This document shows, one piece after another, positions 1 through 64,000 of a stretch of DNA of 64,000 bases; position 1 is the stretch's first letter, and the number at the start of each line of letters is the position of its first letter. The position numbers were made by a program, and so were the translations under genes. The stretch is from Planctomycetota bacterium (GTDB lineage Bacteria; Planctomycetota; UBA8742; UBA2392): NCBI GenBank assembly GCA_016712285.1, contig JADJRK010000001.1, positions 4,058,761 through 4,122,760 of the forward strand, in the 5' to 3' direction. The notes beneath the pieces are model-generated. The model saw nothing but the letters and a program-made list of their open reading frames with translations. It had not been told where the DNA came from and ran no database searches.

Positions 1-363
1 CTCAACCGGCACGCCCAGCGGATGGTTCTGGCCCGCGATATTGGCCCTGTGCGCAAGTTTGCTGGCCACGCACCCAAAGCCGCGCAAACACGCAGCCGGC
101 TCAGAATGACATAGGCCCGCACAGTCGCGGCTCGCACAATGCGCTGACCGTCCGCCGAAGGAACAGCGGGGCATCTCGTACTCTGGCTGGCCAGTGGACG
201 CGAAACGCCGGCACGTTTACCCTCACGCGCCACGCTCGTGCAGGTGGTGAACTGGACCAGAACGCAGGGCATTGGAAGTGAATACAGGGTGGCAGATAGG
301 GTGAGCGGCAGTTTTTGTCTGGCACAGCAAATGCCGCCTGACATGCTTGAAATACGCCAGCGT

Positions 364-1577
<1,214 letters not shown>

Positions 1578-1619
1578 ACTATATAATGGCAGTATATATA
1601 ATGCAAGCGAATTTGCTGC

Positions 1620-2219
1620 TTACTTCTGCATCACCCAGGTCGCCATCGCTCGTGTGTTCTGAACGTTCACCGTCTTGATCGGCTCCAGCAGCGTCGCACT
1701 CAGGTCGGCTGTCAGGCGCAGCATGTCTTCCAGGCTGGTCGGCAGGATGTCCCACTGTGTGCCCGGCATGCGGTAGCGGCCGTCGCCCAGCGGCTTGGCG
1801 TGCTGCTCCATGCTTAGTGTCGTGGCAAGCCGCGCAAACCAGACGCCGCCCGGTGTGAGCACGCGCCAAGTTTCGCGCAACACGGCGTTGAACTCGTCGC
1901 GCGTACCCAACAAGTGCAGCAGCGCGTTGCAGATCACTCCCTGAAAATGGCTGTCGGGCCATGGCAACGCGGCCGCGCTGCCGTGAACGATGTTACCGAC
2001 GGGTGCGAGATTGGCCGCGATCAGTTTGCTGACGGCGCCTTCGTGGCTGTCGATCCCGTAGACTTCAAAGCCGTTGCGCGCAAACCATGCCAGGTTGCGT
2101 CCGCCGCCGCAGCCGACGTCGACGATCCGCGAGCCCTGCTTGAAGCGGCCCTTGAGCACCTGGTCCAACAGGTAGATATCCATGCCCGCAAGTTCGACGT
2201 TCAACGCATCTGCATCCAT
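1620..2219 (-). CDS. class I SAM-dependent methyltransferase
   Basis: VDVGCGGGRN motif I; start taken at internal Met (MDADALN) of the 215-aa ORF. Confidence 0.7.
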   Translation of the reverse strand: MDADALNVELAGMDIYLLDQVLKGRFKQGSRIVDVGCGGGRNLAWFARNGFEVYGIDSHEGAVSKLIAANLAPVGNIVHGSAAALPWPDSHFQGVICNALLHLLGTRDEFNAVLRETWRVLTPGGVWFARLATTLSMEQHAKPLGDGRYRMPGTQWDILPTSLEDMLRLTADLSATLLEPIKTVNVQNTRAMATWVMQK

Positions 2220-2269
2220 GGCGCCCTTTGTGCTATGTTCGCCGACGTCATACCCGCACAGGTACACCG

Positions 2270-3040
2270 ATGTCGACCATCATTCGCCACGAGCCAATGC
2301 TCGAAGCCACGCTGATCGAGCGCCGCAACCGCTTTCTGGCCGACGTGCGCCTCGAGGACGGCACGAAGCTGACCGCCATGTGTGCCAACACCGGCACGAT
2401 GAAAAGCTGCAACGAGCCAGGCCGGCTTGTGGTTCTGAGCGACAGCATGAACGCCGAGCGCAAGTACCGCCACACCTGGGAGTTGATTCACATGGGGCAA
2501 TGCTGGGTCAACGTCAACACCGGCATTCCCAACGGCACGGTCCGGCGATTGATTGACGCAGACGCCGTGCCCGAGTTGACAGGCTACGCGTTCATCCGCA
2601 ACGAAGTGAAGTACGGCAAAGACGGCAAGAGTCGTATTGACCTGCTGCTGACCGAGCAGGCGCCGCCCAAGAAGCGCAAGAAAGACCCCGACCCCGAGCC
2701 CCGCTGCAAGCCCGACGGGCGACCCGACTGCTATGTTGAGGTCAAGAATACTTCCATGCGCATCGACGACTTTTCTGCGTTTCCCGACGCCGTCACCGAG
2801 CGCGGCCAGAAACATTTGCGCGAACTGACCGCACTAGCCAAGAAGGGAGTTGGCGCGGCGATGTTCTATTTCTGCGGCCGCACCGACACACGCGCGTTTC
2901 GACCTGCCGACGAAATTGACCCCGAGTACGGCAAGCTGCTGCGCAAAGCTGCCAAGGCCGGCGTGCTGATTCTTCCGTACCAGGTCGAGTGCACGCCGCA
3001 GCACACGCGGCTGCTCAAGAAGCTGCCGGTGGAGTTGTAG
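2270..3040 (+). CDS. sfsA: sugar fermentation stimulation protein A (DNA-binding nuclease family)
   Basis: N-terminal RNRFLADV..CANTGTM, central RPDCYVEVKN, C-terminal FPDAVTERGQKHLREL are SfsA hallmarks; start at MSTIIRHEP. Confidence 0.88.
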   Translation: MSTIIRHEPMLEATLIERRNRFLADVRLEDGTKLTAMCANTGTMKSCNEPGRLVVLSDSMNAERKYRHTWELIHMGQCWVNVNTGIPNGTVRRLIDADAVPELTGYAFIRNEVKYGKDGKSRIDLLLTEQAPPKKRKKDPDPEPRCKPDGRPDCYVEVKNTSMRIDDFSAFPDAVTERGQKHLRELTALAKKGVGAAMFYFCGRTDTRAFRPADEIDPEYGKLLRKAAKAGVLILPYQVECTPQHTRLLKKLPVEL

Positions 3041-4805
3041 CGCGGCGCTTGCGCAGACTCAGAATCTGCGTTACTTCCGGCGCCTTGATCACCATGCTCA
3101 TGCCCGCGTAGACCACCATACCCGCCGCCACCGCCGCAAACACCGACAGCACGCGGCTTGCGCGCCCTATCAGCCCGAACTCGCCGTACAACGCGGCTTG
3201 GACGGCAAACGCGGCGACACCCATCAACGCCGCTAGCAGCAACGAGCGCACCAGCGAAACCGGGAATGAACGCAGGGCGCTGGGCGTGAACGGCTGCGCA
3301 AGTCGCTCGCTTACTTGCGGGATGGCCGCGGCGCGCATGCTTTCAAGGATGGTTCCCTTGAGTCTGCGCTTGAGCATCCAGACCAGCAGCACCAGATTCA
3401 CCGCGCCGGAAATGGCGGTGCCAAGCGCCAACCCGGCTTCAAGCAGCGGCGTCTGCAACAGGATGACGTTGGCCACGACGTTGACGATGACGGACAGCAG
3501 CGCGATGCGCGTCGGGGTCCGGTGGTCGCGCAGCGCGTAGAACGCTTTCGTCAGCAGGCTGATCACGCTGACAATCGGCAGGCTGATGCACAGCACGGCG
3601 ACAACCATTGCGCTGCGGCGCAGCATCTCGGCGTCGCTGTTCGGACCGCCGAACAGCAGGTGCGTGATCGGGTATGCAAGTGCAGCCAACCCAGCCGCGG
3701 CTGGAAACGCGATAAACGCAATCAAGCGCGCGCTGTTCAGCAGGCTGGCGGTCAGTTTCTCAAGCTGGTTGTCCGCGGCAAACCGCGACATCAGCGGGAA
3801 CATCGCGGTACCCAGCGCAACGCCGACCAGCCCGAGCGGAAACTGGAACAGGCGCGAGGCATACGAGTAACTGCTGACGGCGCCGTTGCCCTCAATCAGG
3901 AACTCGGCCAGCACCTGGTCAAGAAACGTGTTCACCTGAAACACAGCCAGCGCAAACAGCATCGGCGCCATGGCCTTGAACGTGTCGCGTACCCCCGGCT
4001 CAGACAGGGCCAGGCGCGGCCGGGCCAGCAGCTTCAGCTTTCCCAGCGATGGCAGCTGCACGGCCCACTGCATGACACCCGTGGCAAGCACGCCCAGCGC
4101 CATGATCATGACCGCGCGCTCCGTGTCTGCGCGCAAAGGCGTCAGCCAGATCAGCACCAGCACGACAATCCAGCCGATGTTGGCCAGTGCCGGCACCAGC
4201 GCCGGCACGCCAAAGCGGCTCCAGCAGTTCAACGTGCCGGTCTGCAGCGCCGCAAGGCAGATGAACACCACATAGGGCAGCAACACCGCCAGGTACTTTC
4301 GAAAGAGCTGGAACTTGCCGGGGTCGTCGAACCACGCCGGGTCCATCACGTACGTCAAGCCGACCACGATCAGCGTGATCGCCCCCAGCCCGAAGATCAG
4401 CACCGTTGAAAGCGTTCCCAGAAAGGTGCGCGTGGCAGCCAGGTCGCCCTTGAGGCGATAGCGAGTCAGAATCGGAATCGTCGCGCTGGAAAGTGCACCT
4501 TCGCCGAAGAGCTTGCGAAACAGGTTCGGCACCGTGAACGCCAGGAAAAAGGCGTCCATCTCGCGACTGAAGCCGAACAAGCCAGCCAGCATCACGTCAC
4601 GCGCAAGGCCGGTGATGCGGCTGACAAAGGTTGCGCCGGAAACGACAATCGCCGAGCCGATCACAGACCGGCCCGGCGATTCGAAACTGCCAGAGCGCCG
4701 ATCCTCTTCAATGCGCACGGATTCGGCGGCGATGTTGTCCGCGCTCAGCGCCAGTTCGGGCGCCGCGCTGCCTTCGACGTTTGGCTCAGGCGTGCCCCCG
4801 CTCAC
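3015..4805 (-). CDS. murJ: lipid II flippase MurJ (MviN)
   Basis: SRITGLARDVMLAGLFG...DAFFLAFTVPNLFRKLFGEGALS motif plus ~14 TM helices; GTG start chosen just after the stop of the upstream lipoprotein gene. Confidence 0.82.
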   Translation of the reverse strand: MSGGTPEPNVEGSAAPELALSADNIAAESVRIEEDRRSGSFESPGRSVIGSAIVVSGATFVSRITGLARDVMLAGLFGFSREMDAFFLAFTVPNLFRKLFGEGALSSATIPILTRYRLKGDLAATRTFLGTLSTVLIFGLGAITLIVVGLTYVMDPAWFDDPGKFQLFRKYLAVLLPYVVFICLAALQTGTLNCWSRFGVPALVPALANIGWIVVLVLIWLTPLRADTERAVMIMALGVLATGVMQWAVQLPSLGKLKLLARPRLALSEPGVRDTFKAMAPMLFALAVFQVNTFLDQVLAEFLIEGNGAVSSYSYASRLFQFPLGLVGVALGTAMFPLMSRFAADNQLEKLTASLLNSARLIAFIAFPAAAGLAALAYPITHLLFGGPNSDAEMLRRSAMVVAVLCISLPIVSVISLLTKAFYALRDHRTPTRIALLSVIVNVVANVILLQTPLLEAGLALGTAISGAVNLVLLVWMLKRRLKGTILESMRAAAIPQVSERLAQPFTPSALRSFPVSLVRSLLLAALMGVAAFAVQAALYGEFGLIGRASRVLSVFAAVAAGMVVYAGMSMVIKAPEVTQILSLRKRRATTPPAAS

Positions 4806-4806
4806 G

Positions 4807-5604
4807 CTACTCCTGCGCGCCGTACTTTTTCTGAAGCTGCGCGCGAATCTCGGCGACGTAGGCCTTCGCGATGTCCTGCAGCGGTTTGCCCTCAGCGCCA
4901 TTCACACGCACGCTGACTTTCACGCGCACGCTTTCGCCTTCGGTGCGGTCGAACACGCTGACGCGCACTTCCTGCGTTTCCTTCTCGAGGGCATTCTTCT
5001 TTTTGCCGCGCAGGTAGCCCTTTTCGGGCTCGCTCTGGTCAACCTCGCCGTACTGTTTCACTACCGCCTGCGCAACCTCAAACGCCTGGGCGCGGTTCAC
5101 GCGAAAGAAGGCAATCGCCTCGTCGGCCGCCACGGGGTCTTCCGACGTCGTATCCACGGTCGGCTTTTCGTCGACGTCTTCGCCCTTCCATGCCTTGAGC
5201 ACACGGAACACCGCGTTGCAGTACTCGCGCGCGTCGTCGGGCCGCTCGCGGTCATTCGCGTTGCGGGCGTACCAGCAGTGCACGATCAGGCGCGAGCGTA
5301 ACTCTTCGGGCGAACTCTTGTCATACACCTTGCCCTTGACGTTGATGCCGTCGCGCTGGTTGGCGTCGTGCGGCTTGTAGATGCCCTCGAGCTCCATGTT
5401 GTCGCTGTCTTCCCAGGTGATTTCGCCGTTGTCGCGCATCACCAGGCGAAAGGCCTCCCACGTGTCGCGGGTAGTGTCGTTGTAGTCATGGCGCCAGCCG
5501 TCGTGGCCCTCGGGCGTGCCGGTGAAGTGAAAGAACTCGGCGGCGTCGCGGCAACTCGACAGGCAAATCAGCAACAGCGGCAGTACCAGCAGTGTCTTTT
5601 TCAT
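4807..5604 (-). CDS. hypothetical lipoprotein
   Basis: Signal peptide with lipobox LICLSSC; acidic soluble domain. Confidence 0.6.
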   Translation of the reverse strand: MKKTLLVLPLLLICLSSCRDAAEFFHFTGTPEGHDGWRHDYNDTTRDTWEAFRLVMRDNGEITWEDSDNMELEGIYKPHDANQRDGINVKGKVYDKSSPEELRSRLIVHCWYARNANDRERPDDAREYCNAVFRVLKAWKGEDVDEKPTVDTTSEDPVAADEAIAFFRVNRAQAFEVAQAVVKQYGEVDQSEPEKGYLRGKKKNALEKETQEVRVSVFDRTEGESVRVKVSVRVNGAEGKPLQDIAKAYVAEIRAQLQKKYGAQE

Positions 5605-5625
5605 TGGTCTCTCGTCAGGACTACT

Positions 5626-6174
5626 TCAGGACTTCTTCCAGGGAATGTCGTCAACGCCCGCGCGTTTGTTGGCGGCACGGGCGACTGTGAACAGCCAATC
5701 CGACAAACGGTTCAGGTACTTCACCGCCGGCGCCAGTCGTGGCGCGTCTTTGGTGCGGGCCGCGCGCAGGCCGCTGACTTCGCGCTCGGCGCGGCGGCAA
5801 ACCGTGCGGGCGAGATGCAGGCGCGATGCAAGTTCGCTGCCACCGGGCAGGATGAAGTTGCGCAGCGGCGCCAGCTCAGCGTCCAGGCGGTCAATCTCGC
5901 TTTCCAGCGGCGTGATGTGAGACTCGCTGATGCTGTCGCCGGACTTGCCGTCGCCCGAAGCCAGCATCGCGCCAAGCGTGAACAGCTCGTTCTGGCGGGC
6001 CGTGAGCAGCCGGCACAACTCATCATCGCCGCCCGCGGAAATTGCCATTCCGATCACCGAGTTCAGCTCATCGACGGTACCATACGCGCTCACGCGCGGG
6101 TCGTGCTTGGGCACGCGCTGGCCGCCAAAAAGGCCCGTTGAGCCATCATCCCCGGTCTTGGTATAGATCTTCAT
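5626..6174 (-). CDS. cob(I)yrinic acid a,c-diamide adenosyltransferase, PduO type
   Basis: MKIYTKTGDDGSTGL...RVSAYGTVDELNS N-terminus typical of PduO/MMAB adenosyltransferases; the 5' extension of the 361-aa ORF is rejected. Confidence 0.8.
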   Translation of the reverse strand: MKIYTKTGDDGSTGLFGGQRVPKHDPRVSAYGTVDELNSVIGMAISAGGDDELCRLLTARQNELFTLGAMLASGDGKSGDSISESHITPLESEIDRLDAELAPLRNFILPGGSELASRLHLARTVCRRAEREVSGLRAARTKDAPRLAPAVKYLNRLSDWLFTVARAANKRAGVDDIPWKKS

Positions 6175-6216
6175 CGGGCGCAGAGTGTAGCAGTTGACGC
6201 AACCCGGAATAAGCCT

Positions 6217-6969
6217 GTGGAGAGCCCAGTGCACAAAATCGATACACGCATCCAGGCCGCCCTGGTGACCGGCAGCGCCAGGCGCACCGGCCGCGAGCTG
6301 GCACTTTGGCTTGCGCGGCAGGGCGTCAAGGTCGCGGTTCACTATCGCGACTCTAAGGAAGAGGCGCAGGCGACGCTTGCCGAATGCAACACCCTGGCGC
6401 CCGGCTGCGTGCTGGTGCAGGGCGACCTGCGCGACCCCGACCAGGCCGCGCGCGTCGTTGAAACGGCCGCCAAGGGTCTCGGCAGCCTGCACGTGCTCGT
6501 GAACAACGTGGGCAACTACCTGCGCAAAGACCTGTTCGAACTCACGCCGGACGAGTGGCGCGACCAGCTTGAAAGCAACCTGTACACCGCATGGTGGTGC
6601 ATGCGCGCCGCGGCCCCGGCCATGAGAGATCGCGGTTTCGGCCGCATCGTCAACGTCGGCTATGCCGCGGGCGAACGCAGCACCTACAACCGGCTCACGG
6701 TCCCGTACCACATTGCCAAGACCGGTTTGGCGACACTCACGCGCAGCGCCGCCGCCTCGCTGGCAAAGTCAGGCGTGACGGTGAACACGATCGGCGTCGG
6801 GATTCTGTCGAACAGCGTGGTCAAGCCCGTGAACCCGCCGGCTGGGCGCTTTGCCGAGTACGCCGACCTGTGCAACGCGCTGGCGTTCTTCCTTGCCACC
6901 GAAAGCGACCACGTCAGCGGCACACAACTGGATGTGAGCGGCGGCTGGATCCCAGAGCAGATTCTGTAG
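6217..6969 (+). CDS. SDR family oxidoreductase
   Basis: TGSARRTG Rossmann motif, NNVG, catalytic YHIAK. Confidence 0.8.
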   Translation: MESPVHKIDTRIQAALVTGSARRTGRELALWLARQGVKVAVHYRDSKEEAQATLAECNTLAPGCVLVQGDLRDPDQAARVVETAAKGLGSLHVLVNNVGNYLRKDLFELTPDEWRDQLESNLYTAWWCMRAAAPAMRDRGFGRIVNVGYAAGERSTYNRLTVPYHIAKTGLATLTRSAAASLAKSGVTVNTIGVGILSNSVVKPVNPPAGRFAEYADLCNALAFFLATESDHVSGTQLDVSGGWIPEQIL

Positions 6970-6993
6970 TCGCAGCGCGACCCTCGGTGCACG

Positions 6994-7785
6994 CTATTGG
7001 GCCCACTTGGGTTTGCGCTTTTCCAGAAATGCACCGATGCCTTCTTTGCATTCGTCGGTGCTGCGGGCCATCGCGTTCATGTCGCTCGCCCACACCAGCG
7101 CTTCTTCTGTGCCCATTTCGTGAAGCCGCCAGAACATGCGCTTGACCGTGGCCATCGCCTGCGGCGCGTTGCCGTGCAGCATCTTGGCCATCGCGTGAAT
7201 CGTGGCGTCGAGGTCGGCTTGCACGACCACTTTCGTGACAAGTCCGAGCCGGTGGGCCTCGTCCGCGTCAATCGTGCGCGCCGACAGGCACAGGTCGCGT
7301 GCGTTGCGTTCGCCAATCTGGTGGGTCAGCAGCACCATGACAATCGCCGGGATGAAGCCAATCTTCACCTCCGGGTAGCCGAAGGTCGCCTCACGCGTGG
7401 CCACCACGAAGTCGCAGCAGGTTGCGAGGCCGCAGCCGCCGGCCAGCGCAGCGCCATGCACCACGGCGATGGTCGGCTTGGGAAATGAGTACAGCTTGAC
7501 GAAGAAGTCGCGCAGCTTGTGCGAATTCTTCTGGTTGTCGTGCACAGTGGCCGTTTGCAGCCCCTGGATCTCTGCCAAGTCGGCGCCGGCGCAGAACACG
7601 GGCCCATTGCCGCGGATGAACACGCTGCGAATCGCGTCGTTGTGGCGCAGGCCATCCAGCTCGGTGCTCAGCACGTCCACGAGCTCGCCGCTCAGCGCGT
7701 TGCGCTTGTCAGGCCGGTTCAGGCGTATCGTGGCGGCGCCCAGCTCGTCATCGACTTCAATCTTGATTGCGTCAAAACCGCTCAT
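6994..7785 (-). CDS. enoyl-CoA hydratase/isomerase (crotonase family)
   Basis: RPDKRNAL...FCAGADL crotonase fold motifs. Confidence 0.85.
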   Translation of the reverse strand: MSGFDAIKIEVDDELGAATIRLNRPDKRNALSGELVDVLSTELDGLRHNDAIRSVFIRGNGPVFCAGADLAEIQGLQTATVHDNQKNSHKLRDFFVKLYSFPKPTIAVVHGAALAGGCGLATCCDFVVATREATFGYPEVKIGFIPAIVMVLLTHQIGERNARDLCLSARTIDADEAHRLGLVTKVVVQADLDATIHAMAKMLHGNAPQAMATVKRMFWRLHEMGTEEALVWASDMNAMARSTDECKEGIGAFLEKRKPKWAQ

Positions 7786-8696
7786 GCCGGCACTCCGTTT
7801 CCGTTCGCGCTGAACTTGCGCGAAAGCTCCTGCGCCTCTGCCGCGCAGTCCAGCAGTCTATCGACCGAGTAAGGCGTGTCGTGCCCCAACCGCTTCAATA
7901 ACGGAATCAACTGCAGCGTGTCCATGTTGCCCACCAGCTCATCCTCGGCAAACGGGCACCCGCCGATGCCGCCAATGGCGCTGTCGAACAGCCGGCACCC
8001 GGCATCCAGCGCGCTTTGCACTTTCGCCTGCATCGTGGCAGGCGTTGCGTGCAGGTGCACGCCCAGTTGCACACCGGGCACGGCGGCCCTGACCGCGGCA
8101 AAGGTCTCGCCGACTTGTGGCGCGGTCGCCACGCCCACAGTGTCGGCCAGTTGCACGGTCACGGCGCCCAGGTCAACGGCACGGCGCGCAAACTCGATCA
8201 CGCGTTTCGCCTCGTGGTGCTCGCCGTAGGGGTTGCCGAACGCCATGCTCAGGTACACGACCAGCTCGATCTTCTGTGACCGGCACAGCTCGCTCATCGC
8301 CGTCAGCTCGGCCCACGCTTCGTCGAGGCCCTTGTTGGTGTTGCGCTGCTGGAACGTCTCGTTGACGCTCATCGGAAACCCGGCTGCATGAATGCGCCGG
8401 CCGCCGACATGGCCGAACTTGTGATTCGCGGCCACAATGCCCTCAACGCCGCGCAGGTTGGCCACAATCGCGATCAGGTACAGGCCCGGCGCGGTCTTCA
8501 TGTTCTCGAACACGACCGCGGTGTCCGCCATCTGGGGCACCGCTTTGGGGCTGACGAAACTGCCAAAGTCGATGCGCCGCACGCCCGCCTGGATCAAGCG
8601 GTTCATGTAGGCGATCTTGCGGTCGGTCGGAATGAACTTGGGCAAGCCTTGAAAGGCGTCGCGCGGGCATTCCGTGAGCGTAATCATGTCGGCCAT
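7782..8696 (-). CDS. hydroxymethylglutaryl-CoA lyase family protein
   Basis: TECPRDAFQG (DRE-TIM motif), HLHAT metal motif; 4-nt overlap with the enoyl-CoA hydratase gene; start at MADMITL. Confidence 0.75.
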   Translation of the reverse strand: MADMITLTECPRDAFQGLPKFIPTDRKIAYMNRLIQAGVRRIDFGSFVSPKAVPQMADTAVVFENMKTAPGLYLIAIVANLRGVEGIVAANHKFGHVGGRRIHAAGFPMSVNETFQQRNTNKGLDEAWAELTAMSELCRSQKIELVVYLSMAFGNPYGEHHEAKRVIEFARRAVDLGAVTVQLADTVGVATAPQVGETFAAVRAAVPGVQLGVHLHATPATMQAKVQSALDAGCRLFDSAIGGIGGCPFAEDELVGNMDTLQLIPLLKRLGHDTPYSVDRLLDCAAEAQELSRKFSANGNGVPA

Positions 8697-8771
8697 TGTC
8701 AGAGCATACGGCAAGTCAAGGCACGCAGGCAACCCGTTCCCATGGGCATGCGCTTTCGGCACAATACAAAC

Positions 8772-9077
8772 ATGGCCAACGACAACTTTTCATCCCTGCT
8801 CAGCAGCACGCTGGTGATGGAGATCGACGCCTTCATCCATCGCAACGGCGGCGATTATGCTGCATGGGTGGTCGGCATGACCGCTGATGCCGACACCGCG
8901 CTCAAGGCCCATGGCGTAGATCGGGCCAAGCACAAGGTCTTCACGCTCAACGCGCTGACCGACAAGCGCGCCGGTTCCGTGGTTGGCTACTTCGCCGCAA
9001 AGGGTTGCGTCGCCGGCCGCGAAGAAGATTCCGGCTTTCTTTACTGCTACCGGCGCGCGTTCAACACCACTCCCTGA
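8772..9077 (+). CDS. hypothetical small protein
   Basis: 101-aa ORF with protein-like composition; antisense alternative looks like junk; divergent from the lyase operon. Confidence 0.4.
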   Translation: MANDNFSSLLSSTLVMEIDAFIHRNGGDYAAWVVGMTADADTALKAHGVDRAKHKVFTLNALTDKRAGSVVGYFAAKGCVAGREEDSGFLYCYRRAFNTTP

Positions 9078-9155
9078 GCAATTCTTCAACGAATCCGGCG
9101 CCCGCGCGTTCCATGGTTGTCGTTTCTCAACCAAAACGCCCGCCGGAGATTCCCC

Positions 9156-10472
9156 ATGTCGCCACGCATTGCATTGCCTGTCCTGCTGCTCCTCTGCGCC
9201 ACCGGCCTGAGCGCCCAACGCTGGAGCCAGCCGAAATCAAACGTCACGGGCGAGGCCTGCCCCGAGCTGCTGCTCGAAGAAGAAATGGTGCAGGGCCCCA
9301 AGCTGACCCAGGACGACTTCGACGGCAAAGTCGTCTTCTTCATGTTCTATCGCCGCGACTGCCAGGGCTGCGAGACCATCGCCATGCCGCGGCTGCAAAA
9401 GCTGTGGGAGCGTTACAAAGACAGCAAGTGCGTGCTGGTGCTGGCGATCAACACGGCGTTTGACAAAGAAACCTACCCCTACCTCGCCGATGTCGAACAG
9501 ACGCGCGAGCACCTGAAACGCATGCGCTGGGAAATGCCCGTCGCGCGCGACTTTGACGAACTTTCGTATGAGCTGTTCGAACTCGACGAAGAGGTCGGCA
9601 CCCCGCAAGCCGTCATCGTTGACCAGCACGGCACCGTGCGCGACCACGACTGGTACTCAGCCGAGCCGGAATGGGAACACCTTGAGGCGACCTTTGAACG
9701 CCTCTCGGCAAACCTGAACTGTGACTGCCACGTCAAGCCGCGCGAAGTCACGCGCGCCTGCCGCGGCTCGTTCGACGCCTTCGAAGAGGGCGACTACACC
9801 AAGGCGTGGGACGAAGCCGACGCCGTGGACAAGTCGCTGGTGTCAGGCGACGACGACCGCAAAGACGCCAAGTACATGAAAGAGTTCGTAGAAAACCTGG
9901 CGCGCAAGAAGATGCAGCGCATCGAGCATAACTTCTACTACGACCCGATAGATGCCTTGGATCGCGCCAAGCCGGTGCTCGACAAGTTCAAGGGCGTGCC
10001 CGGCGTAAGCAAGTTCAGCGCCCGCATCGAAGAATGGGCAAAGTCCGGCATGTTGGAGGATTTCGTCAAGGCCCGCGACGAGCTGGAGAAGATTGACTCA
10101 GAGTTCGGCGAGATCACGAAAAAGGGCGGCGTCACAGACGACGCCAAGGCGCAGTACCTCAAGAAGCTCGAGGGCATTGCCGAAAAATCAGGCAACAACG
10201 CGATCGGCGCCCGGGCCCGTAACCGCATCGGCACCGTCAGCGGCAAGGCACAGCCGGCGCTGACACGCGGCAACAGGGGCGGCGGCGACACAGCCAAGGC
10301 AGGCCCAACCCGCAATTCCGGAAGCGCCAAGCCCGGCGCCGACAGCGGCAGCAAGAGCCGCGTAGGCTCGTCCGGATCAAGCAAGCCGGAAACCCGCAAC
10401 GCCACGCCCCGCGCCAAGACCGACATGCGAGCCACCCGCAGCTCCCGCAGCAAAGTAAAGTCAGGCGGCTAA
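9156..10472 (+). CDS. secreted thioredoxin-like (TlpA/AhpC-TSA-like) domain protein with long low-complexity tail
   Basis: Signal peptide MSPRIALPVLLLLCATGLSAQ; CQGC redox motif in FDGKVVFFMFYRRDCQGCE; Ser/Gly/Lys-rich C-terminus. Confidence 0.65.
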   Translation: MSPRIALPVLLLLCATGLSAQRWSQPKSNVTGEACPELLLEEEMVQGPKLTQDDFDGKVVFFMFYRRDCQGCETIAMPRLQKLWERYKDSKCVLVLAINTAFDKETYPYLADVEQTREHLKRMRWEMPVARDFDELSYELFELDEEVGTPQAVIVDQHGTVRDHDWYSAEPEWEHLEATFERLSANLNCDCHVKPREVTRACRGSFDAFEEGDYTKAWDEADAVDKSLVSGDDDRKDAKYMKEFVENLARKKMQRIEHNFYYDPIDALDRAKPVLDKFKGVPGVSKFSARIEEWAKSGMLEDFVKARDELEKIDSEFGEITKKGGVTDDAKAQYLKKLEGIAEKSGNNAIGARARNRIGTVSGKAQPALTRGNRGGGDTAKAGPTRNSGSAKPGADSGSKSRVGSSGSSKPETRNATPRAKTDMRATRSSRSKVKSGG

Positions 10473-10657
10473 CCGCCCCGCAAGAGTGAACGCCAGACCA
10501 GCGATCAACAAAGCCGTCCGGCCCCGCGCGCAAACGCGGGGCCGAACTGCGCTTCCCAATACTCGCGTCGGACAGCCGAGGCCACGGCCGAGAATGCAGC
10601 CTTTCGCCGGTTGCCAATTCGCCTACGTTGCCGGTGGTCAGAAGCGCGGCGCTCAAG

Positions 10658-10849
10658 TCAAGAAACACGGTTTCGGTGTGGGGCGCCCATGCAGGCGAAC
10701 CACAAGGGGGACAGGCACCTCCGCTGCGCTGCGGTGCCAGTCCCGGGGCCCGCCTGGTCCTCGTGGCGGAATCGGTGGACCGTGGTTACGCCGTTGGTGG
10801 CCAGCTCGTGCACCAGTGAAGCCATGCCCTTGCCGTAGATGTACTGCAC
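10658..10849 (-). CDS. paralogous module ORF copy 1 (GSVQYIYGKGMASLVHELATNGVTTVHRFRHEDQAG...), orphan, start uncertain
   Basis: Minus-frame peptide conserved with copies 2 and 3; substitutions between copies are mostly synonymous or conservative in this frame; stop at 10658. Confidence 0.4.
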   Translation of the reverse strand: MQYIYGKGMASLVHELATNGVTTVHRFRHEDQAGPGTGTAAQRRCLSPLWFACMGAPHRNRVS

Positions 10850-10900
10850 CGAGCCCGTCTCGGTGTCCTCATCATCATAACGGATTTCGCCGGCCTTGGA
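10690..10900 (-). repeat. ~200-bp repeat family copy 1
   Basis: ~90% nucleotide identity to 12300-12553 and 13390-13628. Confidence 0.8.
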
Positions 10901-10987
10901 TCACTGTCATCACCGCCCCGGAAGTCATCGGACCTTGCAAAGAGGGCATTCTCGGAAAGGCCAGAGAAGTGCCCTGTTGATTCAGAT

Positions 10988-12208
10988 CTACCGATTCAGG
11001 GTAAGGTCAACTGGTCGATCACCAAACGCCTCACTAATCTTTGCGCGGACGCTATTAAGCTCTGCCGCGTTTACATGAGACAAACCACTTACAAATACTT
11101 TAGTAACGACTTTTAGGTTCCCTATAATCAATAGTCCCTGAACCGTAGCTGCTGATGCCTCAAGCATTCTCAACGTTTCAAGTTTCGGTAACCGTGACGC
11201 AATCGCTATCAACGCGTCGTTCGCTAGCGACGGGCCGCTAACCTCAAGTCGCCGCAACCGTTGAAGCTTCTCCAAGCCCGCAAGTTTGCTTGTAGTAATC
11301 GCTGGGAGGCTTGTAAACACGATAGACTCGCAGGCCATCGACTTGCCCAGATCGTCGAAAAGCTCGCCAGTGAGATTGACGGAATTGTGCAGCTCCAAGT
11401 GTGTCAACGAAAGAGATTTTATCAACCGGCTCAGGGCGCTCTCGGTGACGCTACTGCCTAGAGTAAGAGCAAGAGACCTTAGCTTGCCACCTTCAAGATG
11501 GATAAGGTGAGCATCACCGATGCGCCCGCCTTTCAACGCGAGGGACACCAACTGTGGCGCACCAGCGAGCACCTCAATCTCCTCCTCATCTAACTGGAAT
11601 GATCCTCTAAGCTCAAGTTCCCTGAGACCTTGTTGCGGCAGCCATAAGTTAAATGAATCTGGCAATGTGATTACATCCGCTAACAGTAGTCGCTTCAAGT
11701 TGCGAAGCCCCTTAAGTCCGCAAAAGGCCTTGCGGTCGATGTCGGCGCAGTACCAGCACTCGAGGCGCTCCAGTTGCGAGAGGTCGGCAAACGCCTCCAG
11801 CCAACTCGAGTCAAAATTTGCTTGCGTCCGCACCTCGATTTCCACGGGTACCGAAGCACCACGCAAATTGCGAAGGTGCAAGGACGTGACTTGCCTCACT
11901 CGGTCTATGATCAGGCGCCTGAGTGACTTGAATCTGGTCAGATCCTCGGCCCAGGCTGCTGGTGCGTCCGGTACGCTGCAATCACATAGCCAGAGATCGG
12001 TAACACTGTCTCGGCTTGTGAGGTCGATAGCATTGAAGAGGACCGCCCATTCCACCGCATACAGCTTTACGCGCTTTCGGTTCATCAACTGAGTGGCGTC
12101 AGGCTTGTTCTGTACAACCGCCCAACTCTCTTCTGCTAACTCTTCTGCGTGCAGAAAGGGCATAGGAAGCAGTATCAGGAAAGCAACTATCAATAGCGGA
12201 GTGTTCAT
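10988..12208 (-). CDS. leucine-rich-repeat (RNI-like) protein with N-terminal signal/anchor
   Basis: MNTPLLIVAFLILLPMPFLHA hydrophobic N-terminus; repeated L..L.L.N LRR units; GC ~48% against ~65% background; reading frame stays open upstream into module copy 2 (GTG at 12484). Confidence 0.6.
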   Translation of the reverse strand: MNTPLLIVAFLILLPMPFLHAEELAEESWAVVQNKPDATQLMNRKRVKLYAVEWAVLFNAIDLTSRDSVTDLWLCDCSVPDAPAAWAEDLTRFKSLRRLIIDRVRQVTSLHLRNLRGASVPVEIEVRTQANFDSSWLEAFADLSQLERLECWYCADIDRKAFCGLKGLRNLKRLLLADVITLPDSFNLWLPQQGLRELELRGSFQLDEEEIEVLAGAPQLVSLALKGGRIGDAHLIHLEGGKLRSLALTLGSSVTESALSRLIKSLSLTHLELHNSVNLTGELFDDLGKSMACESIVFTSLPAITTSKLAGLEKLQRLRRLEVSGPSLANDALIAIASRLPKLETLRMLEASAATVQGLLIIGNLKVVTKVFVSGLSHVNAAELNSVRAKISEAFGDRPVDLTLNR

Positions 12209-12299
12209 AATACTATCCCCCTGACGGCGGAATATCTTCGTTCTCGGGGTCGGAAACGGGGTCAGGCTACTTGTAGATGCCTTTACTGTACGGCTTTCT

Positions 12300-12553
12300 G
12301 GGTTGCGCTTCGTTTCTCCTGCTGCATTGGCGAATGATAAAGGGGACAGGCACCTCCGCTGCGCTGCGGAGCCAGTCACCGCGCCCGCCTGGTCTTCGTG
12401 GCGGAAGCGGTGGATCGTGGTTACGCCGTTGGTTGCCAGCTCGTGCACCAGTGAACCCATGCCCTTGCCGTAGATGTACTGCACCGAGCCCGTCTCGGCG
12501 TCCTCATCATCATAACGGATTTCGCCGGCCTTGGCCTCGCCATTTCCGCCGCG
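12300..12553 (-). repeat. ~200-bp repeat family copy 2 (coding module, in-frame with LRR gene)
   Basis: Aligned by eye to copies 1 and 3; encodes GEIRYDDEDAETGSVQYIYGKGMGSLVHELATNGVTTIHRFRHEDQAG. Confidence 0.8.
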
Positions 12554-12558
12554 TCACG

Positions 12559-13191
12559 TTACGGAATGTCCACTTGCACTCTGCAGGTTACATCGAAGCG
12601 CACTTCACATCGTGCAACCAACTCCACTTGCGATACATCCGACGTCTGCCGATACAACTCAGCAGTGCTGGATAAGACATCGCCGTGAGCTAGGAGTGGA
12701 ATCGATAGCTGCGCCGGACTTTCCTGTTCGGGAATGCCATCGCGCCACGCCAGAAGCTCTCTCAGGTACGCAGCATCTACTTGCATGGTAGTTGTAGATA
12801 CCTGCCCGCTGTGGTAATGCACCCGCACAACTGCGGAGTACTTGTACTCCGAGTCCTGAAGATCGACATCCCCGACTGATGGGACAAGTAGCAGGTTCAA
12901 GTTTTTCACGGCGGGTCTGTTGTCGATGAAGTAGACCGGCAGCCAAACACTTTGTTGTGCAGACGCGTCTTGCCATTCAACGTCGAAATCAATGAGGAAC
13001 ATACTCAGCGGCTCGGAGGACTCGTACACTGGGCTCGTTCTACACGACTCATGGATGCGGCAGTATTTGGACAGTGGATGCAGCGCCACCCACATTAGCG
13101 CAAGCAGTAGTACCATGCCTACAAAGATTAGGGCATGTTGCCGACTCAGTCGGCGACGACGTTGCTCGCACCCCTCCTTTCGTGTATTCAT
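12559..13191 (-). CDS. signal-anchored hypothetical protein (low-GC cargo gene)
   Basis: MNTRKEG..RRRR then TM ALIFVGMVLLLALMWVALHP; start ATG shares ATGA with the stop of the upstream small ORF; GC ~50%. Confidence 0.5.
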   Translation of the reverse strand: MNTRKEGCEQRRRRLSRQHALIFVGMVLLLALMWVALHPLSKYCRIHESCRTSPVYESSEPLSMFLIDFDVEWQDASAQQSVWLPVYFIDNRPAVKNLNLLLVPSVGDVDLQDSEYKYSAVVRVHYHSGQVSTTTMQVDAAYLRELLAWRDGIPEQESPAQLSIPLLAHGDVLSSTAELYRQTSDVSQVELVARCEVRFDVTCRVQVDIP

Positions 13192-13349
13192 TCGCAGTCC
13201 ACGCCTTGGTTGGGCGGCCAGTACTTGACGTACTCTTCCCAACCCAGTTTTTCAAAAGGAACGACATCTTCGAGTGTGTGTCCCGCCACGCCTTTCCCGT
13301 AGCGAACAACACTTCCGTCACTTGGCTTCTCCCCTCTCGCGGTGTTCAC
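13188..13349 (-). CDS. degenerate module copy 4 small ORF (VNTARGEKPSDGSVVRYGKGVAGHTLEDV...DCE)
   Basis: GSVVRYGKGVAGHTLEDV aligns to GSVQYIYGKGMGSLVHEL; GTG start overlaps the stop of the copy 3 ORF (GTGA); own stop overlaps the ATG of the next gene (ATGA). Confidence 0.35.
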   Translation of the reverse strand: MNTARGEKPSDGSVVRYGKGVAGHTLEDVVPFEKLGWEEYVKYWPPNQGVDCE

Positions 13350-13558
13350 CCTATCAGGTGTTCCAGCTCCTGCACCACTCTCTCTTGATGGAACGAAAAC
13401 GGGGTCAATGATGAGGGGGGCAGGCACCTCCGCTGCGCTGTGGAGCCAGTCCCCGCGCCCGCCTGGTTCTCATGGCGGAATCGGTGGACCGTGGTTACGC
13501 CGTTGGTTGCAAGCTCGTGCACCAGTGAACCCATGCCCTTGCCGTGGATGTACTGCAC
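13346..13558 (-). CDS. paralogous module ORF copy 3 (start uncertain)
   Basis: Encodes NIRYHVKGTETGSVQYIHGKGMGSLVHELATNGVTTVHRFRHENQAG; stop at 13346; open frame upstream of 13558 overlaps the hydrolase gene and is rejected. Confidence 0.4.
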   Translation of the reverse strand: MQYIHGKGMGSLVHELATNGVTTVHRFRHENQAGAGTGSTAQRRCLPPSSLTPFSFHQERVVQELEHLIG

Positions 13559-13628
13559 CGAGCCCGTCTCGGTGCCTTTGACATGATAACGGATGTTGCC
13601 GACCTTGGGCCTGCCATTTCTGATGCTC
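13390..13628 (-). repeat. ~200-bp repeat family copy 3
   Basis: Alignment to copies 1 and 2 with a ~70-nt deletion in the linker region. Confidence 0.8.
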
Positions 13629-13762
13629 CTGTCCCGGTTCTGGTGGACCTGCATGGTGCTGGGTGCCTGGGCCGTGCAATCGTCCTCGTGCATGCCCGTT
13701 CGGGGGCGGGTTGCGGTGCCTCGTCTGTGCGCTATCTTGGCGGCTTGGGGCCTGGAGATGCG

Positions 13763-16273
13763 ATGCGCGCTTTCTTGTCTGTTGCGGCCTTGGCCGTCCT
13801 GCTTTGCCTGAACCATTCCTCATCTTCTGTCGCGCAGGAAGCCGCCGAGGCGCCGGTGTTGATCCGGCTTGCCGATTGCCTGGTGTTGCCCGCAGTCGGT
13901 GCTGGGGGCCGCAGCCCCGTGCGCGTGGATGCGCTGGAGGCCTCGCTGCTGCGCGACGGGTTCAAGCCGCCCAGCGCGGGCGACAAGCTGAAGCGGCACG
14001 ACGGCACCGAAGTTGCCTGGCGCGCCGCCAAAGCCGACGACGACGGCTGGCTTGCCGGTGACGACCTCGCCGGCGGGTACGCCTGGTGGACGGTGCCGGC
14101 CAAGGCAAGCGGGATCTGGCTGTTGAAAGCGCGCGGCCACTCCGGCGTGTACGTCAACGGCGAGTTGCGCGGCGGCGACCCATACGGCACGGGCAACCTC
14201 ACGTTGCCGGTGGCGCTGGCTTCCGGCGACAACCAGCTGCTGTTCCTGATGGGCCGGGGGCGCATCCAGGCAAGCCTGGAACGTGTGCCGGCGGGCCATT
14301 CGGGCTTGTTTGTCGGCTCGGACTGGACGCTGCCTGACCTTGTCGAGGGTGACGCGTTCTCGCCCCCGCGCTTCGCGGCTTCCGTAGACATCATCAACGC
14401 GACAAGCCAGTCGCAGAGTGTGCGGCTGCTGGTCAAGGGGCTGGGCAACTCGTGGCTGAACGATCAGGGCAGCACGATTCAGCCGCTTTCAGTGCAACGG
14501 ATCGGTTTTCCCATACCCGGCCCCGGTGAGCTGACGGGTGACCAATCTTTGAGGATTGCGGTGTGCAAGGGCGACCCGCTGGAAGAGTGCGCGGCGGGCG
14601 AGTGCACAGTCCGGGTCAAGCATCGCGGGGCGCCGCGGAAGGTCACGTTCACGAGCGGGATTGACGGCAGCGTGCAGTACTACGGCTTGCTGGCTGCCAA
14701 GCCGCTTGCGGGGCAGACTGAGAAACCGGGGATTGCATTGTCCTTGCATGGCGCGTCGGTTGAAGCGATCGGGCAGGCGGCTGCGTACAGCCCCAAGAGC
14801 TGGTGCCACATCGTGTGCCCGACGAACCGGCGGCCGTTTGGTTTTGACTGGGAAGACTGGGGACGGCTTGACGCGCTGGAAGTGCTGGCGCACGCGCAGG
14901 CCACGCTTGACCACGACCCGCGCCGCATATGGCTCACGGGGCATTCGATGGGCGGCCACGGCACGTGGACGGTGGGGGCGCACTTCCCGGACAAGTTTGC
15001 GGCGATCGGGCCGAGCGCCGGCTGGCAGAGCTTCTGGACGTACGCCGGCGGGGGCGGCCACCCGGAACAGTTCAAGCTGTCGCCGATTCTTACTCGCGGC
15101 GCAAACCCAAGCCGAACGCTGTTGATGCAGCACAATTACAAGTCGCAGGGTGTATACATTCTTCATGGCGACGCCGACGACAACGTGCCGGTGAGCGAAG
15201 CACGCGGCATGCGCGACGCGTTGAAAGAGTTTCACAACGACCTGCATTACCACGAAGAGCCCGGCGTCGGCCACTGGTGGGACCGCGGCCACGACGCGGG
15301 CGCGGATTGCCTCGACTGGGCGCCGATGTGGGACCTGTTTGCGAAGCGCCGGCTGGCGGTGCCGGGCGAAGTCATGAATATCGACTTCACGACCGTTTGC
15401 CCTGAGAATTCTGATTCGTGCTTCTGGGCCAGCATCCACATGCAGCAAGTGCAGCTTGAGCCAAGCCGCATTCAACTATCCGCAGAACCCAACCGCGGGC
15501 GCATTTCCGGCACCACGCAAAACGTATCGCGACTGCGCCTTGACGTGGCGAAGATCTTGCAGGCCCGGGACGAAGTCATACTGACGCTGGACGGTGACGA
15601 GGAGTTAGCGGCGCCGTGGCCGAAAGATGGCGTGATGTGGCTGCAACGCGGGGGTCAAAAGTGGCAGGTAACAGAGAAGCCGTCGCCGAAGCTGAAGGGG
15701 CCGCATCGCTACGGCCTGCTGAAGAACGCCATGGCGCGCAACGTGGTGCTGGTGTACGGCACGGGCGGCAACGCCGAAGAGAATGCCTGGATGTTCAACA
15801 AGGCACGATTTGATTCCGAGCAGTGGCTGGTGCGTGCCAACGGCGGGTTCACGGTGCTTGCAGATACAGAATTCAAAGCCGAGAAATACCGAGATTGCGA
15901 CGTGATTCTGTATGGAAACGCCGCCGTCAACTCAGGGTTCTCGCTGCTGGCGCATTCGCCTGTGAAACTTTGGCAAGGCAAGGCGGTGATCGGCGAGCGC
16001 GAGGTGACGGAGCCTGAATTAGCATTGTTGTTTTGCTACCCGCGCTCAGACAGCGACACGGCAAGCGTCTGCGTGATCGGCGGTACGGGCCTTGCGGGCA
16101 TGCGGCTGACCGAGCGGCTGGCGTACTTTGTGTCGGGCGCAGCATTTCCGGACGTGATCATGTATGGGCCGGAGCTGCTTGAACTGGGCACGGGGGGTGT
16201 GCGCGCGGCGGGCTTTCTGGGCGAGGACTGGCAGGTCGCGAGCGGAGAAATTGTCTGGCGCGACGACAAATAG
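13763..16273 (+). CDS. secreted alpha/beta-hydrolase (prolyl oligopeptidase S9-like / esterase) with large N-terminal domain
   Basis: Signal peptide MRAFLSVAALAVLLCLN; nucleophile elbow GHSMGG; ILHGDADDNVP and HWW motifs; start moved from 13544 to the signal-peptide Met. Confidence 0.7.
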   Translation: MRAFLSVAALAVLLCLNHSSSSVAQEAAEAPVLIRLADCLVLPAVGAGGRSPVRVDALEASLLRDGFKPPSAGDKLKRHDGTEVAWRAAKADDDGWLAGDDLAGGYAWWTVPAKASGIWLLKARGHSGVYVNGELRGGDPYGTGNLTLPVALASGDNQLLFLMGRGRIQASLERVPAGHSGLFVGSDWTLPDLVEGDAFSPPRFAASVDIINATSQSQSVRLLVKGLGNSWLNDQGSTIQPLSVQRIGFPIPGPGELTGDQSLRIAVCKGDPLEECAAGECTVRVKHRGAPRKVTFTSGIDGSVQYYGLLAAKPLAGQTEKPGIALSLHGASVEAIGQAAAYSPKSWCHIVCPTNRRPFGFDWEDWGRLDALEVLAHAQATLDHDPRRIWLTGHSMGGHGTWTVGAHFPDKFAAIGPSAGWQSFWTYAGGGGHPEQFKLSPILTRGANPSRTLLMQHNYKSQGVYILHGDADDNVPVSEARGMRDALKEFHNDLHYHEEPGVGHWWDRGHDAGADCLDWAPMWDLFAKRRLAVPGEVMNIDFTTVCPENSDSCFWASIHMQQVQLEPSRIQLSAEPNRGRISGTTQNVSRLRLDVAKILQARDEVILTLDGDEELAAPWPKDGVMWLQRGGQKWQVTEKPSPKLKGPHRYGLLKNAMARNVVLVYGTGGNAEENAWMFNKARFDSEQWLVRANGGFTVLADTEFKAEKYRDCDVILYGNAAVNSGFSLLAHSPVKLWQGKAVIGEREVTEPELALLFCYPRSDSDTASVCVIGGTGLAGMRLTERLAYFVSGAAFPDVIMYGPELLELGTGGVRAAGFLGEDWQVASGEIVWRDDK

Positions 16274-16350
16274 TTCCAGATTTGAACTTGGAATTGTGTG
16301 CATGAATGCTACATCTTCTCCCCACGCACAACTAACACTGAGGAGAAACT

Positions 16351-17067
16351 GTGGCTGGAAAACGTTCACCCGAGAATACCCTGAAGAAGCAGGCATTCAT
16401 TGCCAAGCTCTTGAAAGACAAACCCGGCACAACGCTGAATGAAGCCGGCAAGCTCGTGAAGAAAGAATTCGGCACGCAGCTCGCGTACGACAAGCAGCGC
16501 GAAGCCTATGTCGCCGCGGGCGGCAAGATTGACACCCGTCGCGGGCCCGGCAAGGGCAGCAAGCGCGGCCCCGGTCGCCCCAAGGGCAGCAAGGGCAAGC
16601 CCGGCCCGCGCAAGTATGGAAAGCGCAGCCCCGAGGCAACGCGCGCCAAGCAAGACTTCGTGGCGGAGCTGCTGCGCAGCAACCCCGACATGAGCATGAA
16701 CGAGTGCGGCAAGCGCGTGCGCACAAGGTTCGGCAGCCAGCTTGCATTTGACCGCTTGAAGCAGGCTTTCCAGGCCGCCGGCGGGAAAGTCGGCAAGCCG
16801 GGCCGCCGCGCCAAGCCGCGCCCGAAGGTGGACCGTCGCATCGGCCGCCGCGCCGCGGACCAGGCCGCTGCCAAGATCCAGCATGTGCTGGGTGGCATGC
16901 CCAAGCACGTGGTGGTGATGCATCTCAGCAGCAGTGTTGACACGAATGAATTCTCCACGCGCGAACAGGCTGTGACCTTTGCCCGCAGCCAGGTGCTGTC
17001 GGGTGTGCCGGTGTCGCATATCGCTTACTATCTGCGCCAGCCGCTGGAGATTTCGGTCGGCATCTAG
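16351..17067 (+). CDS. lysine-rich basic protein with internal tandem duplication, possible nucleoid-associated or DNA-binding protein
   Basis: Two ~55-aa repeats (RSPENTLKKQAFIAKLL...AAGGKI and RSPEATRAKQDFVAELL...AAGGKV); GTG start with GAGGAG RBS. Confidence 0.6.
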   Translation: MAGKRSPENTLKKQAFIAKLLKDKPGTTLNEAGKLVKKEFGTQLAYDKQREAYVAAGGKIDTRRGPGKGSKRGPGRPKGSKGKPGPRKYGKRSPEATRAKQDFVAELLRSNPDMSMNECGKRVRTRFGSQLAFDRLKQAFQAAGGKVGKPGRRAKPRPKVDRRIGRRAADQAAAKIQHVLGGMPKHVVVMHLSSSVDTNEFSTREQAVTFARSQVLSGVPVSHIAYYLRQPLEISVGI

Positions 17068-17160
17068 TTCAACCGATTCAGGCAATGCGCGGGGTCCCGG
17101 TAGAACGGGGCCCCGCTGTTCTTATACTCCGCCGTTCGGCACCCTACGGGCGAGGCGGCA

Positions 17161-17706
17161 TTGGGATTCTCGATTGAGCTGTTGTTCAACCCCACGCTGG
17201 AATCCCGCGTCCGCAAGATTGCCTCGGGCCTGCGCGAAGGAGACCGCAGCGGCATGATCGTCACCGACGACGTGAAAGCACGCCCGCACATCACCCTGTG
17301 CATCTGCGAACAAGCCGACGAAGGCGAACTGGAAGCCTGCGTGCGCCGCATCGCTGAAGAGACGCCCACGATCCCGATAGGGCTGGCCTCGGTGGGGGTG
17401 TTTCCCGGCGACCAGAACGTGGTGTTTCTCGCGCCCGTCGTGAACGAAGAATTGCTTGAGATGCACCGGCGGCTTCACGCGCAGGTGCACAAGTTTTCGA
17501 CCACTCCATGGGTGCTGTACACGCCGGCTCGCTGGGTGCCGCACTGTACGCTGGTGACGCGCCTGCCCAAGTCTGCGTTGCCGCGCGTGGTGGATTCGAT
17601 TCTGGAGCTGACGTTTCCGATCAGCGGCGAGATCGTTGAGGTGGGCGTGATGGAGTTTACCGAAGGCCGCGTGCAGCGCGTGCTGTTCACGGCCATGCTG
17701 GGTTAG
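17161..17706 (+). CDS. 2H phosphoesterase superfamily protein (LigT/2'-5' RNA ligase-like)
   Basis: Two H-x-T-x motifs (HITLCI, HCTLVT). Confidence 0.7.
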   Translation: MGFSIELLFNPTLESRVRKIASGLREGDRSGMIVTDDVKARPHITLCICEQADEGELEACVRRIAEETPTIPIGLASVGVFPGDQNVVFLAPVVNEELLEMHRRLHAQVHKFSTTPWVLYTPARWVPHCTLVTRLPKSALPRVVDSILELTFPISGEIVEVGVMEFTEGRVQRVLFTAMLG

Positions 17707-17709
17707 CGC

Positions 17710-18147
17710 TTACGGTTTGGGTGTGCGCACAAAGTGGGCCCAGAACTGCCCCAGCGCGCTGAACAGCGCGACAAACTTTTCATACTCGGCGGGCTTGGTG
17801 ATGAAGGCGTTGGCGCCGCGCGCGTAGCTGGCGGATACGTCAGAGTCGGCGGTACTGGTCGTCAGCACGGTCACCGGAATGGCTGCCAGCTTCGGTTCTG
17901 CGCGCAAAGCCTCAAGCACGCTGTGCCCGTCCATTCTCGGCATGTTCAGGTCAAGCAGAATGATGTCGGGCCGCGGCGAGCCCGCGTACTCGCCGTCGCC
18001 GCGCAGGTATTGCATTGCGGCTTCGCCGTCATCGACGACGTGCAGGTGGGCATCAAGTGTCGAGTCTTCAATGGCACGCCGCGTCAGCGCCTGCTGCACA
18101 GGGCTGTCCTCCACCAGCAAAATGGTGAACGGTCTGGTTTCAGGCAT
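17710..18147 (-). CDS. single-domain response regulator (CheY-like receiver)
   Basis: LLVEDSP...DIILLDLNMPRMDG...VTVLTTS...KP receiver motifs; 8-nt overlap with the kinase gene. Confidence 0.8.
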   Translation of the reverse strand: MPETRPFTILLVEDSPVQQALTRRAIEDSTLDAHLHVVDDGEAAMQYLRGDGEYAGSPRPDIILLDLNMPRMDGHSVLEALRAEPKLAAIPVTVLTTSTADSDVSASYARGANAFITKPAEYEKFVALFSALGQFWAHFVRTPKP

Positions 18148-19915
18148 GCTCGTTGCGCCCATCCGGGTTTCCTTGTGCTGCTTCGTCTGCCGGCAGCGTC
18201 ACAGTGAAACGGCTGCCGCTGCCTTTGGTTGACTGCACGTCAATGCTGCCGCCATGCCTTTCCACAATCTTACGGCAAACCGACAGCCCGATGCCAGAGC
18301 CTTCGTACCTGCCAACGCCATGCAGGCGCTTAAAGGGCTTGAAGATCTGGCCAAAGTACTGCTCCTCAATGCCGATCCCGTTGTCCTGCACTGTGATACG
18401 CACAATCCCATCAACTTGTTCCGACGTGACATGAACCTCAGGCACCACCCCGGGCCGGCTGAATTTCAGGCCGTTCGCCACCAGGTTCTGCATCACCCGG
18501 CTGATCTGCATGGCGTCACCCCGGACCTTGGGCAGGCCGTTCCACACGATCTGGCCCCCTGTTTCGTCAAGCCGCGCCTTGAGGTCTCCCTTCACCTGCT
18601 CCATCACTGCGGCCAGATCTACCGGTTGCTGTTTCAAGTCTCGGTGGCCTGAGCGCGAGTACTCCAGAAGGTCGGTGATCAGGCGCTGCATGCGCAGGCT
18701 GGCATCGAGAATCGCCTGCATGTCTTCCAGCGCGCGCTTGGGCGGGTTCTCCCCCAGGTCGCGCTGCAGCAGGCCGCAGTAGGTGCTCATGGTGCGCAGC
18801 GGCTCCTGCAGGTCGTGGCTGGCGACGTAGTTGAACTCATCCAGCTCAGTCACCAGCTGCTTCAGTTGAAGGTACTGCTCGCGCAGCTTCTCGGCTTGGG
18901 CGTTCTGCATTTCGTCTGCAGCGACGCGCTCGGACATGTCGCGCACAATGCAACTGCACCGGATGCTGCCTTCAATCTGGTAGGCGCTGACGGTCACCGA
19001 CACCGGAAAGGATTCGCCGTTGCGCTTGCGTGCGCGGTAGACCCGCTCGACCGGCCCGGTGCGGCGCTTGCGCGAGAAATCTACCAGGATATCCAAGTGG
19101 TCGCCGCGTTGCCCTTCAAACAACTCGGGCAACAGCAGGTCAAAATTGCGGCCGACGATCTCGTCGCTTTCCCAACCGAACAGCCGCTGCGTTGCCGGGT
19201 TCGCGGCCTGGATGATACCGCCGACCACCACGATGATGATGGCGTCGACCGCGCCGTCCAGGATCGCCCTTGCCCGCAACTCGGCGGCGTGAACTTCGTC
19301 GGCAGCTTCCATCATTGGCGTGACGTCGGTGGCGTACAACATGCCTACCTCAAGGTCCGGCACGCCCCGGAAGTGGCACAGGTACCAGCGGTCGCCCCAC
19401 TGCACTTCGCGTGACTCGGCGACTCCGCGGTCGATGCACTGGTCGATGTCGGCTTGCGTCAGGCCCGGCACGAGGTCAAGGATGGTCGCGACGACCAGCC
19501 GCTCACGCCCAATCAGTTCGCTGGCGGCGGGGTTGTGCTTTTCAATACTTCCCTGACGGTTAAAGCGCAGCGTGGGGCCGGGGTTGAAGAACGGAAAGAG
19601 CTCTTCAGCCAGCAGCGCCGCCTCAGCCTTTTCGCGGCGGGCGATTTCGCCGCGCAGCATCGCGCCGGTGTTTCCCGCGCGCTTGACCTCTTTCTCTACA
19701 CGGGTGAGCCGCGCTGAGATCAGCCACGTCAGCCCGACAACCAGCAGCACAAAGCCCAGCACCGTAAGCCATACGCCGTAGCCGACGCCCTCCGGCGATG
19801 CCACCGACACGCCGACGATCGCCGCAAACGCCAGCGCCCCGCCGATCGCGACGTCGAACAGGCGGCGCAGGCGTTGCTTCAAAGGGTCAATGTTCTTGTC
19901 GGTCATTCGGGCCAA
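18140..19915 (-). CDS. PAS-domain sensor histidine kinase
   Basis: Two N-terminal TM helices, PAS repeats, H-box ASHDLQEPLR, HATPase_c G-boxes (DNGIGI, GSGIGL). Confidence 0.85.
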   Translation of the reverse strand: MARMTDKNIDPLKQRLRRLFDVAIGGALAFAAIVGVSVASPEGVGYGVWLTVLGFVLLVVGLTWLISARLTRVEKEVKRAGNTGAMLRGEIARREKAEAALLAEELFPFFNPGPTLRFNRQGSIEKHNPAASELIGRERLVVATILDLVPGLTQADIDQCIDRGVAESREVQWGDRWYLCHFRGVPDLEVGMLYATDVTPMMEAADEVHAAELRARAILDGAVDAIIIVVVGGIIQAANPATQRLFGWESDEIVGRNFDLLLPELFEGQRGDHLDILVDFSRKRRTGPVERVYRARKRNGESFPVSVTVSAYQIEGSIRCSCIVRDMSERVAADEMQNAQAEKLREQYLQLKQLVTELDEFNYVASHDLQEPLRTMSTYCGLLQRDLGENPPKRALEDMQAILDASLRMQRLITDLLEYSRSGHRDLKQQPVDLAAVMEQVKGDLKARLDETGGQIVWNGLPKVRGDAMQISRVMQNLVANGLKFSRPGVVPEVHVTSEQVDGIVRITVQDNGIGIEEQYFGQIFKPFKRLHGVGRYEGSGIGLSVCRKIVERHGGSIDVQSTKGSGSRFTVTLPADEAAQGNPDGRNEHA

Positions 19916-20034
19916 GGTCCACAGTGAACCACGTCATTCGCCAGGACACAAACGTCGTTGCCCTCACGAACCTCGTGCCGGTCATTGTTCATTCGCGCCC
20001 GTCGCGGGTACACTGTCTGCCTTGCTTACCCGGG

Positions 20035-20454
20035 ATGTTTCGAATGACGATGGTGCGGTTTTCGCTTGCGAGAGTTGTGCTGGCTGACACCCAGCCGTCG
20101 CAGAAGATCGTTTTGAAAGAACAGGGCGGCGTCCGCCACTTCACCATCGAGATCGGCGAGCCTGAAGCCGTGGCCATCTACCGCCGCGCCATGAAGCGTT
20201 TTCACCCAAGGCCGCTGACCCACGACCTGCTCGACAACGTCATTGCGGGCATGGGGGGCACGGTCAAAGCGGTGGAAATCACCGACCTGAAAGACCATAC
20301 CTATTACGCCAACCTGGTAATCCAGACCGCCGACGGCGAGGTGCGCGTGGACGCCCGCCCAAGCGACGCGATTGCGATACTGGTGGGCGCGAACGTTGAC
20401 CTGTTCGTCGATGACGAGCGGGTGCTGGCGCCGCTGTACGGCGACACCCAATGA
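20035..20454 (+). CDS. bifunctional nuclease (BFN/DUF151) domain protein
   Basis: PLTHDLL...ITDL.D.TYYA.L...DARPSDAIA motif block of the BFN family. Confidence 0.7.
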   Translation: MFRMTMVRFSLARVVLADTQPSQKIVLKEQGGVRHFTIEIGEPEAVAIYRRAMKRFHPRPLTHDLLDNVIAGMGGTVKAVEITDLKDHTYYANLVIQTADGEVRVDARPSDAIAILVGANVDLFVDDERVLAPLYGDTQ

Positions 20455-20467
20455 CCGGAGGCACCGC

Positions 20468-22156
20468 ATGAGTCCACGCATGATCCTTTGCCTGCTGCTG
20501 ACCTGCGCGCCATTGTGCGCCGAAGAATGGATCGACTTTCACACGCCCACCGTCGGCCGCGGCGGCGCGGGCGTATCGTTGGCACGCGGCGCCACGGGCT
20601 CGTACTACAATGCGGCAAACGCCGCGCGCCGGCCCTGGGAAAAGGATATCACCCAGGTTGAGTTCGATATCCCGAGCCACATCACCGCGTCATTGCAGGG
20701 CACCAGCTACCGCTGGATGTTCGACACCGTCGAGCTCGCCAACGACCTGGCAGACCGCTTCGACGAGGGCGCCTTCGAATCGGGCGGCGGCGTCGATGCG
20801 GACGACATGCGCTTTGCCATGCGCGTGATTAACCGCCTCGACAAACTCAGCAGCCTCAACGGCGACGGCCTTTACGTCGGCGCGGGTGCGGGCATTGGCG
20901 CGCGCTGGACAAACCTGTTCTTGCCCCGCGACGGCATGAGCGCCTACCTGGGCGGGTTCAACATCGCGGCGGCGTCTCCCTACGTCGATCTTGACAGCCT
21001 GCGCGGCTACCGGTTGACCGACGAAGCCGCCGCGGCCTGGGAAACGCTGATCAGTGAAGCGATTATCAATTCCGGCGGCGGTGCCCCGGCACCCAGCACA
21101 CCGGGCGGCCAGCAGTTCAGCCTGGACCTGCAGGCTGCGGGCTACAGCGCCGCCACCGCCGACGCGCTGGCGGCCTGGGCCGAAGACGCCGACGTGAACT
21201 TTGACGGCAAGGCGGGCGACATCCTGCTCGACTTCCTGATCAACACATACAACGGGACGGGCCAGAGCCTTGAAAGCGGCGCCAACCCCCTTGAGGGCAA
21301 CAACTCGGGGTTCGTGATTCGCGGCCTTGCCTGGTACGAGGTCGGTTTCAGCTATGCATTCGGTCTGCCGATCATGGGCGTCTCTGACCTGCTCACGTTC
21401 GGCGCCACCATCCGGCTGATCCAGGCGTACGCCTTCAGCGAATTGCTGCGCGTCGAGGACATGGACAAGAACGGCGTGGAAGACACGCTGGCGCGGCTTG
21501 GCAACAAGGTGGCCGATGCATACCGCCTGGATGCCGACGCCGCGCGCTTCAATGTGGGCGTGGACCTTGGGCTGATCATCACGCCCTTTGACACGCTGGC
21601 GATCAGTTTTGCCGCGCGCAACATCAACGGCCCGGAGTTCCGCTGGAAGCCCAGCACAACCGGCGAGCCGTCACTGGTGCGCTTCGACCCGCAGTTTCGC
21701 CTTGGCGTTTCGTACATTGCTTTTTACGAGGCGGGGCTGCCCCTTTCGTTCGCGGTCGAAGCCGACCTGAACAAGACCGGCAGCGACATCATGCCCAACT
21801 ATCACCAGCAGTTTGTGCGCGCTGCGATTGCCTTTGAGCCGGACTTCGGGCTTGCCGGCATTGGGCTTCGCCTGGGCGCGTTCAAGAACCTTGCTGATGC
21901 CAATGAGGCGATCACGTTCTCGGCTGGCCTGGGTTTCCGGTTGTGGGTGTTTACGCTGGACCTGGGTGCGCACATGGCGTTTGAGCAGCGTAATTTCGGC
22001 ACCAGCAACGAGTATGAGCCGTTGCCGCAGCGCGCCGGCGCCAGCGTGCAGATTGGATTTCATCTTGAGTTCGGCGGCGGCGACCCCAAGCCCGACCCCA
22101 AGGCCAAGGCGCCCAAAGGCAAGCCGGCGCCGAGTGCCAAACCGAAGTCAAAATAG
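20468..22156 (+). CDS. exported hypothetical protein, possibly an outer-membrane beta-barrel, with lysine/proline-rich C-terminal tail
   Basis: Signal peptide MSPRMILCLLLTCAPLCA; alternating hydrophobic beta-strand-like segments; C-terminus PKPDPKAKAPKGKPAPSAKPKSK. Confidence 0.6.
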   Translation: MSPRMILCLLLTCAPLCAEEWIDFHTPTVGRGGAGVSLARGATGSYYNAANAARRPWEKDITQVEFDIPSHITASLQGTSYRWMFDTVELANDLADRFDEGAFESGGGVDADDMRFAMRVINRLDKLSSLNGDGLYVGAGAGIGARWTNLFLPRDGMSAYLGGFNIAAASPYVDLDSLRGYRLTDEAAAAWETLISEAIINSGGGAPAPSTPGGQQFSLDLQAAGYSAATADALAAWAEDADVNFDGKAGDILLDFLINTYNGTGQSLESGANPLEGNNSGFVIRGLAWYEVGFSYAFGLPIMGVSDLLTFGATIRLIQAYAFSELLRVEDMDKNGVEDTLARLGNKVADAYRLDADAARFNVGVDLGLIITPFDTLAISFAARNINGPEFRWKPSTTGEPSLVRFDPQFRLGVSYIAFYEAGLPLSFAVEADLNKTGSDIMPNYHQQFVRAAIAFEPDFGLAGIGLRLGAFKNLADANEAITFSAGLGFRLWVFTLDLGAHMAFEQRNFGTSNEYEPLPQRAGASVQIGFHLEFGGGDPKPDPKAKAPKGKPAPSAKPKSK

Positions 22157-22174
22157 CGGCGCAAGAATGGAACA

Positions 22175-22205
22175 GGCGAGGGCTGATGCCCTCGCCTGCT
22201 TCGTT
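22175..22205. terminator. bidirectional rho-independent terminator
   Basis: GGCGAGGGC-TGAT-GCCCTCGCC hairpin between convergent genes. Confidence 0.6.
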
Positions 22206-22218
22206 GGAGTTTCTGAAA

Positions 22219-22542
22219 TCAGCCGGCGAGCTTGGCCAGCTTCTTGCGCAGGGCGTCTTCGTTCAGCAACCCGACGTGCTGGTCCACGACTTCGCCGTTC
22301 TTGAAGAAGATGAGCGTTGGCACACCCATCACCCCGAAGTTCTGCGCGATCTCGGGGCTCTTGTCGATGTCAAGTTTGGCGACGTTGATCTTGCCTTTGA
22401 ACTCGGTGGCAAGCTTGTCAACGATCGGGCCAAGAACCTTGCAGGGGCCGCACCACGTGGCGGTAAAGTCCACCAGCGCTACACCCGAGGCAAGTTTTTC
22501 AAAGTTGGAGGCGTCGGCCTCAAGTGTGTCCGGTCCTGACAT
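22219..22542 (-). CDS. trxA: thioredoxin
   Basis: WCGPC active site; 107 aa. Confidence 0.92.
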   Translation of the reverse strand: MSGPDTLEADASNFEKLASGVALVDFTATWCGPCKVLGPIVDKLATEFKGKINVAKLDIDKSPEIAQNFGVMGVPTLIFFKNGEVVDQHVGLLNEDALRKKLAKLAG

Positions 22543-23109
22543 GGCTGTCTCCTAATGCCCCGCACAGGGCTCCATGGTCTACTTCTGCTCAAACGGAAAT
22601 GGAAGGCGCATTATTCCGAACCGGGGCACCGGGGTAAAGACATACCACGACAACGCCGTGGTGCGGGCACCCTGCCCGCAGGCAGTAAGTGGCATCGCCT
22701 TCCAGGCGATGGCGTTGCAGGCGCTTCCAGCGCCTGTTGGCCACGGGCTGGAAGCCCGTGGAACGACATTGGCTAGAAGCCAATGCCACTACGACAAATT
22801 GCCACCACCCACGCCTTCGCGCTTGCGTGGTTTGTGGTGAGGGTTGTCCGGTTGAGCCCCCGGCGTCAGCTGGGGGCATTGGAATGTGCCGCAAACGACG
22901 CATGTTGCCGGTGCCGCGCCTGCCGGGGCTCTGAATTGTTATCGCTGCGATTCCCGGCCTTTACTGGCCGGGCTAAATTATGCATGCCCACGAAACGCGC
23001 TGCGTTTCGCGTGCGCGTTGCTTCGCAACCCTTCGGGCGCTGAACTGCCGCCACGTTGCGATTGGCGGCCGGAGCGATCCATGTCGCGCCCTTCGGGCGT
23101 ATTGGTTGG

Positions 23110-24192
23110 CTATCCGGTGCAGGCGAGCATGTTGTCCAGCGCTACCTTGGCCCAGCGCTTTTCTGTGGGGTCCGGCGTCACCGGCTCCCACGTTTCCAGG
23201 TTCTCCAGACAGTCGCGCAGGTCGCCGGTGCTGATCTTGAACATGTTCGGGCACAGGCTGCGCACCAGCGGAATCACCAGCCGGTCCGGGTGATGCACCG
23301 CGAGCCGGTGAATCATGTTCACCTCGGTGCCGATGGCGACCTTGTCGCCCGGCTTCATCTTGTTGATGACGTAGTCCTGGATGAACCCGGTGCTGCCGCT
23401 GAAGTCAGCTGCGGCGACGGTTTCCTGCGTGCACTCGGGGTGCACGATCACCTTGATGCCCGGGTGCTCGGCGCGGGCTCTCTGGACCATCTCGACAGAA
23501 AAGCGCGTGTGAACGTGGCAATAGCCCTTCCACAGGATCACGCGCGAGTTGGTGATCTGCGCCGGGGTCAAGCCGCCGTTGGGCAGCTTGGGGTCCCACA
23601 GCACAATCTGTTCGGGCGCAATGCCGTACTTGTTGGCGGTGTTGCGGCCGAGGTGTTCGTCGGGGAAAAAGAAGATGCGCTCGCCGCGTTCAAAGCACCA
23701 GTCGAAGACTTTGCCGGCGTTGCTGCTGGTGCAGACGATGCCGCCGCGCTCGCCACAGAATGCTTTCAGGTCGAGATCGCTGTTCATGTACACGACGGGC
23801 ACAACCTTGGCGGTGTTCACGAACTGGCCCAGTTCCATCCAGCTGGTCGCGACCTGCGGCAGGTTGGCCATGTCAGCCATGGGACAGCCGGCGTTGCGAT
23901 CGGGGTGATAGACAACCTGGTCGTCGCGGCAAAGAGTCGCGGCGCTGGTGACCATGAAGCGCACGCCGCAGAACACGATGTCGCGTGCCTTGCCGGCGTT
24001 GGCGGCGGCTTTGCACAGGTGGTAGCTGTCGCCGGTGATATCGCCGCAGGCATGCACGCCCAGGCGCTGGTAGTGGTGCGCGAGGATAAGCAACGAGTCG
24101 CCACGCTCACGCTTGAGCTCACGAATTCGCTCAATGTTCGCCGCTTCGTCTTCTTCGACGCGGATGGGGGATTGCATCACGGTGCCGGCCAT
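23110..24192 (-). CDS. nadA: quinolinate synthase A
   Basis: Conserved NadA blocks (CGVRFM, VVYMNSDLDLKAFCGERGGIVCTSSNA, VHPEC). Confidence 0.9.
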   Translation of the reverse strand: MAGTVMQSPIRVEEDEAANIERIRELKRERGDSLLILAHHYQRLGVHACGDITGDSYHLCKAAANAGKARDIVFCGVRFMVTSAATLCRDDQVVYHPDRNAGCPMADMANLPQVATSWMELGQFVNTAKVVPVVYMNSDLDLKAFCGERGGIVCTSSNAGKVFDWCFERGERIFFFPDEHLGRNTANKYGIAPEQIVLWDPKLPNGGLTPAQITNSRVILWKGYCHVHTRFSVEMVQRARAEHPGIKVIVHPECTQETVAAADFSGSTGFIQDYVINKMKPGDKVAIGTEVNMIHRLAVHHPDRLVIPLVRSLCPNMFKISTGDLRDCLENLETWEPVTPDPTEKRWAKVALDNMLACTG

Positions 24193-24333
24193 GGCTGCCT
24201 CCTGTGTCGCGACACCCTTGGTGTCAACTTCACACTCACATTAGAACATGATTGCGCCCTTATGGGAAGCGGGATGCGGCGGCCATCGCGGTGGAGGCGG
24301 TTTCGGTTGCGCGGCACCGGGCGTTTTCATGGA

Positions 24334-25602
24334 ATGATCGCTTCATTCGCCCGTTATAGAGAAGGCATGTTCCAGATTGGTGCGATCGCGGTCGTTGCTT
24401 TCAACGTGGTTGTGTGGCTCGCGCTGCGCAAGCGTCTGGTTGCGGCATTCCCGCGCCGTGGCAAATGGATTGCGCTTGCGACTATACCCCTGCTGCTGCT
24501 GTTGCTGCACCCCTCCATGCTGATGGCCGTCGGCGGCTGGTCCGGCATGCGCGGTTCGCGCGGTTTGTTCCCGGAATGGTTCCAGATGTTCTGCGTGGCG
24601 GCCCAGTTCGGCTGGATTTTCTACGGCCTGATGCTTGCGCCGTTTGGCGCATGGCGGTTGATGTTGCGGCTGCGCGCATTGGCGCGCCGCGATTCGGGCA
24701 CGCCGTTGCAGCGCCAGCTCGCCGACAGCGGCCGGCGCCGGATGCTCACCAGCGCGGCGCTGATGGTGCCCGCCGCAGCCATGGTGCTTGGTGGCGGCAG
24801 CGTGCTGGCATCGCGTGTGGTGCCGTCGGTCACGCGCATCCGGTTGCGAGTGCCGCGCGAGATGACCAGCCTGCACGGGCTGACCATCGCGCAATGCAGC
24901 GATGTTCACGTCGGCAGCTACATGGGCCGTGAGCGGCTTGCCGAAATTCGCGATGCCATGAACGCCACGGGTGCGGACTATCACGTCGTGACCGGCGACC
25001 TGGTAGACAACCACGTAAGCCAGATGGAACTTGCCACACAGTTTCTGCGCGAGCTGAAACCGCGGCGCGAATCATTCCAGTGCATGGGCAACCACGAGTA
25101 CATCGCGGCCCGCAGCGCCGACGTGAAGACCATTGTCAGCGGCCTGCATGAGACGGGCGCTTCGATGCTGATCGACGAGGCGCGCGTGATTCGTGTCGGC
25201 AGCGACCACTTCTGGATGGGCGGCATCGACTATCCCCGCAACCGCGACCAGAGCGTGAGCGGCCGCGACAACCACCGCGACAGCCTGCTGGCCACGCTGG
25301 CACAGATGAGCGACGATGGCGCGCCGCGCATCGTGCTGAGTCACCATCCGCGCGCCTTTTTTGACGCGCGCGAAATGCAGCTTGACCTGATGCTGAGCGG
25401 GCACACCCACGGCGGCCAGATCAAGCTGGGCCGCGTGGGCGATGCGGCGCTGACGCCGATCCTGCCGCTCGATTACTACCACAACGGGCATTACCAGCAT
25501 GAGGGCCGCAGCCTTTACGTGAACGCCGGCGCCGGCGGTTGGCTGCCAGTGCGCATCAATTGCCCGCCCGAGATCACGTTGATTGAACTGGTTTCAGCCT
25601 GA
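24334..25602 (+). CDS. membrane-anchored metallophosphoesterase paralog 1 (calcineurin-like, internal twin-arginine-like motif)
   Basis: Three to four N-terminal TM helices, GRRRMLTSAAL motif, then DVHVG..GDLVDN..GNHEY..SHHP..GHTHGGQ metallophosphoesterase motifs; the antisense-of-nadA 5' part of the 848-aa ORF is rejected. Confidence 0.75.
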   Translation: MIASFARYREGMFQIGAIAVVAFNVVVWLALRKRLVAAFPRRGKWIALATIPLLLLLLHPSMLMAVGGWSGMRGSRGLFPEWFQMFCVAAQFGWIFYGLMLAPFGAWRLMLRLRALARRDSGTPLQRQLADSGRRRMLTSAALMVPAAAMVLGGGSVLASRVVPSVTRIRLRVPREMTSLHGLTIAQCSDVHVGSYMGRERLAEIRDAMNATGADYHVVTGDLVDNHVSQMELATQFLRELKPRRESFQCMGNHEYIAARSADVKTIVSGLHETGASMLIDEARVIRVGSDHFWMGGIDYPRNRDQSVSGRDNHRDSLLATLAQMSDDGAPRIVLSHHPRAFFDAREMQLDLMLSGHTHGGQIKLGRVGDAALTPILPLDYYHNGHYQHEGRSLYVNAGAGGWLPVRINCPPEITLIELVSA

Positions 25603-26909
25603 TGCGCTACGTGATGGAGGAGTTGCTGGGCGGCATGATGGTCGTCTTCAACATTATCGGTTTTCTGGTCACCTTGCTGAACGTGCTGACGTTCCTGGCG
25701 CTGCGTCGCCGCATCAAGCTGGCGTTTCCGCGGCACAGCGGCTGGGCGACGCTGGGCGTGGGCATTCCGTTCTGGATCATGCTGCACCCGGGTTTGTTCC
25801 TGATGTTCGGCGGGATTTCCGGGTTGATGGCGATTCGCGATGATTCGCCCATCTGGTTCGGCATTGCTGCGATGGCCTGTCAGTTTGCCGCCTGGGTGTA
25901 TGGCGGCGGCTTGCTGATCAAGGGCGCGCCCGGCGCGCTGCTTGATGGCGGGCGCCGGTTGCGCCGCGTGCTGCGGCGCGAAAAGGCGGGCTCGCCGGCT
26001 GAGCAGCGGCTGGTCGATGAGGGCCGGCGCCGCATGCTGGCCAAGGCGGCGCTGACTGTGCCCGCGGCGATAGTCGCGACGGCAGCGGGCGGCGCGCTGG
26101 CGTCGCGCGTGGTCCCGCGCGTGACACGATTGCAACTGCCGGTGCGGCGCGAGTTGACGCAACTGCACGGCATGACGATTGCGCAGGTCAGCGACGTGCA
26201 CGTGGGCAGCTATATGGGCTGGGATCGGCTTGCCGAGATTCTGGGCGTCATGAACTCGACGAACGCCGACTGGTTCGTGATCACCGGCGACCTGATTGAC
26301 AACGACGTCGCGCAGCTTGAGTTGGCGCAGCGTTTCATCAACGGCATGAAGCCGAAACGCCAGACTTTCATGAGCATGGGCAACCACGAGTACATCGCGG
26401 CCCGCACCGGCGACACCCAGGGCATTGTGGCCGCGCTGAAAGACACGAAGGCGACGCTGCTGATCGACGAAGCCGAGAAGCTGAACGTCGGCGGCGCGCA
26501 CCTGTGGCTGGGCGCGATTGACCACCCGCCGCAGATGACGCTGCCGCGCCTGCACGACCGCAGCACCGAGGAAAGCCTGCAACAGGTGCTTGCGAACGTG
26601 CACGACGACGGCGCGCCGCGCATTCTGCTTTCGCACCACCCGCGCACGTTTAACGTGATTCGCGAGCACCCGGTGGATTTGACGCTGAGCGGCCACACCC
26701 ACGGCGGGCAGATCAAGCTGGGGCGCATCGGCGACTACGCGCTGACACCCGTGCTGCCCTTCGAGCACTACCACAACGGGTTCTATGAGCACAACGGCCG
26801 GCGGCTGTACGTAAACGCGGGCGCCGGCGGCTGGATGCCAGTAAGAATCAACTGCCCGCCCGAGATCACACTGGTAGAGTTGGTGCCGGCGCAAGCAACG
26901 AACGCCTGA
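25602..26909 (+). CDS. membrane-anchored metallophosphoesterase paralog 2
   Basis: Same architecture and motifs as paralog 1; start ATG overlaps the paralog 1 stop (TGATG). Confidence 0.8.
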   Translation: MRYVMEELLGGMMVVFNIIGFLVTLLNVLTFLALRRRIKLAFPRHSGWATLGVGIPFWIMLHPGLFLMFGGISGLMAIRDDSPIWFGIAAMACQFAAWVYGGGLLIKGAPGALLDGGRRLRRVLRREKAGSPAEQRLVDEGRRRMLAKAALTVPAAIVATAAGGALASRVVPRVTRLQLPVRRELTQLHGMTIAQVSDVHVGSYMGWDRLAEILGVMNSTNADWFVITGDLIDNDVAQLELAQRFINGMKPKRQTFMSMGNHEYIAARTGDTQGIVAALKDTKATLLIDEAEKLNVGGAHLWLGAIDHPPQMTLPRLHDRSTEESLQQVLANVHDDGAPRILLSHHPRTFNVIREHPVDLTLSGHTHGGQIKLGRIGDYALTPVLPFEHYHNGFYEHNGRRLYVNAGAGGWMPVRINCPPEITLVELVPAQATNA

Positions 26910-26983
26910 CCGTGGCGCACGGGGCCTGGGAGTCTGGTGCCTGACCCCTTTTGCCCCCCAACGCGACGGCAGGCACCGGCTAA

Positions 26984-27059
26984 CGGGCAAGGGACAAAAG
27001 AAAACCCGCGGACCCAACGACCCCTGTCACTGCGGCTCCGGCAAGAACTACAAATTGTG
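26984..27059 (+). pseudogene. SEC-C motif remnant (GPNDPCHCGSGKNYKL*) with no upstream gene body
   Basis: Translation matches the C-terminal SEC-C metal-binding motif of the TPR protein at 33640-33714 (GPNDPCWCGSGKKLKKCHGG); a stop lies ~8 codons upstream of the motif. Confidence 0.45.
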
Positions 27060-27268
27060 ACACACTGCCGTGGACTACGCCCACGCCGCGAAGTAACGCG
27101 GCAAACGCACGATAGAGGAAGGCGGCGTGAGGCGGCGTGACGCGGCGTTGCGTCGCGTTCACAGATATCCAAGTTTTTCTGCACAATCGACTAACACCCA
27201 ATTCGGGGCTGACGCAAAGGCATACTCCTGTCGTTATGGATTTTTCTCCCCTATTCGAGGATGCAAAG

Positions 27269-27919
27269 ATGGAAAGTACAGTTGATCCTGAAATTCAAGC
27301 TCTAACGCTCGTCGGGCGGGCCTTCGAGAGCTTGACAGACACCGACGCACGGCTGCGTGTTGTGAACTGGGCGATCGAGAAGTATGGCATTTCAGCTGGT
27401 TCGCACACGACACCGGCCATTGTTCCTGAGACCACTGCGCAGGAGCAGGTTGCCCAAGCTAGTTCGGTCGTGGAGTCCAACAAAGCAAAGCGTCCGCGGG
27501 GAGCCAAGGCTGACAAGCCCTCGCTAAAACACGATCTGACGTTCCATGGTTCAGGCGAGGTCATGCCTCCACTGCGAGAGTTCTTTTCAGCCAAGTTCCC
27601 CACTGGGCAAGCCAGCCACCCGGCTGCATTTGCAGTCATCGCCCATTGGTTGAAAGAAGTCGGTGGGACAGAAGAGTGCGGAATCGACGAAATGTACACA
27701 GCTTACCGCTGGCTAAAATTGAAAATGCCAAAGGTTTGGGCCCAGGCGTTCCGCGATGGAAAGACGAAACTCGGCTTCTTTGATGATGGCGGGTCTAAGG
27801 GCTGTTATCGCCTTACCCATATTGGGGAAGACGCGGTCATTCGGGGAGAACTCGGTAAGGGCTCCAACATTCTTGGTGACATACAAGCCGACCCGCCAGA
27901 AGTTGATGGAACAGAGTGA
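27269..27919 (+). CDS. hypothetical protein (lower-GC island)
   Basis: ORF in ~50% GC segment; start at MESTVDPE with a GAGGA RBS; alternative starts at 27137 or 27236. Confidence 0.45.
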   Translation: MESTVDPEIQALTLVGRAFESLTDTDARLRVVNWAIEKYGISAGSHTTPAIVPETTAQEQVAQASSVVESNKAKRPRGAKADKPSLKHDLTFHGSGEVMPPLREFFSAKFPTGQASHPAAFAVIAHWLKEVGGTEECGIDEMYTAYRWLKLKMPKVWAQAFRDGKTKLGFFDDGGSKGCYRLTHIGEDAVIRGELGKGSNILGDIQADPPEVDGTE

Positions 27920-28367
27920 TCGCCCATCTGTCGCCCCGAACAACGGGGATGATAGGGAGCATGGTCAGTGTCCCACGCAACAGGGGAAGAGCGTAAACGC
28001 TCATCCCCTGTTGTGTATGGTTTGACTGGCTACTTCTTGCACCTCGCCAAGAAGCACCAGGCTTGGCGGCCATAGTCTGCGGCGTGCAGTACTTTGCCAC
28101 TCCGCCAATGTTTGAACGACTTGCAAAACACCCACTTGAATCCCGGTGGTGCCGGGAAAGGACCGTTTTTCATTTTGCCTCCACAAATCAGAACTAGTCG
28201 CGGGCAATCTGGCCCGCTGAGTGCGCGCAATCCGTTGACGAAGAGCGTGTTGTGGAGTACCGTCTGAGTGTTCAGGTTCAGCGGTGGCAACAGCCATCGA
28301 TCCGGGAAAGCGCGTCCTTGACGCGTTTTCTCGCTTAAGGCGGATCCATACTACCTCGCTTTCCGGC

Positions 28368-28952
28368 CTATCTGGCCTTCTCCGTGAAGTCAACTGCCAT
28401 GGTTCTCAGCCAAGCGGACAGTCGCTCAGCTTCGGCCATGCTTAGGTCCATGGGCAGATTGTCGACCCGCACCACCCAGTCCGCTCGCAACGGGAAACTG
28501 TGCTGAAGCCCGCCGTACAATGGCCGAGATGACTGATGTTCAGCAGCGGAACTTGCCGCGGGACCCGCCTGCCGCTCGGACGACTTCCTTTTCTTTCCTG
28601 CCGCCCCCGAAATTCTCTCAGCAGCTGGGCTCGGCCTTCCCGCAGTGATGTTGGGTTGCCATCCCGTTGGGTTCGTCTGACGTTCCACGAAGTCCCGGAT
28701 TGCTTTGCCTACCCGGGCGGAGTAAGTTCGCAGCGACGGTGCGCTGACCTTGGGGTTGAGGTTTGCGAAGCGGCGAACCAGGACCTTCAGTTCCAAGCGC
28801 CTCACATCGCCCTTCTCTTGGTCATCCAGAATCGAGAATAAGCGTTCACAGGCCGACTTGATTGCCGCCGCCGTGACTGAGTTGTACCAGCCCTTGCTGC
28901 CCGCCAATTCCACGAACTCAAGCACATCCACTGTCGAGTATCGTTGGGTCAT
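28368..28952 (-). CDS. hypothetical protein (island)
   Basis: 194-aa ORF with a Lys/Ser-rich central linker; no recognisable motif. Confidence 0.5.
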   Translation of the reverse strand: MTQRYSTVDVLEFVELAGSKGWYNSVTAAAIKSACERLFSILDDQEKGDVRRLELKVLVRRFANLNPKVSAPSLRTYSARVGKAIRDFVERQTNPTGWQPNITAGRPSPAAERISGAAGKKRKSSERQAGPAASSAAEHQSSRPLYGGLQHSFPLRADWVVRVDNLPMDLSMAEAERLSAWLRTMAVDFTEKAR

Positions 28953-29171
28953 TTCCCACCTCCACCGTCAATTGTCTAATCCGCATAACCAAAAATCAAT
29001 GCCTTGCCGCGAGATTCTGTGACGAAGATAAATCAGCATCTGCATTGAGTTCCTGCGCCCGAGGGGTCACACGAGGTCAGGCGCATCGGCTGACGCGGTC
29101 CTACCCAAGAGCCAGCACTACTTGCGCAAGCGTTGCAGTCATCGGCTTGACCTGCGCCCCAGGGGGGAGTC

Positions 29172-29579
29172 TCAGGCTTTGGCGCCAGCCCACTCGATGG
29201 CTTGTTGTTGGTTGGCGAAGGTGTGGAACTGGGTGACCTTGCCTTTGTGGAAGGTGAAGACGTCGGCGGTGTGGCCTTCGCGCCATTCGGTTTCGGTCTT
29301 TAGCCTTACTCGTACGTGAACCAGCACGATGATCTTGTCGCCGGCGACGATGAACTGTTCCGGCTCGCAATTGCCTTCGGCCCAGGTTTCGCGCGCCTTG
29401 ATGATGTGGGCCTTGACGGCTTCGAGCCCGTGATATGTGCCGCCGTGCGGCGAATCAACAAACTCCGCCCGTTCGATCTGCGGGTCGAACGCTTTGATCA
29501 TCGCCTCAATGTCGCCCCGGTTGAGCGCGGCGTACACTTGCCGCAGCGTCTCCGTCTCGGCCGCCATTGGTTTGTCCAT
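29172..29579 (-). CDS. SnoaL-like / NTF2-like (ketosteroid isomerase-like) protein
   Basis: 135 aa; YAALNRGDIEAMIKAFDP...FTFHKGKV pattern typical of the SnoaL_2/NTF2 fold; upstream 5' extension rejected. Confidence 0.65.
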   Translation of the reverse strand: MDKPMAAETETLRQVYAALNRGDIEAMIKAFDPQIERAEFVDSPHGGTYHGLEAVKAHIIKARETWAEGNCEPEQFIVAGDKIIVLVHVRVRLKTETEWREGHTADVFTFHKGKVTQFHTFANQQQAIEWAGAKA

Positions 29580-30170
29580 GGTTCGCTCCGGCCGTAGTTG
29601 AACCAAGGCTGGAACGGCGTGGCAAGAACCCGGCAGGCTGCGGCGTTTTGGGTTTGCCGCTCGATGTATGCATGGCCGCCGGTCACTGCGGACCTTGCGA
29701 GTGGTTGCCGCAGGTCGCACGCATACCCGTCGCTGGCGCTCCGGGCTCTTGTTCTCCGGTTCGAACGCGGCGTCGTTGGCGTTGCTCCTGTGAAATCCCT
29801 GCACTGAATTACTGACACACCCACTTTGTCTTAACAATTGGGGGGTATGTTCTTCGCGACTGGCGAGGAATACGGCTATCAGCGCCCTTTTGCCACAGCC
29901 CCGATCCTTTCGAGCGACCCTTGGCGATGCCACCCCTCTCGCGCCCCCTGTGGGCGCGTCTTTGTTTTCCCGGAGAATCCATGACTCGACCGTTCCACCG
30001 CGTGCGGCTGCTTCGTTGCCTGGGCTGCGCACTGCCGGCCGGCTCTCGCCCCTTGCCCTTGCCGAGGGCCCCCTGATGCGCTGCCGCTACTCTCTGCTTC
30101 GTGTGCGCTCGTGTCGCCGCTCCCGAAAACTTGTGCGCCGTGACCCGGCCTTCCTGCGCAAGGGGGCAAA

Positions 30171-31499
30171 ATGACGCCCGACTGGATCCAGCAAGCCGAG
30201 AACTGGTGCGCGTCGGTCGAGAATTCGACAGCCGGCTTGATGCTGATCTCGGCGCTGGTGAGCCTTGGCAACGCTGCTGTGTTCTGGGTGCTGGTGCGTC
30301 GCATTAGGGGGGTCAGACCCCATTTTGCAGGCAAAATGGCGTCAGACCCATGGTGCTGGCTGATCGGCGTGCCGTACTGGCTGCTGCTGCTGCCGATGCT
30401 GGCGATGGCGGTTGGCGGGCACGGGGCCGCAGAGGCCTTTCACTCGTTGCTGCCGGCGCCGCTTGCTGTGGCGTGCATGGCGTTTCAGTTTGCGGTCTGG
30501 GTTTATGGCGGCGTGCTGCTGATTGGCCTGGTTGTGCGGGGTAGCTTCGGCGTCTTCGCCGGTGACCGCTTTTCACGAACAGAAACGGGGACAGTCCCTC
30601 GGCCTTCGGCCGGGGACAGTCCCCCCTCCGACAGTCCCCAATCGCGGCGCGACTTCCTGCGCAAAGCCGCGTTTGGTGTGCCTGCGGTGATTGTTACGGC
30701 TGCAGCCGCCGGCGGGGTTTGCAGCCAGTTGCCGCCAGTGATTCGGCGCGTGCAACTGCCGGTGCGCGCGCCCGGTTTGCGCGGCTTGCGGATTGTCCAG
30801 TTTAGCGACGTGCACATTGGCAGCTATCTTGAGCGTGACCGGCTGCGTGAGATCTCCGAGGCCGTGAACGCGCAGCGCCCGGACCTGGTTGTGTGCACCG
30901 GCGACCTGATCGACAACCGGCTTGAGCAACTGGAGTTCGCGCAGAACCTGCTGGGGCGCCTGAAGCCGCGCGTGGGCACGTTCATGTGCATGGGCAACCA
31001 TGAGTACATCGCGGCGCAGGGCGACGAGGCGGCTGTGAAAGCAGCCTACGCCGAGGCGGGCGCGACGGTGCTGGTGGACACTGCGATCAAGCTGCCGCTG
31101 GGGGGCTCGCACCTGTGGCTTGCGGGCACGGACTTCCCCGGCGCACCGGGGGGTTCACTGGGCGATCGGCCGAGCACAGCCGAAAGCATGGACCGTGTGC
31201 TGGCTGACATGCGCGACGACGGCGCGCCGAGGATTGTACTTTCGCATCATCCCAAGACATTCTTTGAAGGCCGCGAGCGGCAGATCGACCTGATGCTGAG
31301 CGGCCACACACACGGCGGGCAGATCAGCCTGGGGCGCATTCACGACCACGCGCTCACGCCCAACCTGCCCTTCGAGTTCTACCACAAGGGCCTGTACGAG
31401 CACGAAGGCCGGCGCCTGTACGTCAACAGCGGCATCGGAAGCTGGCTGCCCGTGCGCATCAACTGCCCGCCCGAGGTGACGCTGGTCGAGCTGGTGTAG
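30171..31499 (+). CDS. membrane-anchored metallophosphoesterase paralog 3 (twin-arginine motif SRRDFLRKAAFGV)
   Basis: Same architecture as paralogs 1 and 2; clear S-R-R-x-F-L-K Tat-like motif ahead of the phosphoesterase domain. Confidence 0.8.
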   Translation: MTPDWIQQAENWCASVENSTAGLMLISALVSLGNAAVFWVLVRRIRGVRPHFAGKMASDPWCWLIGVPYWLLLLPMLAMAVGGHGAAEAFHSLLPAPLAVACMAFQFAVWVYGGVLLIGLVVRGSFGVFAGDRFSRTETGTVPRPSAGDSPPSDSPQSRRDFLRKAAFGVPAVIVTAAAAGGVCSQLPPVIRRVQLPVRAPGLRGLRIVQFSDVHIGSYLERDRLREISEAVNAQRPDLVVCTGDLIDNRLEQLEFAQNLLGRLKPRVGTFMCMGNHEYIAAQGDEAAVKAAYAEAGATVLVDTAIKLPLGGSHLWLAGTDFPGAPGGSLGDRPSTAESMDRVLADMRDDGAPRIVLSHHPKTFFEGRERQIDLMLSGHTHGGQISLGRIHDHALTPNLPFEFYHKGLYEHEGRRLYVNSGIGSWLPVRINCPPEVTLVELV

Positions 31500-31589
31500 G
31501 GGCGACGCGCGCTTGTGCATTCGCGGGCGGAACAACGGCCCCTACCCGCGCGTTACAGGCTTGGCTATCGTTGCGCGCGGAGGCTTTCG

Positions 31590-32642
31590 ATGACTGTACC
31601 GGTCTATTTGGTGGCAGGGTTTCTTGGGTCGGGCAAGACGACACTGATGAAGCGGCTGCTGGAGCACCTGAACGCCCGCGGCGAAAAGCCGCTGGTGCTG
31701 ATGAACGAGTTTGGCGAAAGTAACATCGACAACGATTTGCTTGAGGGCAGCAACGCGCAGATGCGCGAGCTGATTGACGGCTGCATCTGCTGCACCAGCA
31801 AGACCGAGCTTACCAAGACGCTGTACGACATCGTTGCCAGCGACAAGCCCAGCAGCATCCTGATGGAAGCCACGGGGCTGGCTGACCCGGTCGAGATTCT
31901 GGACATCTGCACGCTGCCCAACCTGCTGGACAAGTTGACGCTGCGCACGATCGTCAGCGTGGTGGACGTGAACCGCTGGGGCAAGGTGGCGCAGGCCGAG
32001 GCGCTGATGAAGCGCCAGGCGAAGTTCGCCGACATCGTGCTGCTGAACAAGACTGACCTGGTGGACGCGGCGGTGTCAGAGCGCGTTGAGTCGGAGGTTC
32101 GCAAGCTCAACGCGCGCGCCAGCCTGCACCGCACGCAGCGCGCAGAAGTGGACATCGCGGGCATTCTTGACGCCGGCGGCACCGAAGTCGTCAACGACGA
32201 CAAAGACCACAGCCACTGCGACCACGAACACGACCACTGCGAACACACCGGCGACGGCCACGCACACCACCACCACAAGCACGAGCACAGCCACGACCAC
32301 TACCTCAGCCTGACGCTGCGCCCGCACGGCAAAGCCGACAAGGCGCGATTCAACGACTTTTTGAACGAGGGGTTGCCCGGCTTGCTGCGCCTGAAGGGTT
32401 TCTTGCAGGTGCAGGGCGTTGAGCCGCAGGCGATTGTGCAGTGGACCGCCGGCGACTGGGAGATGATCCCGCGGCCCGAGATCTTGAAGCCCAAGCCCGA
32501 CGTGCTGGTGTTCATCGGCGAAGAGCTGGACCACAAGCTGATCCGGCAAAGGCTGGAAGCCACGGGCCTGCACTTCCACGACGAGGGCGGGCACCACCAC
32601 CACGACCACGCCCACGAACACGCACACCACCATGAGCATTGA
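31590..32642 (+). CDS. COG0523-family metallochaperone GTPase (CobW/ZigA/YciC-like), histidine-rich
   Basis: P-loop GFLGSGKTT, GCICCT metal-binding motif, His-rich insert (DHSHCDHEHDHCEHTGDGHAHHHHKHEHSHDH) and His-rich C-terminus. Confidence 0.85.
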   Translation: MTVPVYLVAGFLGSGKTTLMKRLLEHLNARGEKPLVLMNEFGESNIDNDLLEGSNAQMRELIDGCICCTSKTELTKTLYDIVASDKPSSILMEATGLADPVEILDICTLPNLLDKLTLRTIVSVVDVNRWGKVAQAEALMKRQAKFADIVLLNKTDLVDAAVSERVESEVRKLNARASLHRTQRAEVDIAGILDAGGTEVVNDDKDHSHCDHEHDHCEHTGDGHAHHHHKHEHSHDHYLSLTLRPHGKADKARFNDFLNEGLPGLLRLKGFLQVQGVEPQAIVQWTAGDWEMIPRPEILKPKPDVLVFIGEELDHKLIRQRLEATGLHFHDEGGHHHHDHAHEHAHHHEH

Positions 32643-33714
32643 TTGGCTTGAAGCGGAATCTGCCATTGATGAACGCCTTGCGCTGCAGAAGCGGCGTGAG
32701 GCGCTGGAAGCCGCATTTGACGCCGACAACACCAACGCCGAGAACGCGCTCAAGCTGATTCTCACGCTTGACCAGCTTGGCGTGGCGCCGCAGGAAATCG
32801 CCACCCGCTGCGAACCCGCCTTCCAGGCCAACCCGCGCGATGCCGCACTCATGGCGTGGCTCAGCCAGCTCAGCTACCGGCTTGGCCAGCTCAAGATCTG
32901 CATGGTCACGGCCAAGCACGCAGCCACGCTCGACCCTGACGAGCCGATGGCCAATTTCACGCTGGCGCAGGTGCTGCTGTACTCGAAGGCCCATGAGGAT
33001 GGCCTGCGCTACGCCAAGCGCGCGTGGGATGTCGGCCACGCAACGCACTATCATGCGCAGATCGGGCGGCTTTACTGCATCCTGCTCGCGCGCCTCAAGC
33101 GCTGGGATGAAGCCTATGGATTCCAGAACGAGCGCCTGGCCGAGCGCCCGGACGATTCGCAGGCCGTGATCGACACCGCCGACCTGCTGCAGGAAATGGG
33201 CAAGCGCGAAGAGGGCGAAGCGCTTCTTGAGAAGGCGCACGAGAAGAAGCCCCGAGACACCGACCTGCTGTTTCGCATTGCCGTCGGCTACTTCGAGAAC
33301 GAAGACAACCTGACGGCGCGCCGCTGGGTGGACAAGCTGATTGACGCCGATGCCCAGCACCTGGAGGGCTGGAACCTGCGAAGCCAGATTCGGCTGAAGC
33401 TGGGCGACTTTGCGGGCGCGCTGGCGGACCACGAGATGATCCGTGAGCTGAGCAAGACGATGCCGCTGGACCAGTCGTTTCGCGCGACATGCCTTGAAGG
33501 CCTGGGTCGCAAGGAAGACGCGATTGCCGCGCTGAAGCTGGGGCTGGATGAAGTCAAGCAATGGCCTGAGCGCGTCAAGCAGTACAAGCAGCACCTGGAG
33601 CGGCTGCAGACCGTGCCGCCCGAGCAGCAGCAAAGACGCGGCGAGAAGCTTGGCCCGAACGACCCATGCTGGTGCGGCAGCGGCAAGAAACTCAAGAAGT
33701 GCCACGGTGGTTGA
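32632..33714 (+). CDS. TPR-repeat protein with C-terminal SEC-C metal-binding motif
   Basis: TPR-like helical repeats; C-terminal NDPCWCGSGKKLKKCHGG; 11-nt overlap with the COG0523 gene. Confidence 0.75.
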   Translation: MSIDWLEAESAIDERLALQKRREALEAAFDADNTNAENALKLILTLDQLGVAPQEIATRCEPAFQANPRDAALMAWLSQLSYRLGQLKICMVTAKHAATLDPDEPMANFTLAQVLLYSKAHEDGLRYAKRAWDVGHATHYHAQIGRLYCILLARLKRWDEAYGFQNERLAERPDDSQAVIDTADLLQEMGKREEGEALLEKAHEKKPRDTDLLFRIAVGYFENEDNLTARRWVDKLIDADAQHLEGWNLRSQIRLKLGDFAGALADHEMIRELSKTMPLDQSFRATCLEGLGRKEDAIAALKLGLDEVKQWPERVKQYKQHLERLQTVPPEQQQRRGEKLGPNDPCWCGSGKKLKKCHGG

Positions 33715-33922
33715 GTTGTGGCATGGGCGCCCCGCCCATGCACGGCGCACGGGCGAGGCACCCGTGCCACAGGTTGAAACTGCCTTACGTTCCAAGTCTG
33801 CGAGAAGCCTGCACGAGTGTCGTGCGGGCGCCTGTTGTTCCGGCGGGCCGGCGGCGTGGGCTGCGTGCAGCCACCACGTACCGTGTACGGCTTTGAAACC
33901 GCTGGAGCCTTGGGAATCGCCC

Positions 33923-33996
33923 TTGGATATAGCTCAACGGTAGAGCACAGGACTTGGAATCCTGGAGTTGCGGGTTCAAATCCCGTTATCCCAACC
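33923..33996 (+). tRNA. tRNA-Pro (anticodon TGG)
   Basis: D-arm GCTCAACGGTAGAGC, anticodon arm CAGGA-CTTGGAA-TCCTG, T-loop TTCAAAT; one acceptor-stem mismatch (2-71). Confidence 0.75.
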
Positions 33997-34330
33997 TCGC
34001 CCGCAAGGGCACCAGCCATTTAAGCTGGCTAAGCGGTCCGCAAGGGCCGCAACGAAAACCGGAAGGGGGATGTGCAGCGCAACGCCCGTTCTTGACCTGT
34101 CAAGAATAGCACAAGAAGAGACTCTGCGGCACGCGGATACCGGTCGGCGAGGAACACGCAGACGGGCCAACAGCCGCCGGGCCAACGCGGAAGGCAGGCG
34201 ATGAAGCAATGTCGCCGGTCGTCCGCCGAAGCCCAGGCGCTGCCGGCCCCAAGCGCCACTACCCCGGCCTCAAGCAGTGCCCCGTTTCAGAAGTGCGGCT
34301 GTGCGCGAATCGTCCCCCGGAAGGAAGTTA

Positions 34331-34467
34331 GTTGTCGGTATTCAGTTGTCAGTCTTCAGTTGTCGGTTGTCAGTGGCTGCTGTTTGGGTCGCGCTGTCGG
34401 CCGTTGGCAAGATCGCACACTCCGTCAACCGCTGCCGACAACTGACAACTGACAACCGACCACTGGC
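34331..34467. repeat. GTTGTC(A/G) heptamer-type repeat array: ~4 direct copies, 55-bp spacer, ~4 inverted copies
   Basis: gttgtcggtattcagttgtcagtcttcagttgtcggttgtcagtggc ... gccgacaactgacaactgacaaccgaccactggc. Confidence 0.7.
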
Positions 34468-34489
34468 AACTTTTCCTGCAACCCTATCC

Positions 34490-34501
34490 CGTTGACGTGT
34501 C
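34490..34501. promoter_or_regulatory. perfect palindrome TTGACGTGTCAA ~35 nt upstream of the SPFH gene start
   Basis: 12-bp palindrome; TTGACG half resembles a -35 box or operator. Confidence 0.35.
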
Positions 34502-34533
34502 AAGACACTTTGCCCCATCGAAAGGGGGTTGCC

Positions 34534-35844
34534 ATGATCCTGTACCGCAAGTTCAAGATTGCCGCGCACCAGCTTGGCCTGAAGTTCCGCGACGACCGCC
34601 TGCTCGACATCTACAAGGCCGGCGAGCACGTGGAGTTCGACCCGCTGCGCAAGCTGCGTGTCGAGAAGGTCAACCTGCGCGACGTCTACTTCAAGCACGC
34701 CGAGCTGGACGTGATCAGCCGCGAGCTGAAGCAGTACCCGAACCTGTTCAAGGTCGTGGAGCTTGCGGACCACCAGCGCGCCTTCGTGTTTGTCGACGGC
34801 CGCTTTGACCGCATCCTGGCGCCGGGCCTGCACGTGCTGGTGATCGCGCTGCGCAACGTGCGCGTTGAGGTTGCCGACATGCGCGACGCCGTGTACGCGT
34901 CGGCCGACATGGCCGGCATCCTGCGCGGCAACACGATCGAGGAATACGCCGACGTGCTTGAGCTGGAAGATAGCAAGCGCGCGCTGGTCTGGGTTGATGG
35001 CCGCTTCCGCATGGCGCTGAAGGCGGGCCAGTACCTGGTGTGGAAGGGCCTGCAGCGCGTGCGCGTCGAGTCGTTCGACGTGTCTGAGCCGCGCTTTGCG
35101 CACAAGGATCTCCCGGCGATCGTGAACAGCGCCGGCGCCAACGGCGCCCTGACGGTGTACCCGATCGAGCCGGGCCAGCTGGGCCTGTGGTTCAATGACG
35201 GCAAGCTGAAGGGCGAACTGGCACCGGGCGTGCACGCCTTCTGGACGGGCGTTTCCAAGCTCAAGGTCATGGTGACCGACCTGCGTGAGAAGACGTTTGA
35301 CATCGCAGGCCAGGAGATCATGACGCACGACAAGGTGACGCTGCGCCTGAACGCCTTGCTGACGTACCGCGTGGCCGATGTCGTGAAGTCGGTCAGCGTC
35401 GTGGACGACGCGCCGGGTGCCCTGTACCGCGAGGCACAGCTTGCCCTGCGCGCGGTGATCGGCAGCCGTGAGCTGGATGCGCTGCTCACGGACAAGGACG
35501 CCGTGGTCGAGGAGCTGCGTGAGGTTGTGGCACGCAAGGCCCCGGAGTTCGGCCTTGAGGTGAAGTCGCTTGGCATTCGCGACATCATCCTGCCGGGCGA
35601 GATGAAGGACCTGATGAACAAGGTCATGCAGGCTCGCAAGGCCGCCGAGGCCGGCCTGATCACGCGCCGTGAAGAGACGGCTGCTGCGCGCATGCAGGCC
35701 AACACGGCCAAGATCCTCGAGGGCAACCCGACGCTCATGAAGCTGCGCGAGCTGGAGGTGCTTGAGAAGATCGCCGAGAAGAGCAACCTGACGGTCGTGC
35801 TCGGCGACGGCGGCCTGAAGGACCGCGTGATGAAGCTGATGTAG
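34534..35844 (+). CDS. SPFH/band-7 (stomatin/prohibitin-like) domain protein with N-terminal beta-repeat domain
   Basis: C-terminal IRDIILPGEMKDLMNKVMQARKAAEAGLITRREETAAARMQANTAKIL band-7 signature; N-terminal internal repeats (VDGRFDRILAPGLHVLV, VDGRFRMALKAGQYLVW). Confidence 0.78.
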   Translation: MILYRKFKIAAHQLGLKFRDDRLLDIYKAGEHVEFDPLRKLRVEKVNLRDVYFKHAELDVISRELKQYPNLFKVVELADHQRAFVFVDGRFDRILAPGLHVLVIALRNVRVEVADMRDAVYASADMAGILRGNTIEEYADVLELEDSKRALVWVDGRFRMALKAGQYLVWKGLQRVRVESFDVSEPRFAHKDLPAIVNSAGANGALTVYPIEPGQLGLWFNDGKLKGELAPGVHAFWTGVSKLKVMVTDLREKTFDIAGQEIMTHDKVTLRLNALLTYRVADVVKSVSVVDDAPGALYREAQLALRAVIGSRELDALLTDKDAVVEELREVVARKAPEFGLEVKSLGIRDIILPGEMKDLMNKVMQARKAAEAGLITRREETAAARMQANTAKILEGNPTLMKLRELEVLEKIAEKSNLTVVLGDGGLKDRVMKLM

Positions 35845-35904
35845 GGGGCTGTCCTCGGGTTTGGGGACTGTTCCCGTCGTCGGCCGCTAAATGCAGCAAG
35901 ACTT

Positions 35905-35935
35905 GAGGAGAGCCGATCGGCTCTCCTCTCTTCAA
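35905..35935. terminator. bidirectional rho-independent terminator
   Basis: Perfect 24-nt palindrome GAGGAGAGCCGATCGGCTCTCCTC followed by TCTTCAAT. Confidence 0.7.
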
Positions 35936-35965
35936 TACAACTACCCGCAATGCCTGTGAGCTGCG

Positions 35966-36457
35966 TTAAGTCGGAAGTGCTGAACTGCAGAACACGCCAG
36001 ACCGGGGACCGATGTCGCCCAGGCGCCAGGACGCATTCTCATATCGCACGTAATACTCCGAAGCGTGAACGCGAGTCCTCATAGATTCAACCCACTGGAC
36101 GAAAATGGGCGCCAAATCAGCTGTTGGGATCAGGTCCTCTGGAAAGAACGACATCTCGATGAATGGCGTACCGTCTCTTCCGGCACCGGAGTACACCTGA
36201 AGCGTCTTGAACAAGGAATTGCCGCTCTTCAGCAGCATCCTGACGTGCCCCGCCCGGGCGGCACCGACGAGCGCTTCGGACTGCACCTGGGCGATCACGC
36301 TGCCATTGTGGTCCTCGGCCGACGAAACAGCGAATGTCTGGGTGAGTTCGGTGAGCAGTTCTGCGAGGCCATCCCAACTCGGTGCCAAAAAGTTGATGTC
36401 CCTGCACGACCCGTCATTGTCGCGCAGGGACATCTCGATTTCGGCATACCCGTTCAC
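35966..36457 (-). CDS. hypothetical protein
   Basis: 163-aa ORF convergent with the SPFH gene; no motif. Confidence 0.45.
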   Translation of the reverse strand: MNGYAEIEMSLRDNDGSCRDINFLAPSWDGLAELLTELTQTFAVSSAEDHNGSVIAQVQSEALVGAARAGHVRMLLKSGNSLFKTLQVYSGAGRDGTPFIEMSFFPEDLIPTADLAPIFVQWVESMRTRVHASEYYVRYENASWRLGDIGPRSGVFCSSALPT

Positions 36458-36478
36458 GACAGTTTCCGTGACCCCGAA

Positions 36479-37753
36479 TTAATTCCCGCGCTGCTGCTCC
36501 GCTTCGCCTACGCGCTTGAGCGCCAGCATGAACGCTGCGGTGCGCTTGCTGCACTTTTCCTGGCGCGCCATGGACTGCACATCCAGGTAGGCTTTGCGCA
36601 TCTTGCGCTCAAGCTCAATGTTCACGCGCTCTTCGTCCCAGTAGAACTGCGTAAGGTTCTGGCTCCACTCGAAGTAGCTGACCGTCACGCCGCCGGCATT
36701 GGCCAGAATGTCCGGAATCACCACGATGCCGCGCTCGTAAAGTTCTTCGTCGGCTTCGGGCATGGTGGGGTGGTTGGCGGCTTCAATGATCAGCGGCGCC
36801 TTGATGTTGCCGCAGTTGTCGGGCGTGATCACGTCGCCGATGGCAGCCGGGATCAGGCAGTCCACGGGCAGTGTCAGCAGGTCCTGGTTGTTCATCACGT
36901 CGGCGTTAGGAAAGCCCGCGACCGTGCGCTTTTCATTGAACCAGTCAAACAGCGCCGGGACGTCCAGGCCTTTCTCGTTGTACACGCCGCCCTTCACGTC
37001 GGTCACGGCGACCACCTTGCCGCCGCGCTCGTGCCAGAACTTGGCGCTGTAGCTGCCGACGTTGCCGAAACCCTGGATTGCGCAGGTCTTGCCCGTGATC
37101 GATTCGTTGCGCGACTTGTAGTACGCGTCGGCGGCAATCACCACGCCGTAGGCCGTGGCCGTGACGCGACCCTGGCTGCCGCCCAGCGTCACAGGCTTGC
37201 CGGTCACCACACCCGGGCTGTAGCCGCGGCGTGAAGAGTATTCGTCCATCAGCCACGCCATGACCTGCCCGTCAGTGCCCATGTCGGGCGCGGGGATGTC
37301 GCGCTGCGGGCCGAGCACGATGGCAATGCGTGCCACAAACTTGCGCGTCAGGCGCTCAAGCTCGGTCATGCTCATGTTCATCGGGTCGCAGGCCACACCG
37401 CCCTTGGCGCCGCCGAACGGAATGTCCAGCAGCGCGGTCTTCCAGGTCATCAGGCTGGCCAGCGCGCGCACTTCGTCTTTGTCCACTTCGGGGTGATAGC
37501 GAATGCCGCCCTTCCAGGGGCCGCGGGCGCCGTTGTGCTGGATGCGATAGCCCGTGTAGACGTGAATCTTGCCGCTGTCCATGCGCACGGGCACAGCTAC
37601 CGTGACTTCGCGAAAGGGTGTTTTCAGCACCTCGCGCAGCCACTCGGGCATATTGAGGCGGTCGGCGGACTTGTCGAAGAGCCCGTTGACGGCTTCGAAG
37701 GCGTTGTAGCGACCAGTAGAAGCTTTGTATCGACCTGTAACGCGAGTGGACAT
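36479..37753 (-). CDS. gdhA: Glu/Leu/Phe/Val-family glutamate dehydrogenase
   Basis: PFGGAKGG catalytic Lys region, nucleotide-binding GFGNVG. Confidence 0.9.
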   Translation of the reverse strand: MSTRVTGRYKASTGRYNAFEAVNGLFDKSADRLNMPEWLREVLKTPFREVTVAVPVRMDSGKIHVYTGYRIQHNGARGPWKGGIRYHPEVDKDEVRALASLMTWKTALLDIPFGGAKGGVACDPMNMSMTELERLTRKFVARIAIVLGPQRDIPAPDMGTDGQVMAWLMDEYSSRRGYSPGVVTGKPVTLGGSQGRVTATAYGVVIAADAYYKSRNESITGKTCAIQGFGNVGSYSAKFWHERGGKVVAVTDVKGGVYNEKGLDVPALFDWFNEKRTVAGFPNADVMNNQDLLTLPVDCLIPAAIGDVITPDNCGNIKAPLIIEAANHPTMPEADEELYERGIVVIPDILANAGGVTVSYFEWSQNLTQFYWDEERVNIELERKMRKAYLDVQSMARQEKCSKRTAAFMLALKRVGEAEQQRGN

Positions 37754-37875
37754 GCGGCCATCCTGAGTCGAGCTCGTTGCACAGCATTATCGGCTGTTTG
37801 TGTGTTGAACTGGACGTGAAACGCCGACGGGGGCGGACTATGCCTTTTCCGGGTTGATGCTGCAAAGGGCGGTTT

Positions 37876-38316
37876 TCAAGCGCGGGGTTCGCCACCGGTC
37901 GTGGCGGGAAGGCTTTCGCGCAGGCGGAAGTTGGCAAGCGTGTAACGAGCGAGCACTTTGCCAATCTGCTCTTCCACTTCGCCGAAAACGTCACGAATCA
38001 TGCAGTCGCCATAGAGGTTGCAATCAGACTCGGTGGCAAAGCATTCGAATACGCGGGTGGGGCCGTCAATTTCCGTAAGCACTTCCAGCAACGTCACTTC
38101 GGCGGGGTCCACAGCCAGCACAAAGCCGCCGCTGGGGCCCTTGAGGCTGCGCACGACGCCCTTTTTGGCAAGCTGCTGCAGGATTTTGGAGAGAAACGCC
38201 TTGGGAATCATCAGCTTTTCGGCGATTTCGTGCAGCGTCACGGGGCCGCGTGCGCGGCGGTCAACCAGGTACATCAGCGCGCGCAAGCCGTAATCACTTT
38301 TTCTGCTGAAGATCAC
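37876..38316 (-). CDS. Rrf2-family transcriptional regulator (IscR/NsrR-like)
   Basis: N-terminal wHTH SDYGLRALMYL; Cys cluster CF..SDCNLYGDC. Confidence 0.8.
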   Translation of the reverse strand: MIFSRKSDYGLRALMYLVDRRARGPVTLHEIAEKLMIPKAFLSKILQQLAKKGVVRSLKGPSGGFVLAVDPAEVTLLEVLTEIDGPTRVFECFATESDCNLYGDCMIRDVFGEVEEQIGKVLARYTLANFRLRESLPATTGGEPRA

Positions 38317-38370
38317 AGTTTCCCTTCCGCCCGCAAGACGGCCGACCCCGACCAGTACACAGCAGCGGAC

Positions 38371-39582
38371 TTAGAGTGTCAAGCGGCGGCGGCGCACGCA
38401 GGCAACGGCAAGCAACGCCAACAACGAAAACATTGAGAAGCAATCGCCGGCCGCGGAAGCACAACCGACAATCTGGTTGTCAACGCCTTTGGCTACCGCC
38501 ACCCCAAGGTCAAACGAGAACTCGACAAGGGGCAGGTCCAATGGGTCGATGTTTACGCCCCCGCTACCTCCGGCCGAGGGGGTATAGAGCCCCACCCGGA
38601 TGACCCGCAGGGAGTCCTGACCGTCACTGACAACCAATTGGATCAAGTGCGACGACGCCGAAGTCAGCGTGCCCGTGGTCGGATTCAGCGCGTAAGGGAC
38701 CGCCGCCAAGGCACTCTCGAATTCGGCCGCCACAAGCACGGGACTGTTGTTGTACGAATCGATGCTGGCCGGATCGCCGTCGTCGTCAGTGACCGTGATC
38801 TGGATATTCAGCGACGCGACGGATGTACCGGCAGGGATGCTCATTTGTTCGTTGTCGTTGAGTTGGTTGCCGCTGATCGCCACCGTGGCCTTGGGCGCAC
38901 TTCGGCTAGTCCCCGTGGGCGTAAAGCGGATGTACGAATCCGCCGGCCATTGGGTCATCCGACCGTTTGAATCCACGAACCCAGCCAAAGCGCCAGGCAT
39001 GAAGCAGCGCCCGGCGGCAGTGGTTGAGCCAGTGATGGAAACGCAGTAGTCCGTGCCGGCAAATGTGTATGGCGTGCCGACTCCTGGGCCATAGCGAAAC
39101 TCGATGGTGTCGCTGTTGGTGTCGAATGCGGCTTGGAAACTGAATGTCATCGGCGTTGCGCCAGGGGGTGCCGCGCCGTCCGGTACATTGAGCCACTCGA
39201 TTGTCAACACACCGGCGGAGAACTCCCACGAGACTACCGAATTCCCCGTGTAGCTCCAAGCGTGCAGGCAGGGTGCCGCCATGCGCGCGCACATGGGCGA
39301 TGGCGTCCAGTAGGTGGTTGCTATGTTGGGTTCGTAGGCGAATTGGACTACGCCCACGTCGCGGGCCCGGAACTCGTGCAGTGTGGTTGTTTCCAAGGGA
39401 AAAAGAAAACCAGAGGGCTTGATGGTTGCGTTGTTCGGCGGCGCGCCGTTGAGGTTTTGCACGACATTTGCGCTGGCAGCGATCAGGGGCGTGAACGTCT
39501 GGACGCCACCCGAGACGCTGTAGTTCAACTGTGCGGAAAGGGGCGCCGCCAAGAGGACAAGCAGGAAAAGCAGGTCCTTCAC
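38371..39582 (-). CDS. secreted protein with C-terminal hydrophobic segment plus RRRR, possible sorting/anchor signal
   Basis: Signal peptide (V/M)KDLLFLLVLLAAPLSAQ from a GTG start (alternative ATG at 39663); C-terminus GDCFSMFSLLALLAVACVRRRRLTL. Confidence 0.55.
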   Translation of the reverse strand: MKDLLFLLVLLAAPLSAQLNYSVSGGVQTFTPLIAASANVVQNLNGAPPNNATIKPSGFLFPLETTTLHEFRARDVGVVQFAYEPNIATTYWTPSPMCARMAAPCLHAWSYTGNSVVSWEFSAGVLTIEWLNVPDGAAPPGATPMTFSFQAAFDTNSDTIEFRYGPGVGTPYTFAGTDYCVSITGSTTAAGRCFMPGALAGFVDSNGRMTQWPADSYIRFTPTGTSRSAPKATVAISGNQLNDNEQMSIPAGTSVASLNIQITVTDDDGDPASIDSYNNSPVLVAAEFESALAAVPYALNPTTGTLTSASSHLIQLVVSDGQDSLRVIRVGLYTPSAGGSGGVNIDPLDLPLVEFSFDLGVAVAKGVDNQIVGCASAAGDCFSMFSLLALLAVACVRRRRLTL

Positions 39583-39719
39583 TGTGAACCCCCTCTGGCC
39601 GCAAAATCTAGAGCAAGAGAAGGTACCACATGGAAGGGGTGCCTGCGGCGAAACCGCCGACATTTCCGGTCGAACGAAGTGAGTGGCACCCCGCTATCGT
39701 CAGCAATGGAACAGGCCCC

Positions 39720-40193
39720 ATGAAGACCTATACCGAATACCTGTACTTCAACACCAAGAGCAAGCGCGAGTACATCCGCATCACCGACAAAGTCGAAGAA
39801 GTCGTGCAGAAATCGGGCGTGCGCGAGGGCATGGCACTGGTTTCAGCTATGCATATCACCGCGGGCGTATGGGTGAACGACGCCGAAAACGGGCTGCTTG
39901 ACGACATCGACCACTGGCTGGAGAGCCTGACGCCCTGTGGCGCCTACCCGCAGATCAAGTGGCCCAAAGCCGGCGAAGAAGGCCCCGTGCACGCCGTGCG
40001 CCACGAGTACGAACACCACCGCACCGGCGAAGACAACGGCGACAGCCACTTGAAGAGCATACTGGTGCACCACCAGGTAATCGTGCCGATCACGGACGGC
40101 AGGCTCGATTTGGGCACCTGGCAGCAGGTGTACTACGCCGAGTTCGACGGCCAACGCCGCAAACGGGTGATCATCAAGGTGATGGGCGCTTAG
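39720..40193 (+). CDS. YjbQ/UPF0047 family (secondary thiamine-phosphate synthase-like) protein
   Basis: ITDKVEE...[15 protein letters not shown]...[15 protein letters not shown] pattern of the YjbQ family. Confidence 0.7.
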
Positions 40194-40876
40194 GTAAGCA
40201 CCCCGGGCAGCTCTCGGATGTCGCCAATCAACGCGTGGGCGGTTTCGAACTCGTGGACCTGGCCGTATCCGTACGTACAGCCGATGAACCATAGCCCGTT
40301 GGCCTGCGCCGCTTCCGCGTCGTGGAACCTGTCGCCTACCATGAGGCCCTTTGAAACGTTCAGCGCCTGCAGCGCCTTGCCCACCAGCGCTGACTTGTTG
40401 CGGCCCGCGATCGACTTGTCGCCCACGCAGTCACGATGGTCCAGCCAGCGATCAAGGCCGAATACGTCCACTACGCAGTCCATGTAGGGCTGGCTGCAAT
40501 TGCTGACCAGTGCCAGCTTCAGGCCCGACTGCTTGAGCGCATCCAGAACGTCGAGCGCGCCCTCAAACAGGTGGCCCATGCCCTTGGTCAGGAACTCGCG
40601 CTCGTGCACGGTGGATTCGAGGTGCAACTCGTGGGCTGCGTGCTTGAGCGACTCGGGCAGCAGCTCGGCGTAGAAGACGGCAGGCGGCTTGCCGATCTGG
40701 TCGCGAATCAGTTGCGTGGCGGGCGGCGCGGAAAGGCCCGGCAGACGGCCCGCGGCGATGAGCGCTTCAAAGGCGCGTGTGATGGCAAGTACGCCAAAAT
40801 CGCCGCTATTGAGCAGCGTGCCGTCCATGTCAAAGACGACGACTTCAGGCGAAGTTGTGGACCACGGGTAGGACAT
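40190..40876 (-). CDS. HAD-superfamily hydrolase (phosphatase)
   Basis: Motif [11 protein letters not shown], motif III K, motif IV GDRFHD. Confidence 0.75.
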
Positions 40877-40879
40877 GAC

Positions 40880-40985
40880 TTGAGTTCTGCGTTCTGAGTT
40901 CTGCGTTCTGGGTTGAACTCCGTGGTGCGCCACTCCTGACATCCTGCGTCAAGTCTGGAACCCGGAACTCAGAACTACCAAACGC
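40880..40985. promoter_or_regulatory. direct-repeat (GAGTTCTGCGTTCT x2) and inverted-repeat (TGAGTTC...GAACTCA) region upstream of the HAD gene
   Basis: Read directly from the sequence; lies in the 5' leader of the minus-strand HAD gene. Confidence 0.35.
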
Positions 40986-40989
40986 CGAT

Positions 40990-41694
40990 CTATTCTTTCT
41001 TCTCTTCTTCCGGTTTTCGGGCCAGCGTGACGGCATACACCATGCCGATCACGAAGCCGCCGATGTGCGCCCACCATGCGACGCCGGAACTCTCGGCGCC
41101 TTGCGGGCTGAGCTGGATCTCGGTCAGGGCGTTGATCACGTTCATGCCAATCCAGAACAACAGGTAGAAGAACGCCGGCACGCGCACAATCACCGGGATC
41201 ACGATGATCGGCACCACGCTGATCACACGCGCCTTCGGAAACAGCACAAAGAAACCACCCATCACGCCCGCAATCGCGCCGCTGGCGCCGACGACCGGGA
41301 TGTCACTGCCGCCCGAGAACGCGATCTGGGTGATGCTCGCCGCCAAGCCGCACGCCAGGTAGATCACGAAAAACCGTATGCGGCCGAAGCGGTCCTCCAC
41401 GTTCGGCCCGAACACGAACAGCGAAAGCATGTTGCCCAGCAGGTGCCACAGCCCGCCGTACAGGAACATGCAAGTCAGGAAGGGCAGCACTTTTTCTAGG
41501 GTCGAGAGGTCATTGCCGGCCCGTGCGCTAAACAGGTGTGGGTAGTTCGACGGCACCAGGCCGTACTCGTAAAAGAACTGATTCGCATCAGTCACCAGCA
41601 TTTGCTGGGTGAACGCGAAGATGTTCAGCGCGATCAGCAGCCACGTGACAATGGGCCATGAGTTTACGCGCTCAGTCGTCTTCAACGGGAACAT
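40990..41694 (-). CDS. rhomboid family intramembrane serine protease
   Basis: GASGAIAG (GxSG) and AHIGGF catalytic-His motifs; 6 TM. Confidence 0.85.
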   Translation of the reverse strand: MFPLKTTERVNSWPIVTWLLIALNIFAFTQQMLVTDANQFFYEYGLVPSNYPHLFSARAGNDLSTLEKVLPFLTCMFLYGGLWHLLGNMLSLFVFGPNVEDRFGRIRFFVIYLACGLAASITQIAFSGGSDIPVVGASGAIAGVMGGFFVLFPKARVISVVPIIVIPVIVRVPAFFYLLFWIGMNVINALTEIQLSPQGAESSGVAWWAHIGGFVIGMVYAVTLARKPEEEKKE

Positions 41695-41863
41695 GCGGAC
41701 AGAATAACAGGATCAGCTTGCAGCGGGCAGCAGGCAGCAGGCGGGCGTGGCGGTCAGTCCATTGTTCATGATTCATTGAAAACTGCTCATGGCCCTTGCT
41801 TGTCAGCCCTTTGTTGAAGCGTTGCCTCTTGCATTGTCGCCGCGCTTGGTAAACCTTTCCGCC

Positions 41864-43999
41864 ATGTCTCGCGTGACACGGCTGATCAATCGCAACGGGG
41901 AAGTGGTGCCCTTCCGGCGCTCGCGTGTCGTTCGTGCGATCCTTGCCGCGGTGCGGTCGTCGGGCAGCAAAGACGAGTGGGTCGCCGACAAGCTGGCCGA
42001 CATGGTGGTCTACTTTCTGGACAGCCTGCACGGTGAGCGCCCCACGCCACCGACCGCCGATGACGTAGACGACACCATTGAAAAAGCGCTGCTCAGCTCG
42101 CCGGATCTTTCCATCGTTGCGCAGGCCTTCATCTCGGGCCGCACGATGCGCCGCGAAATCGAACAGCTTGAAGTCGCAGGCACCGATACCGACGGCCCCC
42201 GCGTGTCGCAGTCAAGCCAGGGTGCAGGCGGCTGGAACCGCGTGCGCATCACGGCGGCGCTGATGCGCGAAAACGGTCTGGACTCGGCGCAGGCAGGCGC
42301 CGTGGCCGAGGCGGTCGAGAAGCGCGTGCTTGCGCTGGATGTGGCGCGCGTGACCACGGGCCTGATTCGTGAGCTGGCAGACGCAGAGCTGCTTTCGCGC
42401 GGCCTGATCAACGAGCCCAGCATTGTTTCCGTGCCGCGCTACGACCTTGAACAATGGATGTTTCCCGGCGACGACACCGACGCACAGCCGGTGGCCGGCC
42501 AGGCCGAGCTAGCCGATCGCGCAGGCCGCCGCGTGCTTGAAGCCTACACGCTGCAGAACATCATGGGCGGTGCGGCGCGCGATGCCCACGAGGACGGCAG
42601 CCTGCACTTTGAAGCGCTGCACGCGCCGGCCGCTGTGGTCGCGACACGGCTTGACGTGTGTGCGCTGCTGCGCGGCGGCGCCGGCTTTGGCATGCAGCGC
42701 ATGGCGCCCGAGTCCGCGGCTGGGCTCAGCGCTGCGTTTGCGCGAATTGCCGCGATGCTGCGCGACGCGGCGGCCTTTACCGCCGGGCCTGTGACGCTGA
42801 AAGGCTTTGACCGCGCCCTGGCTGGCCAAGTGGCCGAAAACGCCGAGGCCCTTGACCGCGGCCAGATGCAGGATGGTGTGCGTCTGCTGGCAGCATTGGC
42901 ACCGCAGGGGCTTGTCATCGAGTGCGGCCCGCCGGGCACATCGGCCCGCGACATAGTAACGCGCACGTTGATTGACGCACTCGCCGGCAGTGAGGGCGCG
43001 CTGCGCCGCCAGGTCGCGCTGGAGTTGACGGTCAGTGCCGGCGCCTTTGCCGACCCCGCGCGTCGCGCGCTGATCGAGCGTGCGGCATCTGCTGCCGCGT
43101 ATTGCGGCGTGCCGGTGTTTCGGCTGCGTGAGCCGGCAACCGGCGGCGGCGGCGGGCTGTTTGACGACACGGCGGGTCCGCCCCATGAAATTCTGCTGGC
43201 GCGCGTGGCGTTGAACATGATGCGACCGGCGCTGGACGCTACAGCCATGGACGTCGTGCTGGAGCGCCTGGACGCGGCCCTTGCCGTAGCCGCCAAGGGG
43301 CTGGCGTTGCGCGTGCGATATCTTGAGCGCGTGGCCATGCGCGACCTGGCGGAGCCCGCGCCGGCATCGGCCCGCATGTTCCGCGCACTGGTGGGGGGCT
43401 CGCGCGATGTCGGGGTTGCGCCCGTGGGATTGTGGCCTGCGGCGGTCAAGTTGTCGGGTGCAGCCGGAGAATCCGAGCCGCAGGTGCAGCGCGTGGCGCA
43501 GCAGTTGCTGAGTTATGCGGCCTTCAAGTTTCGTGAGCTTGCAGCGCGCGAAGGGCTTACGGGCCGCCTGTGCGGCCAGGCCGGTGAAGCGGCGTGCGGG
43601 CGCATGGCGGGACAGGATGCAGCAATATTGCAGCGCACAAACCCCGAGTCACCGCTGCGCGTGGCGCTGTCGCGCGAAGGCGCATACCAGCCGGGCGCCG
43701 GTGGCGACCCCGCGCGCGCGCTGGCCCAGCGCCTAGATGCCGAAGGTGCGCTGCACGCCCTGCTCGGCCGCGACGCCGAGGTAGTGGCCGAGGAATCGCT
43801 CACGGCGCAAGACGTCACACGCGTGCTGCGCGAGTGCCTGTCTGAGCGTGGCCCGCGCCCGGCACGATTTGCAGTCAGCATTCGCAGCCGCACCTGCCGT
43901 GATTGCGGCAACGCTTTCCCGGCCCATCGCGACGCCTGCCCGGTCTGCGGCAGCACCGCCTGGGCGTTGCCGCCGGGCCAGAAGTCGCTGTTCGGGTAG
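41864..43999 (+). CDS. double ATP-cone protein with NrdD-like C-terminal Zn-ribbon (anaerobic RNR-like, probably non-catalytic)
   Basis: ATP-cones VTRLINRNGEVVPFRRSRVVRAI and WNRVRITAALMRENG; C-terminal CRDCG...CPVCG zinc ribbon; no glycyl-radical RVxGY motif seen. Confidence 0.6.
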   Translation: MSRVTRLINRNGEVVPFRRSRVVRAILAAVRSSGSKDEWVADKLADMVVYFLDSLHGERPTPPTADDVDDTIEKALLSSPDLSIVAQAFISGRTMRREIEQLEVAGTDTDGPRVSQSSQGAGGWNRVRITAALMRENGLDSAQAGAVAEAVEKRVLALDVARVTTGLIRELADAELLSRGLINEPSIVSVPRYDLEQWMFPGDDTDAQPVAGQAELADRAGRRVLEAYTLQNIMGGAARDAHEDGSLHFEALHAPAAVVATRLDVCALLRGGAGFGMQRMAPESAAGLSAAFARIAAMLRDAAAFTAGPVTLKGFDRALAGQVAENAEALDRGQMQDGVRLLAALAPQGLVIECGPPGTSARDIVTRTLIDALAGSEGALRRQVALELTVSAGAFADPARRALIERAASAAAYCGVPVFRLREPATGGGGGLFDDTAGPPHEILLARVALNMMRPALDATAMDVVLERLDAALAVAAKGLALRVRYLERVAMRDLAEPAPASARMFRALVGGSRDVGVAPVGLWPAAVKLSGAAGESEPQVQRVAQQLLSYAAFKFRELAAREGLTGRLCGQAGEAACGRMAGQDAAILQRTNPESPLRVALSREGAYQPGAGGDPARALAQRLDAEGALHALLGRDAEVVAEESLTAQDVTRVLRECLSERGPRPARFAVSIRSRTCRDCGNAFPAHRDACPVCGSTAWALPPGQKSLFG

Positions 44000-44060
44000 G
44001 TTACGGCGCGCCCAAACAGGCTATACTCGGGCTCCCTGCTCAGGCCCCTGGCGAGTTGAG

Positions 44061-45524
44061 ATGAAAGCAGTCCAACTTCTATCGCTGCTGTTTCTGCTGG
44101 CTGCATGCAGCACGCCGCCCACGAACAACAGCGCATCGACCGACGGTGGCGACACGGGCGAAGGCGGTTTCAAAGACACCCGCAACATCCCGCACAACGA
44201 AAAGACCGCACAGCAGTTCATTCGGCGCTTTGAGGGCCTGCGGGTGGGCCTGCTGAACTATTTCGACCCGACTGAAGTCGAGCTGGTCAATCGCCAGTTC
44301 ACTTGCGAAACCGTGGTCTTTCGTCTGAACAGCACCGGCGACACCGGTGCCCTGCATGGCGCAGCCGCGGACCTTGCCGCCGAGCTTGCGATCAAGCTGG
44401 GCTGGGAACACAGCCAGACAGCCACCAGCGAATCCATGGTCGAGTCGCACCTGGCGGTCGTGAGCATACGCTCGATCGGCATACCTGCCGGCGCGAAGCC
44501 CGGCGACATGATCCCGGTTGCCATTGAGCTGAAAGGCAACGCGACCGACATCCACGGCGGATACGTCTACACGACGCCCCTGAAGAACAGTGCCGGCCGC
44601 ACGGTCGCTATCTTGAAAGAGGGCTATCTGCCCTTTGACGTCAACCGTATGGAACCCGAGGATGTCACCGAGGACATGCGCCAAGATGCCAAGAACCTCG
44701 AGCGTCGCGAAGCAGCCAACGGCTCGTGGTTTCTGCTGCGCAAGGGCGTGACCATCCAGAAAACGGTGCTGTCGGACGACCTGTCGGCTGACCAGATCAT
44801 CCTGCCGCTGGTACGCAAAGTGAATGCAGAGGAAGTGGTGCGGACGTTGTCGTCTGACCTGATCCCGGATGTTGTCGCGGACATCAAGCGACAGATGGCC
44901 GAGATCGGCCTGCCCGCCAAGGTGGAAGATGAGCCCGGCAAAATCATCATCACGCCGCTGGGTGTGCGTGAAATCTCGCTGCAGCAGGTGTACGAGCGGG
45001 TAGAAGACCTGCGCGTTGAGCTGAAGCCCAAGAATCGCATCATTATCGTGTTCGACGACACGCTGTTCCGGGTGGCCATTTATGGCCCCGTAGCGCATCG
45101 TTTTCTCATCGACGGGCTGGCGCTGACCACCGACCCGTTCACCCGCGACAAGCCGAACGTTGACGCCTACCAGCTGCCCTTTCGCGTGAGTTGCCGCCTG
45201 CTGCAAAGGGCTGATCCCGGCCGCTCACGGCTGTTCGGCGTGCCCGACGCGGACAACCCGAACCCCGACGGCCACAAGGGGCGCGTGCGTCTTGCCTGGA
45301 GCCGCTGGAAAGACGGCAAGCAAATCGAGGAACAGACCGAAGAGCTGCCCACCAGCGATATCAGCGAAATCCTGCGCCACCTTTGGATCCGCGGCATGGG
45401 CCCGCGCGAAGTGCTCGCCTTTGTAGTGGAAGCCGAGGCGTCGTACGCAATCAATGCCGAGCTTGGCTTCAACCATCACAAGATCGACCTGGACCGCATC
45501 ACTGAGGCGAAACCGGGCGAATGA
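44061..45524 (+). CDS. hypothetical lipoprotein
   Basis: Signal peptide with lipobox LLAACS; 487 aa. Confidence 0.6.
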   Translation: MKAVQLLSLLFLLAACSTPPTNNSASTDGGDTGEGGFKDTRNIPHNEKTAQQFIRRFEGLRVGLLNYFDPTEVELVNRQFTCETVVFRLNSTGDTGALHGAAADLAAELAIKLGWEHSQTATSESMVESHLAVVSIRSIGIPAGAKPGDMIPVAIELKGNATDIHGGYVYTTPLKNSAGRTVAILKEGYLPFDVNRMEPEDVTEDMRQDAKNLERREAANGSWFLLRKGVTIQKTVLSDDLSADQIILPLVRKVNAEEVVRTLSSDLIPDVVADIKRQMAEIGLPAKVEDEPGKIIITPLGVREISLQQVYERVEDLRVELKPKNRIIIVFDDTLFRVAIYGPVAHRFLIDGLALTTDPFTRDKPNVDAYQLPFRVSCRLLQRADPGRSRLFGVPDADNPNPDGHKGRVRLAWSRWKDGKQIEEQTEELPTSDISEILRHLWIRGMGPREVLAFVVEAEASYAINAELGFNHHKIDLDRITEAKPGE

Positions 45525-45699
45525 TCGCACAACTTGTCCACCTGGTATCCACGGCCGCCTGACACCCGTGAAGATGGTGTAAACTTTGACCCGGAAAGCC
45601 CTTCAATCGTGGGGTTTTGCCCAAAGAAAACCCGCCCTTCCCGTCGATACGCTAAAGATTGCCGGGGGTGGTGCCCCGGACTCTTTTGGCAGGTGGCCC

Positions 45700-48600
45700 A
45701 TGCGCATCGTCAGCCTTGAAATGGACGGCTTTAAGTCCTTTGGGCGGCACACGATCTTTGAATTCCCGGCCCCGATCACGGGTGTCGTCGGGCCCAACGG
45801 GTGCGGCAAGTCCAACGTCGTTGATGCCACGCGCTGGGTGCTGGGCGAAATGTCGCGCAAAGCGCTGCGGGCCAAAAGCAGCACGGACGTGATCTTTTCG
45901 GGCAGTGCCACACGCAAGCCGGCCCGCTACGCCGAAGTCAGCATCAGCTTCGACAACAGCGACAAGGTGCTGCCGTTTTCGAGCAAGATTGTCCGTGTGA
46001 CGCGCCGCCTCGAAAAGAACGGCGACAGCTTCTACCTGATCAACGGCGAGCCCGCCAAGCTGCGCGACGTGCGCGGGTTGTTCGAGGGCACTGGTGCCGC
46101 CATGAGCGCCTACAGCATCATGGAACAGGGCAAGATGGACGCCCTGCTGCAAAGCAAGCCCGAAGACCGCCGAGTGGTCTTTGAAGAAGCCGCCGGCATC
46201 GGCCAGATGCGCAAACAGCAGGAAATCGCGCAGGCCAAGCTGGTGATCGTTGACCAGAACCTCGACCGACTTAAAGACGTGCTGGCAGAAGTGAAGGGCC
46301 AGCTTCGCAAGATCAAGGCGCAGGCCGGACGCGCCCTGAAGTACACCGAGTTGAAAGAGCGCTGCCGCGTCATCCACGAGCAGCTTGGCTTGGCGGAGTT
46401 CGCACGCCTGGACGTCCAGCGCGAAGAGCTGCTGCAGGTGATCGCAGCCGCCGGCAAGCGCGAAGGTGCCATCCAGGCCGACCTTGCCAAGACGCGCATG
46501 GACCTCGAAGACGCCGAGACGAACCTGGCCGACGCCGAGCATGAAGAGCGCCGGCTGGCCGAGCGCATTCACAAGCTTGAGCTGGATATCCGCGCCGAAC
46601 AGAACAAGCGCGAACAGGCGCTGGCACGCGTGGACAGCCTGCAGCAGGCCATCCAGCGCGCGAAAGAATTGTCTGAACGTGTGCGCCAGCAGGTAAGTGG
46701 CCTCAAGCAGCGCCGCGAGAGCATCCAGACCGAAACCGAGCAGGGCCGCGCAGAAATGGCGGCACTGACCAAGCGGGTAAGCGAACTTGCACAGGCCGAG
46801 CAGGCCGCGCGCGCCGAAACAGAGTCGATGGAGGCGCAGCTCAAGGAGGTCCGCAACCATCTGCTGGATGCCATCGGCGAAGCCAACGGCGCATTGAACC
46901 AGCGCATGACGCTGGATGCCGAGTTGCGCGGCGCGCGCCGCCGCCTTGAGACACTTGAGGCGCGGGGCACAGAGGCAGCACGCGAGTTTGACGACGTCGC
47001 GACGCGCGCCAACGCAGCCAATGCGGCCAAGCATGAACAGGAAGAAGCACTCGCCGGCTTGAAGGCCGAGCTCGCCGAGCTGGACGCGCAGCTTGCGCCC
47101 ACGGCAAGCTCTGCCAACGACTTGCGCCAGCGCAAACACGCCCTTGAACTCAAGCGCGGCGCCAAACTTGAGCGCAAAGCCATGCTGGTCAGCATGGCCG
47201 AGCAGCGCCCGGGGCTTGATGACACCGCACGCGAATTGCTGGCAGACCCCGCGCGCTGTCAAAGCTTCGGTATCCTGGGCGTGATCGCTGACAATGTGCG
47301 CATCGACCTTGGCTTCGCCGCCGCCCTTGAACGCGTGCTGAAAGACCTTGGCAGCGCCATCGTGGTGGACCGGCTGGAGCAGGCGCACGACCTGTTTGAC
47401 TGGCTGGCGGGACGCGGCAGCAGCAACATCACGCTGATCGCGCGCGACCAGTTTTCCGCGCCGAAGAAGGCGCCACAGTTTCCCGGCGGCAAGGGCGTGA
47501 TTGGCCCGCTGCTGGACGAGGTGAAGGTCAACGACGGTTTTGCCGAGCTGCTGGGGGCGCTGGTCAGTGACGTGCTGCTGGTGGCTGACCGCAGCGTCGC
47601 GCGCCGCCTGATGAAAACAAGCGCGGGCTTTCGCATCGTGACGCCGACCGGCGAGATGTTCACGCTGCCGGGCGCATTCGCGCTGGCGGGCGGCGAGACC
47701 AACACCGGGCTGATCACGCAGCAGTCCGAGATTGACCGGCTGACGCGTGATTTGGGCGTGCTGGACACTGAAGTCGAAGAGACGGCAACGAAACTTGCCG
47801 ACGCGCTGACACGCCAGGAGCAACTGGCAGCCCGCGGCGTAGAGTTGCGTGCATCGATCTATGACGCGAGCATGGAGGCGGCTTCGCGCCGCGTTGCGCT
47901 TGAGTCGCTGAATCGCGAACACAAGCGCCTTGCTGAAGAGCAGGACGTGCTGCGCCGCGAACAGGCGCTGCTGCAAACGCAGGTCGAGCAGAGCCTGGCG
48001 CGCCACAGCGAACTGACCGAACAGATGGCCCGCGCCGAAGAAGAGAAGTCGCGCTGCGAGGGCGAACTGGCCCGCCTGAACGAAGATGCAGCCGCGCGCA
48101 GAGTCACACTGGCCGAGGCCCGCGACGCACTGACCGACGCCCGGGTCGATGAAGCCGCCCGCCGTACGCGCCTGGCGCAGTCGGAAGATTCGCTCAAGGG
48201 CATCGACAGCGCGCTGGCGCGCTATGCCGAAGAGCTGACCCGCAGTGCCGGCGAAGTCGAAACGCACGCCAAGGAAAGCCGCGGCCTGGAGCACGCGGCA
48301 GGCAGCAGCGTGGAAGTACAAGCCGAGCTTGAACGCGAGCAGGCCGAACTGAACGACCGTCGCAGCCAGGGCGGCGGCATGCTGGCCACCCGCCGCGCCG
48401 CCGTGGAGCAAGCCCGCGAGTACGCCACGGAACTGCAGGAGAAGCTGTACACCGAGCGCGAGAGCGTGCAGCAGGCGCGCATTGATGAAAACACGCTGTT
48501 CATGAAGATGGACTCGGTGCGGCGCCGCCTGTCTGAGCTGTACAACACCGACATCGACGGCCTGTACCGCGACTTTGACGCGCAACGAAGCGTGATTGAT

Positions 48601-49278
48601 GAATCGGCTTGCCGGCAGGAACTGGGCGTGGTCGAAGACCAGTTGCGCAAGCTCGGCAACGTCAATATGGAAGCGATGGACGAACTGAAGGAAACCGAAG
48701 AGCGCAACGACTTCTACAGCAAGCAGGAAAGCGACCTGCTGAAGGCCAAGCGCACGCTCGGCGACGCGATCGCGCGCATCGAGAACGAAACGCGGCGCAT
48801 GTTCCTGACGACGTTCGAAGCCATACGCACGAACTTCCAGCGCCTGTTCCGGCGGCTGTTCGGCGGCGGCAGCGCAGACATCATGCTCACGAACCCGGAA
48901 GACCCGCTCAACAGCGGCGTAGAAATCATCGCAAAGCCGCCGGGCAAAGAGGCGCTGCCGATTGCGATGCGCAGCGGCGGCGAACGCGCCATGATCAGCG
49001 TGGCGATGATGTTCGCCGTGTACGAGACGAACCCGGCGCCCTATGCGATCCTGGACGAGGTGGACGCGCCGCTGGATGAAGCCAACGTAGATCGCTTCTG
49101 CAGCGTGATTGAAGATTACGCCAAGGTCAGCCAGTTCATCATCATCACGCACCACAAGAAAACGATGGCGGCCTGTGACACGCTATACGGCGTCACAATG
49201 CAGGAACCCGGCACCAGCACCAAGGTCAGCGTGGATTTGCGCACTGCGGACACGGCGGAACTGGTGGCAAGCGCCTGA
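45700..49278 (+). CDS. smc: chromosome segregation protein SMC
   Basis: Walker A GPNGCGKSN, long coiled coils, hinge, C-terminal signature and Walker B (ILDEVDAPLD). Confidence 0.92.
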   Translation: MRIVSLEMDGFKSFGRHTIFEFPAPITGVVGPNGCGKSNVVDATRWVLGEMSRKALRAKSSTDVIFSGSATRKPARYAEVSISFDNSDKVLPFSSKIVRVTRRLEKNGDSFYLINGEPAKLRDVRGLFEGTGAAMSAYSIMEQGKMDALLQSKPEDRRVVFEEAAGIGQMRKQQEIAQAKLVIVDQNLDRLKDVLAEVKGQLRKIKAQAGRALKYTELKERCRVIHEQLGLAEFARLDVQREELLQVIAAAGKREGAIQADLAKTRMDLEDAETNLADAEHEERRLAERIHKLELDIRAEQNKREQALARVDSLQQAIQRAKELSERVRQQVSGLKQRRESIQTETEQGRAEMAALTKRVSELAQAEQAARAETESMEAQLKEVRNHLLDAIGEANGALNQRMTLDAELRGARRRLETLEARGTEAAREFDDVATRANAANAAKHEQEEALAGLKAELAELDAQLAPTASSANDLRQRKHALELKRGAKLERKAMLVSMAEQRPGLDDTARELLADPARCQSFGILGVIADNVRIDLGFAAALERVLKDLGSAIVVDRLEQAHDLFDWLAGRGSSNITLIARDQFSAPKKAPQFPGGKGVIGPLLDEVKVNDGFAELLGALVSDVLLVADRSVARRLMKTSAGFRIVTPTGEMFTLPGAFALAGGETNTGLITQQSEIDRLTRDLGVLDTEVEETATKLADALTRQEQLAARGVELRASIYDASMEAASRRVALESLNREHKRLAEEQDVLRREQALLQTQVEQSLARHSELTEQMARAEEEKSRCEGELARLNEDAAARRVTLAEARDALTDARVDEAARRTRLAQSEDSLKGIDSALARYAEELTRSAGEVETHAKESRGLEHAAGSSVEVQAELEREQAELNDRRSQGGGMLATRRAAVEQAREYATELQEKLYTERESVQQARIDENTLFMKMDSVRRRLSELYNTDIDGLYRDFDAQRSVIDESACRQELGVVEDQLRKLGNVNMEAMDELKETEERNDFYSKQESDLLKAKRTLGDAIARIENETRRMFLTTFEAIRTNFQRLFRRLFGGGSADIMLTNPEDPLNSGVEIIAKPPGKEALPIAMRSGGERAMISVAMMFAVYETNPAPYAILDEVDAPLDEANVDRFCSVIEDYAKVSQFIIITHHKKTMAACDTLYGVTMQEPGTSTKVSVDLRTADTAELVASA

Positions 49279-49294
49279 GAATGATTGCGTTGCC

Positions 49295-49326
49295 AAGCCC
49301 GCGACTTCCGTCGCGGGCTTTCAATT
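49295..49326 (+). terminator. putative terminator hairpin after smc
   Basis: AAGCCCGCGAC-TTCC-GTCGCGGGCTT followed by a T-containing tail. Confidence 0.45.
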
Positions 49327-49341
49327 GTACGCTCCGGCCCC

Positions 49342-50130
49342 ATGGAAAAACTCTCCAAGGCTCGCAGCAAAGAACTTCGCGCGCTCAAGTTGCGCAAGTC
49401 GCGCGACGAGCTTGGCCTGTACGTCGCCGAGGGCCCGCTGCTGCTGGAAGAGGCGCTCAAGGCCGGCGTGTTCCCGCGCTATGTGGTCACTTGCGATGAG
49501 TTGATGGAAGGCACCCGCGACAAGATCAGCGCGCTGGTGCAGAAGTGCATTTCCGAACAGGTCGAGTGTTTCAGCAGCGACGCCGGCGAGTTCATGAACG
49601 CCAGCGACACCGTCAACAGCCAGGGCCTGCTGGCGATCTTTGGCTTGCCCGTCTACGACCTGAACGCGCTGCTGCTCAAGCCGCGGCTGACCCTGCTGGT
49701 GCTGGATAACGTGCGCGACCCCGGCAACCTGGGCACAATCATGCGCCAGGCGGCGGCGTTTGACTGCGACGGCCTGCTGCTGCTCAAGGGCTGTGTCGAC
49801 GCCTACAACCACAAGGCCGTGCGCGCCAGCATGGGCGGCGTGTTCCATGTGCCGGTGTTCAATGACCTGACGCCCGAGGACGTGATCGAGAAACTCTCGG
49901 GCACCGGTGTCTGGCCCTACGTCACGGGCACCAAGGGCAAGAATGCATTTGAGGTCAGCTACCCGCCAAAGACGGCGTTCATCATCGGCGGCGAAAGCGA
50001 AGGCGTGCAGCCGTTCTGGGGCGACCACGAAGTAATCCAGGTAAGCATTCCGCAGACGGCAAAGGTGGAAAGCCTGAATGCAGCCGTTGCCGCCAGCATC
50101 CTGCTCGCGTACCGGTACCAGGCGCGCTAG
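49342..50130 (+). CDS. TrmH/SpoU-family RNA 2'-O-methyltransferase (RlmB-like)
   Basis: SpoU motifs LVLDNVRDPGNLGTIMR, FIIGGESEG, ESLNAAVAASI. Confidence 0.8.
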   Translation: MEKLSKARSKELRALKLRKSRDELGLYVAEGPLLLEEALKAGVFPRYVVTCDELMEGTRDKISALVQKCISEQVECFSSDAGEFMNASDTVNSQGLLAIFGLPVYDLNALLLKPRLTLLVLDNVRDPGNLGTIMRQAAAFDCDGLLLLKGCVDAYNHKAVRASMGGVFHVPVFNDLTPEDVIEKLSGTGVWPYVTGTKGKNAFEVSYPPKTAFIIGGESEGVQPFWGDHEVIQVSIPQTAKVESLNAAVAASILLAYRYQAR

Positions 50131-50134
50131 GTAC

Positions 50135-50410
50135 CTACTCTTCGCCAAGAAAGAACTTGTTCTTGAACAGCTCGACCAGGCTGGTGACTGCCGCATCGGC
50201 GTCGCTGCCTTCGGCCTCGACCTTCAAGCGCGTGCCTTTTTCCGCGGCGAGCATGATGACGTCGATGATCGACTTGGCGTTGCAGCGGTGGTCGCCCTTG
50301 ATCAGGTACACTTCAGACGCGAACTTCGACGCCGTCTCAATCACCTTCATCGCCGGCCGCTGGTGCAGGCCGTACTTGTTCAGCAGCTCGACTTCGGCGG
50401 TTGCGGACAT
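50135..50410 (-). CDS. ptsH: phosphocarrier protein HPr
   Basis: GLHQRPA active-site His motif; 91 aa. Confidence 0.8.
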   Translation of the reverse strand: MSATAEVELLNKYGLHQRPAMKVIETASKFASEVYLIKGDHRCNAKSIIDVIMLAAEKGTRLKVEAEGSDADAAVTSLVELFKNKFFLGEE

Positions 50411-50485
50411 AGTTGACAGTGTATGTATGGGCGTGCGGCGTTGGAATCAAGGGACTTGCGACTTGTGGTTTTGCGGCATCAAGGC

Positions 50486-51487
50486 TTAGCCGGCTTTGGC
50501 CTTGTCTCGCCCGATGTCGCGAAACACCTGAAGGCACAACTCGGCCAGCCGGGCGGGGTGGTGGCGCACGACGTGGTCGGCGCTGACCAGGTCGCCGGTC
50601 ACCAGCCGCGGGCTGCCGGCAAGCTGGCTCAGTTTTGCCAGGTCGGCTTCCACGGGCACCGAGTTTTCGGCTGCATAGGCCTGCCGCAGCCGGTCAGGGA
50701 TCGCGCCGGTATTCACAACCACGAAGTCAAGCAAAGCGTTGCCGGTGTGCTCAATAATCACTTCGACATGTCGGCTGGCTGTGAAGCCCTGGGTTTCGCC
50801 GGGCTGGGTCATGATGTTGCAGACGTAGCCCACGACCGCGCCGGTTTTCAGCAGGGCGTTGCGGATATCCGGGATCAGCAGGTTGGGCAGTACGCTGGTG
50901 TAAAGGCTGCCGGGGCCCAGCAGCACAAGGTCGGCGGCCATGATGGCGTCTACCACATCGTGGGCTGCAGGCGCATCTTCTGGCTTGATCGCCAGTCGTT
51001 TGACCAGCTTATTGACCTTGCCGACGAGTGACTCGCCGGTGGTCTTGCTGCCGTCGTCGTGCTCGGCGATCAGGCTCAGCTTGACGGTCGTTGCCGGCAG
51101 CACGCGACCGCGCACATTCAGCACGCGGTTGGCTTCGCGCACGGCCTGCTCGAAGTCGCCGGTCACTTTGGTCATGGCGGCAAGAAAGATGTTGCCGAAG
51201 GGGTGGCCCTTGAGGTCGCCCTCTTCGAAGCGGTACTGGAACAGTTTCTCAAGCACCGGGCCGGCATCGCTCAGCGCGGCCAGGCAGTTGCGAATGTCCC
51301 CGGGGGGCAACATGCCGAACTCTTTGCGAAAGCGCCCGCTGCTGCCGCCGTCATCAGCCACGGTGACGATGGCTGTCAGCTTGTCGGTGTGTTCTTTCAG
51401 TCCCCGCAGCAGGCCGCTGGCGCCGGTGCCGCCGCCGATGGCGACGACGCTGGCGGAACGGCGGAACAGTCGTGGAAACAGTGCCAT
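50486..51487 (-). CDS. yvcK: gluconeogenesis factor YvcK / UPF0052 (CofD-like) family
   Basis: VVAIGGGTG N-terminus and overall CofD/YvcK pattern. Confidence 0.78.
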   Translation of the reverse strand: MALFPRLFRRSASVVAIGGGTGASGLLRGLKEHTDKLTAIVTVADDGGSSGRFRKEFGMLPPGDIRNCLAALSDAGPVLEKLFQYRFEEGDLKGHPFGNIFLAAMTKVTGDFEQAVREANRVLNVRGRVLPATTVKLSLIAEHDDGSKTTGESLVGKVNKLVKRLAIKPEDAPAAHDVVDAIMAADLVLLGPGSLYTSVLPNLLIPDIRNALLKTGAVVGYVCNIMTQPGETQGFTASRHVEVIIEHTGNALLDFVVVNTGAIPDRLRQAYAAENSVPVEADLAKLSQLAGSPRLVTGDLVSADHVVRHHPARLAELCLQVFRDIGRDKAKAG

Positions 51488-51573
51488 CGGCAACCGATGC
51501 GGGATTCGGGCATCCGTCTGCAATGCCCATAAGAGACCTGGGATGCTGTCCGGTAGAGTGAAACTCTGCCCGA

Positions 51574-51963
51574 CTACTCGTTCTTGGCTTCCTCGTACGT
51601 GCTTTCGCGGCGAATGCGGGTCGTGACGCGCTTGACGTCGCGCACCAGCTTTTTGCGTTTGTCGGTGCCCTTGTGGCCCTTCAGCTTTTCCTTCACTTTG
51701 CGCAGCTGGCGATAGGCCTTGTCAATGCAAAGGTCCACCGCGGCGTGCATGTCTTCGCGGTGGTGCACGACCGCCGACAGGTGGTTGTGCGTGTCGGTGT
51801 GCAGGTTGATTTCGCAAACGTGGTCAAGGCCGTCCTGGTTCAAAATCACCTGGATGGTCTGGATACGGTTGAAGTAACGCTCCAGCTTCTCGAGTTTCTC
51901 CTCGGCGTACTTCTTCATCATTGGTGTGACCTTGACGTTCTTGGCTGTAATCGTGATGCGCAC
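51574..51963 (-). CDS. hpf: ribosome hibernation promoting factor (RaiA/HPF)
   Basis: VRITITAKNVKVTPMMKKYAEEKLEKLERYF; GTG start with GAGGAG RBS 5 nt upstream. Confidence 0.75.
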   Translation of the reverse strand: MRITITAKNVKVTPMMKKYAEEKLEKLERYFNRIQTIQVILNQDGLDHVCEINLHTDTHNHLSAVVHHREDMHAAVDLCIDKAYRQLRKVKEKLKGHKGTDKRKKLVRDVKRVTTRIRRESTYEEAKNE

Positions 51964-52032
51964 GGAATCTCCTCGTTGGCTGGTAGCAGGCGGGCCGATT
52001 GTGGCGTGGTTCAGGCCATATGGCAACAGGGG

Positions 52033-52803
52033 CTAAACACCCTGTTCCAGCCGGTCTGCGTTGTAGTCATCCAGTTCTTTGAGCGCACGGATCTTGCGGG
52101 CTGTGCCCGTGACATCGTACTCGACCCGGCGCCAGATGAACTTGCGCTCGTCCCAGATGACATAGCAGGCGCGTGTGTCCCGGTCGCGAGGTTGGCCGAC
52201 GCTGCCGACGTTGATGATGTACTTCTTGCCCTTCTCGGCTTTGAACTCGTACTCGAGGTCCTTTTCGGTCTGGTACCGGAACTCCTGGTCAATCACGCAA
52301 GGTATGTGCGTGTGGCCCACGAAGCACAGGTCCTCGAACTGCCCGAAGATGTCGTTGAGCTTCTTGATCGCCTCGGGGACGCCCTGGCCCGCGCCCAGCG
52401 CGTCGTGCTTGAGAATGTACTCGGTCGTTGGTTCGCGGGGGCTGCCGTGCACCATCAGCGCCCCATCTTCACGGTGCGTGAGCTTCAGGCCTTTCAAGAA
52501 GCTCATCCGCTTCTTGTTCTTGAACCCGAACAGCCCGCCCGTCAGCGATTTCTTCGTCCAGCGGATGGCGGTCAGCGCCCGGTAGTTGAAGCCGACGGGT
52601 TCAAACACCACGGCTTCATCGTGATTGCCCATCAGGTTGATGCGAAAGTCCATGGCCTCGTCGATGATTTCGACGGGCTCAGGGCCGTATCCGACAAGGT
52701 CGCCAAGCGAGATGATGTCCGTGATGTTGTGGGACTTGAGGTCCTTCTTCACGGCCTCCCAGGCTGCAACGTTGGCATGGATGTCTGAGACGATTGCCTT
52801 CAT
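52033..52803 (-). CDS. metallophosphoesterase (PrpE/ApaH-like Ser/Thr phosphatase family)
   Basis: DIHAN, GDLVGYG, GNHD, GHTH motifs. Confidence 0.75.
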   Translation of the reverse strand: MKAIVSDIHANVAAWEAVKKDLKSHNITDIISLGDLVGYGPEPVEIIDEAMDFRINLMGNHDEAVVFEPVGFNYRALTAIRWTKKSLTGGLFGFKNKKRMSFLKGLKLTHREDGALMVHGSPREPTTEYILKHDALGAGQGVPEAIKKLNDIFGQFEDLCFVGHTHIPCVIDQEFRYQTEKDLEYEFKAEKGKKYIINVGSVGQPRDRDTRACYVIWDERKFIWRRVEYDVTGTARKIRALKELDDYNADRLEQGV

Positions 52804-52890
52804 GCGCGCAGGCCACCAACCCAACCTCAAAAGCTGTCGAATGTTAGAGCAAGCTAGCCCGACCCGGGGGGGTGTCAAGTCAAGCCCCGC

Positions 52891-53772
52891 TTACACCGTC
52901 GGCAGATAGGCTTCGCGCCCCTCAAAGGGCTCCGGCGGGTACTCCACCTGCACCAGCGTCAACCCGTGGGGGGGCAGGTTGGGGCCTGCCTCCTTGCGGT
53001 CCTTAACGTCCAGCAGGGTCCCAAGCCATTCCGGTGATTGCTTGCCAAGCCCGACTTCCAGCAGTGAGCCAGCCAGCGCACGGACCATGCCCCGCAGAAA
53101 GCCGTTTCCGGCGACTTCGATGCGCAGCAACTCGCCACGTTCGACCAGTTCGCAGCAGGTGATTGTGCGCACAGTGCCCAGGGGGCGGGGCTTGCGCCAG
53201 GGCGGCGGCGTGAAGTCGCCGTGCGCCACGGCCGCCGGGCCGACGGTGTCGGCGGTAGTGTCAGGTTGGTCGGCGCCTGGGCTGGAGTCGTCGGGGCTGG
53301 CTTGAAAGCTCTTGAAGTCGTGAGTGCCAACGACCAGTGCTGCCGCGGCGCGCATCGCTTCGGTGTCGAGCTGCCGGGGGGCAAGGTGAGTGCGATCTGC
53401 TTGCAAGGGGCTGCGGGCCCGCGACCGCAGCAGGGTGTATCGATACAGCTTGGATAGCGCGTCGAACCGGGCGTGAAAGCGTGGATCAGTTTCGCGTACG
53501 GCGCGCACCGCGACATCGTCGGGCAATCTGGCGTTGATCGCGTTCAGCAACTCGCGGCACGGAAGCCGCGAGTCCACGTCCACATGGGCCGGCATGGCGC
53601 GGGCGTGCACGCCGCGATCGGTGCGGCCCGACGACTGCACGCTGACCGGGTGGCCGACGAGGTCTGCGACGGCCGCTTCGACGACGCCTTGCACACTGCG
53701 GTCAGGCCCCTGGCGTTGCCAGCCAAAGAAGCCTTTGCCGTGAAACTCAAGAGTAAGCAGAATCCTGCGCAT
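52891..53772 (-). CDS. truA: tRNA pseudouridine(38-40) synthase
   Basis: LEFHGKGFFGWQRQ, catalytic RTDRGVHA block. Confidence 0.85.
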   Translation of the reverse strand: MRRILLTLEFHGKGFFGWQRQGPDRSVQGVVEAAVADLVGHPVSVQSSGRTDRGVHARAMPAHVDVDSRLPCRELLNAINARLPDDVAVRAVRETDPRFHARFDALSKLYRYTLLRSRARSPLQADRTHLAPRQLDTEAMRAAAALVVGTHDFKSFQASPDDSSPGADQPDTTADTVGPAAVAHGDFTPPPWRKPRPLGTVRTITCCELVERGELLRIEVAGNGFLRGMVRALAGSLLEVGLGKQSPEWLGTLLDVKDRKEAGPNLPPHGLTLVQVEYPPEPFEGREAYLPTV

Positions 53773-53859
53773 TTGCTGATTAGGCCCGCAGACGCCCGTT
53801 CGTCAACTGGTGGAAGGCGCGGGTCGCTAGAGAAGGCACTTAGGCACCAAGGAGACAAC

Positions 53860-54273
53860 ATGTCGGCGTGGAATCCGCAAGAGGTTGAACGTGTCGCGAC
53901 AGCGATCGTGGACTGCTCGGTCAAGATTCACCAGACGCTCGGCCCGGGACTTCTCGAGTCCGTCTACGTCAGAATTCTCGTCCACGAACTACGGAAACGG
54001 GGATTGGATGTGAAGACAGAGGTCCCGGTTCACGTCCACTGGGATGGCGAAGACCTGGGCGTTGGTTACCGCGTGGACCTGCTGGTCAACGACTGCGTCG
54101 TGGTGGAAGCCAAGTCTGTGGAGGCAAATTCAAAGTTGCACTCGAAACAGGCGCTAACGTACATCTGTCCGTTGGGACTGCCCCTGGCCTTTGTGCTGAA
54201 TTTCGGTCAGCGCTTGATGAAAGAAGGCATCGAAAGAGTGGCTAACGACTACTACAGGTCAGTCGAGCTGTAG
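53860..54273 (+). CDS. GxxExxY family protein (PD-(D/E)XK-like)
   Basis: GLLESVY motif; AAGGAG RBS. Confidence 0.7.
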   Translation: MSAWNPQEVERVATAIVDCSVKIHQTLGPGLLESVYVRILVHELRKRGLDVKTEVPVHVHWDGEDLGVGYRVDLLVNDCVVVEAKSVEANSKLHSKQALTYICPLGLPLAFVLNFGQRLMKEGIERVANDYYRSVEL

Positions 54274-54275
54274 TT

Positions 54276-54462
54276 GTCATTCCTTTGTGTCTTCGTGGCT
54301 TCGTGTGGGCCCATTCTTCAAGGACTCGGAGTTACAGGTCGCACACGAAGGCACTAAGGCACAAAGGAAAGGCCATAACCAGAACTTCGAGCTACAGGTT
54401 GCTAGCTTGAGCGGTTTGAAGGGTATTGGCAGTTCTTTGTGCCTTTGTGTCTTTGTGTGAGC
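54276..54462. repeat. ~26-bp GAAGGCACTAAGGCACAAAGGA-type repeats in direct and inverted orientation (four copies including 53832-53859)
   Basis: Copies at 53832-53859 (direct), 54276-54312 (inverted), 54343-54375 (direct), 54432-54462 (inverted). Confidence 0.65.
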
Positions 54463-54498
54463 TCCAATGGCCCGTTCGTTGGCGGAAGGTCAGTAACC

Positions 54499-54822
54499 GT
54501 GCGCTACGCTGTGCTTGAGCATTCAGTGAGAAACGCTGTCCACTTTGACCTGATGCTTGAGGTTGAGGGGCAGGACTTGCTGCGTACGCTTCAGCTTGCG
54601 CGCTGGCCATTGGCGCCTGGTGACAGCGCTGCATGCAGCGAGCTGGCGCCGCACCGGCGCGCGTACCTGACCTATGAGGGCGAAGTCTCCGGTGACCGCG
54701 GCAGCGTGAAACGCGTCGAGACCGGCACCTGGTGGGCGGCTGACGGGCAGATGGTCCTGCAGGCAAGCGACGGCCGCGTCACCCGTCTGGAGCAACGCGG
54801 CCCGGAGATGCATGCAGGCTAG
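54499..54822 (+). CDS. LigD 3'-phosphoesterase-domain-like (LigD_N) small protein
   Basis: HFDLMLE...AYLTYEGEVSGDRGSVKRVETGTW resembles a LigD phosphoesterase domain; GTG start. Confidence 0.45.
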   Translation: MRYAVLEHSVRNAVHFDLMLEVEGQDLLRTLQLARWPLAPGDSAACSELAPHRRAYLTYEGEVSGDRGSVKRVETGTWWAADGQMVLQASDGRVTRLEQRGPEMHAG

Positions 54823-55880
54823 ATCCAGCGACCCGACCAGCTGATGCCGATCGTGAATGTCAGCCTGAAGTCGTGCTTCTTGAACTCGGGAGGCGGCAGG
54901 TTGTCGAAGCTGTGCTCAATCAGCAGGCCCGCGGTGAAGTAGCCGCCGAACTTGTATTCAACCAGCAGGGAGTTGTTGACGTTGATGTTCTTGAATTCGT
55001 CAAAGTCGAACAGGACCTCAGACTTGAAGTTCACATGCAGGGTGTCGTTCACCCCGACCCAGTCGAGCTCGGTGCGCGCGCGCGCGCCCAGGTAGCCGCG
55101 ATCTTCGGCGCCGCCGATCTGGTCTTCATAGGTGTAAGTCAGGTGTGCCGCCACGTTCCACCACAGCTTGGGATCGTTCAAGATCTGGTAGCCGGGGCCG
55201 ATGCCGGTGATGCTGCGGTAGTGATAGCCTGCGAACTCGTTGAGATACAGGTCTTCCGTCACTTCCACCGTCAGCCGGAAATCGAAGATGTACCGATACA
55301 GGTAGCCGAAGTGGTGCTTGCGTTCGCGCACCGGGTCGATTTCAAGGTTGCGGTCCTGGAAGTAGCTGCCGCGGCCGTACCAGGTCATGAAGTTGTGCTT
55401 GCCCGTGCGCTTGATATCGAAGCGGTACCCCAGCGAGTAGGTGTTGGTGTTGCCCGCCGTCATGGAAAACGTGCCCAGGGCCGAGACTTCCCAGATCGGG
55501 CGCTCGTCGGGCAGGGATTCGTTGATGCCGTTGACGCCGGCAAAGTTCTCGATCGTGGTTTCCGTGCCGTTGGTCCGGAACACCAGCTTGCCGTCACGCG
55601 TCAGCAGCTTGCCGCTTTGTTGCTGCTTGATGTCGTCACCAAGGCGAAGCGTGGCATCACGTTCGCCATCCAGCTCCAGCGACGCGACCTTGGCCACCGG
55701 CACCTTGATCGTGCCCAGGGCGCCCGAGTTGAAGTGGACTTCGCCGGCTTCGAGTTTCTCGAACTTGCCAACCAGCGTGTCACCGTCTGTCGTGACGAGC
55801 GTGTCAGCGGCAAACAATGCCCCGGCGAACAGTACAAGGACAGAAAGAAGCAGCGCACGCAGCGGTCTGTACATCATCAT
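54819..55880 (-). CDS. DUF481-family outer-membrane beta-barrel protein
   Basis: Signal peptide MMMYRPLRALLLSVLVLFAGALFA; aromatic-rich beta-strand pattern ending in W-I. Confidence 0.7.
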   Translation of the reverse strand: MMMYRPLRALLLSVLVLFAGALFAADTLVTTDGDTLVGKFEKLEAGEVHFNSGALGTIKVPVAKVASLELDGERDATLRLGDDIKQQQSGKLLTRDGKLVFRTNGTETTIENFAGVNGINESLPDERPIWEVSALGTFSMTAGNTNTYSLGYRFDIKRTGKHNFMTWYGRGSYFQDRNLEIDPVRERKHHFGYLYRYIFDFRLTVEVTEDLYLNEFAGYHYRSITGIGPGYQILNDPKLWWNVAAHLTYTYEDQIGGAEDRGYLGARARTELDWVGVNDTLHVNFKSEVLFDFDEFKNINVNNSLLVEYKFGGYFTAGLLIEHSFDNLPPPEFKKHDFRLTFTIGISWSGRWI

Positions 55881-56012
55881 TGGCGAGCTCTCACCGGGCC
55901 ATGGGTTAGTGAACGACAGAACGAACCGTCTACACAAACAGTGCAATCGTGGCAACCGAAACGAACCAAAAGGAGCAGTTCATCCAGAATTTGTGATAGC
56001 GGCGAGACCCTT

Positions 56013-56519
56013 CTAGTCTGGGCTGTTGGCCGGCGGCTGTGGCTGCTCAGGTGGCATGTTCAATTCGCGGCTTCGAGTCGGGCTGTGCCGCCAGGTGTTA
56101 TCGGCCTGTTTGATGAACACCAGCCACGAGGTCTGAACCGGCGCCTCTTCACCCTTGTTGTTCTTCTGGGGTTTGAACTTGCCGTTTTCGTCCACGGGCA
56201 CGTAGCGGACCTGCACCCGGGCCAGCTTGTCGTCGCTTTGGGCCGAGTCTTTGACGGCTTCGATCTTCCAGCGCAGCCCCAGCTCTTTCGATTGCCGAAA
56301 CTGGCCGCGCAACGCGGGCTCGTAGGCTTCGCGCTCGTCGCGGGCCACGCAGCTTGCGGCAAGCTCGACGTCGCCCGACTCAATGGCTCGCGCATACACC
56401 TCAAGCGCATCTTCGGGAGTCGTGAACTTGGGCAACCAGACGACCTCGCTGTTGTTGGCGGCGTTCGAGCCGCAGGCGACAAGCAGTAGCAGCAGGCTGA
56501 AAATCGCAATCCAACGCAT
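56013..56519 (-). CDS. hypothetical lipoprotein
   Basis: [18 protein letters not shown] lipobox; the 5' part of the 201-aa ORF overlaps tRNA-Pro and is rejected. Confidence 0.55.
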
Positions 56520-56569
56520 GGGTTCGTGTCCTAAGCAAAGCGCCCGGTTTGGGCCGGGCGCCGGTTTTC

Positions 56570-56646
<77 letters not shown>

Positions 56647-56734
56647 ATGGGTCCGAAAGTAGCCCCGCGTGTCTACAGCGTCAAGGCGGGGAGACCATGC
56701 ACGCACATAACGCGCCACGGTTGCAGCCGCGCAA

Positions 56735-57736
56735 TCACCCGCCCGCGAGCCATGAACGTATCTGGCCCGGGCTGAAAATCCCGTCCTCAGTGATCAGCCC
56801 CGTGATCAGCCCGGCCGGTGTTACATCGAACGCCGGGTTGAACACCTTCGCGCCGGCTGGCACGAGCTGCGTCGGCCCAAGGCGCCGAAGCTCAGACTCA
56901 GACCGTTCTTCGATCGGGATCTCATTGCCCGATGCCAGTGCCGCGTCGAACGTGCTGCGCGGTGCGGCCACATAGAACGGAATGTCGTGATGCCTGGCCG
57001 CAACGGCCACGCCGTAGGTGCCGATCTTGTTGGCGGCATCGCCGTTGGCGGCGATGCGGTCGGCGCCGGTGATCACAAGCTGCACTCTGCCCGCGCGCAT
57101 GACGCTGGCCGCCATGCCGTCGCCGATCACGGTGACGTCGATGCCCTGTTCAGACAGTTCAAACGAAGTCAGGCGAGCACCCTGCAACAGTGGCCGCGTC
57201 TCGTCGGCAAACACGCGGAACTTGACGCCGTTGGCGTGTGCGACGTACATCGGGGCCAGTGCGGTGCCCATGCCGGCTGTTGCCAGCGCGCCCGCGTTGC
57301 AATGCGTCAGCAGGCCCATGCCGTTGCGAATCAGGGCGGCACCGTGCTGACCGATGCGGCGACAAGTGTCCTCGTCTGACGCGTGAATGCGCTTGGCCTC
57401 GGCCAGGGCCTTTTTGACATCGCCCTCGGCGACGGATTTCACGCGCTCGACGGCCCAGCGCAGGTTGACCGCAGTCGGGCGGGCATCGGCGAGGCGCTCA
57501 AGGCCGGCGGCACCCAGGCCGCTGCGCAGCGCAATCACGCAGCCGTATGCACCGGCCACACCGATCGCAGGTGCGCCACGCACGGCCAGGCGCACAATTG
57601 CGTCGATCACTCCGTCGAGGTCTGTCAGCTCAAGCAGCCTCAGTTCAGAGGGCAGCAGCGTCTGTTCAATGATGACGAGCGCGCCGGTGCGCGCGTCGCC
57701 GCGCCAGCTGACGGTGGGGGGCATGGCCATAGGCAA
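56735..57736 (-). CDS. mtnA: S-methyl-5-thioribose-1-phosphate isomerase (eIF-2B alpha/beta/delta family)
   Basis: Family-wide conservation including the GADRIAANGD region. Confidence 0.82.
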   Translation of the reverse strand: MPMAMPPTVSWRGDARTGALVIIEQTLLPSELRLLELTDLDGVIDAIVRLAVRGAPAIGVAGAYGCVIALRSGLGAAGLERLADARPTAVNLRWAVERVKSVAEGDVKKALAEAKRIHASDEDTCRRIGQHGAALIRNGMGLLTHCNAGALATAGMGTALAPMYVAHANGVKFRVFADETRPLLQGARLTSFELSEQGIDVTVIGDGMAASVMRAGRVQLVITGADRIAANGDAANKIGTYGVAVAARHHDIPFYVAAPRSTFDAALASGNEIPIEERSESELRRLGPTQLVPAGAKVFNPAFDVTPAGLITGLITEDGIFSPGQIRSWLAGG

Positions 57737-57786
57737 TCCTTCGCTTTCAGAGGGTGCGCATACTATATTGAGATTGAACCCATTCC

Positions 57787-58386
57787 TTGAGCATACCCAT
57801 GGCGAAACGATCAGAGCCCGAACCTGCCTCGGAAGAGGCGCTGCTGGCCGAAGAGCAGCAATCCGACGAACAGTTGCTCGAAGGCCTTCTGGATGACACC
57901 CACAAGGTGCTCAAACAGGCTGTGGACCGCGCCGGTCCCAAGCGCATTTCGCGCGCCTTGGATGTCAGCCTGAGCCTGGTCTACAAGTGGACCCAGCCGC
58001 CGCGCACCAAGAAAAACCCCAGCGCCAGCGGCGCCCGCAACCCGCTGGACAAGCTGGTGACGATGTTTCACCTGAGCCAGGACCTCGAGATTATCCACTT
58101 TCTGTGTCGCGTGGCGCGCGGCTACTACACGTCCAACCCCGTGCACGGCCCGGAGCAGACGCAGAACTTTGTGTCGGCCACGATCAGCTCGTTGAACGAC
58201 TTTGCCGACATGATCCACCACGCCGAAAAGTCCCTGACCGGCGATGGCAGGATTGACGACGACGAATCCAAGAAGCTGCGCCGCATGTGGGACAAGCTGA
58301 AGGGGCGGCTGGAGAACTTCATCGTCGCCTGCGAAGAAGGCCAATTCAACAAGGACGAGCGGGGCGCAGACAGCGAAGAAGAATAG
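57787..58386 (+). CDS. hypothetical protein with possible HTH (ISRALDVSLSLVYKWTQ)
   Basis: ORF; acidic N- and C-termini. Confidence 0.5.
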   Translation: MSIPMAKRSEPEPASEEALLAEEQQSDEQLLEGLLDDTHKVLKQAVDRAGPKRISRALDVSLSLVYKWTQPPRTKKNPSASGARNPLDKLVTMFHLSQDLEIIHFLCRVARGYYTSNPVHGPEQTQNFVSATISSLNDFADMIHHAEKSLTGDGRIDDDESKKLRRMWDKLKGRLENFIVACEEGQFNKDERGADSEEE

Positions 58387-58437
58387 GGCGCCCGCACGCA
58401 GGGCCGGCAGCACCAGGTTTCAACCGGGACGAGCTTC

Positions 58438-58887
58438 ATGAGCGACAGAATGCCGATTCCTGACATCGACGACACCGGCCTGCGCGAGCACATACTCAGG
58501 CTGCGCGGCCTTGTCGCCGAAGAAACCATCGAGACGCTGCGCATGGTGCGCCTTGAGCACATCGTGAACCCGCGCGGCAAGATGGTTGAGTATGACCAGC
58601 AGGCTTTCCGGGCCTGGGTGATCGCGTGGTTGAACTCGCTTGAGACGGTGCTGTGCGCGCACCTGGCGCTGTTGACCAAGCAGGTGTTCGACAGCAAGAC
58701 CGAGCTTGAGCCGATTGTCGCGCACCCCAAGATGCTGCTGGACCAGATCGATGACATCCGGCGCGCCCTCGAGATCATCCTGGAAGCCGAGCCCGAGATG
58801 ACGCCGCAGCCGGCAACGGGCCAGCACGCAAAGGTCAAAGAACAGCCCGAAGATGCCGCCGAAGACTCGGCGGGCAAGAAGAAGTAG
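58438..58887 (+). CDS. hypothetical protein
   Basis: 149-aa ORF downstream of the previous gene. Confidence 0.45.
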   Translation: MSDRMPIPDIDDTGLREHILRLRGLVAEETIETLRMVRLEHIVNPRGKMVEYDQQAFRAWVIAWLNSLETVLCAHLALLTKQVFDSKTELEPIVAHPKMLLDQIDDIRRALEIILEAEPEMTPQPATGQHAKVKEQPEDAAEDSAGKKK

Positions 58888-58945
58888 CAGCCAGAAAAAT
58901 CAAAACGCCCGCATGTCTGCGGGCGTTTCGCTTTCGTGCTGCGGT

Positions 58946-59707
58946 TTACTTGCGCGGCGGGATCAGGCTGCTGCGCTCGACGGTTTCGCCGGCCGGCTTC
59001 TCTTCTTTGCTGGCGGGCTGGCTGGCCTGTGCGGGCGCGGTGCCGTACTCAGGGAGGCTGACCTGCTCGCCACCCTTGAGGCGGTCGCCCCAGGCAAGCT
59101 CGGGGTTGGCGTCGACAATCTTGCGAAACAGGTACATGTTGCCGTAGTACTCAATCGCCAGGCTGTAGGCGGTGTCGCCGGCTTCGGCAGTCACGGTGCG
59201 TGCGGGAAACCACTCGCCCTTTGACTTGGTTTCTGCGGCTTTCACAGCCTCGGCGCCGCCGGGCCCGCTCGGAATCTTGATGGTCTGGCCGACGCGCAAC
59301 TTGTGGGCGTTGGAGGCATCCAGTCCTTCGTTGATTTTGTAGATGTCCTCGACCTTGCAGCCGTACTGGACAGCCAGCTTGCTGACCATGTCGCCGGGCT
59401 GGATCTTGTGTTCGACCACGCCGCCGGTTGCTGCGGGCTTGGGCTCAACCTTGGGCTCGGGCTTCGGCTCCGGCTTGACTTCAGGCGTGGGAAGCGGGTC
59501 CGAGTTCAGGGGTGGCGTGACCACGTCATAGCCAAGCACGTTGGACGACTTCACCGGGGTGGCGTCCACGGGCTTGATGTCTTCAGTCTTGGACGTTGTG
59601 TCCTCAGTCGGCTCGTCGATACCGGGGCTGAAAAGCGCAGCCGCAAGCAACCCGACCAGTACAAGGCCGGCTGCTGCGACGACCATCGAAATGCGGCTCT
59701 TTGTCAT
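58946..59707 (-). CDS. LysM-domain protein (two LysM repeats) with N-terminal TM anchor
   Basis: TM MVVAAAGLVLVGLLAAALF; Pro/Glu/Lys-rich linker; two LysM-like segments (HKIQPGDMVSKLAVQYG..., TVTAEAGDTAYSLAIEYYG...). Confidence 0.7.
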   Translation of the reverse strand: MTKSRISMVVAAAGLVLVGLLAAALFSPGIDEPTEDTTSKTEDIKPVDATPVKSSNVLGYDVVTPPLNSDPLPTPEVKPEPKPEPKVEPKPAATGGVVEHKIQPGDMVSKLAVQYGCKVEDIYKINEGLDASNAHKLRVGQTIKIPSGPGGAEAVKAAETKSKGEWFPARTVTAEAGDTAYSLAIEYYGNMYLFRKIVDANPELAWGDRLKGGEQVSLPEYGTAPAQASQPASKEEKPAGETVERSSLIPPRK

Positions 59708-59901
59708 CGTGTCTCCTTCAAGAAATCGTCCGTGGACGTGGGTGGCGCTTGTGTGCGCCCGGGCCAAGGGGACCGGACGGTATCCCTGCATTCGGCAGGG
59801 TGCTTTGCGCGACTTTGGGAAAAAAGCGAAAGCGGTTTTATCCGGACGCAAATGAAACCGGGCCGGGCATAGCGCCCGGCCCGGCTTGGAAGGCTGACAG
59901 C

Positions 59902-61005
59902 TTACTCGTCTTTGAACTCAATCAGTTCCATGGTGGTCTTGCCGCCGCTGGCTTCGCTGACAACTTTGACCAACAGGCCTGGGGTCTTCTTGGAGGTCCA
60001 GACGATGGACTTGGCGCCGTTGGCTTCGGTGGTGGTTTTCACGCACTCGAACTCGCCGGCTTCGACTTTGATGGTTTCGTCTTCGGTCTTCGGCGCCTCG
60101 GCGGGTGTCCCACCGTTGCCGGTTGCGGTCTTGAATTCGAGCTTGGTCTCGGTCGGCTCCATGCCGGGGTATGCCTTCTTGTCCTTGTCGAGCATGGTGT
60201 ACTTGACCATGGCGTACGTCTCGGTGACCTCGATGATCTCGGTCTTCATGTAGCTAGTGTTTTTGAACCCGCTGTAGTCTGACTCGGTGCGCATGGTCCA
60301 TGTGCGGCCCTTCTTCTTGTACAGGGCGAACGCATCGGTATCGCCAGCCTTGCCCTCGGCGGGCTTGGTCTCGTCGGGCTTGGACTCAGTGCTCTTGTCG
60401 TCTTTGGCGACGTTGTAGCTCTTGGCCAGTTCTGACTTCAGGTAGGCGCTGAACTCGGCTTTGCTGACCTTGCCGTCGCTGTCGGTGTCGACTGCCTTCC
60501 ATTCCTCATCGCTGGGTTCTTCGCCGTTGTCTGCGGCTGCGGCTTCTTTGCGGGTCAGCGAGCCGTCCTTGTCGGTGTCCATCTCTTTGTAGATTTCATC
60601 GACATAGGGCGTCAGGTATTCGGCTTCGACGACTTTCATGTCCTTGGCGGACAGGTCGGCCTTGAACTCCATATCGCTGTTGCGGCTGGTGACGTACTTC
60701 TTGAGCTCAGCCTTGGTCAACTCGTTGTTGTCGTCTTTGTCGGCGCTCAGGTAGTCCAGCAGGTACATCTGCAGGTACGTCAGATACAGCATCTCTGCGC
60801 CTTCTTCGGTTGTGGCTTCCTTCCGAAGCGCGGCTTTCAACTCGCTGAGCGTGATCGTTTCGTTCTTGTCCGTGTCCAGGGTTTCGAAATAGCTGTTGAC
60901 CTCGGCATCTGTCTCGTCGCCCTCTTCGGCGCCTCCCATTTGCGCCGACAACCCGCCGCACAGCAGCGTTGCCGCAAACAGCCAAATCCCGATTTTCGCG
61001 TTCAT
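59902..61005 (-). CDS. secreted EF-hand calcium-binding protein with C-terminal domain paralogous to the next gene
   Basis: Signal peptide; four DxDxDG-type loops (DTDKNETITLSELK, DKDDNNELTKAELK, DTDKDGSLTRKEA, DTDSDGKVSKAEF); AGGAGG RBS. Confidence 0.7.
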   Translation of the reverse strand: MNAKIGIWLFAATLLCGGLSAQMGGAEEGDETDAEVNSYFETLDTDKNETITLSELKAALRKEATTEEGAEMLYLTYLQMYLLDYLSADKDDNNELTKAELKKYVTSRNSDMEFKADLSAKDMKVVEAEYLTPYVDEIYKEMDTDKDGSLTRKEAAAADNGEEPSDEEWKAVDTDSDGKVSKAEFSAYLKSELAKSYNVAKDDKSTESKPDETKPAEGKAGDTDAFALYKKKGRTWTMRTESDYSGFKNTSYMKTEIIEVTETYAMVKYTMLDKDKKAYPGMEPTETKLEFKTATGNGGTPAEAPKTEDETIKVEAGEFECVKTTTEANGAKSIVWTSKKTPGLLVKVVSEASGGKTTMELIEFKDE

Positions 61006-61030
61006 ATTCAATCCTCCTGAGTTCCTGTTT

Positions 61031-62059
61031 TCATTCATCAAACTGCACAAGTTCAGTCAACTGTTCGAAGTCTTCGCCCGTGACTGTCAGGCGCACAACA
61101 AGCCCGGGCCATGCCTTGGCGTACCATGCGCAACAGGCGCGGCCCTCTTCGTCTTCGTAGGAGTGCACCTTGCATTCAAGCAGGCCCGCAATCGTGATGC
61201 GTTTTTCGGTGCGGTCAAGCCTTGAGCGCCGCTTGGGCTCAAGCCAGTCGCGCAAGTTTTCAGCAAAGTTGATGCTGACATTCTCTACCTTGGCGCCTTT
61301 CAGCTTCTCCAGCGTGAGCGTCAGGTCCGTGATCTCGAGCTCGCAGCTCTCTTTGTCCGCCGCCGTAATCTCGTACTGCTGCACAAGGAAACTGCGCACG
61401 CGGTTCTTGCCGCGTTGCGTTGTGGTCTTGTGGATCCACTTGCGCCCTTTGGTGCCGAACAGCCGGGTGTCAGTGATCTCTGCGTCTTCCGCCTCGCCCT
61501 TTTTCTTCTTCTTTGCCTTGGGCGCCTTGTAGCCGGGGTCGCCCTCGACCACATCGAGCTCAATCAATTCGCGGGTGCCGAAGCGGTCGTCAGACTTCAC
61601 CACCATGGTGGGATAATCCACGCTTCGCCACATGGTTGCACCGCCGTCGATCTCGTTTTCCCAGCGCACGCAATCAAACGTTCCCGCGGGCACCTTGATC
61701 TTTTCCTGCTTCACTTTCCGGAACCCGACCGGGTCGCGAAAGATCAGGCTGTCGGCCTGGAATGCGACTTTGACGATGGTGGCCGCGCCCTCGGACTCTT
61801 TCTTGTTTGCGTCGAGAATGGCCTGGCGCATTTCGGCGCGGTCGTCCCATACCGCGGTCACTTCGTGCCGCAGGTACGTGATCTGGTCGTCGCCACCTTC
61901 CTGGCCGGGCTTGGGCGAGCGTTTTAGCATCCAGGTGCGGCCCGCCACTCGGTACAGCACGAACTGGTCTGCCGGCGCGGGATCGTCCTTGGCGCCGGTG
62001 TAGCCGACGGCAGCGATGACCAGCGCGAGCGCAAACACCAGGCGGAATGCCGTGGCCAT
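61031..62059 (-). CDS. secreted hypothetical protein with two copies of the GR(T/K)W...ELxxF(K)DE domain
   Basis: Signal peptide MATAFRLVFALALVIAAVG; internal repeat; C-terminal ELVQFDE against ELIEFKDE in the neighbour. Confidence 0.6.
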   Translation of the reverse strand: MATAFRLVFALALVIAAVGYTGAKDDPAPADQFVLYRVAGRTWMLKRSPKPGQEGGDDQITYLRHEVTAVWDDRAEMRQAILDANKKESEGAATIVKVAFQADSLIFRDPVGFRKVKQEKIKVPAGTFDCVRWENEIDGGATMWRSVDYPTMVVKSDDRFGTRELIELDVVEGDPGYKAPKAKKKKKGEAEDAEITDTRLFGTKGRKWIHKTTTQRGKNRVRSFLVQQYEITAADKESCELEITDLTLTLEKLKGAKVENVSINFAENLRDWLEPKRRSRLDRTEKRITIAGLLECKVHSYEDEEGRACCAWYAKAWPGLVVRLTVTGEDFEQLTELVQFDE

Positions 62060-62194
62060 AACCTGCACCTGTGGCTGTGAGCAATGTCCGATTGTGGGAA
62101 GCGGGCACCCGCCGCGCAAGGAAAGAAACGAGGCGCGACGTGCCCGCAGGCCAATAGAATCCTACACTGCGCGGCACAGGAACAAGGAACGAAG

Positions 62195-63727
62195 ATGCAG
62201 AAGACCGGCGCAGACCGCGAACGAGTGCTTGAACTGCTGACCGAAATGGGCGGCGTCACCGAAGAAAACGTGCGCAAGATCGCCAAGCTCACGCGCGTAT
62301 CCGAGGCTGAAATCTGGGGCGCGGGCACCTTCTACCACCTGATCAACAAACCCGGCAAACGCATGCGCGTATGCAACGGGCTGACCTGCCGGCTGTTCGG
62401 CGCCGACGAAGTGATTGAAAGGCTGCGCGCCCAGGGCAAAGAGGTCACGGAGGCCACGTGCCTTGGCCAATGCGACCGCGCACCGGCTGCGCTCGACGAA
62501 GACATGAAGGTGATCGACTGGGCAAAGCAGGAGCGCAGCATCACGCCCGCCAATGACGATCTGCCGCTCAACCTGGCGGGCAAGCCGGACTACAAATTTG
62601 CAGCGCTGGAAGCCGCGCGCAAACTCAAGCCCGAGGACATCTTCAAGCTGCTTGAAGAAAGCGGACTGCAGGGCCGCGGCGGCGCGGGCTTTCCGGCGCA
62701 TATCAAATGGAAGGGCGTGGCCGGCCAGAAAGACCCCGTGCGCTACGTCGTGTGCAACGGCGACGAAGCCGAGCCCGCGACATTCAAGGACCGCGAGACG
62801 ATGCTGCGTCGCCCGGACAAACTGATCGAGGGCATGGCGATCGCGGCCTACGCGGTGGGGGCCAAAGAGGTCTATTTCTACATTCGAGGCGAGTTCAATG
62901 CCGAGTACGAGTCGGTGAAAGCCGCCCTGCACAAGGCCCCCGACAGCATCCAGAACCTGGACTGGCACTTCCACCGTGGCCATGGCGCCTACATCTGCGG
63001 CGAAGAGACAGCCATGCTGGAAAGCATGGAAGGCAAGCGCGGCATGCCGCGGCTGAAGCCGCCGTTTCCGCACGAGTTCGGGTTCCGCGGCAAGCCGACG
63101 CTGATCAACAACGTCGAGACTTTTGCGTGCGTGCCATACATTGTTCTGCAGGGCGGCGCGAAGTTCAAAGCCCACGGCCGCACCGAAGCCGGCAGCAAGC
63201 TGTACTGCATCAGCGGCCACGTGAACAAGCCAGGCGTCTATGAATTGCCCCTGGGCGCAACGCTGGATGAGCTGGTGGGGGCAGCGGGCGGCTACATGGG
63301 CAACCCGATGGCGTTCAGCCCGGGTGGGGCCAGCAGCGGATTTCTGCCGATCGAGAAGCGCAATGTCCCGCTGGATTTTAAGGGCCTGCAAAAGGAAGGC
63401 AGCATGCTGGGCAGCGCGGGCGTCGTGGTGCTCAACGACACCGTGGACATGGCCAAGGCTGCGCAATGGCAACTCGAATTCTTTGAGCTGGAAAGCTGCG
63501 GCCAGTGCGCGCCGTGCCGCATAGGCACGCGTTATCTGCACAACCAGGTCAGCAAGTACCTGAAGTCCGGCGACCCGGGCGCGCTCAAGCACGCCAACGA
63601 CGTAGGCTGGGAAATGGAAGAAGGCAGCATCTGCGGCCTGGGCATGGTAGCCCACAAGCCGCTGGTGGACGCCCTGAAGTACTTCCCTAAGGCGTTTCAG
63701 CCCCGGCCGGAAGGCCCGGGGGAGTGA
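62195..63727 (+). CDS. NuoE-NuoF fusion (NADH-binding 51-kDa-subunit-like flavoprotein with N-terminal [2Fe-2S] thioredoxin-like domain)
   Basis: NuoE-like Cys (VCNGLTC...CLGQCDRAP); NuoF motifs GRGGAGFP and 4Fe-4S ESCGQCAPCR. Confidence 0.85.
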   Translation: MQKTGADRERVLELLTEMGGVTEENVRKIAKLTRVSEAEIWGAGTFYHLINKPGKRMRVCNGLTCRLFGADEVIERLRAQGKEVTEATCLGQCDRAPAALDEDMKVIDWAKQERSITPANDDLPLNLAGKPDYKFAALEAARKLKPEDIFKLLEESGLQGRGGAGFPAHIKWKGVAGQKDPVRYVVCNGDEAEPATFKDRETMLRRPDKLIEGMAIAAYAVGAKEVYFYIRGEFNAEYESVKAALHKAPDSIQNLDWHFHRGHGAYICGEETAMLESMEGKRGMPRLKPPFPHEFGFRGKPTLINNVETFACVPYIVLQGGAKFKAHGRTEAGSKLYCISGHVNKPGVYELPLGATLDELVGAAGGYMGNPMAFSPGGASSGFLPIEKRNVPLDFKGLQKEGSMLGSAGVVVLNDTVDMAKAAQWQLEFFELESCGQCAPCRIGTRYLHNQVSKYLKSGDPGALKHANDVGWEMEEGSICGLGMVAHKPLVDALKYFPKAFQPRPEGPGE

Positions 63728-63742
63728 TTGCCAGGTCGCAGC

Positions 63743-64000
63743 ATGGCCACATACTTCATCACAATCACTTGCTACGGCACATGGCTTCACGGCGACGAGC
63801 GAGGTTCGCACGACCGAAAGGGAACCACGTTGGGCACAGCAATCTTGGCACCCGACGCGGCACTTGAGGCGCAGATGCGCCTGCGGATGAAACATCCGGA
63901 GATGAGGCTCAACGGGCCGATGCGCAAAACTGCAAGGGAGGCTGTCGTCGAGCACTGCGCCTATCGCGGTTGGGAACTTTGCGAACTCAGCGTGCGAACG
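63743..64000 (+). CDS. hypothetical protein, 3'-truncated by window end (possible IS200/RAYT-like Y-F-I-T-x-T motif)
   Basis: MATYFITITCYGTWLHGDERGS...; runs off the end of the window. Confidence 0.35.
   Translation, partial: MATYFITITCYGTWLHGDERGSHDRKGTTLGTAILAPDAALEAQMRLRMKHPEMRLNGPMRKTAREAVVEHCAYRGWELCELSVRT

Follow-up and report, generated by a model that had tools for sequence, protein, structure and literature searches.

In a 64-kb window from a planctomycete MAG (the whole stretch of 64,000 nucleotides analysed here), one GC-rich segment recurs in direct orientation, and different genes of lower GC content follow two of its copies. The question raised by this locus is what the repeated segment encodes and how such an arrangement arose. 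On the evidence set out below, it is very probably a relic, an array of dissociated Rhs core fragments and orphan immunity genes that C-terminal displacement would have built up before the toxin parts were deleted. Loci of this kind are known, though the decayed state of this one is unusual; no new kind of system is involved. The features of the array are listed below in order of position.

10516–10547, minus strand: strong intrinsic-terminator-like hairpin (14 pairs, 11 G–C), downstream of c1
10658–10900, minus strand: core fragment c1, no ATG (repeat unit 10694–10899)
10687–10715, no strand assigned: inverted repeat, left arm (29 nt, imperfect; partner arm at 13628–13656)
10988–12208, minus strand: gene for a 406-aa LRR protein with a cleavable-type signal peptide (MNTPLLIVAFLILLPMPFLHA); GC 52.4%, GC3 57%
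12254–12553, minus strand: core fragment c2, no ATG (repeat unit 12329–12534)
12559–13191, minus strand: gene for a 210-aa signal-anchored protein (MNTRKEGCEQRRRRLSRQH plus TM helix); GC 53.6%
13188–13379, minus strand: Rhs C-terminal tip remnant (AMOP-like domain), last 62 codons and stop
13346–13655, minus strand: core fragment c3, the sole copy with an ATG (repeat unit 13403–13608)
13628–13656, no strand assigned: inverted repeat, right arm, spanning the ATG and first codons of c3

Repeat unit and coding frame

The repeat unit is 206 nt long and present as three direct copies, with identities of 93% (c1–c2), 87% (c1–c3), and 88% (c2–c3). When a 79-nt core of the unit was searched allowing up to 3 mismatches, matches were found at the three copy sites only, against a chance expectation of 0. 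Three same-strand copies and a minus-strand coding frame had both been claimed in a preliminary description of this DNA, and both were borne out. The peptide in this frame reads ...KAGEIRYDDED.ETGSVQYIYGKGMGSLVHELATNGVTT(I/V)HRFRHE(D/N)QAG.... Values of pN/pS among the copies were 0.30–0.63 in the module frame versus about 0.7–2 in the other two. A dN/dS-type check gave synonymous/non-synonymous differences of 3/3 (c1–c2), 5/10 (c1–c3), and 6/11 (c2–c3), so the earlier statement that the differences are mostly synonymous was too strong; the frame is correct, but the constraint signal among the copies is weak.

The c3 ORF runs from MQVHQNRDRS to HRFRHENQAG and on into a 39-aa tail without any match; its stretch of similarity to Rhs proteins spans 13621–13433, and NCBI annotates a longer, 115-aa version (IPK87_17080). 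The c2 frame begins directly after an in-frame TGA (12554–12556), and its earliest possible start is a GTG at 12484. Because this frame stays open through into the LRR gene, NCBI annotates a 498-aa chimera (IPK87_17070). The c1 frame also begins directly after an in-frame TGA, and neither a tip nor a gene lies downstream of it. The leader-module family that had been suggested for these repeats is unsupported, given that the frames of copies 1 and 2 offer no start codon ahead of an internal GTG. A stand-alone family of small proteins or leader peptides was rejected on the same lack of an ATG in c1 and c2, and because no Pfam or PADLOC family was matched.

The GC content of the core fragments is 63–66%, equal to the genome level, versus 52–54% for the cargo genes, with GC3 values of 79% versus 57–59%. 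The lower GC content previously reported for the cargo is thus real, although the drop is 10–13 points and not ~15; a GC-rich core set against a lower-GC tip and immunity region is the contrast expected of an Rhs locus. All three copies end in a common tail of 55 nt. Its peptide, AAQRRCL.P, had been described as conserved, which holds for the three window copies but does not extend to any relative at significant similarity. Tested as an in-frame but degenerate extension of the Rhs core, the tail gave p values of 0.1–0.5, which are not significant, and some BLAST alignments ran into it. The AlphaFold model of the module region (pLDDT 35) was unusable.

Rhs relatives of the module

Judged from its sequence relatives, the high-GC repeat represents a small segment of the conserved core (the YD-repeat shell region) of an Rhs polymorphic toxin gene. 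It had first been taken for an unrecognised, new coding module, a reading overturned by profile search, in which it matched the Rhs/YD proteins P0003 (E 1e-22), P0005 (E 4e-19), P0006, P0007, P0009, and P0010, with E values for P0003, P0005, and P0006 ranging from 1e-22 to 7e-11. By blastx and tblastn, module and Rhs relatives share 50–68% identity across 50–67 aa. Relatives with the module are genuine members of the Rhs family: they combine YD/RHS repeats with an Rhs-associated core domain and a terminal DPxGL. P0005, a metagenomic protein of 2998 aa encoded at the planctomycete-type Rhs locus L002 (JGI 3300048592), has the module at residues 2345–2398 and matches Pfam RHS_repeat and DUF6531 and NCBIfam YD_repeat / YD_repeat_2x. 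An orphan neighbouring it at L002 passes TIGR03696 Rhs_assc_core (40 bits versus a cut-off of 32.5) and ends C-terminally in NDPSGL. Another protein, P0008 (1288 aa, 9 short stretches), was set aside, its match being to low-complexity repeats.

The module lies about 300–400 residues upstream of the canonical Rhs core end (DPxGL), and in the relatives it continues as ...HEDQAGSLIGVTDEDG..YxDFG. We take this continuation to resemble the YYHxDHLGS..TDxxG..Y.PFG motif that precedes the canonical core end. In c1, c2, and c3, Rhs similarity breaks off abruptly after QAG (HEDQAG). The core end and a distinct toxin tip on each fragment are absent from the window copies, tip sequence being present after c3 only.

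Matches outside this group were few. The module segment had no match to curated Rhs models (Pfam, NCBIfam) or to PDB sequences, and a PDB sequence search with the Rhs region around it gave nothing. When the module, the tip remnant, and both cargo proteins were scanned against Pfam, PADLOC, and NCBIfam, a weak LRR match was the sole result. Word-indexed protein searches with the module returned only itself and one 68-aa relative, and locus scans with the window module over GTDB genomes, JGI metagenomes, and IMG/VR found nothing; with an Rhs-based profile, one locus (L007) was found. Among 1.8 billion representative proteins, relatives amounted to only three full or partial Rhs proteins and a few fragments. 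The module would thus appear to come from a divergent and very rare planctomycete Rhs clade, in which this part of the core is missed by standard Rhs models.

On an unrelated contig (L001), the module occurs at 85–88% nucleotide identity to the window copies (pS 0.23–0.37) as an ATG-initiated ORF of 68 aa, which stops 5 codons past QAG and abuts the next gene; the cargo that follows is unrelated. A break after QAG is seen in the window and in L001 and, less exactly, in P0010. Such a pattern could be taken to mean that an Rhs-derived small protein or leader of about 65–100 aa functions alongside variable secreted partners, for instance in an adaptor or chaperone role, or as one member of a two-gene toxin/immunity-like pair. 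That c3 has an ATG and is annotated, that the L001 ORF also starts with ATG, and that module-frame pN/pS is 0.3–0.6 all agree with this reading. We nevertheless consider it very unlikely: no start codon precedes the internal GTG in c1 and c2, the segment is internal to a very large repeat protein with few relatives in the 1.8 billion representatives, Pfam, PADLOC, and NCBIfam gave no matches, the structure model has a pLDDT of 35, and the partners are mutually unrelated. If the copies are stubs of Rhs core, a working protein would not be expected from them. As counter-evidence, pN/pS values below 1 and the intact module-only ORF of L001 leave some room for stub function.

The same break points to a further possibility, as the module is cut at an identical codon (after HEDQAG) in the window and in L001. 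The Rhs-derived module of ~150 nt may have become a dedicated homology handle for toxin-less, single-gene immunity cassettes, exchanged and stacked among planctomycetes by homology-facilitated recombination, with the 29-nt inverted repeat marking the ends of the stacked block. We regard this as unlikely; if true, it would amount to an integrase-free, integron-like collecting of immunity genes.

Cargo genes and array edges

A degenerate fourth copy of the module had been placed at 13188–13349. BLASTP of this stretch against the module gave E values of only 1.3–2.3, and it is instead part of the Rhs C-terminal tip remnant. The remnant lies in a different frame from c3, open from 13469, and is identical to residues 2931–2991 of P0005 at 39 of 62 positions (63%, E 2e-22; tblastn match 13379–13194). 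The tip of P0005 in turn matches Pfam AMOP and the AMOP domain of Isthmin-1 (PDB 9c6t). The stop codon of the remnant (TGA) overlaps the ATG of the gene for the 210-aa protein (ATGA), which is translationally coupled to the remnant and which NCBI annotates in a shorter, 147-aa version (IPK87_17075). P0005 is followed, with an identical ATGA overlap, by a gene for a 199-aa protein of the same architecture, although similarity between the two proteins is weak (E 0.024). Since the full-length relative has a similarly built gene at the equivalent place, the deleted AMOP-type tip probably had the 210-aa protein as its cognate immunity partner. Word-indexed protein searches with it returned only itself.

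L002 thus resembles the window in several respects: its module is 55–64% identical to the window copies, its AMOP-like tip end shares 63% identity, a gene for a ~200-aa signal-anchored protein begins in overlap with the stop codon of the tip, and an orphan core fragment lies downstream. In contrast to the window, where only stubs are present, L002 is intact: shell and tip are both complete, and its orphan retains the canonical Rhs core end. Its GC content is 60–64% in the core versus 46–54% in tip and immunity gene. The window's design recurs at L003, L005, and L007, where an immunity-like gene is followed by a core fragment of varying length, and some of these fragments are decayed.

The gene for the LRR protein lies between two Rhs core fragments. 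The protein has a weak Pfam LRR_14 match, was its own sole match in word-indexed protein searches, and yielded nothing in a locus scan. LRR immunity proteins have been described (Zhang et al. 2012, PMC3482391), and by position and this precedent the LRR protein is probably an orphan immunity protein of the Imm-LRR type. Neither cargo protein has a homologue of known function. The gene arrangement first described, with the LRR gene and the signal-anchored 210-aa gene after two of the copies and none after copy 1, was confirmed.

Beyond c1, the hairpin at 10516–10547 separates the array from a convergent AhpC/TSA-like gene (9117–10472); at the other end, the gene upstream of c3 encodes an S9 peptidase and is divergently transcribed. 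By tblastn with Rhs relatives, the 64-kb window contains no full-length rhs gene, the three stubs and the tip remnant being the only matches. With no such gene and a divergent S9 peptidase upstream, the array is not attached to a parent gene, unlike the textbook arrangement. No integrase or secretion genes were found in the window, the gene scan for integrases and transposases having covered 3.0–8.8, 9.1–10.5, and 13.8–25.6 kb. Rfam and tRNA scans of the window gave three tRNAs only, all distant from the array, and sigma-70-type promoters were not enriched.

The arms of the inverted repeat coincide with the outer edges of the array and match at 23 of 29 positions, a value reached by none of 2986 random window pairs. 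Together with the lower GC of a block flanked by housekeeping genes, these exact edges could suggest site-specific cassette capture or a small mobile unit, in which duplication of an attachment site (integron-like, or through serial island integration at a gene 3' end) would have given the 206-nt repeats, or the whole 3-kb block would be an element bounded by 29-nt terminal inverted repeats. We judge this extremely unlikely. Neither an integrase nor a transposase is present among the scanned flanking genes, shuffled sequences fold as well as the repeat-tail hairpin does (z −0.6 to +1.2), no target-site duplication was seen by eye at the array, and the repeat is already accounted for by Rhs homology. 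An integron-type cassette array was rejected because the repeat is coding sequence without attC-like structure and the scanned genes include no integrase; the prior exclusion of a DGR, an attC site, or an IS end was right.

Origin of the array and comparison with known systems

On a model like that of Jackson et al. (2009), incoming cassettes of core fragment, tip, and immunity gene would have recombined one after another through the conserved core segment, each event shifting the older cassettes downstream. Deletions that came later would have taken out the toxin domains and the parent rhs gene, along with about 400 codons of what was left of the core. The genes of lower GC that follow the units would then be the remains of laterally acquired tip/immunity cassettes, and the immunity-type genes are probably retained as protection against toxins delivered by neighbours. 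The earlier likeness to polymorphic cassette loci pointed in the right direction, except that no unit is an intact cassette: the toxin parts have been deleted, and what is left are core stubs and immunity-type genes. One point sits less easily with this course of events: Rhs similarity ends after QAG in all copies and all share the 55-nt tail, which has no significant similarity to the Rhs continuation, so the copies descend from one already truncated unit, whereas a simple displacement model predicts three independent intact cassettes.

The array might alternatively serve as a live store of silent cassettes, resembling orphan Rhs/CDI modules or pilS cassettes, in which the stubs are homology handles and a full-length rhs gene elsewhere in the genome swaps its tip and immunity gene here. 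The genome-like GC of the stubs and their mutual identity of 87–93% would suit such a role, and orphan-to-main recombination has been shown in Salmonella (Koskiniemi 2014, as cited in PMC5361080). The store would, however, have no usable tip to give: c3 is followed by only the last 62 codons of one, out of frame, and c2 and c1 by none. About 400 codons of core are also absent between the module and the DPxGL end, so a crossover in a stub would truncate the recipient gene. We give this reading a very slim chance.

If the locus is a relic array, three hypothetical-protein annotations in a planctomycete MAG (IPK87_17070/75/80, one of them chimeric) can be interpreted as remains of interbacterial warfare. 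The locus also documents an Rhs clade that is divergent and very rare, and the AMOP-type tip with its ~200-aa membrane-anchored protein provides a candidate toxin–immunity pair that is testable.

In the Rhs loci of Jackson et al. 2009 (PMC2935791), core fragments occur as direct repeats with dissimilar tips (GC 67.7% versus 46.4%), and there are fragments without start sites as well as core fragments without a tip. Dissociated Rhs arrays that C-terminal displacement has produced (Jackson et al. 2009; Poole et al. 2011, PMC3150448) have several features in common with the window: direct repeats of a GC-rich core fragment, unrelated lower-GC sequence after each repeat, the lack of a start codon in most fragments, one tipless fragment, and a gene, in the window a candidate immunity gene, coupled to a tip end. 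The window differs from them in that no intact rhs gene is present at the locus and the toxin tips are deleted. Only ~60 core codons are recognisable, from about 300–400 residues before DPxGL and excluding DPxGL itself; the three stubs have a non-Rhs tail in common, and the Rhs clade is divergent.

Orphan immunity arrays of the T6SS, which retain 3' effector remnants (Kirchberger et al. 2017, PMC5361080), and heterogeneous polyimmunity loci (Zhang et al. 2012) offer the second comparison. Unlike these, the window has no secretion-system genes nearby and only two candidate immunity genes, neither of which falls in a described Imm family. What it has in common with them is immunity-type genes that lack their toxins, a leftover 3' end of the displaced effector immediately ahead of an immunity-type gene, apparent lateral acquisition, and an LRR class of immunity protein that is already known.

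Repeat units and reading frame

The array is built around three copies of a 206-nt high-GC unit (hereafter the module or, as a leftover core piece, the stub), located with a repeat finder.

Copies of the 206-nt unit
c1 unit, 10694-10899, minus-strand coding, direct copy
c2 unit, 12329-12534, minus-strand coding, direct copy
c3 unit, 13403-13608, minus-strand coding, direct copy

Pairwise identities are 93% (c1-c2), 87% (c1-c3), and 88% (c2-c3). For a 79-nt core of the unit, only these three sites match at three or fewer mismatches in the 64-kb window, where none were expected. All three share the minus-strand translation ...KAGEIRYDDED.ETGSVQYIYGKGMGSLVHELATNGVTT(I/V)HRFRHE(D/N)QAG..., which runs into a common tail (..TG..AQRRCL.P). 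Synonymous and non-synonymous differences among copies were counted by the method of Nei-Gojobori; on small counts, pN/pS was 0.30-0.63 in the module frame compared with ~0.7-2 in the other two frames, and the minus-strand module frame is therefore the right one. The preliminary description had chosen this frame but overstated its case in calling the differences mostly synonymous, as the synonymous/non-synonymous counts between copies are 3/3, 5/10, and 6/11.

An ATG is present only in c3, whose ORF runs from 13655 to 13346 (NCBI version IPK87_17080, 115 aa). In c2 and c1, the frame opens at 12553 and 10900, respectively, in each case directly behind an in-frame stop, and has no start codon ahead of a GTG within the module. 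An 11-mer, TGACCCCGTTT (minus strand), is found at 13385-13395 and 12252-12262, just downstream of the c3 and c2 units; its positions suggest that c2 may be ~67 nt longer than c3 between the shared tail and the 11-mer.

Relationship of the module to Rhs proteins

No match to the module was found in Pfam, PADLOC, or NCBIfam, and a word-indexed protein search returned nothing but c3 of the window itself and a single relative of 68 aa (P0002). An exhaustive profile search of 1.84 billion representatives yielded ten proteins, including those below.

Relatives found by profile search with the module
P0005, 2998 aa, module at residues 2345-2398, E 4e-19
P0003, 668 aa, module at residues 21-74, E 1e-22
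P0006, 777 aa, module at residues 332-385
P0007, P0009, and P0010, shorter fragments

With its matches to RHS_repeat and DUF6531 in Pfam and to YD_repeat in NCBIfam, P0005 qualifies as an Rhs protein. The AlphaFold model of the module region was unusable (pLDDT 35); PDB sequences searched with the Rhs region around the module gave no match. In the Rhs relatives, YD-type repeats are followed by the module and then directly by ...HEDQAGSLIGVTDEDGxRTDEYFYxDFG.... This stretch we take to resemble the YYHxDHLGS..TDxxG..Y.PFG motif ahead of the canonical Rhs core end. In the metagenomic locus L002, the P0005 gene is followed by a small partner gene and a 1077-aa orphan Rhs fragment, in which an HEDQAG...YxDFG-type motif lies at ~residue 530, TIGR03696 (Rhs-associated core) passed at residues 813-862, and the C-terminal end is NDPSGL. 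These positions place the module in the shell region, ~300-400 residues upstream of the canonical boundary between core and tip, the C-terminal toxin part.

The loci of other relatives show the same design as the window array. In L003, an immunity-like gene precedes a core fragment (start ~65 codons upstream of the module; one frameshift), then a full tip with a lipoprotein-type partner; L007 has a 161-aa gene and then a core fragment beginning ..GGGGCGGNSGEPKAGEVRY and cut off after 190 aa; L004 and L005 contain decayed core fragments. The GC contrast is also the same: in the window, the units are at 63-66%, the LRR gene at 52.4%, and the 210-aa gene at 53.6% (window mean 62.3%), and in L002, the core is at 60-64% and the tip plus immunity gene at 46-54%.

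Tip remnant and cargo genes

The array of repeats that had been described was largely real, except for its "fourth degenerate copy." The ORF concerned (13427-13188) has no similarity to the module and was rejected as a copy; over 62 residues it shares 39 identities (63%, E 2e-22) with the final tip residues of P0005, 2931-2991. The P0005 tip matches Pfam AMOP (PF03782, E 1e-11) and the Isthmin-1 AMOP domain (PDB 9c6t, E 4e-9).

AMOP-type tip and its counterpart
AMOP-type P0005 tip, L002 8800-9305, P0005 residues ~2840-2998; counterpart in the window at 13194-13379

Of this domain, the window retains no more than the C-terminal third, in a frame differing from that of c3. Other known occurrences of AMOP are in extracellular proteins of animals. 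The 2012 survey of polymorphic toxins makes no mention of it (PMC3482391).

The TGA that closes the tip remnant and the ATG that opens the 210-aa gene (12559-13191, minus strand) overlap as ATGA; the product of this gene begins with an Arg-rich segment, and a single TM helix comes next. P0005 in L002 has a similarly built protein of 199 aa behind it, with an identical 4-nt overlap; pairwise similarity of the two is weak (E 0.024). We infer that a deleted AMOP-type tip had the 210-aa protein as its cognate immunity partner. For the 210-aa protein, all of the collections searched returned only the protein itself, as they did for the 406-aa LRR protein (10988-12208, minus strand), which carries a signal peptide and matches LRR_14 weakly. 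Since the LRR gene lies between two core stubs, is low in GC, and has a precedent in the LRR immunity class of polymorphic toxin systems (Zhang et al. 2012, PMC3482391), our best guess is that it encodes a candidate orphan immunity protein.

The public annotation of both genes looks wrong. The c2 frame remains open by chance into the LRR gene, hence NCBI's 498-aa chimera IPK87_17070 (10988-12484), which starts at a GTG within the c2 stub and reads through; the true start is likely ATG 12208, with the signal peptide. The 147-aa call IPK87_17075 (12559-13002) leaves out the TM anchor of the 210-aa gene, which starts at ATG 13191.

Boundaries and origin of the array

A search of the entire window with the Rhs relatives as queries returned c1, c2, c3, and the remnant of the tip and nothing else; of the ORFs scanned, none was recognised as an integrase, transposase, or secretion gene. 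The flanks are ordinary. One side carries HMG-CoA-lyase-like, enoyl-CoA hydratase, and AhpC/TSA-like genes; the other carries a histidine kinase gene and a gene for an S9 peptidase that is transcribed divergently, and MurJ and SMC genes lie farther away. A strong terminator-like hairpin (10547-10516; 14 bp, G+C-rich) follows c1 and separates the array from the AhpC/TSA-like gene, which converges on it; the hairpin probably terminates transcription in both directions. Separately, a 238-aa ORF at 16351-17067, with no Pfam match, has a ~100-aa internal duplication (..KKQAFIAKLLKDKPG..GTQLAYDKQREAYVAAGGK / ..AKQDFVAELLRSNPD..GSQLAFDRLKQAFQAAGGK), its halves split by a Gly/Lys/Pro-rich stretch for which three 30-nt repeats (16542-16631) code.

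Rhs similarity ends exactly after QAG in c1, c2, and c3, and the likeness of their common 55-nt tail to the Rhs continuation is not significant (shuffle p 0.1-0.5). This shared stop and non-Rhs tail mean that the stubs either are descendants of one already truncated unit or have been homogenised, despite their differing cargo. Because of this cut and the two features described next, we assign a small probability to a handle-based cassette-exchange mechanism or a bounded mobile block. The module of L001, the closest relative of the window module and the only close one (74-76% aa identity, pS 0.23-0.37), is likewise cut 5 codons after QAG, with unrelated sequence downstream. The other feature is an imperfect 29-nt inverted repeat (23/29; CCATGCAGGCGAACCACAAGGGGGACAGG / CCTGTCCCGGTTCTGGTGGACCTGCATGG), its arms (10687-10715 and 13628-13656) lying exactly on both outer edges of the 3-kb array; 23 matches were reached by 0 of 2986 random 81-nt window pairs. 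The c3 head is matched by the c1 tail only, the c2 and c3 tails giving no match, and no target-site duplication was seen at the arms. In L001 (218-714), the module forms an ORF of 68 aa with an ATG, and this start codon overlaps the stop codon of a stand-alone gene for a 101-aa HNH endonuclease (Pfam HNH, E 2e-7); the module ORF abuts a 149-aa gene without known family.

The locus is a decayed Rhs orphan/immunity array, and the "polymorphic cassette" idea of the preliminary description was right in kind. The Rhs homology, the truncations, the coupled genes, and the GC contrast are demonstrated by the sequence comparisons. In the order of events that we infer, cassettes of core fragment, tip, and immunity gene would have been stacked via recombination in a conserved core segment, and later deletions would have removed the parent gene, the rest of the core, and the toxin domains. 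The stubs and immunity-type genes would be what remains; the latter, if expressed, might protect against neighbours' toxins. Interest is modest; on the side, the locus points to a clade of planctomycete Rhs proteins that is rare and divergent, and to a toxin tip of AMOP type in bacteria.

In known orphan immunity arrays, 3' effector remnants persist upstream of kept immunity genes (Kirchberger et al. 2017, PMC5361080). The features of the window array agree with what Jackson et al. 2009 (PMC2935791) describe for Rhs "C-terminal displacement": core fragments, each with a different tip, are directly repeated downstream of rhs, the fragments mostly lack start sites, are often degenerate and occasionally tipless, and core GC is 67.7% compared with 46.4% for tips.

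Follow-up and report, generated by a model that had tools for sequence, protein, structure and literature searches.

Three genes for metallophosphoesterases, a gene for a His-rich COG0523 GTPase and a gene for a TPR protein with a SEC-C motif follow one another in a Planctomycetota MAG, which raises the question of whether the GTPase supplies metal to the phosphoesterases, as the initial annotation had proposed. The window analysed here is the whole 64,000 nt stretch of DNA containing them. The features observed in that annotation were all recovered, in every detail, and the Pfam E-values together with conservation in relatives exclude their having arisen by chance. Its interpretation fared unevenly: the paralogy, the common architecture and the Tat-type twin arginine stood, but the description of the architecture as unusual and the link from COG0523 to the phosphoesterases did not. 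Homology, architecture, conservation and gene order were observed directly, and we consider it fairly probable (roughly 0.6) that the locus consists of two separate modules lying side by side, a phosphoesterase array and a COG0523-TPR/SEC-C pair, without demonstrable functional dependence; their adjacency here would then reflect how genes are arranged locally within a single Planctomycetota clade. The phosphoesterases are further members of an already described, bioinformatically defined class, whereas the COG0523-TPR/SEC-C module is undescribed and narrowly distributed.

The phosphoesterase genes all lie on the forward strand and encode proteins of 422 aa (copy 1, 24334..25602, orthogroup A), 435 aa (copy 2, 25602..26909, orthogroup B) and 442 aa (copy 3, 30171..31499, orthogroup C; 100% identical to database protein P0001). 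Each matches Pfam Metallophos, with E-values of 4e-12, 2e-15 and 1.6e-17 respectively, and all have the same layout of transmembrane (TM) segments, RR and catalytic domain; the pairwise identities of 54% (copies 1 and 2), 45% (copies 1 and 3) and 52% (copies 3 and 2) bear out the proposal that they are true paralogs. An NJ tree places the members of such tandem arrays, which hold 3-4 paralogs, in four orthogroups. Copies 1 and 2 are indeed coupled at a TGATG junction, where the start of copy 2 overlaps the stop of copy 1 by 1 nt. The claimed phosphoesterase motifs are present in the alignment (SDVHVGSY, TGDL(V/I)DN, MGNHEYI, LSHHP and SGHTHGGQI), and the metal ligands of the binuclear site, D213, H215, D245, N276, H277, H359, H379 and H381, are all invariant among homologs. 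The AlphaFold model of copy 3 (P0001; pLDDT 89.3) has helices at residues 20-48, 60-93, 96-129 and 156-184, and an alpha/beta domain spanning residues 190-442. As to the substrate, a compound of the cell envelope containing a phosphodiester or pyrophosphate is probable.

In every copy exactly three segments are strongly hydrophobic; they are followed by the twin arginine (R134/R135, R142/R143 and R159/R160 in copies 1 to 3), a fourth, Ala/Gly-rich hydrophobic segment and finally the catalytic domain. The putative internal Tat signal of copy 1 covers residues 132-159 (24727..24810, forward strand, as are the next two) and reads DSGRRRMLTS plus AALMVPAAAMVLGGGSVLA; next to it on the C-terminal side comes SRVVPSVTRIRLRVPRE, and a VLA↓S site compatible with signal peptidase I is present. 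That of copy 2 covers residues 140-167 (26019..26102; DEGRRRMLAK followed by AALTVPAAIVATAAGGALA, with an ALA↓S site), both assignments being made from alignment and hydropathy. The equivalent in copy 3, residues 157-184 (30639..30722; QSRRDFLRK followed by AAFGVPAVIVTAAAAGGVC), is collinear with the N-terminus of a YkuE-type protein from Bacillus pumilus and has a weak Pfam match (E 0.0043, under the family's cut-off) to UCR_Fe-S_N, the TAT signal of Rieske proteins. All three copies and 107 of 119 homologs have four hydrophobic segments, and the distribution of K and R points to an N-out orientation in both; these segment counts and the N-out call rest on a purpose-written hydropathy script and on the K/R distribution. 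In the window copies there are 0-2 K/R in the N-terminus, 5-6 in loop 1, 0-2 in loop 2 and 8-13 in loop 3, the corresponding means in 115 homologs being 0.1, 4.6, 1.4 and 9.3.

It is rather unlikely, in our judgement, that the fourth segment is an ordinary TM helix inserted by Sec/YidC, with its arginines serving the positive-inside rule and Tat uninvolved. In the window copies its Kyte-Doolittle hydrophobicity of 1.7-1.9 does fall within the range of TM2 and TM3, and simple position-independent sums on the Hessa scale give it +3.2 to +3.5, values that certain TM2 and TM3 segments equal or exceed. Thirteen loci of the wider family also have a hydrophobic anchor without RR at this point, and therefore the domain can be attached to the membrane without a Tat motif. 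However, the RR is present in 119 of 120 homologs, the exception being truncated at the N-terminus, and in all 115 aligned sequences, with K never substituting and with flanks that fit the Tat consensus (RRx(L/F)(L/V)x(R/K)). The region moreover lines up with an N-terminal Tat signal of a bona fide type, the SRRQFLKGAA of the B. pumilus YkuE-type protein (285 aa; 33% identity, E 1e-32). The RR thus has the appearance of a real Tat motif, as originally suggested. Beyond TM4 there is a net positive stretch, with 3-5 arginines among 17 residues in each window copy and a mean of 4.6 K/R in 22 residues in the 115 homologs. For a helix that Sec inserts N-in/C-out, this runs counter to the positive-inside rule; such a stretch after the last helix has been shown experimentally to be a Sec-release feature in Rieske proteins and two other families (PMC5449189). 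Across the 115 homologs, A/G/S/T residues make up 59% of TM4 against 25-35% of TM1-3.

The phosphoesterases are hence predicted to be candidate dual Sec/Tat substrates, a reading of their sequences that follows the scheme of Tooke et al. (2017). TM1-3 would be inserted co-translationally by Sec/YidC with the N-terminus outside, and the fourth segment, Ala/Gly-rich and with RR before it and 3-5 arginines after it, would not be inserted by Sec. The catalytic domain would fold and bind its two metal ions in the cytoplasm before export by Tat, with RR and TM4 acting as an internal signal anchor, and the active site would finally lie at the periplasmic face. The A/V-x-A↓S site found behind TM4 in most homologs may allow cleavage to a soluble periplasmic enzyme.

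The initial annotation had called a Tat-like motif after a polytopic N-terminus unusual. This architecture was in fact described in 2017, when Tooke et al. (eLife, PMC5449189) listed 'polytopic YkuE-like metallophosphoesterases', a family defined by bioinformatics alone, as predicted dual Sec/Tat substrates with an N-out orientation, four TMDs, RR before TMD4 and basic residues after it. It is also widespread: of 48 loci with RR, drawn from many phyla, 26 have three upstream TM segments. The window proteins share the four TMDs, the N-out orientation, the RR directly before TMD4, the basic residues after it and the YkuE-type C-terminal domain. The TMD4 of the published family is weakly hydrophobic; the TM4 described here is rich in A/G/S/T-type residues, yet has Hessa sums resembling those of some TM2 and TM3 segments. 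They differ in that PMC5449189 names Firmicutes, Bacteroidetes and a Nitrospirae example and does not mention Planctomycetes, and in that the window genes belong to tandem arrays. In the families for which dual targeting has been shown experimentally, namely the actinobacterial Rieske, 5-TMD MoCo and polyferredoxin proteins (PMC5449189), the logic is the one proposed here, with Sec-inserted helices and then a last helix distinguished by RR, low hydrophobicity and C-terminal positive charges. Their N-terminus is inside, however, and the Sec helices preceding the Tat helix are even in number, whereas the window proteins are N-out with three, and the catalytic domains are unrelated. With an invariant RR, a basic stretch past TM4 and a possible signal peptidase site in more than 100 homologs, the present proteins would make clean test cases for the polytopic YkuE family, so far the one class of Sec/Tat dual-targeted membrane proteins known only as a prediction.

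The short forms of COG1408, Bacillus subtilis YkuE (established as a Tat substrate in work that PMC5449189 cites) and Escherichia coli YaeI, have a homologous catalytic domain, and have RR at the equivalent position, the alignment with the B. pumilus YkuE-type protein beginning at SRRQFLK. YaeI and LpxG are the best NCBIfam matches of all three copies. YaeI (NF008460) scores 108.4, 103.8 and 123.1 bits against a cut-off of 188, and so is homologous rather than an equivalog. That the phosphoesterases act as lipid A pyrophosphatases of the LpxG or LpxH kind, their catalytic domain lying in the cytoplasm, appears highly improbable: although LpxG is among the two best matches (E 1.6e-28 to 1.6e-32) and a homolog, P0035, carries that name in its source database, the scores of 99.9, 109.1 and 113.1 bits are far under the LpxG (NF033458) equivalog cut-off of 350, the charge distribution puts the domain outside the cytoplasm, and for just one lipid A step, a set of 3-4 paralogs in each genome would be odd.

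Downstream of copy 3 lies the gene for the COG0523 G3E GTPase (31590..32642, forward strand, 350 aa), the likely start of which is the ATG at 31590, in agreement with database protein P0159 (350 aa). It matches cobW (PF02492, 163.9 bits, E 3.7e-48) and CobW_C (PF07683, 45.8 bits), and the Walker A sequence GFLGSGKTT, GCICC and NKTD are conserved in alignments. The reported His-rich inserts correspond to a conserved linker rich in His and Cys and to a tail that is rich in His and ends in HEH. Its best PDB sequence match is YjiA (4.6e-27), and it falls under every NCBIfam equivalog cut-off. It resembles the COG0523 metallochaperones (YjiA, YeiR, ZigA, ZagA, CobW, Nha3, and eukaryotic ZNG1 with its client METAP1) in its GTPase motifs, GCxCC, CobW_C domain and His-rich stretches, the last being present in about 40% of the family (PMC2770081). 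We infer that it is a GTP-driven metallochaperone, with zinc the probable metal. Unlike other COG0523 proteins, however, this subfamily is confined to a Planctomycetota clade, comprising about 40 clusters at least 53% identical before a drop to 32% identity, and its gene always precedes, and mostly overlaps, a TPR/SEC-C gene.

That second gene (32632..33714, forward strand) encodes a 360 aa TPR solenoid protein (Pfam TPR_19) and, as had been noted, overlaps the COG0523 gene and ends in a SEC-C zinc knuckle (residues 342-359, 33655-33708, forward strand; PF02810 at 34.1 bits, the cut-off being 20.4). The overlap measures 11 nt. The ligands C346, C348, C357 and H358 are nearly invariant in the family alignment. 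The AlphaFold model (pLDDT 90.6) is all-helical over residues 3-326, and its structural matches are generic TPR superhelices. As in other SEC-C proteins (the SecA C-terminus, YchJ-type proteins and some MetAPs), the C-terminal PNDPCWCGSGKKLKKCH fits PF02810 with conserved Cys/His ligands, but here a flexible linker connects the knuckle to a TPR solenoid some 325 residues long. The family is narrow, with 38 clusters; the TPR partner in one relative (L084) does not have the SEC-C motif.

The constant partner of COG0523 is this TPR/SEC-C gene, the pair being intact in all 15 contexts (the window, L001 and L081-L096). In 10 of 12 genomes the overlap keeps the sequence CCATGAGCATTGATTGG, down to relatives in which COG0523 is 53% identical. 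The two genes are translationally coupled, and the TPR/SEC-C protein would be cytoplasmic, a putative dedicated adaptor or client of the GTPase. No paper describing a TPR/SEC-C partner of COG0523 was found in the library searched. For bacterial COG0523 proteins few clients or partners are known (PMC11672702), and a subfamily consistently paired with a TPR/SEC-C gene offers a concrete candidate. ZNG1 docks on a zinc finger of METAP1; to assign the SEC-C knuckle a comparable role would be purely speculative.

The association with phosphoesterases is of a different kind, and the claim that COG0523 metallates them is not borne out by gene neighbourhoods, conservation of which is no greater than background synteny. 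Only four contexts, the window and three from close relatives, have a phosphoesterase gene immediately before COG0523 in the same orientation, and the NJ tree shows that the adjoining paralog varies, being C in the window, D in L001 and B in L089 and L091. An inversion or insertion separates the two in five more. The block from HAD to COG0523 is rearranged in L081, L082, L083 and L090 (inverted in L081-L083), with the breakpoint exactly between the array and COG0523, and in L092 two DUF4139 genes are inserted at this point. Among contexts long enough for absence to be judged (L084/85, L086-88, L093 and L094), no phosphoesterase was present within 10 kb of the COG0523-TPR pair in L084-L088 and L093, or in 7.6 kb upstream or 10 kb downstream of it in L094; relatives with 53-57% and 71% COG0523 identity keep the pair with no phosphoesterase nearby. 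Conversely, of 80 loci bearing phosphoesterase homologs, COG0523 is found within 10 kb in one, and the TPR/SEC-C gene is absent from 78. NadA, GDH, Rrf2, YjbQ, HAD, Rhomboid and NrdD are also conserved around the locus.

On this evidence it is unlikely that the phosphoesterases receive their metal in the cytoplasm, before export, from COG0523 alone or from COG0523 together with the TPR/SEC-C protein, for instance under zinc limitation. The direct adjacency in four contexts speaks for it; in the window, this same-strand arrangement, together with the failure to detect a terminator in the 90-nt spacer between copy 3 and COG0523, makes co-transcription likely. In the five separated genomes, moreover, both modules remain within 10 kb of each other (about 7-10 kb in the rearranged ones). 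Both kinds of protein involve bound metal, Tat substrates must bind metal before export and so might plausibly need a cytoplasmic insertase, and METAP1, the one well-defined eukaryotic COG0523 client, is a binuclear enzyme, as are the phosphoesterases (PMC11672702). Against this, besides the neighbourhood data, no paper in the library searched ties COG0523 to phosphoesterases or to TPR/SEC-C proteins, and the Zur box expected under this proposal did not appear: no AT-rich palindrome or inverted repeat was found in the promoter regions of the window (a generic form was sought, from which a Planctomycetota Zur motif may differ), no obvious Zur-like box was seen by eye upstream in relatives, and the neighbours of COG0523 are not classical Zur-regulon genes. 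The attraction of the original finding, a metallochaperone feeding phosphoesterases, is therefore not supported. Quite unlikely, too, is the more elaborate possibility that the pair forms a dedicated cytoplasmic maturation system for putative Tat-exported phosphoesterases, with COG0523 loading the binuclear site and the TPR/SEC-C protein holding or escorting the precursor, tethered to the membrane, until metal has been loaded. The TPR/SEC-C protein would then be a Tat proofreading chaperone serving a metalloenzyme of non-redox type. If true, this would give a bacterial COG0523 protein a defined client set, and G3E GTPases their first link to Tat export. A weaker version, in which the two proteins make up a new metallochaperone module of two components, is much more likely.

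Several smaller elements were identified on the forward strand around the two modules. A terminator-like hairpin lies between the TPR/SEC-C gene and a tRNA-Pro gene (33807..33829 and 33923-33996, respectively). Upstream of copy 3 there is another, GC-rich with a T tail (29940..29968), conserved in L001 and L081-L083. It is followed by two small open reading frames: uORF1 (29981..30076, 31 aa), which is preceded by GGAG and the stop of which overlaps the start of uORF2 (TGATG), and the Arg-rich uORF2 (30076..30174, 32 aa), the stop of which overlaps the ATG of copy 3 (ATGA). The homologous uORFs of L081 and L083 differ from those of L082 mostly at third codon positions, and a C-terminal motif in uORF2, R(W)RDPxxxR(R/K), is common to the window and L081-L083.

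All of the features described in the initial annotation are present in the window, which derives from a Planctomycetota MAG. The three metallophosphoesterase genes, hereafter copies 1 to 3 (24334-25602, 25602-26909 and 30171-31499, all on the forward strand), have canonical Metallophos motifs in common and pairwise identities of 45-54%, with copies 1 and 2 overlapping at TGATG. Copy 3 is followed, after a spacer of 90 nt, by the gene for the His-rich COG0523 GTPase (31590-32642, forward), which overlaps by 11 nt with that of a 360 aa TPR protein with a C-terminal SEC-C motif (32632-33714, forward). The COG0523 start at 31590 is the likely one, in agreement with the matching database protein P0159; 100% identical database proteins exist for copy 3, the COG0523 protein and the TPR protein. 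Upstream of the selected copy 1 ATG, the reading frame stays open through a very Arg-rich extension, MGSGMRRPSRWRRFRLRGTGRFHG (24262-24333), with the shorter start being more likely because ortholog alignments begin only at around residue 5-12 of copy 1. An 848 aa mechanical ORF containing this gene (23056-25602, forward) runs antisense through nadA (23110-24192, reverse), and was dismissed as an artefact of high G+C content.

Each phosphoesterase begins with three strongly hydrophobic segments, followed by a long basic loop, with a twin arginine (RR) at its end, and by an Ala/Gly-rich fourth segment. The distribution of Lys and Arg residues is alike in the three copies and, as an average, in 115 homologs, the means for the latter being 0.1 in the N-terminus and 4.6, 1.4 and 9.3 in loops 1, 2 and 3 respectively; this pattern gives a predicted N-out topology, in which the catalytic domain would lie outside the cytoplasm. 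In the same homologs, Ala, Gly, Ser and Thr make up 59% of TM4 versus 25-35% of TM1-3, and the 22 residues downstream of TM4 contain a mean of 4.6 Lys or Arg residues. The N-terminal three-TM domain is fast-evolving and is no separate module: among 1.84 billion representative proteins searched with a profile, 11 clusters matched, each made up of phosphoesterase-length proteins or fragments thereof. Within this domain (30171-30640 in copy 3), N34, P75, P95 and Q106 are invariant or nearly so among the 115 homologs, and such conservation of polar and proline residues in a tiny family hints at a role beyond anchoring.

This architecture corresponds to that of the "polytopic metallophosphoesterases of the YkuE family", which emerged from the search of Tooke et al. 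(2017) for candidate dual-targeted N-out proteins (PMC5449189). The class is defined there by four TMDs, an N-out orientation and a TMD4 that is immediately preceded by a conserved RR, has a positive apparent delta-G and is followed by a basic stretch, features that match the Sec-release mechanism proved for Rieske proteins and two 5-TMD families; the YkuE family itself is a bioinformatic prediction in that study, which makes no mention of Planctomycetes. The window proteins agree with the class in their predicted topology, RR and basic stretch after TM4; approximate delta-G sums for TM4 are positive (+3.2 to +3.5), with some TM2 and TM3 segments scoring similarly. They extend a known class, one defined by bioinformatics, with new members. 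A survey of 80 loci from many phyla places them in a wider context: a motif script located the catalytic DxH in 61, the other 19 being left out, and of those assessed, 48 have an RR at the expected distance and 13 lack it. Three TM segments precede the RR in 26 of these 48, and none in nine, which are of the YkuE/YaeI type.

Across the aligned homologs the RR is invariant, with Lys never substituted, in the context RRx(L/F)(L/V)x(R/K). A 285 aa YkuE-type protein of Bacillus pumilus, the N-terminus of which is MKQLSRRQFLKGAA, aligns collinearly with copy 3 (33% identity, E 1e-32), its N-terminal motif falling at residue 158; the internal RR and an N-terminal twin-arginine signal peptide are therefore homologous. 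From the sequences and the cited work, we infer that Sec/YidC would insert TM1-3, while the catalytic domain would fold and bind its metals in the cytoplasm; RR and TM4 would then be recognised by Tat, which would bring the domain to the periplasmic side of the membrane. Signal peptidase I might subsequently cleave at a candidate site after TM4, where there are small residues at positions -3 (V/A/G, residue 182) and -1 (A/G/S, residue 184), with G181 at -4.

YaeI and LpxG are the top curated matches of the phosphoesterases, with scores well short of the respective equivalog cut-offs, and the ligands of the binuclear site are all invariant in the 115 homologs. The AlphaFold model of copy 3 (pLDDT 89.3) has four long helices preceding an alpha/beta domain. 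No PDB entry matched copy 3 by sequence, and a Foldseek search of the PDB with its model returned generic metallophosphoesterase folds only (e.g. Mre11, MPPED2 and Rv0805), none of them a close solved structure.

A neighbour-joining tree divides the phosphoesterases into four orthogroups, A to D, with copies 1, 2 and 3 belonging to A, B and C respectively. The arrays of related genomes have three or four members, the four of locus L001 being in gapless tandem. The DNA of about 3-3.3 kb between copies 2 and 3 (26910-29900), in which the G+C content falls to 0.59, is absent from both L001 and L082. It contains an ORF with no family or Pfam match (27137-27919), another with a match to phrog_2602 and none to Pfam (28368-28952, reverse) and a SnoaL_2 gene (approximately 29172-29600, reverse). 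A phage or mobile origin, for which the sole pointer was the match of one ORF to a PHROG family of unassigned function, was rejected. Different insertions occupy the same site in other relatives, including a sigma70/WD40 protein in L089 and 4 kb in L002, making the array a hot spot for insertions.

The genes downstream of the array form a unit of their own. The COG0523 protein has the full set of GTPase motifs, a GCICC motif, a His/Cys-rich linker and a tail ending in HEH; its nearest solved relative is YjiA. The linker (approximately residues 204-240, nt 32200-32320) is more than random low-complexity sequence: ten orthologs with overall identities of 61-85% have eleven of its positions in common without exception, namely D206, H207, C210, D211, H212, H214, H231, H233, H235, D236 and H237, which suggests a defined second metal site. 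The subfamily is sharply bounded, with around 40 clusters at least 53% identical before a fall to 32%, and the TPR/SEC-C family is small, with 38 clusters among 5.8 billion. The TPR protein, modelled as a solenoid (residues 3-326) joined by a flexible linker to a zinc knuckle, has an invariant N-terminus, M-x-I-D-W, as well as conserved internal motifs; a structure search with the model found generic TPR superhelices only. Its gene is directly 3' of that for COG0523 in all 15 contexts examined, and the junction CCATGAGCATTGATTGG, which encodes both the HEH-stop of one protein and the MSIDW of the other, is retained in 10 of 12 full junctions, including those of relatives with COG0523 proteins only 53-57% identical. 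A metagenome scan for further TPR/SEC-C contexts yielded only four loci, two of them too short for judgement. The pair is a conserved functional unit, undescribed and narrowly distributed; a literature search found no paper linking COG0523 to TPR proteins, SEC-C or phosphoesterases. Few clients of bacterial COG0523 proteins are known, according to a 2024 review (PMC11672702). The pair would probably function separately from the phosphoesterases, with COG0523 as a GTP-dependent metallochaperone and the TPR/SEC-C protein as its own adaptor or client.

The initial annotation had instead proposed the phosphoesterases as candidate enzymes for metallation by the COG0523 protein under zinc limitation. 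In the window, L001, L089 and L091 the gene immediately 5' of COG0523 is indeed a co-oriented phosphoesterase gene, and L092 has the same orientation with two DUF4139 genes intervening; the neighbourhood in other relatives gives this proposal no support. The block of COG0523, TPR, tRNA-Pro, Band7, GDH, Rrf2, YjbQ and HAD genes (within 31500-40942) has the window orientation in L089, L091 and L092, and is inverted in the sister MAGs L081-L083 and otherwise rearranged in L090. These rearrangements of about 9 kb leave COG0523 7-10 kb from the phosphoesterases, with one breakpoint exactly at the boundary between array and COG0523. No phosphoesterase is present within 10 kb of the pair in L093, L084/85 or L086-88, nor in the sequence that L094 offers, 7.6 kb on the upstream side and 10 kb on the downstream side, and L001 is the only one of 80 loci at which COG0523 lies within 10 kb of a phosphoesterase homolog. 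The paralog adjacent to COG0523 varies between genomes, being C, D or B. Furthermore, the window-type order is accompanied by conserved synteny of the unrelated NadA, GDH, Rrf2, YjbQ, HAD, Rhomboid and NrdD genes, and the adjacency is therefore not above background. We judge the linkage to be one of gene position, with a functional connection improbable. A 430 aa ORF without a Pfam match (38371-39663, reverse) separates Rrf2 from YjbQ; it may represent a further lineage-specific insertion, as nothing intervenes between Rrf2 and YjbQ in L089 and L092.

No Zur- or Fur-like palindrome was found in a promoter position, either by inspection of the intergenic DNA preceding copy 1, copy 3 and COG0523 and of the corresponding regions of seven relatives, or by an inverted-repeat search and a scan for AT-rich palindromes (7-1-7, 6-3-6 and similar). 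In a search for riboswitches and other known RNAs 5' of copy 3, Rfam identified only tRNAs at gathering thresholds and nothing in 29600-30200 at E values up to 1. Terminator-like hairpins are found at 29940-29968, upstream of copy 3, and at 33807-33829, with none detected between copy 3 and COG0523, which suggests that copy 3, COG0523 and TPR may form a single transcription unit in this genome.

The interval from the first hairpin to copy 3 contains two short upstream ORFs (29981-30174), uORF1 (31 aa, ending RPLPLPRAP) and the Arg-rich uORF2 (32 aa), the latter resembling the 5' extension of copy 1. They are chained to one another and to copy 3 by overlaps of TGATG and then ATGA. The chain is also present in L081 and L083, and partially in L082, where the uORF2 C-terminus RWRDPKFLRRR is kept; L001 has neither. 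Differences in uORF1 between L081 and L082 fall mostly at third codon positions, suggesting that it is translated.
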